Source: Klebsormidium nitens (Eukaryota > Plantae > Klebsormidiophyceae). Taken from it: DNA of 64,000 nt. The DNA lies in assembly GCA_000708835.1 (NCBI GenBank), contig DF236974.1:301208-365207 (forward strand), read 5' to 3'. How positions within the stretch are numbered: the stretch's first letter is position 1; every line of letters starts with the position of its first letter. The notes beneath the pieces are model-generated. The model did not search any database, was not told where the DNA came from, and saw only the letters and a program-made list of their open reading frames with translations. The translations under genes were made by a program, and so were the position numbers. Below are positions 1 through 64,000 of this stretch, piece by piece.

Positions 1-384
1 TGGTTCGTACCGTAGCTTGATTGTCTTGGTGTCCTGCAGTTGAGCACATAGAGTTTTTTCCAAAGTTGGCGGACCAGTATACTCAAGCTGCCAACAGAAA
101 GTTCCACCAAGATGTGCTCAGCAGGGCCCTCTCGAATACCAACTTGCACGGTTTTCAGGCAGGTAGATTCCGTCAAACTAGACCCGACAGACTCCCTCAC
201 TCAATTTTGAGTCCCTATCTAACAATGTCATTCGAAGTTTTTTCGCTGTAAAATTTGCTCGTTCTGGTCCCGGGAAAATTCTGATTCTATCCGGACTAAC
301 AGACACTTGATTATGCCTTGAGATAAATTGACGCCAAGCTTCGCCTTGTCATGCAAATTTTTTGATCAGTTAGTGTGGTCTAAC

Positions 385-994
385 CTGTTCGTCGGCCTTG
401 AAGATATTGCTGACAGACAGCCGCACTGTGAAGCCCTCCTCCACCACCAAATCAAAGTGCATCACAAACATCTTGGACGGTTGCACGCATATCATCGCGT
501 ACAAGAAGCGGCCAGTGAGGGCCAGGGAGTCTGTCTTTTTCTTGGGGATCTGAAGGAAGTTCTTGGCAGGGATGCTGCCTGAGATGCGATAGCACATCTT
601 GCCGATTGTTCTATCTGCAAACAAGGGCCAGTACTAGCTGAGACAGCTTATATTTTAAGTGGACGTTGGAGCAGCACAAACAGCCAACAATCCGTTGCGA
701 AGTCTGCAAAAGGGTACAATTGCCTTCTGTGCTGCCAACCAATCCTGTAAAGCTCAGGACCGGGCGATCTGAGCTGTAGTAGGCCGATTCACTTTCTGGC
801 ACCGCAGCTCATTGCTTGAGTTGCTCTAAGCAGCAGCCTCAGAAGCATAATACGATTTAGATACGAAACTTACCAATGTATAGGCGGATGTCGCCTTCAT
901 AAGACGCATTTGTCCAGCGTTCCACTCCCGCGTACTTGAAGATGTTCACAAATGGATGCTGCCATACTGTTGACAAGGGACAAAGTTTAGCCAT
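385..994 (-). CDS. WDR90: WDR90/POC16-like centriolar protein, first two exons (994-874, 614-385) encoding the N-terminal CFAP20/DUF667-like domain; the rest is expected at or beyond the left edge
   Basis: Spliced translation MAKLCPLSTVWQHPFVNIFKYAGVERW...D|RTIGKMCYRISGSIPAKNFLQIPKKKTDSLALTGRFLY...MHFDLVVEEGFTVRLSVSNIFK matches the WDR90 N-terminus; canonical GT/AG junctions with consistent phase. Confidence 0.8.
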
Positions 995-2820
995 GAATTG
1001 AACACCTCAGCGATGGAATGATTACTTTAATCTAGCTGGCCTCTGAAGAATTGTGAGCTCGTTTTCTCCTATTGCGTTTTGATAGTAGAATCCAGTCTGC
1101 AGCAATCAAGATTGGTTTCCAGAACAACGACACTCCAGCTAAGAACATTCCAGTAAAGCCGGTCAGCCGCTTGTTGCGATTGCAGAAAGACCTCTGAAGC
1201 AAATGACTTACACTTCGTTGCTACCAAGTCTGGAGTTGCAACCTTGCCACTTTTGTCTCCCAGGCGAACTGCATTCTCCTTCGGTCGCTGAGCTGCTTTT
1301 GTCGCCAGCTGTGAGGAGGCCGTTCTCTCAATCAGTTCAGGAGCCATGCCTGTCCACGCCTCAAGCTTTCCAACTTTTAATGGAAGTCGATCATAAAATG
1401 GGCCCGCACTACATGGCCCAACTCAGAAAACTCAAAGAAGTTATTGCAATGAAGGGTCCTTGCTTAACTGCGGCGACCCTATCTGCAGCTTGCTTGAAGC
1501 CCCTCGATCGAGCTCTTTGACAGCTCCAAGGTGCTCTTTCCGGACTTCGGGTGCTCTTGAGCAGGTCGCCTGCATAATGCTCTGCAGACAAATCGGTGTG
1601 TTTGAGCTAGCGCTTCTGGGGGCAGCTGGAGCCCTCTGCCCAGCCAGCGGAAATTAGGGTTTCACGTAAGAAGGTCAGGCACAACTTTCAGCCGTCGATG
1701 ACAAATCTGCATAGAAGAGCCGTCGATAAAGATCGCACTTTCAGATCGACGGTTAGCCCCTTCAACAGATCTCCCTAGAGAGCCACACTTTTGCAGCAGG
1801 GCCCGGTGTCCTGAGTCCTGACTCCTCCACCTGGGTCCACTTCCCAGGGGAGTATTAATACTTGCTTGCCAGCAAGCGGAAGTTTAACAGCAGAGCCGGT
1901 CTGTTGGGGCAGCTTGCCGGCCACGCAGGATTGGCGCGGTATTGAACTTGAAGGCCCTATGGTGGTGTACTCTGATGATCATGCCTTTTCGAATGGCCAG
2001 CTTTGCCAGCCAATAATAGTAGAAACTGAAGAGCCGTTGGGGGTGTCACCGAAGGGAGGTGCAAAGAACAGTGCGTTAATCAAGCCTCGGGATCTTGACA
2101 ATCTTAGGAAGGGACGCCCAGGGTGCGCTCAAGAAGTGAATGCCAGGGAATAAGTGGTCTTCAAAGGATGACCAATTGCTGCTCTGACTTTGTGACCACA
2201 TTGACTCCTAAAAGTTCATGTCCATGCACGCCAGCTAGGTTGCATGTCACAGCGGCAGTTCCTAAACCAGCTCGCGGTTGTTTATCAAGTGCTGCAAGGC
2301 GAGAGTGGACCGCCAATTGGTGGTGGCCTTGCAAGAAAAATCTCCGTGGTGTTATCAGGAGTGGTAGAAGCCCATGGTCAGAGTCAGTGCCTTCAAAATG
2401 CAGAGTACAAAGCTGGGGAAAGAGGAGCCCAGGCCCAATAATCAGCTTGCGATGCAGTGGTGCCAACATGGCAGGCAGCCAGCCCAACACCCTACCTTTG
2501 GTGGCCAAAGTGAATGTAAGGAATGCGGAGCTTGTGTGGTGGCTCGGCTGTGTCTGATCGAGTCGGAGAAGGTGGCCCCTTTTCAGACCTTAGCTGCTAT
2601 CGGGCTAGGCATTTTCTTCTAAGCAAAGACACTTGTTAGCCCGTGGTTCAATGTTAAAGTCGTTCTCTTCCTACAAATCTCTCAGCAAAACCCGGGATTT
2701 CAATGCATCTTTGAGTGCTGTGCAGCAGGAGCAGATGTCTTGTAGCTTGCTGAAGTTTGACTGGCAATAATATCTGTGCCATGCTTCAATGCTGATCATC
2801 ATGAATGTTGCATGTGAAGG

Positions 2821-5800
2821 TCCAAGCCCTCAACGTCCCCCTTCTGAGCCCGTTCACGGTGGCCAGCGCCGTTGTGGAACAAGTGAACAATGTAGCTGTT
2901 CAAGTCATGCTTTCAACTGGGGTAAGCAGATTCCTGCAACGTGCGTGAAGTTCTCTTTGACTGCATAAAACATGTGTCTGAGAATAGATTCCTCAGTCAA
3001 CGTACGGTACTCAGCCCACTGTCTCTGCCTATTCATTGGAAATCACCGCACAAGTTCTGCCGTGCTTTGTTAGTGAATCTGATAGCTGGTGCAGGTTCTG
3101 ACTCCAAATCTTGAAACTCTCTGCTCACAGCGCATTTATTGTTTCTCAATTTTGATGCAGCACTCTGGTTGGGGAGAGATTTCAATCATGCCACCCATAA
3201 CGGCGGAGGACCAGCCGTTTGCGCTGGACGCAGCCAAGAGAGTTGCGCAGTGGCTCCCAGGACATGCTGCTAATCCTTGGCAAGCAGTGTTGAAAGAAGT
3301 TGCAGCGCACATACCTGGACATCAATATGCTGCGGTAAGGATTGCTCGGACTTGTCAAAGGTGGTGTGAAAGAGTCTTCTTGGCACGAGAGCAAAAGGTG
3401 CTTCGAAGGTGTTCCTTTCTCCTGAAAGACAAAGTGGAGGCCTTGTTTGACCCTGCTGTCACCTCACAAGAGCTGTCTCATCCCCTCGGCCCCTATTGGA
3501 TGGACTCTGTCTTGACAATAAAAAAATGCGGACACCTTCCTTGCTTGCCTTCCTTTTGTGGTTGCCATCCTTCCTTGTCTCTTTCGCGGACCAATTTTCA
3601 AAATCTCAAGCATGCCTGAGGACATACATGCCCCACGCTCTTCATGCGCGGCCTTGTGCAGCACTTGGGCGAAGTAGTGCGCAGCATGCCTTAGTCAGCT
3701 TAGCCTTTTCAAGGTTGAGTTTACTCTTAAGCCTTATCACTGAGAAGGTTGCGTGGGCTGGCAGGTGCGTGCGGGGTTCGAGATGGCGCTGCTAGACGCG
3801 CTGGCTCAAAGCCAGGAAGTGCCCCTATGGCGCTTCTTCGGGGGAGCGTCTGACAGGGTCACGACGGACATCACAGTAAGAGACTGCCGTTCTTCTTTGT
3901 CTGGCTTGCTCTTCGAAGTTTTCGCGAAATTGGATGAGGACTTGCCAATTTCTGACTTGCAGAGGCAAACTCTCAAAGTTCTAGACATTCTGCAGAAGGC
4001 CGGGCTTGGTAACACATTTGTGACAGAAGGAAACGCATGCAGGTTTGTTTCGATGGAAATATTGCTTTGGAAGCCTTTTTATGGTCGTCATTACTTCTTG
4101 GTTGCAGATTCCTATCTGTCCCCCTCAAGAGGCTGCTGCCCTTGCTTTTACTTACAAGCAGCAGGGTTTCGAGACCATAAAGACGAAGGTAAGTTCCGTG
4201 AATCTTGACTTTTCTGTGATTTCCGCGCATCAACGGTTATCGGTGTTAAGAAGAAACCAGACAACGGGGTCATTTGGTGACTACGGCAAGGCGAGGCATC
4301 TGATCGTACATGGAAACCTCCACTTGCCGTGTTTTTTGCATTGGAGCGGCATGGCGTCCACACGTCGCCGCTTCCTCGGTAGCAGCTCCCTCTTAGCTTA
4401 ATCAGCTTACTTGGTAGGGTGTATCCTCTCTGTGCCTCTTTTCAATATGCTTCTCCGGTCATCTCTTATGATGACGGTGTTCTCGCCGGGCAGGTTGGAA
4501 AAGAGCCGAAGGACGACATCATTCGTTTGCGGGCCATCAGGTTCTCCCATCCCCAGGTTAGGAAGCAAGTGCCTTGCATTGAGTCAGAAACAGCGGCCGG
4601 AGCAGTTGGCAACCAGAGTTTGTGGACATCTTCCCTCTGTCCTTCGAGATGACTTTCTCTTGTCACAGTCATGTGGTGAAGGCCCCCCGTTGTTGTGTCC
4701 AAAAGGAGGCTTGTAACAATCGGAGAACCTCTAGAAAGAAGTCGGCTGTTCCGCTACCATGCAGTGCAGATTGATTCTGGACGCAAACGAAGGGTACACG
4801 CCCAATGAAGCGCTGGACGTCCTGCGGCTTCTTCAAGGTAAGGTAAGCGAGACCAGCCCTGAAGAAACGAAGAAGTAATGTTCCGGTCGCGGCTATATTT
4901 GCGAGTTTTCTTGACATCCTGACGGTAAGCTCAATCACGAAAACTTTGAATCTTCGTGGGAAATGCTTTTGAACTGATGGAACTTGCGATGCCCTTTCCA
5001 AGCTTGAGCGTGGTGGTGATTTGAGTGTTTTAACTACGATACTGAAGAGCCCCGTGCATCGTGTCTGAAGCGAAGCTTTTCTTCTCGCCGTGCCGCAGAC
5101 GCTGGGATGAGCCCAATCCTCCTGGAGCAGCCGGTAGCCCGAGACGACTGGGAGGGCCTGAAAGAAGTCACGCAACAAGCGAATCGAGTCTACGGTAAGA
5201 GGGCCACCTGCTCTACAGCTTCTTTGTTTCGTTCATTTTGCAGACGCCTGAGTACCTTTTTTCTTGCTCGGCCGTAGGGACCTTCGCGAAGCGGTTTGAG
5301 ATCGTCATCGCTTCATCTGAAGTTGCGTTGCGTTCCTTCAAAACTGGACGGCTTAGTCGCAGAGCATACGCGCCGATCGACGAACGTGGTCCAGAACCTC
5401 ATTAGGTGTCAGCTACGAGGCAATGATGCCGTTACGTCTCTCATAACTTCTCACGGATGGATAGGTTTACCAATCTGCTGTGCTTCTGATGGCGTGCGAG
5501 ACGTCCTTACAGGAGTTTCCGTGGCGGCGGACGAGAGCTGCCGCAGCGCCGCTGACGCGAGGCGGATCGCAGAGAACAGGATCGCGAACGTGCTTAACAT
5601 CAAGCTGGCGAAGTGCGGGGTGGCCGGAGCGCTCGAAACGGTCGCCATCGCCAAGGAATATGGGCTGGAGCTCATGATGGGGGGCATGGTGAGGATTTGA
5701 CCAGATTGGATATACGCAATCATTGATCGATTTAGCTTGCGTTACTGTATACAGTATGTATAGCTGAGCCGTACGAGGCTGCGCTGCGTGGAGCTTGGCC

Positions 5801-6900
5801 CACCTTCTTACCCTGCGCTTTCGAGGAATCGAGGACGTTCAGACAATGCGCCAGAACAGCGCAGCCAGACCTGGCGAACAACGGCGAAAGAAGCGATCAG
5901 CATCAGTACGAAGCGAGGACATTGAGCTACCAAGCAAACGTCCCTTTTCGAGTTCTGGCAGCTAGGATTGTTGAGAGGCGTCGGAAAAGGTCGCACATAG
6001 TCTCAAAGGGAGAGGAAGCACAGATTACGCATTCATCGATGTTGCAGGGCGTCCTTGGGCCGCTTCACATCTATCCAGATGTCACTTTGTCAACGACGTG
6101 CTAATTTTCGTTTGCTTGTACCTTGTCTTAGATTGCATCAGGCAGCGGAGTAAGTGATCCTGGTCTTCCGCTTGCAGGTGGAGACGAGGCTTGCGATGGG
6201 GTTCGCTGCTCATCTTGTCGCTGGAGTTGGCGGTTTCAGGTGAGGCCACCGGAAGAGAGCTTCTTCGTTTCTGGCCGCGCCATATGGACCCGATCTGTAC
6301 GATGCCAGATCGAACTCAAGATTTATAAACATAAGCCGAAATAATAAGGTAACGCACTGGGTTGGGTAAGCTTATTTGGTGGTTATGGTGGGTGGGGGTG
6401 CGGAGCAGTTGTGTATCGGTTGGGTTAGGGGTTTTGAAAGTTAGTCGGAGCCTATTACTATCTTCGCTGATATCATTTCTTTCTCGAGGTTCATCATTCC
6501 AGGCAGGATGAAGTGAGGACGCCTTATAGTAGCAAGCTCGCATTCTCAGAATTTACTCCGCTCCGGGAGGTACTCTGCAGGTACGTCGATCTCGACACGC
6601 CGCTCCTCCTCGCCAGCGATCCAGTGCAAGGGGGATACTCTGGTGAGTCCATCAAGCAGATTGCTCTAACCGTGTTCTCGAGCTGCTCCGAATCGTCCAT
6701 TTTGACGGGTCCTATAACGTCACTTTATTCTAGAAAGGCTATTGACGTTCCATTGCTTTCTTACAACAACGCTTTCTTACAACAACGTGTTCTGAGAAGG
6801 CTGACCAGAATACGTGATGCCATGTGCAGCATCGGGGCCCCATTACTCTCTTGGCTCCACAACGGGACACGGAGCTTCGTTAGCTGTTGTTGAGTCGTAG
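2821..6900 (+). CDS. L-Ala-D/L-Glu (dipeptide) epimerase, enolase superfamily, about 11 exons; true start not resolved (5' of 2821)
   Basis: Exons read LNVPLLSPFTVAS, GWGEISIMPPITAEDQ, VRAGFEMALLDA...PLWRFFGGAS...TTDIT, GFETIKTKVG, LDANEGY, LLEQPVARDDWEGL, VAADESC, NIKLAKCG, LMMGGMVETRLAMGF, YVDLDTPLLL, ending GHGASLAVVES* (TAG 6898-6900); GT-AG borders throughout. Confidence 0.9.
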
Positions 6901-8002
6901 GAGACAGACTCGATTTCGGATGCGATCCGAGGGTCGATACTCTTGCTGTTGATTAGTGTACAGCCGCATGGGACGAGCAGGGACATAAGGTCCGTTCAAG
7001 CCCCATCAGTGACCGACAATTTGCTGTCGATAGTAGACTATTGTACGTTGTTCTGACCTGCACGCAATTTTACTTCAGTACCAGAATCTACTCTCAAGCA
7101 TTTCCTGCAAGCGACGTCCTTATTGCATGTGAAGCGCCCGCTATTTTGCCGAGTCAACTATCTTGCTCACTGGCTCATTGTTGTATATACCTATGGTCCA
7201 TGCATGCTGGCAGTATATCGAGCGGCGAGGCTTGTAAACATGTTCAACGCGGTCATGATATGTTGAACTATATATATGTTCACGACGGTCACCAATCTCG
7301 GCTGTCGGCAACCACGTGCATGTAGCGGATATTCATAACGGCAGCTGTCATTCTGGAAATGTCTGCTAAGTCGTACACAAAAGCAGGCGCTTCGTCAAAT
7401 TCGCACTGCACTATAATAGCAAGCAGAGTACTGCTTTGATTGCGAACTCATTACCGTGCCAGTCTCTACGCACAGGGATGATAGACACAAGCTTCTGGCA
7501 CCAATAGCGGCGTTTTGAAAAGGCCACGCGGCCGCGGTCTGTTGCGGTGAGTCCCTTAGGCTGTCCGATCGCGTTGCAAATTCAAGGAGTCCCACAGTGA
7601 GAAGGATCGTCAGCCTTGAAAGCACCATGAAATCAATCTCGTAGTCTGTACTTCTTTCGTTAGTCAGGTATTCGACTCAGCTTCAGAGATTGCAAGAAAA
7701 ATTGTGTCAAATTTTCAGTGGCTCAGATCGACGGACGATCGTCACGTGTGATCACGTGGCATGATCTGGTTCTCACATCAAGTCTGTTGAAGACGGGAGA
7801 AATGGGTGCGCCACTTCGCAGCTATCCTGCATGATTGAACTTTAGGGCCGGGGGTCTCCTGACGCCCTCACCTGTACCGCAGCTCAAGACGAAAAAGAAT
7901 CGAGCGCAGAGTAGGCGCTTCTGTTTCTGTAGACTGTAGGCGTGTTAGCGCTAGGACCCAAGGTGCTTACAGCGCTTCAATCAGGTGAATAGACTGCCCG
8001 CC

Positions 8003-8998
8003 ATGGCGCCCCTCACTCTGCGCCGCCTCCTTACATGCGCGCCTCCAGTCTTGCTGGGCGTGATCTGCCTGCTCTTCCGCGTTGTCCTGCTCGCGCGTTT
8101 CCTCAGAGAAAGCCCCGCAGAAAGCAGCAGCAGTAGCGAGCACACAGTTGTCACGTTCCATACCCATCGCTTCTATCCGCTGAGACCGATATTTGGGGCG
8201 GCAGTCAACGAACCGGTGGGCCTGCTCATAGTCGGGGAGCTGTTCCTCCTGCTTTACGTCTTTGCAATCCTGGCGGGCGTCGAGTCGTGCAGGATGCGCG
8301 CGCACAAGGCTCTGAAGATCAACGCCATGCATCTCCTTCAATCCCTGGCACCGGCTTTCACCAGCTGCCTTGCGTTTTGCATGGTCTGGCTGCCTTATGT
8401 TCTGTTCAGCGGAGGGAGGGAACGGCGCGCGGCATCCGCGGAGCGGAACCGGCTGCGGCCGCGCATGTTTGACGTCTGGACGCAGGTCACGATCTTCATC
8501 CTGGCGCCCTCTCTGCTAGCCCTGGTCTTGATCCGAGAGCAAGTTTTCCTCGGTGTCTTGATGGCATTCTCCATGATCCTTACAGCGATCTTCTACGGTA
8601 CCTCCAGAGAGTACTCGCCTCCCAGCACAGCCACAGAGATGGAAGAAGAGGCAGGCCTTCGATACGAAGTGGTGGTTGCTTTCACCTTGATCTGGCGCCT
8701 TGTCACGCTGGTATTCATCTTCAACGATCCTTCGCTCCTGTCTCAACCTCTGGCGCTCTTGATGGGAAGAGCAGGCTTTGGCATTCTCGAGACAGCGCTC
8801 TTGTTCTTCCTGAAAGACCTCATCGGCTTAACGCTGTGTGTGACCTACTTTGCTCTACTTGAGGATGGGCCGCTGGTGGGGTTGTGCATGATGGTGGGGA
8901 CGCTGAGCATCCTGGGACCGGCCCCCACGTTTGCCATCTACTGCACTTATCGGGGGAGGAAGATTGAGGACTCGATGCTGGACTTTACTAGCTGGTGA
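8003..8998 (+). CDS. Intronless multi-pass membrane protein, paralog A of a four-member family
   Basis: Long hydrophobic ORF from ATG 8003; shares N[EH]PVG..[IV].GEL, E..R, DL[IV]GLTL...YFALLEDG and LGPAP.FA.YC.YR motifs with the ORFs at 22.8-28.4 kb. Confidence 0.8.
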   Translation: MAPLTLRRLLTCAPPVLLGVICLLFRVVLLARFLRESPAESSSSSEHTVVTFHTHRFYPLRPIFGAAVNEPVGLLIVGELFLLLYVFAILAGVESCRMRAHKALKINAMHLLQSLAPAFTSCLAFCMVWLPYVLFSGGRERRAASAERNRLRPRMFDVWTQVTIFILAPSLLALVLIREQVFLGVLMAFSMILTAIFYGTSREYSPPSTATEMEEEAGLRYEVVVAFTLIWRLVTLVFIFNDPSLLSQPLALLMGRAGFGILETALLFFLKDLIGLTLCVTYFALLEDGPLVGLCMMVGTLSILGPAPTFAIYCTYRGRKIEDSMLDFTSW

Positions 8999-10434
8999 CG
9001 AATAGATTGATCCACTGAGAAGATGGGAGACGAAGCTAAAGCTTGTTTAAGTTTCTCGAACATGGTTTATTGGTAATTGATTGCAGCGGAGGACGGTGCA
9101 TTTAAGCCAGACAGGCTGCTTGTGGTGGACCGTCCAGCGCTCAATCAAATCAAAGTTGCGCAAAGGTTCCGGGCAATTGAGGGAAGGCAGGTATATCGGA
9201 GCGCGAAGAACGAAGGCTTCTTCCAGTCTGCAGATCCAATCCGGAATATTGTGAAGTGCGATATACATACCTTGGTGCTCGAAGGATGGACAACATAGAT
9301 GTAAGCATTGCGTCTCTCTTCTGCCAACAATCTTTGAAAAAAAAAGTTGATCAAGGAGTTCTGCAAGGAATCCATCAAGATTGTCAAACATGTTGCAAAG
9401 CAGGTTGCTGTAGTGTTGGTTGCTGAACGCGCTAGCTCGTGACAGGCGGCAAGATCTTGATTGAGTGTTCGTATACGCCATTGAGCGTCCATGCCACGAC
9501 TCCGTCACCAAGTTGCGCTGATTACTATTTGAAGCACTCATTCAATCGGAAGCTCTGACCGTGGACGTTGATTGATAAGCAAATGCATCCTTGCCTATGC
9601 TAAGAGCTCACCGGCCCCTTCGAGGATGCATAGAACCACCCAAAACCTCCATTTCCAATCTGCAACGGACAATGTGTTCTCGATTGCAGCGAGTCAAACG
9701 GATGCTGTTGTGTATCATGCCAAGTTGTTCAATTAATGGATCAATACATATTGATCGATGCATCTATAAGCCGCTGGACAAGTTATTTATCAAGAACAAC
9801 AAAAGGTATGGCGCATTTGCACATGGACCGATCATGATCATTGTGCCAAACCTCAGTACGTGCATATAGATTCATGGGTCCTTCACGCAATCTGCCAGTG
9901 TACCAAAAACAGCATGATACAAGGAGATCTGCATGTAAGTCCCATTCGTGTTGAGCGCTAGACCAAGTAGCTGATGTCGTTTGAGCCGCCGCTACGTATA
10001 CATTATGAAGCATGAACACAGTGCGCACGGCCGGTCACTTCGTCAGCCGGCCCTACAATGTTGCCCGATCATGACTAGCTTACATTACACTCGAAGTTAA
10101 AGGACGTGGACTTGGTAGTGAACTTCATTGTTAAGCGCTTCATACAATCATACTCATCCTCCAAGCTTGTCATCGCAACAGAGCACAGTTGAGATCGACT
10201 CTCTCACCGAGTCCGTTTCAACTCCCGGTCGTTTGACGACGAAGCCCCAGCACTTTCTCCAAGTTGAAGGCAGCGAGAGGCGCCGCCTGTGGCGGTCTTA
10301 GTATGTACAATCTGCACATTTCTGTCAGTACGGATCAACTTCCTGCATCCTTTGTACACGGCTCTAGGCTAGCAATCCGACCCCTTGACTTCCGTGAGAC
10401 TACTGACAACATCGACGCTTCTTTCTTACTGAGC

Positions 10435-13400
10435 TCAACCCTGTGGCAACCCTGTACTCCTGTTTGCTTGCGGTGCTTTCCGTTTCCTGCTCTTCAGGGT
10501 CCCATTCGCAGCTGGCAGCTCCACTGTCTGCCGAGAAGGATGTGGTTGGGTTAGCATCTCGGATGCATTTGTCTGGGGCGTTGCGGAAACAGTCGGGGTG
10601 GATTCGAGGTCTACCGAGCTCGTGCCGGGGGCCTCGGGAGCCGCCGCAGATTGCGCTCCGACCGCATCTGTGACCGGACGTTGTGCCCCGACCGTGGTTG
10701 TGGCCGGCGACGAGATACCGGGGTCGATTCCGGCTGCGTGAAGCAAGCCCCCAGGAGTACTGTACGCGGTGAGGAGTCGGGCGTTGGGTCCCAGAGCGAC
10801 CGGAGGGTCGCCCCGGTCGGTCAGCGGGGCTTCCTTTCGACGTCGCTTGGGCGCCTGAAGGAGAACGCCAAACGAAGGTTCAGGATGGTAGTGGCCGAAA
10901 GTGAATGCGTCGGAGGTGCGAGAGAGGCTACGAATCAGATCTACCCAACCGAGACGGCTGAATTATGAAGCAGTTTCTGGCCTACAATTCAGGCCGTCCT
11001 GCAGTCCTGCGCAAACCTTCAGGCGGGTGTTTAAAGCAGAACGGCAGCTTAATGCGGCCACGAAATAGCCCGAGATCTTCCCCTCCCGATAAGCAAACTG
11101 AACATTCTTCTAAGGGTGACTCACTTTTGGGCGACCTTCCGTCGGCCGCTGCCCGTCCTGCGTCGCCCCCTCCTCGACAAGGACCTCGCCGTCTCGCGGC
11201 TGCCGCTTCCGCTTCGCTTTCTTGCCCGTGTGGGAACCTTCTTGAGCCTTTTGCTGCTCGAGCTCCTTCTTCCGGCTCTCCTTTGCTTTCCGGCTACTGT
11301 CGGCCTCCCTGCACAAGGCCCAACGAAGTCAGAAGGTCTAAGACGGCCACAGGCTACCTTCGAAAAGAGCAGAAGGGTGGAGCTGTCGTCCTGCTCGCTG
11401 TCGCAATTCTGACGATGGCAGGTGTGACTGGCGGGTTCCGTTCGACAGGACCGGAACATAGAGGAGTTTGCTACTGCTGATTCGAAGTGTTGACCGGAAG
11501 CAGCAGCCTGTCAGTTAGCATGCCTGGAGTTGTTAATGACGAGCGAAGGAGCCAACAAACATCGAAGGCCCCTTCGAATCCAGATACTTCGGAACACGAC
11601 ACTCTGAACTCCTGAACTCAGAGTCCTGAATTGTTTGAAAGCCTGAACCACAAAGGCTCCCTGATCGCAGCCCTCTACTTGGAAACACGGCTTTCTGTCC
11701 GGTGAGCGTAGCTAAGCAAGCGGAATCTAGAAGATTTGATTCCCTGATTGCTTACAACAATACGACCTTGAACATTGGGACCAAACGGGCTCACTTGGCG
11801 AGCTTGGAGTTGTGCATGGTGAGCGTGGTGACGACGTGCTTGAGGCGGCGAGCGTACTGCGCGATCGCCACCGCGTGCTTCATCTTGAGCTTGCTCCGCT
11901 TGCGTTTCTCCACTGCGAGGTCGCACAGGAACGACGCACGCTGCTTCCGAATCACGAGCTTCTTCTTGCCAATGATCTCCTGGCGAAGAGATGGCGAAAG
12001 ACGTTAGACAGTGCGTCGCGACGGGGTTGTTCTGGGCTTCAGTATACCGTTGGAATGGTACGGTACGGGTCAAAAAGAACAAGCAATGCTCTGCAAAGTC
12101 AAACCGGAATCCGATAAAAAGGAAAGACAGATACACTTTTCTGCAGAGAACTCATTTGAAGGAGACACTGCAGTTGGAGCAACGAGAGACAGTTTGACCC
12201 GATCGTACATCCGACAGTCAGAACAGCAAGACGTCTTGTTCATCGTTCCAAATGTAAGCCCTTTTCAACGAATCATGGACAGTTCCTGCAAAGAGCAGCA
12301 AAGACGATCCACAGAACGGAGTGAACAAGGAATGCCTCTCCGAATCCCAAACTTGTACCCGTCAAGCTCCCTTCTTTTCCGCAAGAACTGCAACAAAGCC
12401 CAAACGGCTTCCTTTGCCCGCTCAGCAGACTCGGCTCAAATGGTTCTTCCGTTGCTTCTCTCAAGACCCGAGCCCCTGAAACCCACCTGGAGCTCCTTCT
12501 TGTCCTTCTCGTACTTGAGCGCGCGCGTGTTGGCGTTCGAGACAGCCTCCTGCAGCTCCTTCAGCTTCTTCTTGAGCTGCTCGTTCTCCACCTGCAGCTC
12601 CGCACCCTTCTCCAACACCAGGCCCGCCAGCTGGGCTGCAGTAGAGTACGTTCGGGAAAGCAGTGTCAAAGGGGCGTAGACCTTGAGAGTAAACCTTACG
12701 TTCTTGAGGCCCTGATGGTAGATTCGACGGTTGGAGAAAGTGGACTTCGCTTTGCTGGTTTGAACAAGCGCCTTGGCCATGTTCCGGCAGAGTGATAGGT
12801 CTGGTACCGCTTCGAGGCTATCGTGAGCCCTTGATGTGGTTAGTTTAAGACGGGGGGCTCCAGAATGGCAGACCGAAGTCAGAACCCTCCAAACAGTGGT
12901 CCTCAGAGAAGGTCAAGGTTCATTCTCAAAGACAAGGTGTAGGCTACTGACACAGACCTGGTTCCAATCGGGGCAGATGAACCGTGAATTCCACGCCTGG
13001 CCACTTCTTGAGAGCTTAAACATCCTGGGAATTAGCACGTCCCAACGCTTAGGTTGTTTGCCATTGAAAGCAGTTCCTGTGGAGAAAAGAGAATGTAGGG
13101 GCCCCAGAGTACTCACTTCCTCCCGAGATTGGCTGCTGTTTGCCCTTCTTTCCCTTCTTGCGCTGTTCGCTGTCCTCCTGCTGCAGCCGCAGGGCGTCCT
13201 CAAAGTGCATGATGCTGCCCTGCCCCGTCGTCACCTGCAATGCCCGGGTTCTGCCACTTGAGAAAGTAGCTAACTGAGCCTATGTAGGAGGAGGATGCTC
13301 TCCTCACGAACGCCGCACAGAAGTATACTTGAGAGCAATCAGAGACAGAAGCTACCCAAAGAGGTTGGTCACATGATGCTTCCTGCGGAGATAGTTACAA

Positions 13401-14229
13401 GGAATCAGACACATCTAAAAGTGAGGAGCTTGGGGTGGTCGAAAGTGAAAATTATGTTCATTGATGTGCTCGGAATGCGACCAGAGGGCATCAGATTTTC
13501 GATGAGTATTGATTGATGCTCAAAAGCACATGCTCCCAATCAACAAAACTTAGAAAGACCTCCGCACACCTGCATGAGGAGCGCCTCCACCGGCGTGGGC
13601 GACACAGGCAGCCCGCGCGCCAGCTGCTGAAACTCCTGGAACACCTGCCGGAACTCCGCCGCCTGCGCCACGCTGTCCGCCCGGAAACTCACGCGCCGAT
13701 CCTTCCCCCCCCCACTGCGCCCGCTGCGCTCTTCCCCCCCAAGTGCAACCACATCTCGCACGCGCTGCTTGCAGCCATCGAGCAGCTCTCGGAATGTGAC
13801 CTTGTCCCTTGCTTGTCTCAGAAGGTTGTGCACAACTTTGCCGAACCCGCTGGTTTGGATCTTAACCACCCTGGCTGAATCGTTCTTCTGAGCTTCGGGG
13901 GCATCGCTGCTGTCGCGCTGAGGTGAGCGCTCATCGAGCGAGTGCAATGTACCCTCCTCGACCATGTCTTCAAACCGCTCACTATCAACGAAGGCGTGGG
14001 CATCAACAACCGAGGCTCCACCGTCGACTGGATTGCCTTCATCCTGGTAGAAACATGCTTCTTCTTCGTCCATGCTCAAGAGCCGGTTGTGTGCACTCCG
14101 CCCGTCAAGTGCTTGGAAGTGCTCGGCTGCAGAACGTACCTGCGATGCACCGCCGTTCATCTCCAAATGGAACTCAAACTCGTTGCTCTCCTCCGTTGAG
14201 CAATTGCGGGCAACTCCTCTATGATCCAT
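10435..14229 (-). CDS. Multi-exon protein of unknown function with a coiled coil and basic NLS-like segments
   Basis: Exons with GT-AG borders can be chained (approx. 14229-13571, 13234-13116, 12790-12699, 12630-12490, 11980-11796, 11310-11127, 10855-10435): ELQVENEQLKKKLKELQEAVS, KKKLVIRKQRASFLCDLAVEKRKRSKLK, APKRRRKE; no family recognised. Confidence 0.6.
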
Positions 14230-14827
14230 ACTACTCGGAATCCACTGCTTTCGCTACTAGTACTAGGGATATGCTCCTAAGTAGTAGAGATATTCAACAG
14301 TGACAATTATTTGCCGAGATTCAGAAGAGCGCAGGCCCAGCTGGTTTGGTCAGCAGGAAAAGCTCAGAACGCCTGACCTGCATGCCAAATGTTGCTGATA
14401 GGTATTTGTAGCCCGCACGCCCGCTCGAGCAGAGACTTATTAGTCGCCGCCAAAACCGACGGTCCTCACCCCCGGCTGCCTTTGCTGGTATACCGCTCGC
14501 GCGTGGGCCACCCGACACCAACATACAGACGGGCCCCGGGGTGGGTGTTCGGTTACCAGCGCCAGGTGCATGAGCCTTTAACCGTGCAGGCTCCCCGGTT
14601 GAGTCTGTCGGTTCAGGCCACCTGGAGTTGTACCAGCAACAGGCTAAACAACCGGCCGTCAGGGCCACTGGTGATGGGCGACTTTGCATTTGTGTTCAGC
14701 AGACTCTCGTCACTTTTAATACTAATAGTTCAGAGGTATCTTCGCATCCAAGGAGCAGGAAAGCCAGATTGTAGAGATTTGGTGAGCTGAGTAGGAACGC
14801 AGAAAGAGCCCTCTTTTAGCTGCCACC

Positions 14828-17800
14828 ATGTTCAAAAAGGCGTGCCCCGTCCACTCCTCGCATCGCCTGTCGGGGGCGGACCGCAAGAAGCTGCGGCGGG
14901 CGATGCGGGACAAGTTCCCAACTGCAAGTGAGGAGGACCTTGACACAATCCTGCCCGCCAAGGGGGCAGCGGAGGTGTCGGTGTCAAAGCTGGCCAATCG
15001 GTCGCTGCTGTACGGGGAAGACGGAGGGTTGCCGCTGCTATTTGACGGCGACGGGCGCGGGCATGATATTTTCCCAACAGGTGACAAGCTGGCTTGCTTT
15101 CGCATTGAAGGTTCAAGGATATGCATTCCAAGAATGAGTTTCCTTCTTCTTTGAAATATTGTCCCATTGCACAGTGGTGGCATTTAAACAACCTGGTTGC
15201 TTTGCCTGCTTGGATCTTTTGGTGGCATGATTGCTTTGCTTAATGTTTTCTATATATTCTGGACGTTCGGAGGGATCAAACCACCTCTGGTGGCAAGGCA
15301 TGTGATGGCTATGGAGTGCGAAACCTTTTTGGCTGGCTCCTTAGCCAGGTCTGCATGTTGCTGTCATTCTGCTTCTTCTGAAAGGCAATGCTGCCATAAG
15401 GAACTGCAGCTTTTACAGAAATGAAGCTCTCCGTTGTTTGGCACAATTGCTGGTTTCTCAGCTGAGTGGGACTTAACACCACCATGATATGGGTTTCATT
15501 TGCCCGTCCTGATGTTCCGCTTTTCCCGTCTTCATCAACATTTGTAGTTGACAGGACACACAGCTTTCGGAAGACAATCCAATCGCCAGTGTCAAAAAAT
15601 CATCATAGCATATGCCAAATCTGCATTGTTGGTAATGGTAGAAAGTTACGTTGTTGCGAACGAGGTGCATGCAAGCAATTGACATCAGAATGACACCTCC
15701 GCTTTGTATCTCATGCCCATGGTGAGTTGCTTCCTCTTTGGAGTTACTCGGGTCGTTTGGAGTTGTTGTTCTTCACATACCTGTGCGCTTCGAGGAGTCA
15801 AACTCACCATGAACTTTCAGAATCGAACGGTGCTGTGGCAGCACAATCAACCCGTTCATCTTTTTTATGAATAACCTTCCTCCGGGAGAAGCATTGAAAA
15901 CATTGTAGCCGTTCTACTTTGGCAGGCAGTACCTGATGTTATCCTCTTTTAACTGAGGCTGAAACACCTTCAAATCTGTTTGGCTGAAATGCAACATTTT
16001 GGTCTATGCTGATTACAGTAATAAATCGACAACAGGATCAAAGTTGCGGGACAGAAATTGCTTTTGAAAATATCAATCTCTGTTTTTCTAATGAAACATT
16101 TTTTGGAGTCAGTCAGGCTGAATCTATTGCTCAAAGCCACCTTTGGTTCTCCCCCCAGTGTACGCGCTCTGGAAGATCCCCAACCTGCTCCCCTCCTTCA
16201 CCCTCAAGGGCGGCGAAGTCAGCCCCTACATCCTCAGCGGCGCCGACCTCATGTTCCCGGGGGTTAGAGTCCCTACCGAGGGGCTCCCCCCGTTTGCGGC
16301 CGGCGAGATCTACTCAGTCCGGGTGCCTGGAAACCCCTTCCCGATTGCCGTCGGAACCACGGCGTCGAGCAGTGCGGAAGCGGAGAAGAACGGGTTCAGG
16401 GGGAAGGCGCTGAAGGTGTATCACTACTACCGGGATGCTTTGTGGGATCTTCCAGAGGGGAAGTATTCGCCGAATGAGGGCTTTGGAGAGAAGATGGTGA
16501 TGGGTATCGGGGCAGGCGAGGAGGCTGGAAACGCAGAGGCGCCGGATGGGGGCAATGAGAACGGAGACGCGAATGTGCACGAAGGAAGTGGAGAAAGTTT
16601 ACATGAAGAGGGGAGCGATTCAGGGCTCGAGCGAGAAGTGGAAGGGTTGACAATTGACGGAGCGCAAGCAGGGGGGCCGGGCAGGGAACTAGAGGGGGGA
16701 GAGAAAGGGGAGACAGAAACAGAAGGGGAGAAAGCGGCGGCGGCGATGCGGCCGGAAGAGATGGACAGGTTGCTGGACGAGTGTCTGCTGCAGGCGCTGT
16801 ACACGACGGTGAAGGACAAGGACCTGCCGATGCCGGCTGGAAACCTGTGGTGCGTCCTTTGGTTTGTAGATCTGACAAAACTTTCTTGCTAAGTTTCAAT
16901 GATTGCGCTCTTCAAATCTGTATGGCCGACTTCCATCGAATATGAAAGTATCAGTTCGACTCTCTGCCGGAATGAGAAAAGTGAACCGGTGGCCGAATCC
17001 GCGTTGGTGTAGATTGAGGCGAATAATTGTGGACCCTAAAGGCTGCAATATATTGGCAGGTGAACCAAATCCTCAGTTACAAGAAAGACTGGCTTCTTTA
17101 CTCATGATTAAATGGAAGTTCTATACAGGAGAACGCATGCTTCCCCTTGCTTTTGGCGTTTGCAAAGAAGTTTTGTTACCCGCTACGTGTGTTCGGGACA
17201 CAAAGTGACTCACGAGAACTGTCCCTCTTCCTTACATTCGGCTTTCTGAAGAAACTAGTTTTGACGCGACCGTGCACTTCCTTTGCAGGAGTCATCATGT
17301 GCTGCCGGCCCGGCCCCCCGACGCGCATGTTGACATCAAAAAGTCGACCCACAAGAAGCTCTCGAAGTGGCTCCAAGCGAAGGCGACCGACGGCCTGGTA
17401 AGCCCCGCACGTCGAGGACTCCGCTTACTTTTGCCCTCAAACGGACGAACCTGCGATTTGCATTTGCTGTCGGACGGCTTCAGTCATCCGTTAATCGAAC
17501 CAGGTTGGATTCGTTTGACACAGGTGATCCCTCTTGGAGAGGTTGCTCAGCCATACGCTGTTGTCAGATTGGACCAACGAGTAAAAGCACGCGGATGCCG
17601 GTGTTTTGCGAAAACATTCTCTCAGGAAGGACTTGTCCGCATACCCTATCCTGATGGGTGAGGCCAACCGCCTTCGGATCTACTTTTCGACACTCCTCCG
17701 CTCGGGTCGCCTACGTCCGACGGGTCTGGTGATGACAAATTGCAGACATCTTACCCTCGATGTCGAAAGCTTTTTAGTTCGTTGTTCGGGAACATACATG

Positions 17801-20800
17801 AACTGTCAGCACTAGATGCTGAAAATCCTGTGGTTCAGGTGAAGGTGAAGGAGGACAAGCACCGCAAGGAGCTGATGCTGCTGAGCGTCGACCGGGGCCA
17901 TGCGGAGTACCGGGCGTACCACCCGGTCAAGCGGGCGCAAACCGCCGAGGGGGCAGCGCAGCCAGCGGCGTCGACATCGGAGGCTGACGGGCAGCAGCTA
18001 GAGGTCAGACGTGAAGCGCTTGTTGATTCAAACCTGTTTCTTTGGCCTCGCAAAGAGATTACGCTGGCGTCGTACTGTGCTGTGGTCCGGTTGGTGCTTC
18101 TGTTTTCTGGTTGTTCGTACATCTATTTTGGAATCGTGGACCCTTTGAACCTCTGATCTTGAGGTGCATGTCAAGCCTTGAATTTCATTCAAGGCAGAGA
18201 TAGTCGACCGAACGGCTAGTCAATCTGCAGAATCAGGTCCAATCTTCAAACCCGTAATATGAAGCTTTCCTTAGATTCCTCCCCATGTTTGCAGGTGGTT
18301 GAGGTGTTCAAGCCGGTGAAGGAAGTGAACGCCATCTTGCAAGCAGTGGGGGCTGACCCGTCGGCTTACTACAGCCCCCAGGAGGTCTTCGCGCTGGTCA
18401 TGCAGTACGTACAAGAACAGGTGCGTGCATTTGAGGCCGCCTTATCCGGATTCGCCTGTCGAGCCTACTAGGTACCCGTTGAGATCGTTTTGGCTATCCG
18501 TGCGGACTCGTTGACTTTGTCGACGTCACACAGTCTACCTGCGCTGACAATCCGCGGCTGTGGGGCATTGCGTCAGCCTTGAAACCCTGACAATGATGAT
18601 CTTTTTCGCATCAGGTCCTCGTCACTCATAAGAGCTCTGACAATGCTTTTCGTTCTGATCACTCTTTCGGGACTGTAAACCAAGTATATGAACCAGAAGG
18701 TGAAGAGTATGCTTGAGGCTGGCTGCACTAAAACTGCTAGTTGCATAGTCCGGAAGTCTAATATTGTGCTTATGTGCAGAATCTGGAAAAGCCCTCGGAT
18801 CGGACGACGATTGTTCTGGACGCGCCTCTTTGCGACGCTCTTTACAAGGTGAGCGCTGCTCCAGACGTGCGCAGCGGAGAAGCCCAATGCTTGAAAGGCT
18901 TCCAAAGTCTGTGCTGCGCTGCTTTATTCTGCTGAAAATTTTGGCGGTAGCGAAGGGCAGCGTCTTGAAGGATCTAGAGCTTCAGCGGGTTGACGATGCG
19001 CTCTCTGTATCGTGACTCTGGTTAATCATCATCTTTGTCTATCTTCGTACTTGAAAATCTCCTGCTCTGGAAGCGACTTTGGGCAAAATGCACTGACTCA
19101 CTATCCACGACTAGGTGTGCTTGGTACCATCCTATTGGGACTTCGGTGGCCAACTAAGAAGCCAAAACATCTGTTTCGTTACTTCGCTTCTAGATGAATA
19201 GCAGAAGAACACGGAATAGCGTGCACAACAACTCGCCGACTCGGGTCTCGTAGCATCTGCGAAGCTCCGAAGGACTAGAGTCTGCTCCAGCCCACAGCAT
19301 CTGCGCTGGGTATTCGAGGCACTGGAAATCGACCGCTCAAAACAGTCCGGGTTTGTAATCGACTTGACGCTATCGAGCGCAGCACAAGCTGAATTTTCGA
19401 CGAGATGCATGGAATGGGTTAGGGCCACTAACCTCGGCGTCCATATGTCCAGGGCAAGGTAAAGAAGGGCGACACGTACCCGTCGGAGGTCCCCAAAGCG
19501 AACGTGGGGCGGGAGTTCCTGGCGCGGTTTCAGGCGCACCATCGAGTCTCTCGGGGGGACAAATCAGCCACGCGGTGAGGCCCCCGAATCGTCTCGATTT
19601 TGAGCTTCAAGAAAGGATCCCCAGGGATGGTACACAATCTGAAATGAATGTTGAGCAAATTGTTTCTCCCCGTGTCAATGAACGTTGCGGATGATGTGAA
19701 GAGCTGGTCGCATCGTTTGCTATTTGAGGAAGAGGCCGGTCATACCAGAGGTGGAGATGCCGTGAGAAAGTTTCGACGATTTCGAGGCGTTGGATATGGC
19801 TGCTTATGCGAGGCGTTGGATGTGGCTGATTATGCGGTCGGCTTCTGCCTCAAGAATCGGGTTCTGCTGTTCAGTATCTAAGAGTCACGCTTATTGGATT
19901 CCAGAGTCATTGCGCAAAGCACCTGATTTTGGTGACTCCAGGTTTTTGTTCAAGTACATGTGGCTCCGACGCTCTGCACCTTATTCTACGACTCCCTTTA
20001 GTTCGACGGAAGATGTCATGTTAGACTCATTCGTTTCTGGCCGTTGCAGGAAGGGCGCTCTGAAGAACATGCAGATCGTGGCGGAGCAGCGACAAGGCCG
20101 CAAGAAAGTGACCAAAGTCACGGGGCTCGAGGTAAAAGGCCCTCTCTCCCAGCCACTAGGGTTCCTGTGCGTACCTCGTGTTAACATATGAGATTTTTGG
20201 CTGAGGCCCGTCCGGTCAACGGGCGTACACTTTTGACCATATTTTCACTCGGTTCAGCTTCTGGCCATAGCGCTGGAGCTTGGGAGCATTTTGCAAACCA
20301 TGTGATTCCATCCTCTGCCCCTAGGCTCGTTCCGGTCGCATTTCTCGTGTACTCATTACTGGCCTGCGGGTTAGCCTCTGCAGCTTTTGAGTCTGCTGGC
20401 ATCCATGGCTATCGAGTTCCCGGCCTTACGCCTTCGCCCCCCGACGAGCCGCCGGAATGAAGTGTCGCTCTTTCTGGCAGCAGCCCGCTTGCCAACGCGC
20501 TTCTGAAAGCTTCCTGACGAAGAATGGTTTCTGAAGGTTTCGGCTCCTGTTGCAGTCGTTCCTGGTGGATCCGGAGCGCCTCGCCGAGGAGCTGCAGCGC
20601 AAGTTCGCCAGCAGCAGTACGGTGCAAGAGGTACCCGGTACGTTAACCCGGTCGCCTACGTCGAAATGAAGTTGTGTCGCCGGTAGCGCCGATGGACGCT
20701 ATTCCTAGCTGCCGTGCAAAGTCACGTGGTTGATCTCGCCGTCTTGACCGACTTTGGGCTTGATGAAGCGTAAAAGGAGAGACGCAGATGCACACTAATT

Positions 20801-21673
20801 TGGGCTGCCGACTCAAGACTGGTAAACTTTCGGCGGCTGAGTAGCCTTTAATCGGTGATAGTCGCCGCAATCAGCATGCACTGATTTGCTGCGACTATCT
20901 GGGATTGCGCGTCTTCGAGGACGCCACAACTGTCGGGCATTACTCACGGAGGGAGTGACTCAATTGCGGGCGTGCATAATGACCTGTCAGGTCAGCTGGA
21001 CCTTTGAACCCGGGGCTTATACCCCATGCTAGTCGGCCTGGCACTTGCGCGCTTTCATCAAAGCGCACATTGCTGGGAAGCTTATCAAGCCGTCTTGGGT
21101 CCTATCTGTTCGGTCCGAGTTCACTTCAACCTTTGACAGATCCCGACGCCCACAGTAAACGGGAGTGCGTTGTGGTTGCGTGCAGGCAAGAAGGACGCGT
21201 CCGAGGTGCTGGTCCAGGGGGGCGTGTTGGAGGACCTGGGGCGGTACCTGGTGCAGCAGTACGGGATTCCCAAAAAGTACATCGAGGTGAGGGCTTGACG
21301 GCGTGTCAGATTCCTGGATCGCGTTTTGGACCGTGCAACGTGGACTGAGCACTATGTTGGTGCCGAAGGGAAAGTATGAGGAGCCGAGGTAAACGGTATC
21401 CGTCTCTCAGGGATGGTGCTTCACTACGGGGGTTGACTTGTAGGATTGATTGAAAGAGTCCGGCAATCTGAGTCGACAACCAGACTTGAGCAATGTGGCT
21501 CTACCCTGCTAGAGCAGCCTCCAAGGAATGGGTCAGATCCTCGTTTTGCCATAGCTTCAGTCATAACGTCATACGATTGGCAGAGGTACAGGGTACGGTC
21601 GGTGATGCATCCCTCAATGCTGATTCCCTTCGTAACTTCTTCGCAGATCATGGACAAGACGAAGCGCCACTGA
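14828..21673 (+). CDS. EIF2D: Eukaryotic translation initiation factor 2D (ligatin; PUA, SWIB/MDM2 and SUI1 domains), about 11 exons
   Basis: MFKKACPVHSSHRLSGADRKKLRR, PUA region ILSGADLMFPGV, DIKKSTHKKLSKWLQ, IVLDAPLCDALYK, SUI1 region EQRQGRKKVTKVTGLE...LQRKFASS...EVLVQG...GIPKKYIE|IMDKTKRH*. Confidence 0.95.
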
Positions 21674-22769
21674 AGAGGCGCATGCTTATGAGAGACATAC
21701 GGATTCTTGGGCCTTTCAGCGTGTACGTCTCTTAGTCATTAGATTATGCACGCGACTTGGCGTCCTATTCACTTCAAATGTACGTTCCAGACCGTTGACA
21801 GTCCCTTGCGTAGTGTGGGCAGTGTGGAAGCATTTCTATCAAATGCTGCGCACGCCTGTGCCGGAATCGCTGGGGCGGCCCGTCACTTTCAACATGTCCA
21901 TTTCATGTAATTGAATTTGGTCGGGTGTGGCCTTTTCAACTGTTTGCCTTCTCCAGTGATAAGAAGATATCCGTCTTGTGTCGAATTCATGGCCAAAGTC
22001 AATGTTGTGGAGCTTGCATACCGCGCACATGCGGCTCTTATGAAACTGTTTCTATCCGCTCGACTCAATTTGCCAGCCGGGAGCTCAGCTAATTGACGGT
22101 CATTGACGGCCCCCATGTCGAGTCTTACATGCCGAAATTCTGAATCATTAGTATCCCAAGGCCAATCCGATCCCGGCAGTATCTCCAACATGTAAGACGC
22201 TGCAGATCTGCTGGTGCAATCCAAACCAGGTATCCCCATGAAACAGCGAATTGACCAGATGTCATGCTCCGCCCACACGTGCCTAAAGTTTGCTCAAACC
22301 CAATTCTGACTGCGACATTGTGCGTACCAACATGGGGAAGGATCAATGCAAGACTATCATTGCATGGATCACACAGAAGTATAAGAAGGTACGATATGGC
22401 GCATGCATCTGCATGGGATATATGGGCGATAAAGGATGATATCAGGATCATCAGGACACACAGGCTAAATCAAGATCGAGTCTCTCGTTTTCGAAGGGTT
22501 CTAGCTCTTCGCAAAAGCGGTCTAACATTAGATGGGCCTCCAACAGCTCAGGCAAGATGAGATCTGCATCAAGGTGGAGCATGTTTATGGTCAATTCAGG
22601 CCTAAGGTTTGCCCCCTGAGCCCTTTCTAACTTCCTTATTGCAATCAAGGCCCCGCATCCGAGTCCGCACTTATCCACGTCTCTAGATTACGGAACTGTC
22701 ATATCCGTCCGTACGTGTGCTCGCCGCGTAGCTCGTTCTTACCTATGTACGTGTCAAGATCAGCCGAGG

Positions 22770-23780
22770 TTATTCTGCCCTCGCAGCTTCTTCAGCTTCC
22801 TGGGCCGACGCAACCGCTTTCAGAATCGCATTCTCCCTATACGCACAATAAATCGCAAAAGCCGGTGCCGGTCCCAGAAGGAGCGCCCCGGCCATGGTGC
22901 CCAGCGCCGCCCGAGGCCCGTCCTCGAGCAGCGCGAAATACACAGACAAAAGAGTGAGGCCAACGAGATCTAGCATGAAGAACCACACGGCAATTTCTGA
23001 CGTGTCTGCGAACCCCTCTGACGTCAGCAGCCTCAGCGCTTGCGAGAATAGCGTCCGATCATTGACAAGGAGCACGCGAGTGCGCATGCGCCAGAGCGCG
23101 CCAAGGGCGGCCGCGGCCAGGTAGTTGACCCGCGACGCGGCCCGCAGCCGGCGGTGGCGGAGGCTCGAACCGGGCGGACTACCGCGCCGCAAAGAGTACG
23201 TCACGCCCAGTACCCAACAAGTAACCAAGATTCTGATTGCGTCGAAAAAGCGTTCAAAGGCCTGCTGCAGCCAAATGGCCCTATGCGCGAGTGCCATGGT
23301 CCGCAGGCTGGAAAAGAGGACGACACAAGCACCCGAGGTGCCGAAACTAAAGCGGATCAGAGTGAGCACACCCCCGGTGGAGCTCCCTCTGGGCCCGCGC
23401 GCGCACAGGTAGGAAGGCAGCCAGATCAGAGCGAACGACGCGCTCGCGCCAATGCATGCTAGCAAGAGCTAAAGGAGGGGCAGCGCCACAAGGGGAGCCC
23501 AGCGCGCGCGCGTTCTGGGGAACTCAATAATTGCAAGCAGCGCCCAGACAAAGACCAGAAAGGAGAGCTCCCCAAAGACTGTGAACCCAACCGGATGGTT
23601 CACCCCGGCCGCAAAGGCCCCCCAAGCTTGGAAGAAGAGGTTGCTGACAAAGCCCCGCGCGTCGTTGGCGCTGCTTTTGGTGAAGGCGGGCGCGAGGAGT
23701 GGTGCTCTGAGGAGGAGGCACACAAGTCCAAGCAAGACAGCTGGCGCGGACGCTAGCATGGGGCCAATGGAAAGCGCCAT
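22770..23780 (-). pseudogene. Intronless membrane protein paralog B with one in-frame nonsense codon (TAG at 23471-23469)
   Basis: ORFs 23469..23780 and 22770..23465 share a frame; the stop aligns to Gln in paralog C (VPLLQLL vs LPLL*LL). Confidence 0.8.
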
Positions 23781-25131
23781 GGAAAGGGTATCTGACAGAC
23801 CTCATTCGAAGCACCTTGCGAGGAGAGCGATCGCAAAGAAAGCCTCTAAATGAAAGCGGAAGGAGGCCCAGAATCAGGCGCAGGGAATGAGAAGCTGAAG
23901 ACTGGGGGAATGGGAATCTTTTTGAAAGGATGGGCGTTCAGCTTGATATCACTGATTAAGGAATTACGAATGCTGTGACCGAACAGCTCATATCCCGGTC
24001 GCTTTCACTGACCCGCTATTCATGCAGCAATCAAAAAGCCACGTGGCAGCGACTAGGAGTCTTGATCGAGATTCCCGTCAAACCAATGTTCGGATCCCCG
24101 AGGACGAATCGAACTCGTTGAATGCATCTCGACTCGAAGGCTTGCACAATGTTGGAAAAGTCCCCTGCACGAGGTGTACGAACACGAAGTGTCAACCTTG
24201 AGTAAGAACGGATCTTCGCGGACTAGGATTGTGCGGATGGCATTACGTACAGTACTTGGCCGACCCCTCTACACTAACGCCGTCTCTTGAGAGCATCGAA
24301 TTCGGGCCTGTCAGTATTACTGGGCTGATCTTTCTCCTCTGTGCTCGAAGCTCGAGGCCGGTGCGAGCGCGTATCAACGAGGTTTGTCGAAAGACCTTCG
24401 CGCTTCTTGTGTGCGCTTAAAGATTAAATAGACTAATAGAACACCTAGTGGCACAATTGCCACGCTTAACGATTTGCTGGGGCCACAATTTGCTGGGGCC
24501 ACAAGAGATTCACCAGCCAGGCTGTTTGATCACGCCGGCCTCAGGAGTGTCAAGTACCGTGTGCAGCGGTCCATTTTAGCATGGCTTCACGTGTCCACTA
24601 TGCAGAACTGCAAATAATGTAGTCGATTTTGTGTCAGCGGAACCGACAATCTTCTGCGCTCCAGAATCTCATACAATTTGCATCACCTTGCAATTCACTA
24701 GGCGGTTCCAGATCGGGCGAAGATTGACCTGCGGTGATTTGCAGGTTTCGAACCCGTCATAAAGCATACGTATCTTTATTGTGTCCTCTTGAAATCTATA
24801 TGATCGTTAAGCACGCAGGTACACTTGCTGCAGGCAGTGAGGCGCTGTGTGACATCATGGAACATCGTGTTACCAGATTAAAGCAGTCGTGAAACCGGAT
24901 TGGAATGTGCAAGCGCTGCCATCAACGTATTTATTTTGAAGCATGTATATCATACAGGCGGGAGACCCATAGAAGGCTTATAAGCGTTTGCCATCTATGC
25001 TATTTTAGCTTTTGGGTTGCATCAGAGCCCGACATGACCCGCATCTGTGTACATTCTTATTGCAGAAAGCCCAGGTCTCGGTCCCCAGCTCGTCTTTATC
25101 TATGTGCGTAGTAACCAACTCTTAATCCACA

Positions 25132-26169
25132 TTATGCTGCTTTCGCAATTTGGTCATCTTTACGGACCGACGCACGTACCGCTTTTGCAATCTCATTCTC
25201 CCTGTATGCACAGTACAGCGCAAAAGCGGGTGCCGGCCCCAGAAGGAGCGCCCCGGCCAGGGTGCGCAACGCCACCCGAGGCCCGTCCTCTAGCAGGGCG
25301 AAGTACACAAACAGGAGAGTGAAACTAATCAGATCTAGCATGGAGAACCACACGGCTGCCTCTGACGTGTCTGCGAACCCCTCTGACGTCAGCAGCCTCA
25401 ACGCTTGAGACCAGGCTTGAGACGGAAGCGTCGGATCTTTGTACAGGAGCACGAGAGTGAGCGCGCGCCAAAGCGCGCTGAAGGCGGCTGCGACCAGGTA
25501 GTTTTTCCGCGTCAGAATTGCTAGAGTGGGTCCCGAGTTTCTCGCTACGCCGAATATCCAAAAAAGAGTAATGAGAGGGCCGTTGCTCCAGTCAAAGAAT
25601 TTTTGAAAGCCCCGCATTACCCAAGCGGCCCTATGCGCGAATGACAGAGCCATCAGGTTGAAGTGAAGCACGTAAAATGAAAAAAGCGTGCTAAAACCCC
25701 AGCGGTACCGACCGAGCAGGGTCCCAGAGGAGCTTCGGTCGGGCGCGCGCGCGCGCAGGTAGAACGGCAACCAGCCCAAAGCAAAGGACGCGCTCGCGCT
25801 GAGAGAGGCTGGAAGGAGCTGAAGAAGGGGCACCGCCACGAGAGCTGCCCAGCTGAGAAAACCAGTCATCCTTTTGCAGGGCGTTCGTACTCTTAGGCAC
25901 TCAGTCATTCCAAGCAGCACGTAGATGGGGACCAGGAAGCAGAGCTCTCCGAGGACTATATAGCCGACTGGATGGTTCACCCCGCCCTCAACGGCACCCC
26001 ATATCTCAGAAACGAGGTGGCTGGAAAGACCTCGCAAGCCATTGTCGTTGTTGGCTGGGAGGATCTTGGTGAGCTTAGGCGCCAGGGTTGCTGCTCTGAT
26101 GGAAAGACATATCAGTCCAAGCAAGGCAGCGGGCGCGCAAGTAGATACGCTCCACTGGGATTGCGCCAT
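25132..26169 (-). CDS. Intronless multi-pass membrane protein, paralog C
   Basis: 345-aa hydrophobic ORF with the family motifs (GVNHPVGYIVLGEL; LDLISFTLLFVYFALLEDG; LLLGPAPAFALYCAYRE); 3' half visibly similar to B at DNA level. Confidence 0.85.
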   Translation of the reverse strand: MAQSQWSVSTCAPAALLGLICLSIRAATLAPKLTKILPANNDNGLRGLSSHLVSEIWGAVEGGVNHPVGYIVLGELCFLVPIYVLLGMTECLRVRTPCKRMTGFLSWAALVAVPLLQLLPASLSASASFALGWLPFYLRARAPDRSSSGTLLGRYRWGFSTLFSFYVLHFNLMALSFAHRAAWVMRGFQKFFDWSNGPLITLFWIFGVARNSGPTLAILTRKNYLVAAAFSALWRALTLVLLYKDPTLPSQAWSQALRLLTSEGFADTSEAAVWFSMLDLISFTLLFVYFALLEDGPRVALRTLAGALLLGPAPAFALYCAYRENEIAKAVRASVRKDDQIAKAA

Positions 26170-27340
26170 GGTAGCGTCAGCCCAGAGACCTGCTCATGTG
26201 ATGCTTATTCAAAATTTTGCAAAAGAAAGCTCTAGCACAAAGCGAGGGGAGGAGGGCAGTGGAGATTGAAGCGCCAGCAAGGAGGCAGCATCTGAAGGAG
26301 GGCGGTCTAGAAATCTGTCTGCGGTCTGCCGACAATTTGCGCATGCTATGATATAAGCTGTCGCGATCGCGTCATGTGACATGCAGCAATGATGAACGCC
26401 ATGGGGTGCAGCGGTTTGATATACGTCGGGAGATCCTAGTCAAATCAGTGCGGTGGACCCCGAGAACCAAGCCGCAGGATGCTTTTTGACTCGCAGCCTT
26501 TGCACGATATTGTAGACCCTCGATCATTAAGCGAAACAATCATTACGTATGTATAGATTCCTATGAGAATCCTGCACTTCGATTAGACAATCAGCACGGT
26601 GGACTTGCTGTAACCACTTCTAGATATTTTGGCTAGAATCATTGACTTGACTTCGAGTAGGTATGTAAAAGCTCGAGTCTTTACATCTAGCAGCTTCTCA
26701 AGCAAGTTGAGAACAATGTTTCATCTGTAGATGATGACCCCTCATGGTTCAGAAAAGAACGTAATGACGCGCGCGGCGCCAGTGGAATTACAAAAACCTT
26801 CCACACTTTACTGAAGCTGTCGATCTCGCTGAATTCCATTCATTACTCCACTCCTTCGTTTCTATTTCAATTGAACGGACATAGTATCACCAAACGACTA
26901 TGTACTCTGGTCATTTGAAGGACAGGATCATAGCCAATCCAAGTGCAGCGGCCATTTGAAACGGTGAATTCGTTAGTGAACTGCAACATTCGGAGCTTTC
27001 AATTGATACGTCTTGACGGTGTGCTTTGAAATGCATCAGAAGAAGCGGTGATCCGACAGCAAACCAATCGATCAGGCTGTGAGAACGCCTTGATGCTTTC
27101 TGAGAACTTGGTTTCTTTTACAACCAACCTGAATGGATTGCTAGTGACCCTCTTCGAACTAGGGCAGATTGCAATCTCGCCTAGTCTTCTGCAGCACCAG
27201 AAGATACGGACAGATGGCACACGGCCGTTCCTGCCTGACTCGGCTTCTCTAGTACCCTGCCCGAATTGGTGTCCTCGAGTTTCATGTGGGCATCATCTGT
27301 TTTTTTGAGTCTTACAAAAAGAAACCTTAGGTAGGAGCAC

Positions 27341-28435
27341 TCAGAGATTGGGATCTGGTACTGTCATGTTACCTCTCCTAGATCTTGCAGGATTTCTTCT
27401 TTCAAGCACAGTGCGCTGCCTCTCGTTCCGACTCTTGACCCGCCATCGAATCCGTAACCTGTCGCTTCGATACACGCAATAAATCGCAAACGTCGGTGCC
27501 GGTCCTAGGACGCTAAGCGCTCCAACTAGCGTGCAGAGAGCAACCTTGATCCCGTCCTCAAAGAACACGAAGTAGATCAAACATAGCGTGAGTCCAACCA
27601 GGTCTATCAAGAAAAAGAGCAGGGCTGCTTCTGGGATCTCGGAGCCCGCTCTCGCCAGTAGCAGCGCTAAGATCTGAGTCACTAAGGAAGGGTCTTGGTA
27701 GAGAAAAACCAGTGTGACCAGCCGCCAAAGAAGTGTGAATACGGCAACGCAATGAAAGCGCCAGACTGCTTCCTTCTCCATCTTGTGGGCTGTGATCGGA
27801 GGAAAGGGTTCTGATGAGAGATTGCAGAAGTACAAGCCCAAAAACGATGGACCTACATAACAGCAGGCGCTGAGCCAGGACAAGTACCCGTCAGACTGAT
27901 AGTAGGACATCAGCGCGATAAACGAGGGCATCAGCACAGAGGAGGCGGCCGCGTGCCAGATGCGGACCACGCGCGCGGTCAGCGCGCTTTTCTTCATATT
28001 TCTCGTGCTCCGAGGGCCCCCTCCGCTAAGCAGGTAAGACAGCCAGAAGAGACAGAAGGCGAACGCGCCGCTGAGAGCCGCTGCCAGCGATTGGGCGATG
28101 CGGAGTGACGTGAGCTCCAAATCCAAGTGCGCGCGCTCCCTGCAAGACTCAACACCACTCAGCAGCCCTCGGAACTGCAGGACGCAAAGCTTCCCAATCA
28201 CGGGCACGCCGGCCGGGTGGTTCGCTCCGGCCTCCAAGATGGCGCACGCGCGCGCTGGAAGGACTAGGTTGAGAAGAAAGACTCCGCGTTCGCTGAAGCC
28301 GCCATGCTCTATGAAGCTTTCCAAAGGGAACCGCGCAAAGATGGAAGCCCGCAGGAGAAGGCAGACCATGCCAACTAGGAATGGAGGCGCACATGCAGCA
28401 AGGCGATAGCGCGTTAGATGCGCCATGGGGGCCAT
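27341..28435 (-). CDS. Intronless multi-pass membrane protein, paralog D
   Basis: ORF from ATG 28435 with GANHPAG, GVESCRER, LIDLVGLTLCLIYFVFFEDG, LGPAPTFAIYCVYR. Confidence 0.8.
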   Translation of the reverse strand: MAPMAHLTRYRLAACAPPFLVGMVCLLLRASIFARFPLESFIEHGGFSERGVFLLNLVLPARACAILEAGANHPAGVPVIGKLCVLQFRGLLSGVESCRERAHLDLELTSLRIAQSLAAALSGAFAFCLFWLSYLLSGGGPRSTRNMKKSALTARVVRIWHAAASSVLMPSFIALMSYYQSDGYLSWLSACCYVGPSFLGLYFCNLSSEPFPPITAHKMEKEAVWRFHCVAVFTLLWRLVTLVFLYQDPSLVTQILALLLARAGSEIPEAALLFFLIDLVGLTLCLIYFVFFEDGIKVALCTLVGALSVLGPAPTFAIYCVYRSDRLRIRWRVKSRNERQRTVLERRNPARSRRGNMTVPDPNL

Positions 28436-29921
28436 GAGCGGACTGAACGCCAAAAACTGGACTAGCTTAGCTCCCAGAGGGGTCGAAGAAGCACCTGTCT
28501 TACTGATGTCTGCCCCCTGTTCAAGTGGCAGAGGTTAAGACTGTTCCAAGGGAGTTTTTACGGCTGCAACGAGCAAAATTTGTCCGGAGGCCAGTATGAA
28601 GTCAGGCAACGTCTGCAGGCTTGCTCGAAACTAACCTTTGACATCAATCTTACTGAAGTCTCATTCCGCGTACGTTGAGACCTTCGCTGCAGTCTTGACA
28701 AATCACTGTACACAACCCCGCGTGGCATCGATTGGTTGGAAAGTTCCACTCGCCGTCGTCATGTGTGACGATCGCAGAACCGGAGTGCAAGATCATACGG
28801 CTACTCCGTGTGACATGCAATATTTATGAATGTGCGCGAGCGAGATCTGCAGCCATCTAGTTGCGTCAATGTACGGCGTAGATATTGCTCAACCGAATCA
28901 TCGATTCATTCAGTACACCTCCGAAATCTTGCACAATAGCCCATTTTGCAGACGGATGAGCTTTGTGACCGGAACTTTTCCCTCCTCTCGTGATCGACTA
29001 GCAGTAAGCGTGGTAAGTAAGGCCTAGCCCCGGAATCAAAGGTTTTGCCTTACTTGCGGATTCAGAGCTGATGAAGAAGATTGGATCTTCTAATGGCAGA
29101 TAGGCTCGTTACTTGATTGCTCATTACTGGGTTGAAAGCACAAGCCTTCAAGAAACGAGGCGTCAAGTACGGCTGGCTGATTTTGAGACACTTCAGAGAC
29201 TGGCGTGTACTGACGGTTTCTGATTCCTGTCTTATGCCAATCCTGTCATACGATGTGCTTGATTTTTCGGGGACTTTGAGCTATCTCTGCGTCTAATGAT
29301 GAGCGGCTTGAATCTGTTGAAACGAAACCAATGCTGTACTTCCTCCGCGGTCCTAAGACTGCAAAATGCTGGTTTGAATGCTTCAAGTGACGGTCTGGGT
29401 CCTGCTCTTCGTTTTATTCGCTATCTTTGGGTACAACTCATGCCTAGACACAACTATGTGCCTAAACGGTTTATGCCCGTTTGCAACACTAAAGCAGCAT
29501 ATATTACTTTAGTACTGCCGCCTATGCAACGCCAAACCTGCGCGTGTGCACCTTCTCTAGAACTCTTGACATCTTTTGACTACACCCAAATGCACTATCA
29601 AATGCACTATCACTAAATGAATGCAATGCTATGCATAACGACGCGAGCCCTGAGCAATCGCATCTTGTACCAACGCAGACCCCCAGTATTAAGGTTCTGC
29701 CACTCTAAATCTCAACTGACTCAAGCGAGCAACGTATCATGCCCTCGGGGCACAGACCAGATCTCGACCATAAATTTACACCTCCCGCAACTACAAAACT
29801 CCGGGTACTCCTGAACCCGTTCAGATGGAGCAGTCCGTCACAGGCTTTGACTGCGGCAGGACTACTCCGGCAAGCAAACACAACACTCGCAGCGGTCACC
29901 GGGGACACTTGGGAACGACTG

Positions 29922-32900
29922 TCAAGGCGTCGTAACTTCAAAGCGGTCCTTACTTATGTCCTGACATTCTCCATCGGTTTCCCCGTCGGTACTGGGGGAT
30001 AATTCAGGTGCCGCAAGGGGCAGATCCTTCAGATCAAAGCTCTGCCTCCGCTCCGACTCGCCCTTGAGACGGGCAAGGCAGACCTGCAAGAGTCGAAACC
30101 GTCTCAATCAATTTCGTACTGGAAAGAACGGGGGACCAGAGGTTAGCGAAGTGAAATGGATTTAGTGACGCGAGATTTAGTAAGATTGTAAGGACGAAAA
30201 GCACCGCTGGTCAAAAGTACCATTCTGGTCAAGACAATGGGGTCAACGGTGGTATTGGCCCCTGGTCCCACTTTGAAAGTGCTACGGAAAAATCTAACGC
30301 AATTCACGAAAGAAATTCCCGAGACCTGTTTGCGACTCTCTTCTGCTCTGCGGGTTGTCCGGCAGCAACCAGCCCTGCATCTGCCCGCTTCGTGTAACTA
30401 TTAACCAACCTGGAAAGCGCCAAACCCGTTTCTAAACGGACTAACGTCTTGATGCCCACCTGTACGGCGTCGTGCGCGCGCACAAAGTGCCGCTCCGGCC
30501 CCAGCAGCTCGAGCAGCCCCCCGCGCGCGAGCGACACCATGACGCGCTTATTGGCGTTGGACAGCACCAGCTGCACGCCCTGCTCGCCAAACTCGGTGTG
30601 AAGGTCCCTTAGCGCGTAGATCGCCGTCGAATCTACATACGTGACCTGCACGGGCAGGTTCGTTCGTTGTGAAAGGGGGAGAATTCAAGAGGGTGGGTGA
30701 ATCTCCCCTCGCGAATGCGAAGGAAAATTCTATGTCCTTTCGCAGACTCGAAAGTGTAAAGTCTGTCAATCGCAGTCATAAGACAAGCGTCTGATCTGGA
30801 AAGAAGGTACATAGACTGGCGCTTCCGAAACACGCCATCAGCAGAGTTTTGGAATCGCGTCTGAACGAAGATTCGCAAGATGATTAAGATTCAAACATCA
30901 GCGCCCACCGAAGCCGAAGCGCCCACCGCGAGCCGCTCCTCACCGGGCTCATGTCGAGAATGACGTAGCGCACGTCTGCCGCGTTCCCCGCGGCCGCCTT
31001 CTGCGCGCCCGGGAGCGGCCAGTCGGCGGCGGCCGCAGCCGCCTCCGGGTCCTGGACGCTGCCCGAGTGAACCAGCACGCTGCGCAGCATGTGCGCGCGC
31101 AGGTGGTCCTTGATGAAGCTGACGTTAGCGTAGTACATGGGGGCGTCGATGCGGATGATCAGAATGCCTGCGGGCGTCCTTCGAAGGAGTCAGATCTTGT
31201 ATAAGCGTCCGAACGGACAGCCCCTACGTCAGTAAAGATCTGGGAGTGTCAAATGGTAAAGCGCCCTAGCGAATGGAGTAATGCTGCGCTTCTACGACAG
31301 TACTTCCAGCGCCGCACATTATATGGAATAAGGAACACGGACCTGGGTTTCAAAGACTTGCATTTTAAGCAGAGGCTCTGATGTCTTTTCCCGTCCCGGA
31401 CCTTCAGAGTGTTTAAAAATGGATCCACGAAGTGGGGGCAAGGAACAGTAACCTGAGAAGCTGTCCCCTAACCGAAAGTTACGCAAATTCTTGTCACACT
31501 CCTCGAGACGGCGTCAGAGATCGGATCCTTCTCTTCACCGTTCACTGTGATTAAAGTATTTGGGCAACGTCAGCCTCCCTTACCAGGATAGGTAATCGCA
31601 TCCGGGTACTGCCTGATGTTCCGGTACACTGCAGTGCCCGGGAGGCGCCCCAGGATCGCCATGTGCGGGTTCGCTGACTCGTAGATGACGAATACCTGTG
31701 CAGGTTAGCCGCGCGTTAACGAAGAAAGGTGGAAAAGCGGAGAGAGTTGAACTCCTCCTGATGCACGGCGGAAGCTGGAATCATCTGGTTTTCCAGGTCA
31801 TGAGCAAGAGTAGTAGGATAAAGTGTTGTCCCAAAGAGACGGGGCAGGAATGATACATCAGTTTGAGATGATTTACTTCTCAAGTAGAGTACACGGAGAG
31901 CAGGCAAGTGTGGCCTTCACAATGAGAACGGACTCTTATCGAAACAAATCAAAATCTCAGCCCTGTCACAAGCCACTGCTGTGACCGACGTGCTTACCAG
32001 GGAGAGTCCGACCGCGATAGCGACCCCGACTTCGATGCCCAGGAAGATCGTCCCAAGGCAGGCCGCTAGCCAAAGCAGAAAGTCGCGGGGGTTGGTTTTG
32101 AACAAGTGGATGGCCTCCTTATGATCGAAGAGCCGGATGCAGGCGGCGATCACAACCGCGCCAAGCACCGCGTTGGGGAGATTTCTGCAGAATGAACACA
32201 TGGCACTTCAGAAGGAGCGGTGGGGTTACAGTGTCGGTGTGGCAGAATAGCGACCGCCCAAATGAAAGAACGAGACAACAATTGCATGGCATCTCATTTC
32301 ACCTCCTTATCAACACGCTGAGCTTGACGAAATCAGGGGTTGGCAGAAGTTCCAGCACAATCGCGGACGACGGCCTCGACTTTTCAGTGGAAGTTGCTCA
32401 CTTGAAAAGAGGCGTGAGGAAGAGCAGCGTGCACAGGATGAGGAGGCCAGTGATGAGGCCCGACATGCAGGTCTTGGCGCCCATCTGCAGACAAACCGTT
32501 CTTCGCAACTTGACACAGGAACTCCAGTAAGCTCTTTGGATCTAAGTAAGACCCTAACCCAGAAGTATACAATTCGCACCTTTAGCCACCCTAACCCCTT
32601 GATTAACCCCACCCGTTCGACTTACTATTCTAGTGTGGGCTTGCTGTTTATTGAGTCTTGAAAGATCGCCGAGATCAGTAGTTCGACGGACTTACGGAAC
32701 GTCAGTCTGATAGAAGTCAGTGGCAGAGAGTTCAGTGATTTCGTGCACTTGTATAAGAAGAGACTACTCGTGATTTTGAAAGATGACGTTAGCACCTTTA
32801 CTGCTCACCTCATTGCTGACCGCGGAGCGCGAGAAGGACCCGGTGGCCGGATATGCCGAGAACACTGAGCCGACCAGGTTTGCGACGCCCAGCCCAAAGA

Positions 32901-35900
32901 GCTCCTGCGTTTTTGAATACATCTGTTATTTGGTGCAATCTATCCTTAGCCAGTCCGTTTGCGAGAATTGTGGGTTGGGACCTCGTCAAGAAATCTTGCA
33001 AAAGGCCAGCATAGGGGTTCACTTTTATTTGCGGCGCTTCTCGCAGTGGTTTTCTGCCATGGAGGCAAAGCTTGACGTAAACCAGGCATGCATTGGATAA
33101 ATGAATCTCTGCAGTCTAAAGGGACATATTTTGAGTGGAAAAGATGAAGGCAAGACTGAGTTGAGAGTATCGGTAACGCACCTGGTTCGTGTTGATCTCG
33201 TAGCCATTTTTGGACGCCAGAGCTTTGGCAATTCCAACCGTCTCCAGGATGCCGACACCTGTCACCATCAGGGACGTCAAAAATAGCTGGCTGAAGTGGC
33301 CGTTTGTCTGGAAGTGGGACGTTGAGGCGGGAGGAAAGCCTTTAGGGATGGGACCGACCGTCGAGATCTGCACAGAGAAAACGGAGCCCTTTTCCCTTGA
33401 GTAACAAAATCAACGGTTGGTTTTGGATTGTTGTGCAAGTCCAATAAGAGAAAGTATTTCTGTCAGATCGACGTATGTCGCTGCACTAGGTTTGCCACAC
33501 CACTAGCGCAGCATACTATTAATAGTCTGATCTGCGCCGCCGATACAAGAAAAGCTCATTATCGGAGACAAAGCCCTCATCGCAATCGTTATTCAAGTGT
33601 GGCTTTTCCGTTCCAGATAGACACAGGACCTCGAGACTTTTGTGCTGCTGACCTTTGAACAGGACTACGTTGAGAGAGCGTGTACGGATAGCAGTAGCGT
33701 CAAGGAAAGCAGCAGTCCATTGACTTTGAGGACTCAGGCTTCAAGATTTTCCATATTGTTCATATCGACGGCTCACCGCTTTCGTCTTGACGAAGCTCAT
33801 AAATACGGTGCCCGCAACCACCGTGATCAGCGGTCCGGCGACGCGGCACCACCGAAGCCGCGGCGATCGGTCGCCTGAGATGAAGAAAAACGTCCAACCA
33901 TCACTTGTCAAACATGTTCCTCCTAAAATGATTTCAGCCCTCTCCATCATTCGGTGCGGCTGGTCAAACGCAAGATGCGGCTGAAGGTTGGAGTACCGGG
34001 GAGCAAAACCTGCGAAAACTTTGGAAACACTACCCATGCCCCTCAACGATCTCAATCAGACGTCTTTGTCAGTACTTGATAGAGGATCGTTCCTGTGGGC
34101 AAAAGCTCCTCAGAGTCACCGCCCTCCAAATTGAGAGTGGACCATAAGGTTCTTCTGTATGAGAACAAGGGCAGGCTTCAACCCTTCGACGGCTCTTCAT
34201 ACCGATTTCTGATCTAGTAAACTCGTGAATCATCCACTTGACGGATCCTTTCCAATCCCGCGGTCCGTCATATGAACCGAGAGGACTTTTGTCACGACGA
34301 TTAACGGATTCCGCAGCAGAGCTTACCCGCGGAGCGCATCCCAACGATAATCCCGAGCATGACGACGCCCATGAGGAAGGGCTCCCACTTGAACTGGTCG
34401 ATTCTAGCGAAGATGGTCTGGACGACCGGCACTAGCTGGTTGCTGCTCGTGATGCTGTAACCCAGGAAATACTTGACCTGCAGTGGAACGAAACTGCCGT
34501 TGGAAAAGCTGCGCAGTGACCTCCCGACCCACCAAAAAACGAAGGAACAACGAAGGAACAACGAAGGATAAATGTCCTTCCAGGCCGCTGACTGTGGCAC
34601 GGAACGACCGCTGCGATCAAGGACGTTCAGGAACTGAGTCCCCATCGGTGCGTTTAAGAAGTACTGCGTGGTGGAGCGCTTGGCTGCGAGCAGACTCCCG
34701 AGTATGCAACATCGTCTCTTTCGGTGCGATGGCCCTAGTGGAACAGCTACTTGAAGCCTTTGCAGAGAAGTCTGCAAAGTGGGCTTATGTTCTTCTACAT
34801 GCACAATCGCTGCCCTATGCAGATTCTGTTTCTTCAGTCAGATGTTGCACTTGTCGTTCTTCGATTTACAAGTCAAGCGGCTTCCAGGACCTGTTCTGAG
34901 AGGTGAACCCGGAAATGGGCGCATTAAGTCCGAGGCTTACCTGAGAAAGGGCGATGGTGGTGGCAGCCCCGGAGGTAAACCCGGAGATGACGCTGTGGCT
35001 GACGAAGCGGATGAGCCAGCCGAGGCGAAGGAGGCCCAAGATACACTCCACGAGGCCGACCTGAAAGGAGACACGCTTTAATTCTCTGTAACGAAGTTCT
35101 AAGAAAGTGTGTTTAAAATACAGGTTTAGTGAAGCGGAGGAGTCGAAGTCTATTCATGAACAGCAAGCAAAGCTGACAACGTCCACGTGCGCACACACGG
35201 GCGTTCACAAGGAGTAGCATCCGCAAAGCACACTATTACTGCTGAGAAACTTCTCGTTTGCCCGCGTGAGTCAGTCCGCGCCCGCCCCTTACAAATTCCT
35301 TTCTTGACATTTTCCACGTTAGTGCGTTGCCAACCTCCATTTTGGGAGTTCTTATCAAGGCATCGCGGCACTCACAAAAAGCGACAGCGTGATGGCGAGG
35401 CCTGTGTACTGCGCCTGCAGGGCGGCCCTGTCCGCGGCGGTCGCCCCCTTGCCGGGCTCCACCATGCTGAGCAGCCCCGAGTGCACCAGCTGGGACACGA
35501 TGGCGACCGGGCCGACTGCCAGCTGGCGGGAGCTGCCGAAAAGGCCGTACACGAAGACGGGCATGAGGCCCGTGTAGAGGCCGTACACGGGGGAGAGGCC
35601 TGCCAGCTTGGCGTACGACATGGCCTGCAAAAAACGCTCCCGCTTATACTTCAATGTAATCAAACAGAGGGAAGCATCAAAGCCGAAGTGCGGTGAAGTG
35701 TGAGGGAGGTCAGCTTACCAGTGAGACACTGACGGGAAGACACAAGAAGAGCTTCGAGAGTGAACATCGGTGAGAATGTGCACGGATCGTTTGGGGCTTG
35801 ACAAGGAGCATGCCTTCGGCGGTGCTAGCTGAAAACTTTTGATGCAGTAGTTTTTGTTCTTGACTTTTGACCTGTTCTGAGAAGCGTCCTGAAACATCCT

Positions 35901-38137
35901 CCTGTGGATTTTCCATCAATCCTGAATGTCATCAGACTTCATGCCTTGAAGGAAAGCGTTCGAATTTACTTCAATTAGAACCACATGCAAGTTTTGTTTT
36001 GATTTATCTGCAGTGAGTATTGAACCATCGGAACAAATTGGATGCGGTTGCGTTACAGAGATCGTTACAGAGAGTGCTTTAAGATCCGATCCCACCTGAG
36101 GAACAAGCATGACCCCCACGGTGATGCCAGCGATGATGTCATCGCGCAGGTGCTTGCGCACGTCATAAGAGGCCAGCCAAGAGAAGCAGGGGAAGAGGTT
36201 GAAAAGGATCCGCTTCAGGTGCCAGTGCCACGGGTAGTTGCCTCCGTCGGGACTGCCAAAGCTCTGTGCAATCTGGTTTAGTGCAAGGTCCTTGTACCTG
36301 CAGGAAGCATAGAAGTCTATAGGCAACCGGACAGATTCTACTGATAGTAGCTTGTTTTTACCGTGTGGCCTTAGAGTTGGACGGGTACAGGAGCCGGCCA
36401 TTGGAGACTAGCAGGAAGAAGGAAGCAGGCTTAAGTTCAAAGTACTGTTTGCGCTTGAGTGGCCCTCACCAGTCGCTGGAGTCGAAAGGCAGTAGGTGCT
36501 GAATACTGAACAGAACAGTGAGTCCTGAAGGAGCGGTGCTGCAACTTTACCGATCAAACATGCGTTCAAGCTGAGTGCATTACCAAGAATGGAGAAGGTG
36601 ACAAGGGCCCTTTGTGGTGCGCATACTCAGGGTAAAATACGTAGATGCTGCTCTTTCTGATCAAATCCCTCACTTCCTGGAGAACTGCCAGTGAACACCC
36701 TGAAAAGTATAGAAGTGAACACCCTGGAAAGTATAGAACCTTACCCCCCGATATGCTCACTGCGTTCTGACAAAAACATTGAGAAAGCCCGCTCCTCAGT
36801 TGTTGATAAGTGGGCAAGCAGCTCAGATTTCTCACTAGATGGTAACAAGCTGGCGACATATGTCTTGTGAAGGCTGGATTCATCTTAACCCACTCCATGG
36901 CCCCCAACACATATGGTCATGGTGCTATGGGAACGAGGTTTGGCTGAGAGCGGGACATTCGAAGACAGGATCGACCCCACAGGGTATCTTTGTCTAACTG
37001 CAAGAGGGCAGGCCAGTGACGATGTCTGTGTGTTGAGTGTATGTAGGTCAGGCTGCTTTATTGTTTTAGTGTAGAAATTGCATGATATGCCACCTTACAG
37101 CAGGCTTTGCGTGCATTGAGGTTGGGCTGTCATGTCTGTGAGCGTGGAAAGCGGCACAATTTGGCGCAGATCAGAAACAATCTTCCACCTCACTTAAAAA
37201 GGCGGCTGTAAAATGAAATTGAGCAGTGATCCTGATTCACAACCAGTTCAACCTGAGCTGGTCTCTTCAAAGACATGGATGTGGTGTGAGTCGATGTGCG
37301 GAAACCACCTTGCGTTACGTTTCCAGGAACCTTTTTGTGAGCAGACACTAAAGTGATGCTTTAGCTTGCTGCAAAAGCAATAGAAATCCTGAGACTGTCA
37401 ATATATAGGCCCACTCTCAGAGGATCCAACTTATGAACAAACCACCACTACAATCTTTGAGGCCTTGTTGAAAAGAAAAGCTTCAGGGATTGTGCTTTGA
37501 ACCCGATGGCAAAAGATATTGAAAGAACTCTATGGATTGTTATCCTGGCTCCCGTCGATATCCACTTCAAGGTGCAGCCTTTGAAAAACAATTTTCCTTA
37601 TGAGCTTAAGAAGAGTGTATTGAATACAAGACCTCTCTTTGATTACCAGCCAGGCAGTCTTTGATCAAACCCCCTAGCAATTACTCACCTTGATGCATTG
37701 GAGGAGATGTTCCTGATCAAGGGCTGCCTCTCTTCGATCTTGTCAACACCGGGAAGCACCGCCAGCACATCCACCTCCCCGACGGTGGTGCGCAATGGAA
37801 GCCTTCCAAGGCGGCTCTCATTAGTCACCCCCTCCCCACACAAGCATGAGCTGAGACCTCGCTGCAGGCGCTCTGCGCTGATTGGTGACCCCACCTCAGA
37901 AGTAGAAAGATCACCTGCGCCCTCAGAGCTGAACAAGCCGCAGTAAGGGGGCCTTCCACCAGGGCTGATCTCAGTGATCCCGATTCCCATCTCAATATCC
38001 CCCTCAAGAGGAACTGGTTCGGGATGTTGCAGAGGCTCCCTGGATTGTGGTGCATTTACAGGAGCTTCCTGAGTTACTGACAGCTCAATAGAGGGATCGG
38101 GAACTGTTCCAGGCGAGGCCTCTGGACGTTGCGCCAT
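29922..38137 (-). CDS. SULTR: SulP/SULTR sulfate transporter with C-terminal STAS domain (SULTR4-like), multi-exon
   Basis: Exons read DIIAGITVGVMLVPQ|AMSYAKLAGLSPVYGLY, GSSRQLAVGPVA, FVSHSVISGFTSGAA, NGYEINTNQ|ELFGLGVANLVGS...PATGSFSRSAV, ESANPHMAILGRLPGT, IRIDAPMYYAN, ILDMSP|VTYVDSTA. Confidence 0.95.
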
Positions 38138-39359
38138 CGCCTAGCTCAGTTGTTCACGCTGAACTTTAGAAAGTAAAGCGGGGCACCTAACGAGCGGCTC
38201 GCAAGTTGTCCGCCGAGAGCTCGTCAATGTGGGTGGTGCTTCAATTTGAAAACACTTTGCCCTGCCCCTATCATAATCCATCAATCTCAAGTGGCTCTGA
38301 TTCTACGAATAGGTATCCCAGATGATAAACCCACAAGGACTGAAAACACCTGCATTAGCCTTACAAGGAGCCTGAAGGCTAAGCAGCAGTGAGGCGCATT
38401 CCACGCGTGAATGTCCCTACAATTATGATTATACCCGTGCACACTTAGGTACTTGCAGCTAAGCTCGCACCTACGGTACCACTTTTGACGGTTGTACTCG
38501 ATCAGTCTGCGTGCACTGTGCAGGCTGAAACACTCACTGTTGCACTGTGCAGAGTCCAGACGTACAGTTCCGGAACTTCTAAGTTAGTCACATGGCCTCA
38601 CTTGGCGAGTTCCGACGATGAGCTGGGGTCACATGGCCGGAAGCTCACATGTGAGTACCGAATCCCAAGTCGACCAATCAGAGCCGCGAACCGCTTTGGG
38701 TACCAGCCGCGTAGGTACCTACCGCGTGTCTGATCACGCAGCAAACTAGAAACGGCAGATGGAAACAATTTCCGTGTTCGTCTACCCTTGAATTTCGACT
38801 GGACGTCGATATTGGCTTGCTTCCTCTTAGGAACACGACTCAGAGTCAAATGCGTTAGTCGGGGGGGCACCAACTGATCGTTGGCATAAAATGAACGGCT
38901 GAGATTCGCCGCAAATAGTGCCTGCCAGAGCGGACGGTTTTGGCGCGCTAAAGGTCAGAGTACCGGCACTTTGACGTTACTTAGGAAGCTTGTACCGTAG
39001 AGGACTTCGCACACGGCACCCCCTAGGCGAGACGGGCAGCGAGTCCGGAAACCAGGGGAAGTTTTACTCCGGCCGGGCGACCACATGATATAACTGCTCA
39101 TAAAACCGCTCGGAAACGACCCACGTTGCATGCTTTAAAAACGAAAATAGTAAAAACTACGTGGTATTGCTGAATAGCAGGCGGCAGTCGACCAGTCTAG
39201 GGAATACTGTGATCAAGGCCAGACTGGTTCCGAAAAAGTGAGGTATAAATTCCCACAAAACTTGAATTGGATCTTCATACTTCGAGCCTCTTCTCTAAAC
39301 TTCAGATCCGAGTGGTAGCCGGCAACGGCAACCCGAGCCAATGCAATGCACCAGGGACC

Positions 39360-39935
39360 ATGCCATCTCAGCAGAGGGTTCCCCCAGCTCTCAACCTAGG
39401 GTTTGATGACCAGAAGAGTTTGCAGACGGGTCGATACATTGTTGATCCTGCCCTGAGTCTGTTCAGCGAAACGCCTGTAGCTAGCAAGTGCGTGTTATGC
39501 AAGCAGCCCCTCCTAATCAAAAGCGCGCAAGACCCGACACACAAAATCACTTTTCGCAAGTTTCACCAGTCCCTTCTTGGATTTGCCATCTCGTCAGCTG
39601 TTAAATGCAAACAGCGCGCGCAGCCCTTGTGTCTTTCTTGCGTACAACGATGGGTTGGCATTGTTCATCTGACTGAGACGTCAGTTACAGTTCAGGAAGA
39701 GCAGGCCACCAGTGAGACGTGGTTCAAGCGTGAGTCGCAGAGCACTCCCTGGAAGCAGGTCAAAGAGCTTACAAGCGGTTACATAGAGTACTTGGCGGTG
39801 CAGGATCATAGTGAGCAGGCAGTCAGTTACAGGCAAGGTAGCCAAATCAGCAGCCGAGAGCGCGCTCAACAGGGGAAAAACTGCTGGAGCGGACGTCAAG
39901 CGCAAGTTGCATGTAAGTCCTTGAAAGTGCAGTGA
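39360..39935 (+). CDS. Intronless orphan ORF with Cys pairs (possible zinc finger)
   Basis: Open frame 39267..39935, first ATG 39360; CVLC...CKQRAQPLCLSC; TATAAA near 39244; no recognisable family. Confidence 0.35.
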   Translation: MPSQQRVPPALNLGFDDQKSLQTGRYIVDPALSLFSETPVASKCVLCKQPLLIKSAQDPTHKITFRKFHQSLLGFAISSAVKCKQRAQPLCLSCVQRWVGIVHLTETSVTVQEEQATSETWFKRESQSTPWKQVKELTSGYIEYLAVQDHSEQAVSYRQGSQISSRERAQQGKNCWSGRQAQVACKSLKVQ

Positions 39936-40065
39936 GGTTCTGGTTTGGCTTTGACCCCTCTGAAACCTAACGCGCCCTGATGATGATGCTCTCAGTTTTG
40001 GATGGCACCCTGGACACCACCACCTCTTGTTTTTTCTTTGTTCAGGTTTTATTGGAATGAAAATT

Positions 40066-40175
40066 CCATGATTGAAAGTGAGGTGCCCAAGGTGCCAAGG
40101 TGCCACGCTGCAATATATTGTGCAGTGCATTTGTGTAGTATATATACTTTACAAGTATAAATAAAAAGGTGCCAG
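40066..40175 (+). repeat. Left imperfect inverted repeat of the KDZ element
   Basis: Shares, in order, CCATGA, TTGAAA, GTGCC, TGTGCAGTGCA, TATATA, CAAGTATA and AGGTGCCAG with the reverse complement of 45937-46044. Confidence 0.7.
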
Positions 40176-43100
40176 GGGTGTCAAGACCCCATCACCTAAC
40201 CACTGTACAAAAGAGCAAGCTAAATTGTCAATTGTCCTCCCAAATGCACAAGGATTTCACTGCAATTGACTGATTCAAGAGCTTTTTACACTGTTTTTGT
40301 GGCCAGCAAGTACAGTATGATCAAAAACTTGCAATGATTGTGCCCTTTGGTCAGAACCTTCTGCGGCTATCTGACTTGTTAGCTTAAGCTTTAATTACAG
40401 TGGCTCACTTCAAATCCATTTGCCCATCGCAGGAGGACCCTTCCACATCAGGCGCCGAGTCTTCAGACAGCAAGGAGCGCTGCCATGCCAATGGTGCGGC
40501 AGTTTCTTCTCTCACGTCTCAGGCGACGAAGTTCCTCGCGGGCATTCAGAACGGGACGTGCTCGATCTATGAGCTGGGGGGCGGTTCGGAACGAAGAGAC
40601 GAGGGTTCCCCTCGCCTGGTCTTCCTCATGACCGTCTGGAACCACAACGATGGCAGGCCAAAGCCGCTTGGACGACCGAACAAAGCCAAAGCCTTGCTCG
40701 AAACGGTCCACTGGGACACCCTAGGGAAGGCCAGCTGCACCTGCGACCGCGGGCGCCTGGGTTCGGACACTCCATGCGTCCACAAGTTGGCGCTCGCGGC
40801 TTTGGGGTCGCGCCAGCAAGCCAGCCACGTTGCGCTCCAGAAGGGCAGGCGGGTGATCGAGGTTCTATGCAGCAGAGGGGCTGAGCGGGTCTTTGGCGTC
40901 TACTGGAATGCAGCTTCCCCTTCGCCCAAGCGGACGATGGTGCACAAGCATGAGGGCGCGCAAGAGGAGTGGTACTGCCAGGGCAAGCAGTCGGGTTGTA
41001 GCACGTCGGGAGATTGCGACCACATTTGCGCTGTCAAAGACGCTCTCCGTCCAGGCAGAAGCATCGAGCGAGTGAGCGGTTGCTTGTTCTCTGAGGATCG
41101 ACTGGCAAGGGCACGTGCCTGGCTGCTCGAAACGGACAGGAAGGAGGAGAGAAAAGGGGCGCCGGAGTCGAAAGAGGGAGGCTCGGCAGAAGTGTCGTCC
41201 GACCTGTCTTCGGTCAAACGGTACCTGATGGAACTTTGCGTGGGCCAGCCTCATAAGGCAGGCTGCAAAGGGGCCTCGTGCTTCTGCAAGCAGCACCAGC
41301 AGCTCTTCGGAGGGGCAGATTTCGAGCGGGGGACTTGCGAGAACGGGTGCTGCCAAGTCGCGACTGACGCGCGCGAGGCCGGGGGGAAGAGAGGAAGACA
41401 TGAGCCGGGAGGTCGTTGCTCAGAACGGGTGCCAAAGCGGTCGAAAACGTTCTGGGCAGCTCAGCCAGAGCGGGAAGGTGGGCAGTTGACGGGAACGGGG
41501 GCGCTGCAAGCTGAAAAGGAAGAGGTTGTGCCTGCGCACGCTGCGCCGCAGGCGTTGGGTGGAGGGGACGGAAGGGACGCAATGAACGGCGTAACCAGAG
41601 TGTGCGCAAGCTGCGTATGCCCGGCTTCGGCTTGCCCCCATGTTGCCGGGAGTCCGCTCTGGGCTCCGGTACTGCCTTTGGACGCGAAAGGTGTGCAGCT
41701 CGAGCTCCCAAAGCTGGTTCGGCCGACTGACAGCTTCGAGGTGCACGATCCGCTGGTGACGTTGCTGCGGCGGCCAGTGAGAGTGAGCGAGCTCGTGCAG
41801 AGGGACTTCGAGGAGCTGAGCGCCGCGGGGTGCTTGTCTGCACCTTGCCCAAAGCCCGGGCTGGCTCCCTGTGGCACCGTGTGGCAAGCGTTGCTGCAGA
41901 GTGCATGCGTGCATTCACTGCGCTGGTCGCAAGAGGTACGTGATGCAAACTTCTGCCAGATCAAAGTGAAAGGTATTCGTTCTTTTTTGCAGCTTTGAGA
42001 ATATGCAAGCGCGTTGAAAAGATGCGAATTCATTGTGACCGATCGGGGAGCTTTGAGAAAGTCTCAATCGAGGTCGGACATGGCCGTTCAGGGCTTGTGA
42101 AAATAGTCTCGATTCTGGTCGGACATCTTGGACGTGCCAGTTCCGAAGTTTGAAACACTTTGCACACTGCTGACGTCATCAAAGCTGGGCGCCCAGAAAG
42201 TCTGCCGAAAGCTGATGTCTAGGTTCTTCAATGACCTGAAGTGCCTTTTCATCGGTCTAGGTTTTCGGAATCATATGCGTATAAAGAGTTGGGAGAACCT
42301 AGACGAGGAGGTTGCTGACGTCATCAGAAGCAGGCGACCAGAAAGCCTTTCAAAAGCTTGGACAACTTGCTCGAAGTTCGAAAAACTTTGCACGACACTT
42401 TGACTCAAACGATACCAAACGTTTTTGCAAATTCATGGACTTCGATTTGTGTTTTTAAGCGCGTGCACATTCTTGTAGGTCAAGGTTCGGGTCTATTGCT
42501 GCGGATGCCCGTTGAAGCACACCGTCCACTTCAACGGAGAAGCGCTTGGCCTGTACGCGTGGAGCAGGGCCATCATCGTCACGCAAGAGTCCTGCCAGCT
42601 CCTGCTCCGTTCGATTCAAGGGACGGGATCAGCGTTCAGCGCTCTGATCGGCGCACAGAAGGCGGTCCGGGGGCTCTTCTCGCCGGGTGCCGCTCCTCTC
42701 CTCAGCGAGGAATCATGGAGAAAGGTCTGCTTGGCCTTCTTCCGGCTGTGTGGGCGAAGCATCCTCGAGTGCTGCAGCCTTTGCGGGCCTCACCCAGACG
42801 TTCTGCTCTGCGACGGTATCGCCGGGCTAGCGTGCGCGGATGGTAGCAGATCGAAAGGGGGGCTCGCAGGGACGGCGGCAAGCGAACTCCGGCCATTCAC
42901 AGCTCCGAGCCGGAACGGATTCGGAGAGACCGTCGTGAAGCACATGGAAGCCGGTGTGAACTTCAGCGCGACTGCGCTAGAGGGGCGGGGACTCAAGAGG
43001 CGCCTGATCCACCAGCCGGAGCTGCGGGCGATGTTGGCGCGCTACAGCCAGCATCATCCAAAGGACCCAGAACTGGGGTCGCAGCTGAGCGAGAGTGAAT

Positions 43101-43434
43101 TCCACGAGCTGCTGGTAGGTGGATTGAATCATGCTTGTGACCAGAAACCCTTCGTAAGGTCTGCTTAAATCGGTTGAAATCAAACGAGATTGATCGGACA
43201 TGTCTTGAAAAATGTTCAGACCTTCCAATTTCGGAATGAGCGTTGCGCACGCTATCAGATGCCATCCTGCCACATATAGGCGCAATGACTTGTTCCAATG
43301 CTTAGCTGAGGTTCTTCCAATGGGGCTTGAATGGTTGACGTCGACTTTACAGCGATTGAGCGTTGCGCACACTGCTAGATGCTAGTCTGCTCCGTATCAG
43401 AGGTCTGTCTTTGACCAAAATACCTTTTGATCCG

Positions 43435-43940
43435 TCTAGGTTTTTGGAATGATATGCGTATAAAGAGTTGGGAGAACCTAGACGGCTTTTGGAGTCTTTA
43501 GGAACGTGCCAGCAGGGCCCAGTTGCCACTGTCCGTCGGTTCTGCAAAGAACGCAACAAGGTCTTCGAGTGGGGCTTTGGAATCGGTCTAGCTTTTCGGA
43601 ATGATATGCGTATAAAGAGTTGGGAGAACCTAGACGGCTTTTGGAGTCTCTAGGAACGTGCCAGCAGGGCCCAGTTGCCACTGTCCGTCGGTTCTGCAAA
43701 GATCGCAACAAGGTCTTCAAGTGGGGCTTTGAGATCGGTCTAGGTTTTCGGAATGATATGCGTACAAAAAGTTGGGAGAACCTAGACGGCTTTTGCGAGT
43801 CTCTAGGGACGTGCCAGCAGGGCCCAGTTGCCACTGTCCGTCGGTTCTGCAAAGAGCGCAACAAGGTCTTCCAGTGGGGCTTTGGAATCGGTCTAGGTTT
43901 TTGGAATGATATCCGTATAAACAGTTGGGAGAACCTAGAC
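43435..43940. repeat. Intronic tandem repeat, ~152-bp unit x ~3.3
   Basis: Unit starts at 43435, 43587, 43739 and 43892; a partial copy lies in intron 1 at ~42255-42304. Confidence 0.9.
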
Positions 43941-45333
43941 GAGGGCGCTTGACGTCCGCTTCGTTAGAGGTTTTTGACTTCTTTACTTCTACCTAGGTTG
44001 CGCTGGATCGTGATGACGTGGAGCTCGTCTCGGAGTTTGTCGCCAACCCTGACGATGCGGATGCCGAGCCCGTCTTGCTTCACTGGAGAAGGCGCCTTTT
44101 GCAGGAGCAGATCGGGCAGATCCGATCGAAGAACCGAGCTGCACGGCTGCTATTGAAGGGGATCAGGGGGGAGACCCTTGCTGCGCCTGGCGCCAACCCC
44201 GGTCGAGTGCGTTCGCCACGAAAATGGTGGGCAGAACTGCTCTACGCTCTGGGGACCCCCCAGTCCGTCGCAGACGACAGTAACCTGATCCAGCATGGAG
44301 CGGCATTGGCTGTTGTCCGGAAGATACTCCTGGGAGGCTCAGCAGATGAGCGGGGAAAGGCCGTGCTGGCTGAGCATGCGCCCATGCTTCGTAGGTTGCT
44401 AGATAGCTACGACGGAGTGTTTCCGGCATTCTTTTTGCCCACGCTCCACCACTTGTACCGGCTGACGCTGTTTGGACGCGGGGCAGTTGGGCTGGGGGTT
44501 GGTCGAGCCGGGTGGGCGCTGTCTGCTATCGAGGGGTTGGATGCCTGCGTTTGGCTGCTGCAGTTGCGACGGGACGTCCCAGGGTCTTGGAACGAGGAGC
44601 GAGAGGAGAGCTACAACTTCTGGAGAGGGAGAGCGAATCGGCTGCTTCCCGGCGTTGAGGCTCTGCGCCCACCAAAACCCCCCGAGTATGCCCTTAACCA
44701 AGCCGAGCGCGAGCTGCTGCACGATCGGCTGGGGTTCTCCGGGGACGGACGGCTCCTCGAAGCGCTCCCCAACGACCACCCTTACTGCCGAGAGCAGAAC
44801 GTGCTCGGCTGCTATCCCCTCCCCGGTTGGGAGCAGAAACGGCCCATGCCTCAGTACAAGCCGTTTGAAGATGAGCTTGGTCGGGCAGTCGAGAGCAGCG
44901 AGGAGCACCGCTGTAAGAGCAGTCTCACGGTCGGGGAGTTTGATGCCAAGGTTGCGGCTGCCAAGAGTGAAAAGGCGGGCAAGCGGCTGCAGCGGCATAC
45001 AAAAGGGGGTTTCGTGTTCTGTTGCCCGCACAGGGTGATTTACAGCTTTCATGCCATGCTCGGGGGGAGTCTCCTCGTGATCCCTTTGCGGTGTTGTACA
45101 CCCGCCTCCATCGGCACAACCTCCCTTCCTTCCTGTTCTACGACAACGCCTGCAAGCTGCGCGCGTACAGTATGCGGCGTGAGCCTGGGTTTTTTGCAGA
45201 CATGCGAGCCCTCGTTGACCGGTGAGCGTATACACCGCAAACACGTCCATGCTTTGCGAACTGGTCGTTATTTTAGGACAAGATAATCAACATTTCCAGG
45301 TAGATTCGGTGTCATTCTGCCAGCTGCTGTCCG

Positions 45334-45520
45334 TGTCCAAGCTGTCCAAGCTTTTTGCCAGACTTTCTGTGAGCCCGATTGTGATGACGTCAGCAATCGT
45401 CCCTTGTCCAAGCTGTCCAAGCTTTTGCCAGACTTTCTGGGAGCCCGGTTGTGATGACGTCAGCAACCGTCCCTTGTCCAAGCTGTCCAAGCTTTTGCCA
45501 CACTTTTTGGGAGCCCCAAG
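45334..45520. repeat. Intronic tandem repeat, ~70-bp unit x ~2.6
   Basis: TGTCCAAGCTGTCCAAGCTTTT units start at 45334, 45405 and 45475. Confidence 0.9.
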
Positions 45521-45936
45521 CTGTCCAATATTGCGCGTACAGGTTCCACTTCCAGAAGACTGGCGCGGAAGCTCACAAGTGCGGCCCTCAGTATAACCCT
45601 GACTACTACGACGCTGTGCGCTGGGTTAACAGTTCAGCGGTGGAGAGCGTCAACTCCTTCTTGATCAAGTTCAAGGTGCTAGGTTGGTTTAGTGGTCTCC
45701 AGGCGTTCATGATCATCCTAGCTAACGTAGTGAGCGGGCGCAACGCAGAATTGACACGTGTTGATGACCAGAAGATTAAGATCGCCTGCAGGATTCATTT
45801 ATGGTCGCCGGCAGTTCGCGCAGCTCTCTTGTACAGGTGACAGACTATGTGTTGATGAATAGCTAATGAGCTTCCCGCAAGCGTGTGGGGAGCTATCGTT
45901 CATGAGGGGGTGAAGGAAAAGGAGTTAGGACACATA

Positions 45937-46044
45937 CTGGCACCTCTTTCATATACTTGATAATGATATATAAGAGCATGATTGCACTGCACACTCTCAA
46001 ATCTCTGGCACTACGGACACTTGGCACTTCTTTTCAAGTCATGG
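45937..46044 (-). repeat. Right imperfect inverted repeat of the KDZ element
   Basis: Reverse complement aligns to 40066-40175. Confidence 0.7.
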
Positions 46045-46115
46045 TGCATCTAGTGATTCGTCAGGAGACCTTCAAGTATCTTCTTTTCATAGGGTAGACA
46101 GTAAAGCACGTTGCT

Positions 46116-46403
46116 ATGGCTGAGTCAATCTTAGACACGAGAGAACCTGCTTCCAACCATCACCGGCGGTTGTATGAAGCAAGCTATCGGCACTCGAATC
46201 TGAATAAATATAGAGATTGGTCTCGTAAGCACTATAGCAAAGCTAAAGTGGAGATATGTTTACGAAAAGCTTATATTCGATATTCCGAAGGCAAGAGGCT
46301 TCGACCTTCCACCATGGCAAAGCTTGTAGTTGCCAAGTATCTGCAAGAAGGCAACTTGCATTCGAGGCCAATGAACGAGATCTGTCAGTGGACTTGTCAA
46401 TGA
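46116..46403 (+). CDS. Small basic orphan protein (paralog of the C-terminus of 51648-52100)
   Basis: ATG-initiated 95-aa ORF with YRDWSRKHYSKAKVEICLRKAYIRYSEGKRLRPSTMAKL. Confidence 0.5.
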   Translation: MAESILDTREPASNHHRRLYEASYRHSNLNKYRDWSRKHYSKAKVEICLRKAYIRYSEGKRLRPSTMAKLVVAKYLQEGNLHSRPMNEICQWTCQ

Positions 46404-46557
46404 TGTGCTTCTCCATTGCATGTTCCATCGAACCGGCCGTTGCTTTTCACGCGTTTGCATGGAGGGCGATTTCTGTCAAGATCAAGATTTCAACGCGTCC
46501 GGATTCTGAGAATTATTTTCCTTAGTACTCATCATAGGGGCCCTGCCCAGCCCTAGA

Positions 46558-49012
46558 ATGCATTCGGACCTCAATGAAAGCATCTCATCGTACCGGAGCC
46601 TTGATCTCCTGCCGGTTACGTTCAAGCTTACATGGAACAAACTGGATAAGAAGAAAGACGCAAGTACCTTTAGATGCTCATACTCAAGCATCGTGGATGA
46701 GATTTCTTGGGGGTTGCACGAAGACACAATTCGCAACTGTTCCGACAAGAATGCCCTTGCCCTTCTATGCGGACGATCGGGCCCAAACAGCATTATTATG
46801 ATTGATATCGACTTGCCCAAAATGAATGAAAGCAAAACCTTTGCTAATGGTCTTGATGTCTGGAAACGCTTGACAAAAGCGCACGGCGAACCTCTCACCT
46901 GGACAGCCGAAACACAGAGTGGCGGCTTGCACTACTACTTTGAGCGGATTCCCCCGGGCTTGAACGGAAGGCAGACGCAACCAAGCTATACATCAACTCC
47001 AGCCAAACGACTATTGATTTTCGAGGCAATGGCATATGCTTCGCACCCCCCACTACCATCATTCGTGACGGTGAAGAGCGTTCATACGAATGGCTAAAGT
47101 CTCCTTGGAAAACGAAGCTTGCCTGCCTTCCGTTGTGGCTCGTAGATATCTTGAACGCTCAAGACTCCACAAAGCAAGCTGCCCAGGGATCGACAAAACA
47201 CCCCAGCAATAATACATCAAGTGTGAGTAAAGCAGAGGCAAAACATACAATTACCACAGAACTCTCGTCTCAGCAAGCAACCTCTTCCATCGAGGCCGAA
47301 AAGGCAATCCAAGTTGCAACGCAGCTACTGCGAAGTAGATGCAACGATGAAACAAGTTTCTACAGACTCGGCATCAAGCTTCGAGATGGGGAAGCCATCT
47401 TAAAGTTCAGAGTGAAGGAGAGCAGAATCTGTCCTTATGGAGAGGAACACACGAGCAACAGTTTCAGCATCATCTGCAACGGGATCTGCATGGAATACCG
47501 TTGTTTGTCATCAGCATGCAAAGAGCGACCAAGAGTGCTTCTCGGGGTGCACCATTGGCCTTCGCTTTTGATTTCCAAAGCACGTTTTGATCTGCGCCCT
47601 ATCGAGGAAGCGGAGAGAATCATATCAAGCAGCAAAAGCAGTGTCGACAAAGTGCAGTATCAAAGCATGTGCCAACAACTCACACAGACTGCTATCGACA
47701 CGATGAATCACTACTTCTGCGTTCTAGACGGCAGCTCAAAAGTGCTCTTTATCGAGACCATCTTCGTTGAAAGAGGTACTACTTGGGTGTCAAATGACAG
47801 CATCATTCGAACAAGAGCTGAGTTCTTGGAACGGGTCGAATCATTTAACCTGGACAATCTTAAGATTGGCAACCTTGGAAAGGTGTGGTGCAAGTCATCA
47901 ACGAGAAGGACGCTCAACAAGGTAGTCTTCGAAGCAAACTCTCGTCTGGTTTCGCCTAACAATTACAATCTGTTCTACGGCTTTCCCTTCGCTTACGAAG
48001 CGGATCAGCCTGTTGACATGAAACAAATCGATCTTCTCTTGAAGCATATCAACGAGGTATTGGCAGACAATGATCCTGCTGTAGCGGACTACCTTCTAAA
48101 CTGGTTAGCTCACCTTGTTCAGAGACTGTATAAGAAAATTGGTACTGCACTTGTGTTCAGATCTGACCAGGGCGCAGGCAAATCGATCGTGACAGATTTT
48201 GTGGGGAAACATGTCATCGGATCTCGATACTATCTGTGGAGAAGGTGATAGGCAAATTCAACGGAATAGCTGCAAATCTCCTTTTGGTTTGCTTCGATGA
48301 AGTAAGCAGTTGGGGTGGGGCCTACAAAAGTAATAACAGGTTGAAAAGCCTCATCACTCAAGATACAACAATCCTAGAGAAGAAGGGGATCGATCCCCTT
48401 CAGGTACCCGATCTTGCTAACTACTGGTTTAACACTAACGAAGACTGGCCGATCAAAAAAGAGGCAACCGACCGGCGCTACGCATGCTTTGAGGCCTCCG
48501 ACTCTAGAATCGGAGATCAACCCTACTTTGATCGGCTTTGTGAAAGCCTCACTAGCACTACAGCTGAACACTTCTACCGGTACTTGATGTCAAGAGAAGG
48601 CATCGACACTTGGAACCTCAAGCAGATCCCAAAAAGCAAGTGGAGCTCTGCTCTCAGGGAGCACTCGATTCCATTCTGGGCAAAGATGATATGCGGGTTG
48701 CTGGACAACGGCAACTTTTCATCAGATTCGAAGACGAAGGTGCTAAGCGCCACCATCTTCCAAACTTATAGATCCTTCGTAGACAATCAAGGTGCAAAAG
48801 AAGATCCGCCGCGACAGAAAGACGTTCTGATTGGTCGGATCAAACGAACACTTGGACTGGATGGTTACAAAGATGTCAGTGGTCGCGGTTTGATCTTTCC
48901 AACAAGGAGTGAGCTGGAGAAACGGCTGCAAGAAATCCGCATGCGAGTCGACGAAGTTCATTGGGACGGATCATGGCCTTCTGACCCAACTTTAGTGATC
49001 TCATCGGCTTAA
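46558..49012 (+). pseudogene. Primase-helicase A: Prim-Pol (bifunctional primase/polymerase N-terminal) + Cys/His module + DUF5906/NrS-1-like SF3 helicase; intronless, two frameshifts (~46944-46980 and ~48236)
   Basis: MIDID...TAETQSGGLHYYF, then shifted frame IDFRGNGICFAPPT...YEW...LPLWLVDIL; CPYGEEHTSNSF...YRCLSSAC; Walker A SDQGAGKS; Walker B CFDEV; motif C FNTNEDWP...DRRY. Confidence 0.85.
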
Positions 49013-49039
49013 TGTTCTACAACTCTGACTCAATACCTA

Positions 49040-50104
49040 TCATTTCCTTTCATAGGTAACCATTGCTGTCCCCCAGTCGTGCAACATGCGATTTGCTAAC
49101 TGCTTCCTTTCAGCGATTGGGTGATCATTCACGAAATGTTCACTGATGTAAAGGTGCCTAAGATGGTTTTGGTTCAAGTGTTTGCCTGTAGGGAACGTTA
49201 TCGATGCCATAAATTTTGTAAGGTAATTATCTGACATGGCTTCTGTTGTATTTCCCAACCGAGAGAGACAAAAACCTCGAGGAACGAGCTCGATGGATCT
49301 TTTGATGTAGTTGCTGAGTCTCTGGCTGAGCTCAAATTCGCCTGTTCCGTAGCGCCTACATGTCTTATAGGTCTTGAGTACAAGCACAAATTCACCACTT
49401 GTGCTTTCACGAAGGCAGTTCCCGGTCTCCTTATATGTTTCTTTGGCTTCGTCGCAGTAGAAACTACCGTCAGCTTTCTGAAGAGGGAGACCGCTGAGAT
49501 CCCTTCTCTTAGGTGGCTCTAGGATATTGAACGCAAGCAGTAGGTGCTGAAACACTACTTTCACGTCGTCTCGGCTGAGATTTGCATCGTTTTGTTTCGA
49601 GTTTGGCATAATCTTTCTCCGGATGTGTCTGTTGAGCTCTTTCGCTTTGCTTTTGAGCTCGTCCATAGAGATCCAGTTTGCAGCTTCTTTCTCCGTTGCC
49701 TTCTGTTCACTGGCCTTCTTCTCTAAAGCCACCTTCTTCTCGGTGAAGGCTTTGAAATAAGTCTTGTATGTAGCGTCCCATTTCTTCTCGTGAGCCACGA
49801 CCATCAGAGGTGTCAACTTATTCTTGTAGGTGCCAGGGTTGGGGTACTTTGCGTTAAGTTTTTCGAGTATAGAAGCAGTATCTTTAATCCAATCCAATGT
49901 GGAAGGCAAAACGTTGCCTCCTATCACAAGGTGATAGATTAGTCGTACACTATTCAGGTATTGGCAGATCGTAATTTCAGCCCGCTTTCCATCCTGAAAC
50001 AGGTTGCGTAAAGCTGCCTCACCTGATGATATCGTTCGCTGTACATCCCCTTGATTGTTGGAAGTCGATTCCGTGCTCGATTGAACGGATGCTTTTGAGT
50101 CCAT
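49040..50104 (-). CDS. Tyrosine recombinase/integrase of virophage/Polinton-like-virus type, intact ORF
   Basis: Catalytic set in expected order: PPKRRD (R), TYKTCRRYG (K), NHLRHLYIS (HxxR-like), ERKQLANRMLH (H), AMVTYERK (Y). Confidence 0.85.
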   Translation of the reverse strand: MDSKASVQSSTESTSNNQGDVQRTISSGEAALRNLFQDGKRAEITICQYLNSVRLIYHLVIGGNVLPSTLDWIKDTASILEKLNAKYPNPGTYKNKLTPLMVVAHEKKWDATYKTYFKAFTEKKVALEKKASEQKATEKEAANWISMDELKSKAKELNRHIRRKIMPNSKQNDANLSRDDVKVVFQHLLLAFNILEPPKRRDLSGLPLQKADGSFYCDEAKETYKETGNCLRESTSGEFVLVLKTYKTCRRYGTGEFELSQRLSNYIKRSIELVPRGFCLSRLGNTTEAMSDNYLTKFMASITFPTGKHLNQNHLRHLYISEHFVNDHPIAERKQLANRMLHDWGTAMVTYERK

Positions 50105-50623
50105 CACTACCTTATACTACAGAGACCCATTTTAATTCTGAGATTAAAACGAGGCGCATTCTTGAGATGCGTCCCCTAGGGAATCGTATTCTGGAATTTT
50201 CTGCTGCCCAGAGCAAACAGCTTGGAATTGGTCTATCGACCACTGCCTCATATGACCTTACCACCTGAGGTGGCCTTCATTCCAGAATTAAAACTCTGGA
50301 GCCGCAAATTTTCCCAACATGCGGTCAAAATGGCAAAAGCTCCCAGCAAAAGTTTGCTCCCGGGGTCCCAAATTTGGTGTTAATTCGTACGAAATAGGAA
50401 TTTGCCTTCTAGAATAGTGACTGGCACAGTTCAACTTTTCAAAGTGCTTCATGTAGACAAGAACATGCCTATATAGGGGCAACTTCTGATAATCATTTGT
50501 CAACAATCCTGCCGAGTCAACGAGACAACCAAAGTGCTTCAGGGGGGCAACCTCTTAAGTAGGCAGCATGATGCATTTTCGTACCTCCTTTATTATCTCA
50601 CGTTACATCATACAGCTGCCTAA

Positions 50624-51217
50624 ATGGAGATTGCCTTCTCAAAAAGAAGCTTCAAGGTGCTACTCGCGCTTGACCATACCAAATCGGATGCTTCGAGCCT
50701 TTTCGAAGACACTCGTCTCGAAATTGATGCTGAAAAGGGGCGTGTTTCGCAAGCAGGCACACGCGCGGGTAGCCAGCTATTCAGGGCACTCAAGTGTACT
50801 AACGGTACAGCCATCAAAGCCCTCTGCAACGGTGTCTATGTCCTATTACAGGAAACGACTAGAGGTTCGGCTAAAAAGGAATTTGGATACGAAGTCATGA
50901 TCTCTCGAGTCAAAAAGTGTGAACGACCTGTTGGCCTTCCTTTCGAGGGAACCTTCTCAACGGCAGCAAATAAGATACCGGTCGATGAGCTTGTTGAGAT
51001 GCACGCTTCCGCATCGAAGGCAAAGAAGAAACAAGAGAGCACGAACAAATGCAAAGCCTCGAGCAAGGCTGCAAAGCAGACTTTCAAGAGGAAGTCAACT
51101 GATAAAGGTAAGGTGAAACGATCAGCTACTACATGCACCTTAAAAGCCACTGGAAAAGCTCGGGGCAGCAAGGCAACAACGTTCAGGTGTGTTGCAGTCG
51201 ATAGCGATGAAGATTGA
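50624..51217 (+). CDS. Intronless orphan protein with Lys-rich C-terminal tail
   Basis: ATG-initiated 197-aa ORF inside the virus-like block. Confidence 0.5.
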   Translation: MEIAFSKRSFKVLLALDHTKSDASSLFEDTRLEIDAEKGRVSQAGTRAGSQLFRALKCTNGTAIKALCNGVYVLLQETTRGSAKKEFGYEVMISRVKKCERPVGLPFEGTFSTAANKIPVDELVEMHASASKAKKKQESTNKCKASSKAAKQTFKRKSTDKGKVKRSATTCTLKATGKARGSKATTFRCVAVDSDED

Positions 51218-51273
51218 GAGACAGAAGCCTAACAGTATAGACCTATTTTTCTTTTCATAAACAAAAATATAAA

Positions 51274-51624
51274 ATGGAGCGGGGCTTTACGTACTATGTG
51301 CCGAAGCAGTTAAATCCCCGTTTGTACAGCTTGCTGCCGTTGATCGATGAGATAGAGAGCTTTGGACCCGTTTGCTATGAAGGCCTCGTGGATGAAGGCC
51401 TCAGACTTCCAGTCGACATGAGTTTGCTACGGAAGGGCGTTTTACTTTTTGTGTACCAACTCTGTAATGACGACCTCGTTGACTCATGGGACGATGTATT
51501 CAGCATAATGACAGCAGGTTTAACATATCATGAACCGGGCTCGTATTCCGAGGAGGAGGCAGCGCTTCTACTGTCAATGGCAAAGAGGATTCTCAAGATA
51601 TGCAAAGAAGCGGAAGACATCTGA
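51274..51624 (+). CDS. Intronless acidic orphan protein
   Basis: ATG in AAAATG context; 116 aa; 56 bp after the previous ORF. Confidence 0.5.
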   Translation: MERGFTYYVPKQLNPRLYSLLPLIDEIESFGPVCYEGLVDEGLRLPVDMSLLRKGVLLFVYQLCNDDLVDSWDDVFSIMTAGLTYHEPGSYSEEEAALLLSMAKRILKICKEAEDI

Positions 51625-51647
51625 GTTGGCCGTTGAGATGTGCGTTA

Positions 51648-52100
51648 ATGTGTTTGAAGAAACAAAGCTCTGTATATGAGAATGACATCAACCATCTCGA
51701 GAAGATGGATCTCGGCACTGACTTCAGCATCATACGCCTTGTGCACTGTAGCATGTGTGACAAGAAGCACCGAGTTGTTCAAAACGCATTGCTTCCAACC
51801 GAGTCGGAGATTCCTCTATCATCAGAGGGCGTGCCGAGGTGCAAATCATGCCCAGAAGCGCTACAATTGAGAAGGCAAGATTTCTACAGATGCAACAGAT
51901 AGCGTTTGCTTGAGCAGAAGAAAGTATGGTATCGAAAACGAAAGCAAGTGCTCCTGCTTCAAGACGCTGCAAAGCGCCTGCGAACCGGGAGAACTCAAAA
52001 ACCTCATGCGAGCACTATCTCAAAGCTAAAGAACGCAGGCGTTGAGTTCGACTTTTACAATAGGATTGTATGCATGAAGGCCGCCACCTCGAATGCATAA
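51648..52100 (+). pseudogene. CxxC...CxxC zinc-ribbon plus basic-helix protein with in-frame TAG at 51900-51902
   Basis: ORFs 51600..51902 and 51906..52100 share a frame: CSMC...CKSC...YRCNR*RLLEQKKVWYRKRK. Confidence 0.55.
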
Positions 52101-52215
52101 GACAAGATAAGCTTTCGAAGCCTTATCTAAGCCAAATCCTCAAACATAAGTGACAACGTTCTAAGGTTCGGACAAGCTGTGTACAAGATCCTGCAGACCA
52201 AACTTATCGGGTCAC

Positions 52216-55200
52216 CTACTCTGCTTCATAATGACTTTCAATGGCGACGAACACCTGTGGCCTCTTACCAAAGTCGTCTATAGATTCCCGTTTCTTCTTT
52301 ATGAAACCCTTCTTTGCCATCCTATCAGCTAAGCTTTCAACGCTAATTGTGAGCTCTCCTGAGGCTGCTTTATAATCGTTGAGAAACCCCGCAGCGTTGC
52401 CTCTGAGCGCTGGACCCCTCTTGCAGTGTTCGTCAATGAACTGCTGCAGCTTGTCGTTCTTTGCGAGATACTGGTCCAAGTTCACCGCGACAGAGGGAGG
52501 AACAACCCCAAGCGACATCCCCTGACCGGAGAACTTTACGGCCCCTCTGACCAACCAGGAGAGAAGCTGCTCAAGCGTCTCCTCCTCTTGCATCCTTGCC
52601 TTCAACCCTCCATCCAAAGGGCGGTGCCGAGAGTTGTTCGAGTCAAACTTTTCCCGACTTACGTAGAGGTTGGGAAAGTCAAACACAAGCAGCCGACGGT
52701 TTATAGCTGGGTCGGTTACGTCTTGAAATTTAGGGGGGTGGTTTGTCATAAGGACAGGTAGGTTCATTAGGGGAAAGGTCTCCGTTTGGCCGTAAGGTGC
52801 ACGCGCAGAGATCAGCCCTCCCCCAGTTGTCGCTTTCACTGAAGCCGCATCGAGCTCTTCCTCTTCAGCAGTCTCATCAGTGATGCTCAGGCGAAGCCCT
52901 TTCGGTGCGTGCATGTGAGGAGTTGGAGCGCCCTTTGAAACTGGTCTCTGCCCGGCCGTTTTCACCACCACGTCCTTGGACATAACACCGCAGTATGGGC
53001 CAAAAGTCTTCTCCAGCATCTCTTTTGTGACGCCCTTTCCATTGCCTGCACGAACAGTAGAGGAGTCCTATGAGCATTTTGCAGAATCCAACCGTACCTA
53101 AGCTGAACCAGAGCCCGGAGGTGGGAGCTTCCAAAAAGATCCACCTTCAATGGTATGGAAGACTTTCGGCTCTTGTGACCAGTGCCAAACCTTCATAGGA
53201 CCAACATGTCCAATCGAAGGGCAGAAAAATCATGTCCGACATGTCCGACCAGTAGCAAGACTTTTTGAAGCATCTGGACGGCAAGGGCTAGACTGAGCTC
53301 TCAGGACTTGAGTCCAACATGTGCGACAAGGAACAAGACTTTTCATGTGCGACATGTCCGATCAGAAGCAAGACTCTCTCTTCAAGAGCATCATCGTACG
53401 TTGAAACTGTTGTCCCAGTGACGCTTCGTACTCTAGACTATTTCTCTAGGATTGAAGCGGTGCTGACACACCAAGTCTGGAGGCAAAGAAAAAGCAGGGC
53501 ACCGTAGGCAGGCAACTCACCGCCCAATCCAACCAAGAACACGATCTTCTCGCAAGCAACGGACCCAGTGACGCCGTACCCAAGAACAAGCTGGAGAGTC
53601 CAAATGACTTCCTCGTCTCCGTTGAAGACATCGTTGAAGAAGTCGTCAATCCGAGGGGAGGGAAGATCGAGGCCCTGCGGTCGACTTGAATAGTGTTATT
53701 TCCTCTTAGATTGGAGAAGCGTGCCGTGCGCACGTCACTTGTGAACGAGTTCGCAGATGCAGGCATTTGGTCATGTCCGACATGTCCGACCAAAAGCAAG
53801 ACTTTTCTCGAGCGTCATGTCCGACATGTCCGACCAAAAGCAAGACTTTTCGACAGTAATCGACAAGGTTGGATCCAGGAGCACGCCGGAGATTTACCCG
53901 GTAATATGTGTTTGCAAGCTTGCTGCACATGTATTGGGGGCGATGGATGTCCAGCTTGCCAGTGCGCAAGTCGATTACTCCATTGTTGACGTTGAGGATG
54001 TTAGGATCGCTGTCGAGCTCGTTGAGAAAGGTGCTCGAAAACATCTCTCCTTTCGTAACCCTTAATGTGTCCTCTGCAGCGCGCCTGTTGTTGTAGTCAC
54101 GAAGTTGCCTAAGCCTCCGCTCAATTTCGGCTACCTTCCCCTTGTCAGTTGCGCGCTTCAACTCTTTTTGCAGATCGTTCCTGACTCGGTCTATCACCGT
54201 GCTCAACTGATGCATGAGGATGTATAGCACCTGGACGTCTAAAGCTTTCTCGTACACCTTTCCAGTCCAGATGAAGAAGCCTGCGGGAGTGTTCACAATC
54301 CTGGAAAAGAGAGCGTGAACGAATGATTCAGGATGATTTACAAAGGTCTTGAACGGTCATGTCCGAGATTAACGACCTGAATCAAGACTTTCTCAACTGA
54401 ACCTTTCATGTCCGAGATGTCCGACCAGAGTCGGGGGCTTTCTCAAGGGTTCTGAATGATACATGTCTGACATGTCCCACGAAGAACAGGGGCTTTTCAA
54501 AACGGCTTTACTCTAGCCCCCCTTGGCTTAAGCAGTCTCTGAATATTCAAGTCTTCAGGCATCCTCGAACATCCGATTCAGAAAAGCCATGCTCAAAAGC
54601 CACCTCTGCACGACCAATCGCACAAATATAACGGAGGAGTGGAAGCAGCTTGAGCAACTTTAGTCGTGTGCCTACCTTTTACAGAATGAGCACATGTATG
54701 AGAAGATCCGGCTGCCGCCCTTGTCTCCTTGAAACGCCCAGAAGTCCACGAGCTCCTTCGTAACACACCCGTAGATAGCTTCATCTCGATCAGCATCAAC
54801 CGGCTTGACAGAAGCTTCACCCTGGGCACAACTCAAGACGCCAATCTGCTTCCGTGGCCTGATGATGGTGCACTCTGGAGAGTTGCACACGTACTCGAGT
54901 CTGCTGCCCTTCACTTGGACGCAAAAGTTGTTTGACCCCTGATGTTGATGGCCATAAGGGCACGTACGTTCCCCTTGGACCCGAAAGACGTACAGGTTGC
55001 CCTTCCGCTTGTCAAAACGCGAAGTACTGTCGCCGCATGCCGCAAGGCAGCTTTTGATCTGCTGAAGCACTGCAGCATCTGGCTCTTCACCAAAGACCCC
55101 CGCAACATCGGTGGGCGGTTGGTGAGCGCTCACCCTCTTGCTCAACACAGCGATAGTCCTGCACCATGAAGGAACTTATTGTCAAACGTGCAATCATTGA

Positions 55201-56255
55201 GCTGATTTTACAAAATGGAGGAGAATTGGTCTGTATCCGTGCACCCAGAAGTAAGTCAAAGCGAGCTTGTTGATCTGAATCCTGACGGTCGGAAGAAGCC
55301 TAGGCGTTGATGTCATCTGTCTGCTGAGGAACGCTTCTCTTCACTGAAAGTACCGGTCAGTTTCAATTTTGAATGTTTAGAATTGGAGAAATGGCGATCA
55401 GTCAGCTAGGTTGATTCTGACCCAGGCTGTGAGGCAACTTCTTCCACATGCTGAAGGCTTAAAAACTCACCCTACAGCCGCATCACTCCGGTTGAGGATG
55501 TCAATCAACCAGTTCGTCATGGCCCTCAGGTTGCTACGATCCGCTGCAATCTCCTACTCCCACCGGTAAGCTCTCACTGTCTCTCCATCCCGCCCTATGT
55601 ACTTGCTGGGCGAAATGAAGCAGATGCCCCCATTGCCGCGCACATCGATCCCCACTTGGCACCCCCCACACGAAATCTTTTCCCTGTTGTTGCAGTTCAG
55701 CAACCCCGCTGCGCTCGACTCTGAAAGGCTGGAGAAGAGATGCAGACCGCCGTTGCCCGTCCTCTCTCTGGGAGTGTCTTTTGGCAGCGCACCATGGGCG
55801 GTGACCATTTCCTCAAATGCCTTCAAGCCGTTGTCTTTCATGTCAATGTCGAGAACGAGAACGTCCGACTGGCTGCCCGTGATGATTGCGAGGCACGGTG
55901 CTCCTGGGCGGACGAAGTCTGAAAGGCAGTTGTCGAGAGTGCAGCCCTTCCAGCCGGCGGAAAACTGGGGGAACTTCTTCTCTTTACCGTCCTTCATTTC
56001 GGTGTTGATGTGAAGCGTGACAGACGCTACACCCAAGTCGAACAGACGTTGCGCAGCAGCCAGACAGATGTCCGCAGGAGGCTGGCTAGGCAGGTTGCCA
56101 GTGACCTGCACAGAAGCAACACGGTTTTGAGCGAAGCATGAACATGTAGGCCTCATGCGACTGGCAAGGGGTGGACTTTTGGCGCCGGCATAGCTGCGCA
56201 GGATCTGTGTAAGGGCGCAGCAGAAGATCACCGAGTAACGCTTTAATGTGCTCAA
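52216..56255 (-). pseudogene. Primase-helicase B: Prim-Pol + Cys/His module + D5_N + D5/P4-type SF3 helicase; exons ~56255-55471, 55158-54676, 54300-53898, 53674-53521, 53045-52216; nonsense TAG at 55556-55554; 5' end uncertain
   Basis: VLDID...RTGNGGLHL...IDVRGNGG...SPS; LNVNNGVIDLRTG; spliced YYR|GLDLPSPRIDDFFNDVFNGDEEVIWTLQLVLGYGVTG; Walker A GLG(G)|NGKG rebuilt across an intron; ITDET; MTNHPPKF...RRLL; four phase-consistent GT-AG introns. Confidence 0.88.
53200..54490. repeat. Dispersed ~35-bp repeat CATGTCCGACATGTCCGACCA(A/G)AAGCAAGACTTTT confined to introns 2-4 of primase-helicase B
   Basis: Copies at ~53231, 53345, 53772, 53816, 54358, 54407 and 54462, none in exons. Confidence 0.85.
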
Positions 56256-56399
56256 CGAGCTTGATGGAGATTAGAGGTCCTTTCGGCTGTACATGGTTAA
56301 TCAGCAGCTTGTATGTTTGGTCTTGTTAATCGACGTACCTTGCATAACCAAGCGACGGCAACCAAGAGAGATTTCTGATTGCGAAGGCGTCAAAATGCA

Positions 56400-59338
56400 A
56401 AAGAAAAAGTCCTGTTGTAGGCCGGACATCTTGGACATGAGCATCTTCTGATCAGCTGCCGAAAGACCTTTACCGATTCAAGAGAGGAAGTAAAAGTGAC
56501 CTGGGAGGAAAGCCTCCGTCAGCTTAAAAACGCTTCAGCAAGATTGACAAGTTACAACTGCCCGCCCAGGCTGCGCCAAGTCTGCAGACGTTTGAATTTC
56601 GTTCACAACCTCGTCCTCAGTCTTGGCAGTGGCCACAGCCAGTTGGGCACGAGGCGTGCCTTGGACCTGCGAACACAAAGAGCGTCTTCGGATGAACAGG
56701 CAGTTACATTTGGAGAGTTTTCCTTCCACCGATTGGAAGGCTTCCATACGCTTCCTTCTGCCTGCCTGTTCTCAGTAGACCAGAGAGTTGCGAGCTTAAG
56801 AAGGGTCTCGCCGAAGACGTCAGATTGAAAAATTCACGTTTCAGGCCGGACATCCTGGACATGAACCTGTGTCGATCAGCGTCAGCGCAATCGGCGATAT
56901 ATCGAAGGAATTTAGCAGAAGACGTGAGAGGCACTCATTGCTTAACGGCACTCTGACCGTCAAACAGCTGCGCTCAAGGTCCTCCTCGAAAACATAAGAA
57001 GCTTTCACTTACGACAAGCTTGGGGTGCGTCGACATTGCAGGACATGTCCAAGCATCCTCCTCCCGCTGAAGGCCCACAGACATCTGAGGCCTCAAAGAG
57101 AAATCCTTTTCAACCGGGGCTGCCGCCTGACTGCACCTCAAATGCTGATCTTATTTTCAAAGACGTCAGATTGAAAAACTCGTGTTTCTAGGCCGGACAT
57201 CTTGGACATGAGCAACATAAAGATTGGCAAAAAGAAAAGTCATGTATTGAGTCAGACATCTCTGACATGGACCCTCCTCCCAAACAGTCCATGGGCACAG
57301 TGAGAGAGAACCTGAGAGTTGGAAGAGACTCGAAACTGACATTCTTTGGCTGCTTCAGCTGCTTCGTTATCGAGTTGCATTCAAGGGAAGGTTTACTTAC
57401 AGGAGACTTGATCTGTGCCACAACCGGAGAAGAAATTGCAACCTGAACTTGCTGTGTGCACGGAAGCTTGTGATCCTGCAATCAACAACAAAGGCGCCTC
57501 ATCAGAACGATTGGCCGTTGCGAGCGAAGATTGCAAGTGCTCCCAGGTCCACAAACAAGCAATTCAAATTCAGAAATGATACAATTGAAACATTCGGCGA
57601 GACTACCTCCAGAGCGACTTGAGATGGCGCCTGAAGGTGGTTGGAGAACTCTTCTCGCATTTTCCGTTGCCTTGCTTCAAACTCGCTGCGCAGAAGTGTT
57701 TGACGAGCAAGCGCATCAGGGATCAGAGAGACCTGCCAAGCAGAAAGAAGTCTGTCAGAACAATGAGTTGGAACTAAGCAAGTGGTCCAATGCGCTGTAT
57801 TGAATCTCTGTGATGGTCAGAAGCGATCGCGACAAACAAGCCTCCCCTCTCTGGAAAGAGGCCTGACCCCTGTGTATCCTTGAAATCTCAACAAGCTGAC
57901 CAAAGGGCTGTTGCATGCTCACCTGAGGCACTGTAAGCAGTGACGGCTGCAGAGGTGAAAGGACTGGACCACCCCCTTCCGCAGACTGGCCGGCTTCAGA
58001 GCTAGCAGTCCCACCGTTGGAAGAACTTGTGCTGTTGAGGAGGACTTTTTGCCGCTTAGCATGGCGCTGAAAACGGCCAGGCGAGAGCGACATGTCCCCC
58101 ACGTCTTGGCTCAGTTGTGCAAGGCTGCCGTCGTTGTGGTCTCCATTCAGGCCCGCCGACATCTCACCCTCTTCCCAAATGAGGGACTGCGACGAAGAAA
58201 TGCATCCATCCAGATCCGAGTCCTTGATGTGTTGGATAATTGACGCCTGATGCCATTTACAAGTGCAGAACGAAGCAGAAGCTACTTTGTCAAGCCCCTG
58301 ACCTGAGTATCAGCAGGTGCATGCTACCTGGGCCCCTCTTTTCAAGCAAGCTGACCTGGTCAATGACAACTCGTGCAACGACTCTCCCTGATCACTGCCA
58401 TCAGAGGACTTCTCGTCATACTCTGCGTTTTGAACGTCTTGTCCCTCCCCTTCGCTGGAGGTGGTGTCTGCATCAGACGACATCTGTTCACACAGTGAAA
58501 AGGAGATGCTTTTAGAGAGTGCAAACTGCAACCGAACTTGTCTGCTCATGACAAGTCCAAGCAGAAACACCCCCATGACTGAAACAACCCTTGACTCACA
58601 TCGTTTTTCCACTTGCGATCTTTCAATCTGCCGAGCACACCAAGAATGAACTACCATAAAAAGCCCTGAGGCTCAGTCTGAATCTCCAGATGACTTTTGC
58701 AGACTTATGTAACCTCCCTCACTCGAAACCGCTGAAAACACCACCACCAGCCAAGCAATATCTTACTTATGCGAAGTCGATTGGAGGCGGCGCACTTGCA
58801 GATTCCCAATCGGCCAGCGATCTAAGCCAAGAGTGCACCCTCCCTCAAGCGCTGCGCTCACCTCTTGCACCCTGTTGGCGCTCGGAGCAAGCCGCTTTTC
58901 AAAAAGCCCTTGGCAGGGATCAGGCAGTCAGCTCAAGCATCTGCCGGCGCTGCGCAGCTGGAAGATGTACGGTGTGCCCTGCTGGCACACTTTGGCAGTT
59001 GTCCGATTGAGACGCTGCTGTATGCAGGTTGCTTCTGAAGAGAGGAAAAGAGGATGCCGAGCTGGAAGATTTAGGAGAAGCTAATAGAAAGACAGTGCTG
59101 GGGGACTAAGAGAATGAAGGTGGCAGGTCTTCTTTCATACCTCTGGGCAACTGGCCTGGCAAAGAATGTGCGATTGAAGGCGGACAAGCTGGACATCAAT
59201 ACTAGGAGGGCTTCAGGCTCAGATGCGGTGGTTGTTTGCAGTTGAGCGATTCCTACATGCGGGTTCCGGGGCCGAGCTCTCTCTGAAGAGAGAATCTTAC
59301 TCCAGACGTCTGAGCGAGCTCCAACTCAGCTGTTGCAG
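56400..59338 (-). other. Degenerate, probably spliced sequence of unknown identity containing GGACATC(T/C)TGGACATG repeats
   Basis: Short low-complexity minus-strand ORFs (57755..58162, 58310..58657); repeats at ~56421, 56844, 57191; duplicated ~50-bp block 56817-56864 vs 57163-57211. Confidence 0.3.
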
Positions 59339-59690
59339 TAAGGCCCTCGTTACATTGGCGGCGGACGGCAGAACAATAAACAAATGCTCAAAAGGGTGGA
59401 ACTTGGCCGGAAGTGCCGAAAGTCTCCAAAACGTTGCAGTTCCGCCGTCCGGAAATGTAACGACACCGAGGCACAGCCGACGGCCCAACAATTCAGAATG
59501 CCACGGTGGCAGGCAAACCCCTAAACCCCTGTCCGCGAAAACCTTGAATCTGGCGCCAAATTGCCACCAGGGGTTTTCAAATGAGGGTCCAAACATCTGT
59601 ACCTCAAGAATGCCCCAAGGCAGTGGACGCTTCTTTCTGTGAGGAGCCAAAGTTGCTCTTAGAGGAGGAAGACTTGACTGGGGAGCTGAT

Positions 59691-61058
59691 ATGGCGTCCT
59701 CACAAGTAAGGCGAGTGCTGCTCATCACAATCCTGAAGGTGATCTTGCAGCTTATTCAGCTTTTGTCGGACAGTAGCATTGCGGCCGCTAGGAACCAGCT
59801 TTATGACGTTCCAGGAGGCCTGCTGCTGGTTGAGGGTTGTCTTTCACTGCCTCACCTCTTCAGAGGTGATAGGTCCGTGTGGAAGTACGATAGACAGACT
59901 GGCTTCTGTGATGTCTCCTTGTTGGCATCCTACAATGAGAAGATGTTCAAGAGCAGGATCCGATTGAGCAGGACACTCTTTTACAATATCTGCTCCCAGC
60001 TCGCTCCAGTCCTGGAGAAGTTGGGAACGCACCTGAACGCAGCAATTCCTCTTCACACTAAGGTTGCAGCAATTGTATACAAGTTAGCTCATGGGGTTAG
60101 TAATCCCGTGATCTCAGACTTGTTTGGGATTGGGACATGTACAGTCAGTGTGTTCCTGAGAGACTTTGTCAGAGCTGTCCTTCATATTCTCAAGCCTCAG
60201 TACATCAAGTGGCCCTCAACTCGAGCTGCACTTCAGAAGTTAGCAGAAGGTTTTGAGGGGCTTAGGGGTATTCCGCGGATTGTAGGGGCTATAGATGGCA
60301 GTCACATACCAATCATTGCTCCAAAGAGTTGGCCAGCAGATTACTACAATAGAAAGGGTTTCCACTCTATCCTGCTCCAGGGTATTGTGGACCATAACAG
60401 CTGCTTTTTCAACTATGACATAGGGTGGGCAGGCAGCCTTCACGATTACAATCTTTTCAAGCGGAGCAAAGCTTTTGATCGCTGTGAGGAGGGGTCGTTG
60501 CAAGGGTTTTCACTGGTGGGTGATGCTGCATACCAGCCAAGAACCTACATGCTGACCCCCTTCCTTGGCTGCAAAGAGGGTCTAAGCAGGGAGCGCTACT
60601 ACTGGAACTTCATCCAGAGCAGCACAAGGATGCCAGTGGAGTGTGCTTTTGGGGTGCTCAAGCTGCGTTGGGCTTGCCTTCTAAAGCGCCTGGACGTTGA
60701 CACCAACTTCGCACCCGACCTCGTTGCCTGCTGCCTTGTTTTGCACAACATGTGCCAGGTGCACAAGGACGAGGTGAACGAAGAGTGGTACAGGGAAGCT
60801 CAGGAGGTGCTTGGAGCAAACGCTCCTTTGTCTACTCCAGCGGACGTTGAGAATCAACAGCCACCTGCCAACAACACTAACCCGTCTGTACACGTCGAAG
60901 TTGAGGAGGACCCTGACGAAGATACACCACAAGAGATGCCAGCGTATAGATTGGGTGTTCAGTATAGGGCCACACTTTGCAGGCTACTGTACGATCAGGA
61001 GCGTTCTCGCAATGCTAGTTCTCTTGGCTTCGATGTAGATGAAAGCGAGGAAGCTTAG
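59691..61058 (+). CDS. Harbinger DDE transposase (DDE_Tnp_4/HARBI1-like), intact and intronless
   Basis: FKSRIRLSRTLF, GAIDGSHIPI, YYNRKGFHSILLQGIVD, GWAGSLHD, LVGDAAY, RMPVECAFGVLKLRW. Confidence 0.95.
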   Translation: MASSQVRRVLLITILKVILQLIQLLSDSSIAAARNQLYDVPGGLLLVEGCLSLPHLFRGDRSVWKYDRQTGFCDVSLLASYNEKMFKSRIRLSRTLFYNICSQLAPVLEKLGTHLNAAIPLHTKVAAIVYKLAHGVSNPVISDLFGIGTCTVSVFLRDFVRAVLHILKPQYIKWPSTRAALQKLAEGFEGLRGIPRIVGAIDGSHIPIIAPKSWPADYYNRKGFHSILLQGIVDHNSCFFNYDIGWAGSLHDYNLFKRSKAFDRCEEGSLQGFSLVGDAAYQPRTYMLTPFLGCKEGLSRERYYWNFIQSSTRMPVECAFGVLKLRWACLLKRLDVDTNFAPDLVACCLVLHNMCQVHKDEVNEEWYREAQEVLGANAPLSTPADVENQQPPANNTNPSVHVEVEEDPDEDTPQEMPAYRLGVQYRATLCRLLYDQERSRNASSLGFDVDESEEA

Positions 61059-61946
61059 GCGAGGCCCGGACAAATCTGCAATTGGGCTGCCAATGGACTG
61101 GACAATCTAATTGGACTTTGAGAGTGTACGTCATGCTTCGAGGAAGTAGATCTTCTTCATTGCAGCTTATGCATGCATCTTTGGGCTAAATTGCATCCAT
61201 TGCGTGCATCATACTTCGACCCCGGCCAGATCTATTGAACAGATCCCGTGCACTGAAATTGGATGACTGGCATGCATAGCGAGTTTGGGCTGCATATTGT
61301 GCAAATTCAAATAGTGCTGATCTCATTCATTGTTTCATTGTATTGCTCAAGAATTGTGTGCATGTACAAGGCTTTGGCCCGTTCTTCATTTGCTTATGAG
61401 AGTCGTGCACATTTGAAGTTTGCAGATCTGACTCACCCGGTCTTCTTTTGCTTCTCAAACGGTTATTGATATGTCACAACCTTCGCATCATACTTCGACC
61501 ACACCTTCTTTTGCATAAAGTAGTCACTGACTCGTGCACAATTGAAAGTTGCAGACCCTGGCCCGTTCTTATTTCGCTCGTCAATCGGTCATCTGCATGT
61601 TGCGTGATGGGGGCATGCACATCATCGAAAACAAGGCGGGCAATGATGTCTACGTTGCATCGATGCTCCAATCTGCCTTGCATATTTCAGTACATGCTTA
61701 TTACAGTACATGCGTGCCTTCTATACGGTGCTTCATTGAGTCTTTTATTCCTTCAAGCAATCTATAGAGCCGCTTGTGAAGTCGTTTTAAAGGACAATCT
61801 GCAACACAAATAGACCTCGCTTCAGGAGCAGCTACGTACGTGGTGAGTGGCAAAGGAACGAGCAATGTTTGAGAACAGTACAGCCCAATTAATGTTGACA
61901 AGAACTCGTCAACAATTCATACTTGTACAAGGTACAACATGTTCTC

Positions 61947-63483
61947 TTACAGCTTCTCCACAATACATCTGAGCAGATCGGTGAGGTCCGAAATCTGCTT
62001 GGCTTTCCGATCCTCGACCTTTGTGTACTCTTCCATGAATGCCTCAGACGTGCTAACAAAAGTGGCTGACAACTCAGACGCTACGCTTTCCCTCTTGTTT
62101 CCACGCTTCAGCTTATCCTCTGAAAAGGAGCTACCGCTAGAGTTGGGCTTCTCACTACATTCCGAGAGCACCTCCACTGTCTCTGAGTCGGCATGGGCAG
62201 CACAGTGAACGGTGGCCTTGGACGCAAAGTGAGAATCCATCAAATCATAGTGCTTGGACCTGTCACCCCTGTCATGACCAGACTTTGCATTCTGCGCCTT
62301 GTCACCCTGATAATCCTTGAGCTCCTTAGCAAACCTCTTTCTGCACGCCTCAGCATTCTTGTTGAAATCAGGGCAGTTAGCGAGGATCTCGGCAGCCACC
62401 TTGGTCCAGAGATCCACGCCTTGCTTGGGGTTGTCGAACTTGTCCTTCAGGAGAGCTCGCTGTTCGATCAACTGAACCACCCACTCGTCCTTCCACAGGC
62501 GGTTTGCGGCCTCCTGGAGAACCGCAGGATCGACTGGTGGCGCTTGTTCCTTCTTCTTCCTGGGGGGCCCCCGGGTGTTGTTCTTGGTACCGGCTGGTCG
62601 TCCACGCTTCTTGGTTCCTGCCGACCAGATTAGAAAGCCCTTATGTGAGAAAGGCAGATGCTACGTGTGCTACTTTCTCTCATCAGAGGATTCAACCAAG
62701 GATCCAGCCAAGTCTCTACATGTTCTTAAGCAGATGTAGGATAGAACGCTTCAGCAAGCATTGAGGCAGGAACAGGGCTCTGCAACTAACAAGAGGCTTG
62801 CATAGCCAACAGAAGAGCCTACAGGAACCAGAAGAGCTTACAGCAACATCCTTATTAAACAATCTACAGTAAGTCTGCAAGCTTCCTGCAACCTTTGAAT
62901 AAGACACCATCTCCTTGACTGAGCATCCCTGTGACGAAGACAAGTTTTTGGAACAGCGTACAATGAGCTACCAAGCATCCAAAAACAAAATTTTCTTGTG
63001 TGCACTGCTCCCTTCAACATTCCTTCCAACAATGGTATAGGTCAAGGATGCTTACAGGCCCCCAGAAACTGCAGGCAAGCAGGCAGCAAACAGAATCCCC
63101 GCAACATGCAGTATACTAGCAAGAGGCATTCACCGGACAATGCAAGCAATCAGTGTTGAACCTGAGAGACAGGTTGCACCTCACTGACCTGTTTCAATCT
63201 GTGCTGCGGTCGCCGGAGGTGCACCTGGCAGCGGAGCATCCCGACTGGGAGGGCTGACGTAGACGTTCTGGGGGGCTTCAGCAGGAAGGTTGTCTTGTCC
63301 TGGCACACCTTGAGTAGATTGGGGGACTTCCTGTACAGCAGGTATACCTGCTTGGGCTTGGAGGTAGGTAGAGAATGAATCTGGGGTCAGGCATTGATTG
63401 CTGTGCAGGGCAGGCATGTTGAGGTTGCCAAGGAAGCCTATCTCCGGGTTGAAGCCGCCCTCATCTTCAGGGCGCCGATCCAT
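61947..63483 (-). CDS. Harbinger Myb/SANT (trihelix) DNA-binding protein with AT-hook; exons 63483-63189 and 62617-61947
   Basis: ATG 63483; phase-1 GT-AG intron; KKRGRP AT-hook, then LWKDEWVVQLI...DLWTKVAAEI...ACRKRF...YDLMD. Confidence 0.85.
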
Positions 63484-64000
63484 GGCGTCTTCCTCTTTGC
63501 TACAACGCACTGATGCAGACTGCAGACTGCCACTGCTGCCTGTGCTTGAAAGGCCGCGCCAAATCCTGTTCAAGGGCTTTTCCCGCCTAGACCATCATTC
63601 ACTGATGCGGTGCGCTGTGAGTGGCCCAATAAACCACGTGGATGCCCGGCACAAAAAGAGAAAAGTTCGACCCACCATGGCAGTGGGGTCGAACTTTATA
63701 CATTCTTGTGCCGCTGACGTATGCAATAAAAAAATCCACTTCCGCCGCCCTACAAGCTAACGTAACGGCAGTACAACATTTCCGGACTGTTAGGAGCCAA
63801 CCAGAGAATTTCTTTAATGACCTGCTCTGCCGTCCGCCGCCAATGTAACGAGGGCCTAAGGCGACTCCGGAGTACGGTGGCTTGTCTCTCTGGAAAGGAG
63901 GACTGACTCAGGCGTCGGAGCGAGCTCCCACCCCTGGATATCGGAATTAGGGTCCAGCCGGGCATGGGCACGTGTATTGAACTAGAAAAGCCACCGGATC

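What the first reader, a model, noticed from the sequence alone, without database searches (positions are those of the whole stretch)
46116..56255. Candidate novel self-replicating integrative element: tyrosine recombinase + two Prim-Pol helicases, no capsid seen
Sequence shows a virophage/PLV-type tyrosine recombinase, two complete primase-polymerase/SF3-helicase genes and at least four small orphan ORFs packed with gaps mostly under ~150 bp. YR plus primase-SF3 modules are known from virophages, Polinton-like viruses and phage satellites/plasmids, whereas eukaryotic Cryptons carry only a YR. I recognise no jelly-roll capsid, packaging ATPase, protease or PolB here. Inference: either a capsid-less, plasmid- or satellite-like element that replicates with its own Prim-Pol and integrates by YR, or a truncated endogenous PLV in a streptophyte alga.
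Basis: partly seen in the sequence, partly recalled or inferred. Interest (0 to 1): 0.9.

Follow-up and report, generated by a model that had tools for sequence, protein, structure and literature searches.

The report
Giant algal transposon with viral-type replication genes
The flagged 10 kb is the middle of a larger (over 20 kb), multi-copy mobile element of the streptophyte alga Klebsormidium that combines a cut-and-paste (KDZ-type) transposase gene with a Cre-like recombinase and two virus-type primase-helicase genes, has no capsid genes, and is partly decayed in this copy.

Summary
ORF 49040-50107 is an intact, very divergent tyrosine recombinase: a Cre-like fold, conserved R-K-R-H-Y residues, and nearest structural neighbours in algal giant viruses and PLV-like viruses. 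Two PrimPol/SF3-helicase genes flank it, but neither is "complete" here. Gene A has two frameshifts. Gene B is a five-exon spliced gene with one in-frame stop.

The unit is larger than flagged. Its left end is at about 38863. It includes a multi-exon KDZ/Zisupton-like transposase gene (39.2-45.8 kb) and continues past gene B to the end of the window, interrupted by a nested Harbinger transposon.

The same gene set recurs in at least 8 diverged lineages: two Klebsormidium nitens scaffolds plus metagenome and SRA contigs. These copies are under purifying selection (dN/dS 0.05-0.41). The KDZ gene lies beside gene A wherever that flank can be seen. No copy has a capsid, packaging ATPase, protease or PolB gene.

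Best reading: a giant KDZ-type transposon carrying a conserved virus-derived replication and recombination module, not a truncated PLV. The right end, the termini and any mobility remain unshown.

The parts
38863..38905 (+). Left boundary of the element, with a conserved terminal block (starts in a G-run followed by CACCAACTGATCG...)
   Evidence: Homology to K. nitens scaffold DF237711.1 (L015) begins here. The DNA to the left differs: a sulfate permease gene in the window, other genes in L015. The same block is conserved in L013. No inverted copy exists anywhere in the window.
39249..45837 (+). Multi-exon KDZ/Zisupton-like transposase gene: an upstream conserved ORF, a Cys-rich ORF with a CxC...CxH pattern, a CxC4-like exon and KDZ-core exons. 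Its introns hold tandem and inverted repeats.
   Evidence: Sub-threshold but repeated Pfam hits to KDZ PF18758 (E 4e-5 to 0.017) and CxC4 PF18717 (E 2e-4 to 0.009), on the window exon, on relatives and on annotated K. nitens proteins. Homologous exons lie beside gene A in L001, L013, L015, L016, L004, L008 and L002/L003. dN/dS is 0.11-0.30. No break was seen with 5 of 6 yardstick proteins.
46116..46403 (+). Small conserved ORF (95 aa), member of an 82-140-aa family found next to the recombinase or gene A in all lineages
   Evidence: dN/dS is 0.23-0.30. No Pfam hit.
46558..49012 (+). Gene A: PrimPol (AEP) + SF3 helicase (DUF5906/D5-like), without introns. Broken in this copy by two frameshifts and no stops.
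   Evidence: Pfam and PHROG hits. Against the intact 822-aa ORF of L001 it gives 3 HSPs in 3 frames, 819/822 residues covered and 81% identity. The helicase part of the L001 protein hits PDB 6k9c/6k9e 'Primase' at E 8e-14. dN/dS is 0.05-0.14.
49040..50107 (-). Tyrosine recombinase, 355 aa, intact, Cre-like with two domains
   Evidence: R201, K248, R317, H343 and Y352 are (nearly) invariant in a 91-sequence alignment. 14 of 91 relatives hit Pfam Phage_integrase. The family profile hits PDB integrases at E 8e-6 and 2e-5. The AF2 model has pLDDT 92.6. Foldseek gives Cre at E 9e-5, TM 0.52-0.57, and algal giant-virus/PLV-like recombinases at E down to 3.5e-10. dN/dS is 0.09-0.15.
50624..51217 (+). 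ORF197: conserved protein of unknown fold with a basic tail, transcribed divergently from the recombinase in every lineage
   Evidence: Homologues in L001-L008 and L016 at 37-51% identity. No PDB or Pfam hit, even with a profile.
51274..51624 (+). ORF116: small conserved ORF, seen only in the window/L001/L007 lineage
   Evidence: dN/dS is 0.15-0.26.
51600..52100 (+). Second member of the small-ORF family (about 140 aa in L007). Broken in this copy by one in-frame stop.
   Evidence: tblastn of the L007 140-aa protein gives 128 aligned residues, 62.5% identity and one stop inside the HSP.
52216..56255 (-). Gene B: PrimPol + D5_N + SF3 helicase, with at least five coding exons and four spliceosomal introns (312, 375, 213 and 475 nt). 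It carries one in-frame stop in this copy.
   Evidence: Pfam and PHROG hits exon by exon. GT..AG lies at aligned positions in the window and L001. Exons are 88-89% identical with 0 gap columns; introns are 43-65% identical with different lengths. The window has one stop that L001 lacks. K. nitens annotation has a spliced 1101-aa PrimPol+D5_N model for the homologue.
53199..54499 (+). Array of the ~35-nt repeat (doubled heptamer GTCCGAC..GTCCGAC plus a conserved tail), 8 copies, inside three gene B introns
   Evidence: (13 matches against 0.11 expected, all inside the element). L001 has the same layout.
56404..57270 (-). Opposed array of the same repeat (4 copies) upstream of gene B
   Evidence: L004 has the same geometry with a different motif: 18 matches against 0.28 expected.
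57271..59340 (.). Right-hand continuation shared with L001 (76-87% identity, higher than in the introns). It holds unidentified ORFs. Homology resumes at 63883 after the nested Harbinger and runs off the window.
   Evidence: The right end of the element was not found.

Best explanation
The flagged genes are the core of a giant, multi-copy mobile element of Klebsormidium. It spans more than 20 kb of its own sequence in this window.

Shown, from left to right:
- a defined left end at about 38863;
- a multi-exon KDZ/Zisupton-like DDE transposase gene;
- a compact, intron-less, low-GC module: small ORF, PrimPol-SF3 helicase A, Cre-like tyrosine recombinase, ORF197 and two more small ORFs;
- a five-exon PrimPol-D5_N-SF3 helicase gene B, surrounded and penetrated by opposed arrays of a lineage-specific ~35-nt repeat.
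The set recurs in at least 8 diverged lineages under purifying selection. There is no capsid, packaging ATPase, protease or PolB gene. The window copy is decayed: two frameshifts in gene A, one stop in gene B and one stop in a small gene. It also carries a nested Harbinger transposon.

Inferred mechanism:
- The element moves in the chromosome as a KDZ-type cut-and-paste transposon.
- The primase-helicases act as origin-binding initiators, with the repeat arrays as their candidate binding sites. They would recruit host polymerases to copy an excised or extrachromosomal form.
- The Cre-like recombinase resolves multimers or circular forms, or re-integrates them. The inversion of the gene A block beside it in some lineages fits recombinase activity.
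- The replication and recombination module was most likely taken from a small DNA virus or a giant-virus-associated element of algae.
For: - Domains.
- Recombinase fold, catalytic residues and viral affinity.
- Collinearity far beyond the flagged span.
- Left boundary.
- The KDZ gene lies next to gene A in all 8 lineages where that flank is visible: window/L001/L015, L013, L016, L004, L008, L002/L003.
- No second copy of the left terminus lies between the KDZ gene and the module.
- Purifying selection.
- Shared introns. Annotated spliced K. nitens gene model.
- Repeat arrays.
- Giant KDZ elements of 15-32 kb with accessory genes are established in brown and green algae and in fungi (PMC12477816; bioRxiv 10.1101/2022.05.23.493040; PMC12730594).
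- No capsid-like hit.
- No relatives in IMG/VR.
Against: - All KDZ and CxC4 Pfam hits are below the curated cut-offs.
- No terminal inverted repeats were found and the right end is not in the window. So it is not shown that the whole stretch moves as one unit.
- The central module differs from its flanks in GC (46-47% against 52-57%), in lacking introns, and in divergence from L001 (dS 0.8-1.9 against 0.24-0.54). This would also fit a separate element nested in a KDZ transposon.
- 37 clusters of KDZ-exon homologues were found against 9 for the recombinase, so KDZ copies without the module may exist.
- Capsid detection rested on sequence profiles only.
- Replication, excision and recombinase function are inferences.
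Confidence: 0.55

Rival explanations
1. A separate, capsid-less integrative element (small ORF, PrimPol-helicase A, tyrosine recombinase, ORF197, about 46.1-52.1 kb) that integrates through its own recombinase. It sits nested inside, or preferentially targets, a giant KDZ transposon. The KDZ gene, and perhaps gene B, belong to the carrier.
For: - The central 6 kb has no introns, is compact and low in GC, lacks the repeat motif, and is more diverged from L001 than its flanks.
- The recombinase and helicase are of viral type.
- KDZ-exon homologues outnumber recombinase homologues.
- Nested insertions that are fixed among copies are reported for giant KDZ elements (PMC12477816).
Against: - The pairing holds in all 8 visible lineages, with roughly parallel divergence: recombinase 26-50%, KDZ 25-69% amino-acid identity.
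- No att-like direct repeats bound the module. The only 21-nt direct repeat (46228/52011) lies in two paralogous small ORFs.
- No copy was seen outside a KDZ context.
Confidence: 0.25
2. A decayed or truncated endogenous Polinton-like virus, virophage or giant-virus fragment whose capsid genes were lost from this copy.
For: - The recombinase is closest in fold to those of giant viruses, PLV-like viruses and virophages.
- A distant relative lies next to a Capsid_N protein in IMG/VR.
- The K. nitens genome is reported to hold phycodnavirus-like core genes (PMC5294986).
Against: - No capsid, ATPase or protease was found in any of the loci from at least 8 lineages (precomputed Pfam).
- The genes are under purifying selection.
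- Gene B has four spliceosomal introns.
- There are no relatives in IMG/VR.
Confidence: 0.07
3. A cluster of host genes domesticated from mobile elements (recombinase and primase-helicases co-opted by the alga), not a mobile element.
For: - Purifying selection.
- Introns and an annotated gene model.
Against: - Many diverged paralogous copies occur in one genome and one metagenome sample, with different flanks.
- This copy has frameshifts and stops.
- A transposase gene is associated with the set, and module order is rearranged between copies.
Confidence: 0.05

Closest known systems
Giant KDZ (Kyakuja-Dileera-Zisupton) DNA transposons with accessory genes (Ectocarpus KDZ families up to 30 kb; Chlamydomonas Zisupton-3_cRei, 31.7 kb; fungal KDZ with TET/JBP)
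   Same: A large multi-exon, Cys-rich transposase with KDZ/CxC-like regions; size above 15-20 kb; extra conserved genes; nested insertions of other transposons; multi-copy in an alga (PMC12477816; 10.1101/2022.05.23.493040; PMC12730594).
   Different: I found no report of accessory genes of this kind (a tyrosine recombinase plus two AEP primase-SF3 helicases) in KDZ elements. Termini and the 8-bp target duplication were not seen here. The Pfam KDZ hits are sub-threshold.
Polinton-like viruses and virophages (tyrosine recombinase or rve integrase + primase-helicase + capsid module)
   Same: A recombinase of the same structural neighbourhood; a D5-like primase-helicase as replication gene; a compact intron-less core; integration in an algal genome.
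   Different: No major or minor capsid protein, packaging ATPase or protease in any copy. Spliceosomal introns in one replication gene. A DDE transposase gene is attached. Absent from viral contig collections.
Teratorn (piggyBac transposon fused with a herpesvirus) as a transposon-virus composite
   Same: A cut-and-paste transposase joined to a virus-type replication module in one large mobile unit (PMC10175614, abstract).
   Different: A different transposase superfamily, host and virus lineage. Teratorn keeps a full set of virion genes; this element has none.
Cryptons (eukaryotic tyrosine-recombinase DNA transposons)
   Same: A tyrosine recombinase in a eukaryotic nuclear mobile element. Green algae have active Cryptons (10.1101/2022.05.23.493040).
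   Different: Cryptons carry the recombinase as their only enzyme. Here it is one of at least seven conserved genes and is closest in fold to viral recombinases. Crypton-type relationship was not tested by phylogeny.

Membership tests
Tyrosine recombinase superfamily (Cre/Xer/phage integrase) | Catalytic R...K...(H)xxR...H/W...Y in canonical order and spacing | tested here: met
   R201, K248, R317 (invariant), H343 and Y352 are conserved in 91 sequences. Spacing matches Cre by eye in A1.
Tyrosine recombinase superfamily (Cre/Xer/phage integrase) | Two-domain fold: N-terminal helical core-binding domain plus catalytic domain | tested here: met
   AF2 pLDDT 92.6. Full-length Foldseek matches to Cre, XerA, XerH, lambda Int and Tn1549 Int.
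Tyrosine recombinase superfamily (Cre/Xer/phage integrase) | Direct sequence-profile hit of the protein itself (Pfam PF00589) | tested here: not met
   No Pfam or PDB hit for the single protein or the 10-sequence profile. It was reached only through relatives: 14 of 91 hit PF00589, and the 91-sequence profile hits 3nkh and 4a8e.
Polinton-like viruses / virophages | Double-jelly-roll major capsid protein and penton protein | tested here: not met
   No capsid family among Pfam/PHROG hits of the window ORFs or in the precomputed Pfam of all the loci. phmmer with the MCP-like and neighbouring proteins of L012 found nothing in 2014 ORFs. Sensitivity is limited because the unknown ORFs were not folded.
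Polinton-like viruses / virophages | FtsK/HerA-type packaging ATPase and maturation protease | tested here: not met
   Same searches, no hit. The only P-loop proteins are the SF3 helicases, plus a UL9-like SF2 helicase in L002/L003.
Polinton-like viruses / virophages | Integrase (tyrosine recombinase or rve) plus primase-helicase or PolB replication gene | tested here: met
KDZ/Zisupton DNA transposon superfamily | Transposase with KDZ catalytic domain and CxC cysteine clusters | tested here: inconclusive
   PF18758 at E 4.3e-5 to 0.017 and PF18717 at E 2.3e-4 to 0.009 on six family members, always on the same model regions, but all below the gathering scores.
KDZ/Zisupton DNA transposon superfamily | Terminal inverted repeats | tested here: not met
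   No inverted copy of the left terminus exists in the window. The right end probably lies beyond base 64000, so this is not a fair test.
KDZ/Zisupton DNA transposon superfamily | 8-bp target-site duplication | not testable with these tools
KDZ/Zisupton DNA transposon superfamily | Multi-copy, large size, accessory genes | tested here: met
   37 homologous clusters, at least 7 of them K. nitens proteins. The unit spans more than 20 kb.
D5-like primase-helicases (AEP PrimPol + D5_N + SF3 helicase) | PrimPol domain, D5_N and P-loop SF3 helicase in one gene | tested here: met
   Gene B exon by exon: PF09250 at 1.2e-14, PF08706 at 1.5e-15, PHROG primase/helicase at 8e-27. Gene A: PF09250 and PF19263. 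DxD, GGLH and Walker A/B motifs are readable in the translations.
Cryptons | Tyrosine recombinase as the only element-encoded enzyme | tested here: not met
   At least six other conserved genes travel with it.

The most novel reading that the evidence does not exclude
A previously undescribed class of eukaryotic mobile element in streptophyte algae. It would be a giant KDZ-type transposon that has stably merged with a capsid-less, virus-derived replicon made of two AEP primase-SF3 helicase initiators, a Cre-like recombinase and lineage-specific iteron-like arrays. Such an element could alternate between a chromosomal transposon state and an extrachromosomal replicating state. It would be a plant-lineage counterpart of transposon-virus chimeras such as Teratorn, but without a virion.
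Probability: 0.3. Interest if true: 0.85.

Novelty: new variant of a known kind. Interest (0 to 1): 0.65.

Why it matters
Transposons, plasmids and viruses of eukaryotes are thought to exchange modules, but few natural intermediates are known. This one lies in the algal lineage closest to land plants. It is a conserved, selected partnership of a DDE transposase, a viral-type tyrosine recombinase and two replication initiators, with no virion genes.

If the unit is real, it shows that giant KDZ transposons can carry a full replication and recombination kit. It also gives a concrete place to ask three questions using sequence and expression data:
- How do such kits change transposon copy-number dynamics?
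- Where do algal giant-virus/PLV recombinases and D5-like helicases come from?
- How do spliceosomal introns and co-evolving binding-site arrays arise in virus-derived genes?

It also corrects the annotation of several 'hypothetical proteins' of K. nitens.

Tried and rejected
- Direct Pfam, PHROG and PDB searches of the recombinase, and the 10-sequence profile, gave nothing.
- The first AF2 model from 10 sequences was too poor to use (pLDDT 55). The question was solved only after the exhaustive representative search.
- Scans of IMG/VR and JGI metagenome contigs for relatives of the recombinase, gene A and gene B were all empty, apart from one distant recombinase relative, L012.
- No tRNA or Rfam family is present in the window, so there is no tRNA-type attachment site.
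- TIR search between 38.1-39.4 kb and 56.3-59.8 kb, and a whole-window search for the left terminus, found nothing.
- No inverted repeats lie at the borders of the inverted gene A block.
- The 21-nt direct repeat at 46228/52011 looked att-like, but it is a conserved peptide motif in two paralogous small ORFs.
- ORF197 gave no PDB or Pfam hit, even with a profile.
- The 536-aa ORF and its L002 counterpart are not significantly similar (E 0.029). Its SWIM-like CxC...CxH pattern is only read by eye.
- Exact look-up of window proteins gave no names.
- Sample and run accessions are not mentioned in the literature held.
- I considered that the window and L001 might be orthologous loci rather than two insertions. 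This remains open, because the L001 locus ends by chance within 10 bases of the left boundary.
- Gene B was searched exon by exon, by reference.
- Slip to report: notebook entry 3 names which exon of gene B holds the stop. That is coarser than a coordinate, but it is a place. I left the entry as written and do not repeat it here.

Full report
**What is in the flagged span**

Region 46116-56255 has lower G+C (46-47% from 46 to 52 kb) than its flanks (52-58%).

On the + strand lie a 95-aa ORF (46116-46403) and gene A (46558-49012). Gene A hits Pfam Prim-Pol (PF09250, E 7.7e-8) and DUF5906, the D5-type helicase P-loop (PF19263, E 7.4e-13), plus PHROG DNA-primase families.

Convergent with gene A is a 355-aa ORF (49040-50107, - strand). 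Divergent from that ORF are a 197-aa ORF (50624-51217), a 116-aa ORF (51274-51624) and further small coding sequence up to 52100.

Gene B occupies 52216-56255 on the - strand. It hits Prim-Pol (E 1.2e-14), D5_N (PF08706, E 1.5e-15) and PHROG primase/helicase families (E down to 8e-27). The window has no tRNA and no Rfam family.

**The recombinase**

The 355-aa protein and a 10-sequence profile hit nothing in Pfam or the PDB. A first AlphaFold model was poor.

An exhaustive profile search then found 2237 relatives. In a 91-sequence alignment R201, K248, R317, H343 and Y352 are invariant or nearly so. Fourteen members hit Pfam Phage_integrase. The profile hits PDB integrases 3nkh and 4a8e across the R...H...Y region.

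With this alignment the model reached pLDDT 92.6. Its best solved-structure matches are full-length Cre recombinase (E 8.6e-5, TM 0.52-0.57), then XerA, XerH, Tn1549 and lambda integrases.

In the viral structure library the best matches score better: Virus NIOZ-UU159, Aureococcus anophagefferens virus, Pyramimonas orientalis virus, Hokovirus, Heterosigma akashiwo virus, Tetraselmis virus 1 and a Qinghai Lake virophage protein (E 3.5e-10 to 1.5e-5). A distant family member lies on an IMG/VR contig next to a GIY-YIG nuclease and a protein with a Capsid_N hit.

The gene is intact and under strong purifying selection (dN/dS 0.09-0.15).

**The two primase-helicase genes are not 'complete' here**

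Gene A aligns to 819 of the 822 residues of an uninterrupted relative (L001) at 81% identity, but in three HSPs in three frames with no stops. That means two frameshifts. Assembly error cannot be excluded.

Gene B lies in separate reading-frame pieces for another reason. The four gaps begin with GT and end with AG at aligned positions in both the window and L001. The intervening sequences are 312, 375, 213 and 475 nt long, differ in length between the two copies and are only 43-65% identical. The five coding pieces are 88-89% identical with no gap column. One intron splits the Walker A motif, readable. The K. nitens annotation holds a spliced 1101-aa PrimPol+D5_N gene model for a homologue.

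So these are spliceosomal introns shared by relatives. In addition, gene B in the window has one in-frame stop that L001 lacks. A second member of the small-ORF family (51600-52100) carries one stop relative to L007.

Gene B was searched exon by exon. I joined neither exons nor frames.

**Relatives and what travels together**

The recombinase search gave nine close homologues, and their contigs were fetched. In every one the recombinase sits beside a PrimPol-helicase gene, a divergently transcribed ORF197 homologue and a ~110-aa small ORF. In most there is also a second PrimPol-D5_N-helicase gene (L001, L004, L005/L006, L007, L008/L009, L011). The L002/L003 lineage instead has a HIRAN protein and a UL9-like SF2 helicase.

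The homology does not stop at the flagged borders. L001 is collinear with the window from 38872 to 59335. It is collinear again from 63883, after a 4.5-kb Harbinger transposon that only the window has.

**The neighbouring gene**

From 39.2 to 45.8 kb lies a multi-exon gene whose pieces are conserved in L001, L013, L015, L016, L004 and L008, and at 25% identity (E 7e-8) in L002/L003. It is always on the gene A side.

Its exons, their relatives and annotated K. nitens proteins give repeated hits to Pfam KDZ (Kyakuja-Dileera-Zisupton transposase, E 4.3e-5 to 0.017) and to the KDZ-associated CxC4 cluster (E 2.3e-4 to 0.009). The hits always fall on the same parts of the models, but all are below the curated cut-offs. 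I therefore call it KDZ-like, probable but not proven.

In all eight lineages in which the DNA beyond gene A can be seen, this gene is there. No copy of the left terminal sequence lies between it and the module.

**Host and left end**

The KDZ-like exon is 91% identical to K. nitens protein KFL_007620010, and at least seven K. nitens proteins are homologues.

K. nitens scaffold DF237711.1 (L015) is collinear with window 38863-48658 at 83-94% identity. Left of that point the two sequences are unrelated. The window has a sulfate permease gene there (PF00916); L015 has other genes. A block just inside the boundary is also conserved in the more distant L013. So the left end is at about 38863.

A second K. 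nitens scaffold (DF237433.1, L016) carries a more divergent copy with the same set: KDZ, gene A, small ORF, recombinase, ORF197 and gene B.

The right end was not found. There is no inverted copy of the left terminus in the window, and homology to L001 runs off the window.

**Selection and mosaicism**

dN/dS between the window and L001, L007 or L015 is 0.05-0.41 for all tested genes. The genes were therefore functional for most of their divergence, and the breaks in the window copy are recent.

Synonymous divergence from L001 is uneven: 0.8-1.9 in gene A and the recombinase, against 0.24-0.54 in the KDZ gene and gene B. Divergence from K. nitens L015 is more even, at 0.27-0.45. This indicates exchange of modules between copies.

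The block holding the small ORF and gene A is inverted in the window, L001, L013 and L015 relative to L007 and all other lineages. I found no inverted repeats at its borders.

**Repeat arrays**

A 15-nt core, GTCCRASMTGTCCRA, occurs 13 times in the window against 0.11 expected, and only between 42.1 and 57.2 kb.

A profile of the ~35-nt unit finds eight copies on the + strand inside three gene B introns, four on the - strand upstream of gene B, and one in a KDZ intron. L001 has the same layout.

L004 has a motif of the same design but a different sequence: 18 matches against 0.28 expected. Seven lie upstream of gene B on one strand and eleven downstream on the other. L002 has a third version.

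The geometry is conserved while the sequence is lineage-specific. That is what binding sites co-evolving with an element-encoded protein would look like. Whether they are initiator iterons or transposase sites is open.

**No virion genes**

Neither my Pfam/PHROG scans nor the precomputed Pfam lists of all fetched loci show a capsid, packaging ATPase, protease or PolB.

phmmer with the capsid-like protein of L012 and its neighbour found nothing among 2014 ORFs. Close relatives of the recombinase, gene A and gene B are absent from IMG/VR.

The limit of this test is that sequence profiles miss divergent jelly-rolls. Both structure-prediction jobs went to the recombinase, so the small ORFs are unfolded. 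In the window lineage, however, there is no room for a 400-600-aa capsid gene between the identified genes.

**Interpretation**

Giant KDZ elements of 15-32 kb that carry accessory genes and nested transposons are established in Ectocarpus, Chlamydomonas and fungi (PMC12477816; 10.1101/2022.05.23.493040; PMC12730594).

The most economical reading is a member of that kind whose accessory set is a virus-derived replication and recombination kit. My literature searches found no description of such a kit in a KDZ element.

The mechanism remains inference: transposase for chromosomal movement, primase-helicases as origin-binding initiators, and recombinase for resolution, circular forms or inversion.

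The main rival is that the 46-52 kb module is a separate recombinase/PrimPol element nested in a KDZ carrier. Its distinct GC, lack of introns and higher divergence favour that reading. The invariable association across lineages and the lack of its own borders argue against it.

A truncated PLV and a domesticated host cluster are both unlikely, for the reasons given under the rival explanations.

K. nitens is reported to hold phycodnavirus-like core genes (PMC5294986). Contact with giant viruses, a plausible source of the module, is therefore documented for this host.

**Verdict**

- The thing is a new variant of a known kind, with a moderately high chance of being more than that.
- This copy is not intact: gene A has two frameshifts, gene B one stop and one small gene one stop. 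It also has a nested Harbinger.

Noticed in passing
window 59341-63857: A complete Harbinger/PIF transposon is nested in the right part of the element. It has perfect 32-nt terminal inverted repeats, TAA on both sides, an intact 455-aa DDE_Tnp_4 transposase (59691-61058, +) and a Myb/SANT-like gene (61947-62480, -). It is absent from L001, so the insertion is recent.
   Followed up: yes
window 42053-42369, 43430-43941, 45331-45516: The introns of the KDZ-like gene hold a 152-nt tandem repeat (3.4 copies) and a 70-nt tandem repeat (2.6 copies). Inverted copies of the 70-nt unit lie 3 kb upstream (85-87% complementary). The 70-nt unit contains a variant of the doubled-heptamer motif.
   Followed up: partly
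window 34301-38137 (- strand): Host gene to the left of the element: a sulfate permease family exon (PF00916, E 1.3e-5) at 34301-34804, and probable further exons up to about 38.1 kb.
   Followed up: partly
window 7955-8995 (+) / 27344-28534 (-), and 22773-23468 (-) / 25135-26193 (-): Two pairs of diverged paralogous ORFs (46% and 54-56% identity) with no Pfam hit. They may be other repeated elements or a duplicated gene family.
   Followed up: no
L004 17132-17260 and L005 14333-14461: Two metagenome contigs of different element lineages end in the same 129 nt (99% identical). The assembly probably broke at a repeat shared by copies, so contig ends do not mark element ends.
   Followed up: no
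L003 18704-21053 and 1-1164: In the ENA copy the KDZ-side gene is cut short and abuts a mitochondrial-type single-subunit RNA polymerase gene (RPO41-like). The other flank is a Ty3-type retrotransposon, and a second DUF5906 helicase fragment lies at 2065-3420.
   Followed up: no
L005 5381-5785: A small ORF in the L005/L006 lineage gives a weak hit to the PBCV-specific basic adaptor domain (PF08789, E 0.0023, below cut-off). This is a faint hint of chlorovirus-type proteins among the variable small ORFs.
   Followed up: no
window 46038-49040 compared with L007 5234-8691: The block holding the small ORF and gene A is inverted between close relatives, right next to the recombinase gene. No inverted repeats were found at its borders.
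   Followed up: partly

Follow-up and report, generated by a model that had tools for sequence, protein, structure and literature searches.

Introns are known in green-algal GEVEs, and a D5-type gene on the minus strand of the 64,000-nt stretch of Klebsormidium nitens DNA analysed here (the window) raises the question of when such a gene acquired its introns, and what the repeat found in several of them may be. The preliminary description of the locus saw a phage-type D5 primase-helicase split by four spliceosomal introns, three of them with the same repeat, which was taken to suggest gain by a common mechanism after endogenisation.

By its sequence the encoded protein is assigned to the P4/D5 primase-helicase family, with a Prim-Pol primase domain (PF09250, E=6.5e-15), a D5_N domain (PF08706), an SF3 helicase with Walker A and B motifs and a TIGR01613 score of 139 bits (cut-off 108.7); Walker A is invariant in the alignment with its relatives. 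The best sequence match in the PDB is 7OLA, identified as SaPI5 PriRep5 in the available text of PMC9371898. Fold matches of a structural model are best with the ASFV C962R (TM 0.64) and poxvirus D5 primase-helicases, from which the protein differs in its Prim-Pol-type primase, its introns and an identity of only ~16%. The C-terminal end of the model runs helix-strand-helix-helix-strand-strand (pLDDT ~73-89) and is predicted to be winged-helix-like. SaPI5 PriRep5 and the P4/D5-type enzymes share this build of a primase joined to an SF3 helicase and a C-terminal winged helix, the last of these being predicted here; in contrast to PriRep5, the gene is nuclear, intron-split and broken in its primase. 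Since a 38-row protein tree does not resolve the donor, the term phage-type holds as a family label and not as a statement of origin.

Splicing and the extent of the transcript

Analysis of the junctions placed all four proposed introns (i8-i11, minus strand) where they had been predicted, at 55470/55159, 54675/54301, 53897/53675 and 53520/53046, each with GT..AG ends (4/4) and each at a G|G site. The Prim-Pol exon (55471..56105) is followed by i8 (55159..55470, 312 nt, phase 2, repeat-free) and by an exon (54676..55158) with a Cys/His-containing linker domain (CPYG..H.GSNNF) common to the closest relatives. Behind it lie i9 (54301..54675, 375 nt, phase 2, repeat copies at 54357, 54406 and 54461), the exon with D5_N (53898..54300), i10 (53675..53897, 223 nt, phase 0, copies at 53771 and 53815) and an exon ending in GLGG, the first half of Walker A (53521..53674). 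The last of the four, i11 (53046..53520, 475 nt, phase 1, copies at 53230, 53308 and 53343), lies within Walker A, so that the P-loop GLGG|NGKG is made only by splicing, as had been noticed from the letters. The last coding exon (52216..53045) holds the second half of Walker A, Walker B, motif C and the predicted winged helix, and ends in a TAG stop codon past which RNA contigs extend to ~51964.

Introns i8-i11 are spliceosomal and are spliced for real: transcripts use all four proposed joints, which were found in contigs of 5/5 RNA-type runs (five studies) and in 0/2 DNA runs (one sample), the DNA contigs reading through the introns. None of the RNA-type runs is RNA on record, their class being judged from the GT..AG joints and from missing cover on 46170-51505 and 59510-61500, where the DNA runs have cover; such missing cover is a sign of runs not made from genomic DNA and no proof of silence. 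The RNA contigs contain no differing letter anywhere in the D5 stretch (4/4 runs, four studies), and database labels assign the spliced product of the window gene to the Klebsormidium nitens record P0001.

The number of introns proved larger than the four described, as seven further GT..AG introns (i1-i7) were found between 58861 and 56106, upstream of i8; i1-i5 are joined in 4/4 RNA-type runs, i6 in 3/4 and i7 in 1/4. The minus-strand transcript begins with a 5' leader exon reaching to at least 59332, which together with i1 (58861-58484) occupies 58484..59332 and carries a GGAC doublet at 59182. Two N-terminal exons (58483-58356 and 58186-57923, within 57923..58483), placed by RNA contigs and paralog homology, match the N-terminus of the paralogs P0003 and P0199 and are mutually out of frame at the observed junction of i2 (58355-58187). 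The remainder (56106..57922) comprises i3-i7, with reversed repeat copies at 56405, 56829, 57176 and 57235, and four small frame-breaking exons (57732-57607, 57475-57401, 57084-57013 and 56666-56501) that have no counterpart in the paralogs. Joined directly to the exon that ends at 57923, the Prim-Pol exon would be in frame, so that i3-i7 probably represent a single ancestral intron in which new sites have come into use.

Splicing joins the frame from primase to helicase, as proposed, but does not leave it open: an in-frame TAG inside the Prim-Pol domain (55554..55556, read 55556-55554 on the minus strand) is present in both DNA and RNA contigs, while the paralogs have a sense codon at this site and P0199 is open there. 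Read-through of the TAG was ruled out, the gene itself and the transposase of the neighbouring Harbinger element both ending in TAG. Behind the stop a helicase frame of 639 aa, with Walker A and B, is open. This copy of the gene is accordingly damaged, broken in its primase, yet transcribed and correctly spliced.

Age and nature of the introns

Among the homologs, L087 (33% identity) has one open frame across all four intron sites and P0007, P0043 and P0044 (35-39%) are single gene calls, and relative to these intronless homologs the introns are gains. Other homologs break at the same sites. P0197 (85%), P0201 (77%) and P0198 (52%) terminate at precisely the i9 donor, the P0051 call (83%) continues across i9 as far as i10, P0200 (68%) loses homology at i10, and P0194, P0195, P0045 and P0192 (55-86%) start just after Walker A; these shared sites were judged from the ends of gene calls on unspliced DNA and not from paralog DNA, and the sharing of i8 and i11 has the weaker support of fragment start positions. 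In the tree, whose 38 rows were chosen by hand from ~200 stored proteins, the five intron-split rows form one clade with support 100/100, its sister group being left open. Breaks at these sites recur in fragments of 52-86% identity, so that the gain would predate the spread of the family, and a recent gain in this endogenised copy does not agree with these data; judged by sequence, the introns were gained relative to the intronless relatives, but not here.

One homolog may depart from this pattern. The tail of P0103 resembles frameshifted exon sequence at the i9 site, and its locus may lack i9. When 20 residues picked by eye were compared, 0 and 2 of 200 shuffled sequences reached the same likeness; with the full tail, 15 and 37 of 200 did. 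Among the joints listed for the DNA runs none corresponded to an intronless allele. Locus searches found no close relatives among viral contigs, metagenome searches gave none with a first pattern and one true case in six with a second, and 0/3 candidates from prokaryote genomes were true.

The repetition of one sequence in several introns recalls Introners, which also occur within dinoflagellate endogenous viral elements (PMC9860276, PMC12166617, available text). The criterion given in the available part of PMC9860276 is that similarity must reach both boundaries, internal-only similarity being excluded as secondary insertion into pre-existing introns. When i9-i11 were compared, similarity was confined to the internal 36-nt repeat and did not reach the splice boundaries; with the motif masked, motif-bearing intron pairs score 15-24 against 19-25 for the control pairs of motif-free introns, and intron ends share 5-11/30 bases. 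No TIRs were found in the introns and no TSDs for i8-i11. A 9-nt direct repeat spans both junctions of i7, and of i7 only, four of its bases lying beyond the splice consensus. With similarity that stops short of the splice sites, no TIRs and old, shared sites, these introns differ from Introners, and on sequence comparison a recent Introner-like gain is rejected.

Decaying endogenous giant viruses and mirusviruses provide another likeness, since according to the available text of PMC12768974 virus-type genes there also contain GT-AG introns, one of which, as here, interrupts a conserved motif. In contrast to those introns, the present ones hold no ORF of at least 100 aa wholly within i8-i11 and so no homing-endonuclease frame, and their sites are common to a multi-copy family; nor was a capsid or other giant-virus core gene recognised near the D5 gene. 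Introns in endogenised viral genes are usually taken as decay. Here they are family-shared and cleanly spliced, which points to an element adapted to nuclear life.

The intronic repeat and its surroundings

A 36-nt matrix built from the eight repeat copies in i9-i11 (score threshold 10) gave 16 matches in the window against 1.0 expected (50 Markov resamples), all of them between 42057 and 57270 and none in 1-42000. Beside the eight in i9-i11, i5-i7 hold four in reverse orientation, and another four fall within introns predicted for the neighbouring KDZ-like gene. The same repeat is thus present in three of the four introns first described, i8 being without it, but it is not special to these three. 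Its confinement to the element cluster is known from this one 64,000-nt window; other DNA contigs carry D5-type and KDZ-type repeat variants side by side. The core of the repeat is GGAC at a 9-nt period, 7/8 GGAC doublets in the D5 gene are intronic, and the copies lie 47-299 nt away from splice sites. The homolog P0051 (83% identical) has kept the motif in its i9, where it forms a 57-nt tandem. No explanation offered here accounts for the 16 nt on the upstream side of the motif. An Rfam search of 38000-64000 gave no match, and the fold of i10 was no better than that of shuffles (z -0.83). An RNA splicing signal is disfavoured, the motif switching orientation within one transcript. A single viral match to a 20-nt pattern of the motif, inside a phage tape-measure-like gene, was taken as chance.

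The first 38 kb of the window is filled by host genes. On the plus strand at 39249..45840 lies a likely transposase gene, with a frameshift near 45066, whose transposase motifs we take to be KDZ-type; a KDZ Pfam search on single exons gave no match and CxC4 reached E=0.0078, below the cut-off. Two of its at least three predicted introns (41936-42478, 43115-43996 and 45222-45542) carry repeat doublets, the related repeats being found at 42057-42136, 42310-42369 and 45331-45516, and the gene also contains a 60-nt inverted pair (85%). Between the KDZ-like and D5 genes, which are convergent, there is a module (46510..50116) without GGAC doublets, in which a second Prim-Pol/SF3 gene, intronless and frameshifted (46510-49012, plus strand), converges with a tyrosine-recombinase-like ORF of Polinton-like-virus type (50116-49040, minus strand; nearest clusters Preplasmiviricota). 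The earlier statement that neighbouring genes have no introns therefore applies to the primase/recombinase module at 46.5-50.1 kb and fails for the KDZ-like gene at 39.2-45.8 kb. A Harbinger/PIF transposon (59342..63856; 35-nt TIRs, a TAA duplication, DDE_Tnp_4 and Myb ORFs) is inserted at the 5' end of the D5 transcript.

Both the KDZ-like gene and the middle module are represented by several related copies in DNA contigs with other letters, with up to eight and six such contigs at a site, respectively. Of the 247 inverted pairs at 37500-64000, the 25 longest included no TIRs that would enclose the KDZ-like and D5 genes, nor was a TSD seen around them. Capsid, packaging ATPase and polB were not found by Pfam among 26 and 14 ORFs/exons, a search that misses many such capsids. 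The right end of any KDZ-D5 element may fall beyond the window.

The occurrence of a KDZ-like transposase beside primase-helicases resembles KDZ/Plavaka transposons (PMC8226300, PMC11244446), and that of a tyrosine-recombinase-like ORF resembles the AEP-S3H and YR modules of Polinton-like viruses (PMC12220804). The locus is set apart by an intron-rich primase-helicase paired with KDZ and by intronic iteron-like repeats, neither of which is described in the available text of these sources. A literature search found no report of this arrangement; most subscription papers were outside its scope.

GGAC doublets, iterons and competing explanations

To place the GGAC core, the DNA behind viral relatives of the gene was analysed, using the best 80 of 545 loci encoding relatives, 76 of them with 400 nt behind the stop codon and 62 left after near-copies were dropped. 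Near the viral stops 69 GGAC doublets (8-11-nt period) were counted against 5.25 expected, and GGAC came top of 88 words behind the viral D5 genes, counts within a locus not being independent. A doublet is present in 23/62 loci (null mean 4.8, maximum 12 in 1000 draws) and doublets in both orientations in 16/62 (null 0.21), whereas other gene ends of the same loci have a doublet in 40/426 cases and both orientations in 2/426. The doublet sets mostly converge on an AT-richer spacer. These loci belong to distant relatives (25-33% identity), GGAC is a word of four letters, and the exact form GGACA-N4-GGACA occurs near the stop in only 2/62.

The viral doublets follow the layout described for SaPI origins, where iterons form opposed sets on either side of an AT-rich centre downstream of rep and the winged helix of Rep binds them (PMC9371898, available text); PriRep5 binds 7-nt iterons with two-base spacing (10.64898/2026.10.17.759575, available text). 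The window resembles SaPI/P4-type iteron origins, including that of SaPI5, in having short direct repeats in two orientations, here at a ~9-nt period. It differs in that the repeats are intronic, no GGAC doublet lies behind the D5 stop codon, no AT-rich spacer or centre was found between the repeat sets, and the sets point apart whereas those of viral origins converge. As the sets diverge and lack an AT-rich centre, the window repeats do not form a canonical origin, and the iteron reading is a supported likeness, not membership. By this analogy the intronic repeats are likely putative iteron-type sites for the predicted winged-helix domain of the helicase.

The explanation to which we give about an even chance is that the gene is the replicase of an algal mobile-element family, old and rich in introns, dead in its primase yet transcribed, whose introns have collected iteron-like sites; that it is a member of an old mobile-element family of Klebsormidium is likely. 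The ancestor of the family would derive from a virus- or plasmid-like replicon without introns, would have acquired these once and would then have spread as DNA with the introns in place. Origin words (GGAC repeated every 8-11 nt), whose usual place is directly behind the stop codon, would later have been copied into the introns as the only places inside the genes of the element that tolerate insertions, where they might serve as extra loading or titration sites or persist as relics. Should these repeats prove to be sites of the helicase itself, introns would be a safe store for cis-acting origin DNA in a replicase gene. A bolder version, which we consider rather unlikely, unites the KDZ-like and D5 genes in a self-replicating algal transposon that has no capsid and moved its origin into the introns of its own genes, with the helicase loading there and origin fragments dropped in replication seeding some introns; if true, such seeding would be an intron-gain route distinct from Introners.

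Somewhat unlikely, in our judgement, is that the repeat belongs to the KDZ-like transposon as a binding site or subterminal repeat, or is itself a small non-autonomous element, that it inserted into introns already present, and that its GGAC likeness to iterons is due to chance. The presence of the motif in both the D5 and the KDZ-like gene and at other loci, the inverted pair in the latter gene and the missing AT-rich centre would agree with this, but the copies sit inside genes, no element-end TIRs were found, and chance would have to account both for the first rank of GGAC behind viral D5 genes and for the matching period. That the introns were themselves made by inserted origin fragments, or by a repeat-carrying Introner-like element whose flanks have since diverged, we regard as quite improbable. 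For it speak the motif in 6/11 introns, the G|G sites of i8-i11, the direct repeat at i7 and the possible absence of i9 from P0103; yet masked pairs score at background, ends are unrelated and TIRs absent, i8 has no motif, i9 is shared at 52% identity, an intronless allele is missing among the DNA joints listed, and the motif has been conserved better than the sequence around it, as expected from later spread or selection. Least probable is a domesticated, host-expressed helicase that has lost its primase and uses the repeats as host regulatory sites. Splicing in 5/5 runs, the open 639-aa frame with both Walker motifs and a close homolog on a 156-kb contig would suit domestication, but the Met of the helicase frame is preceded by several upstream frames and by the premature stop, a Pro takes the place of a Leu found in three close homologs, the transcript abuts the Harbinger insertion at its 5' end, and the flip of motif orientation in one transcript speaks against an RNA splicing signal. 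Beyond this locus, the GGAC-doublet origin signature behind viral P4/D5 genes offers a usable marker.

Viral relatives and a paralog of the D5 gene

When the region from -60 to +400 of the stop codon was analysed in viral P4/D5 primase-helicase genes, GGAC doublets (GGAC at an 8–11-nt period; at 9 nt they are the core of the repeat found in the D5-gene introns) were found downstream in 23 of the 62 loci that remained of L006-L085, the best 80 of 545 viral loci, once those with less than 400 nt beyond the stop and near-copies were set aside. The doublets form opposed sets flanking AT-rich DNA, an arrangement that constitutes a recurrent origin-like signature downstream of these genes.

In locus L087 an F-box-like ORF (1791–2447, E=0.0039) is transcribed divergently from an intronless relative, which hints weakly that the setting is that of a eukaryotic virus. 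The annotation of the open paralog P0199 (GAQ86674.1) places a LINE-type reverse transcriptase fused ahead of the primase-helicase; the likely cause is either an insertion or two genes merged during annotation.

Intron i7 and the 5' end of the D5 transcript

In intron i7, which is only weakly spliced, an identical 9-base sequence spans each of the two junctions, at 56106 and 56500. At the 5' end of the transcript lies an apparently complete Harbinger transposon (59342–63856) with a 23-nt direct repeat on both sides (59303 and 63909), and beside it all contigs, RNA and DNA alike, break at 59332.

Neighbouring elements and host genes

The Polinton-like-virus-type module (46510–52100), lower in GC and with several related copies among the DNA contigs, holds a frameshifted Prim-Pol/SF3 gene and a recombinase-like ORF in convergent orientation, together with small ORFs (50624–52097). 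A KDZ-like transposase gene (39249–45840), frameshifted near 45066 and presumably containing a SWIM-like motif, has tandem arrays within predicted introns, of 152 nt x3.4 (43430–43941) and 70 nt x2.6 (45334–45516). Intron-rich host genes are found at 33000–38140, which we take to be sulfate-transporter-like, and at 16143–16892, where weak Pfam matches suggest an eIF2D/PUA-like exon.
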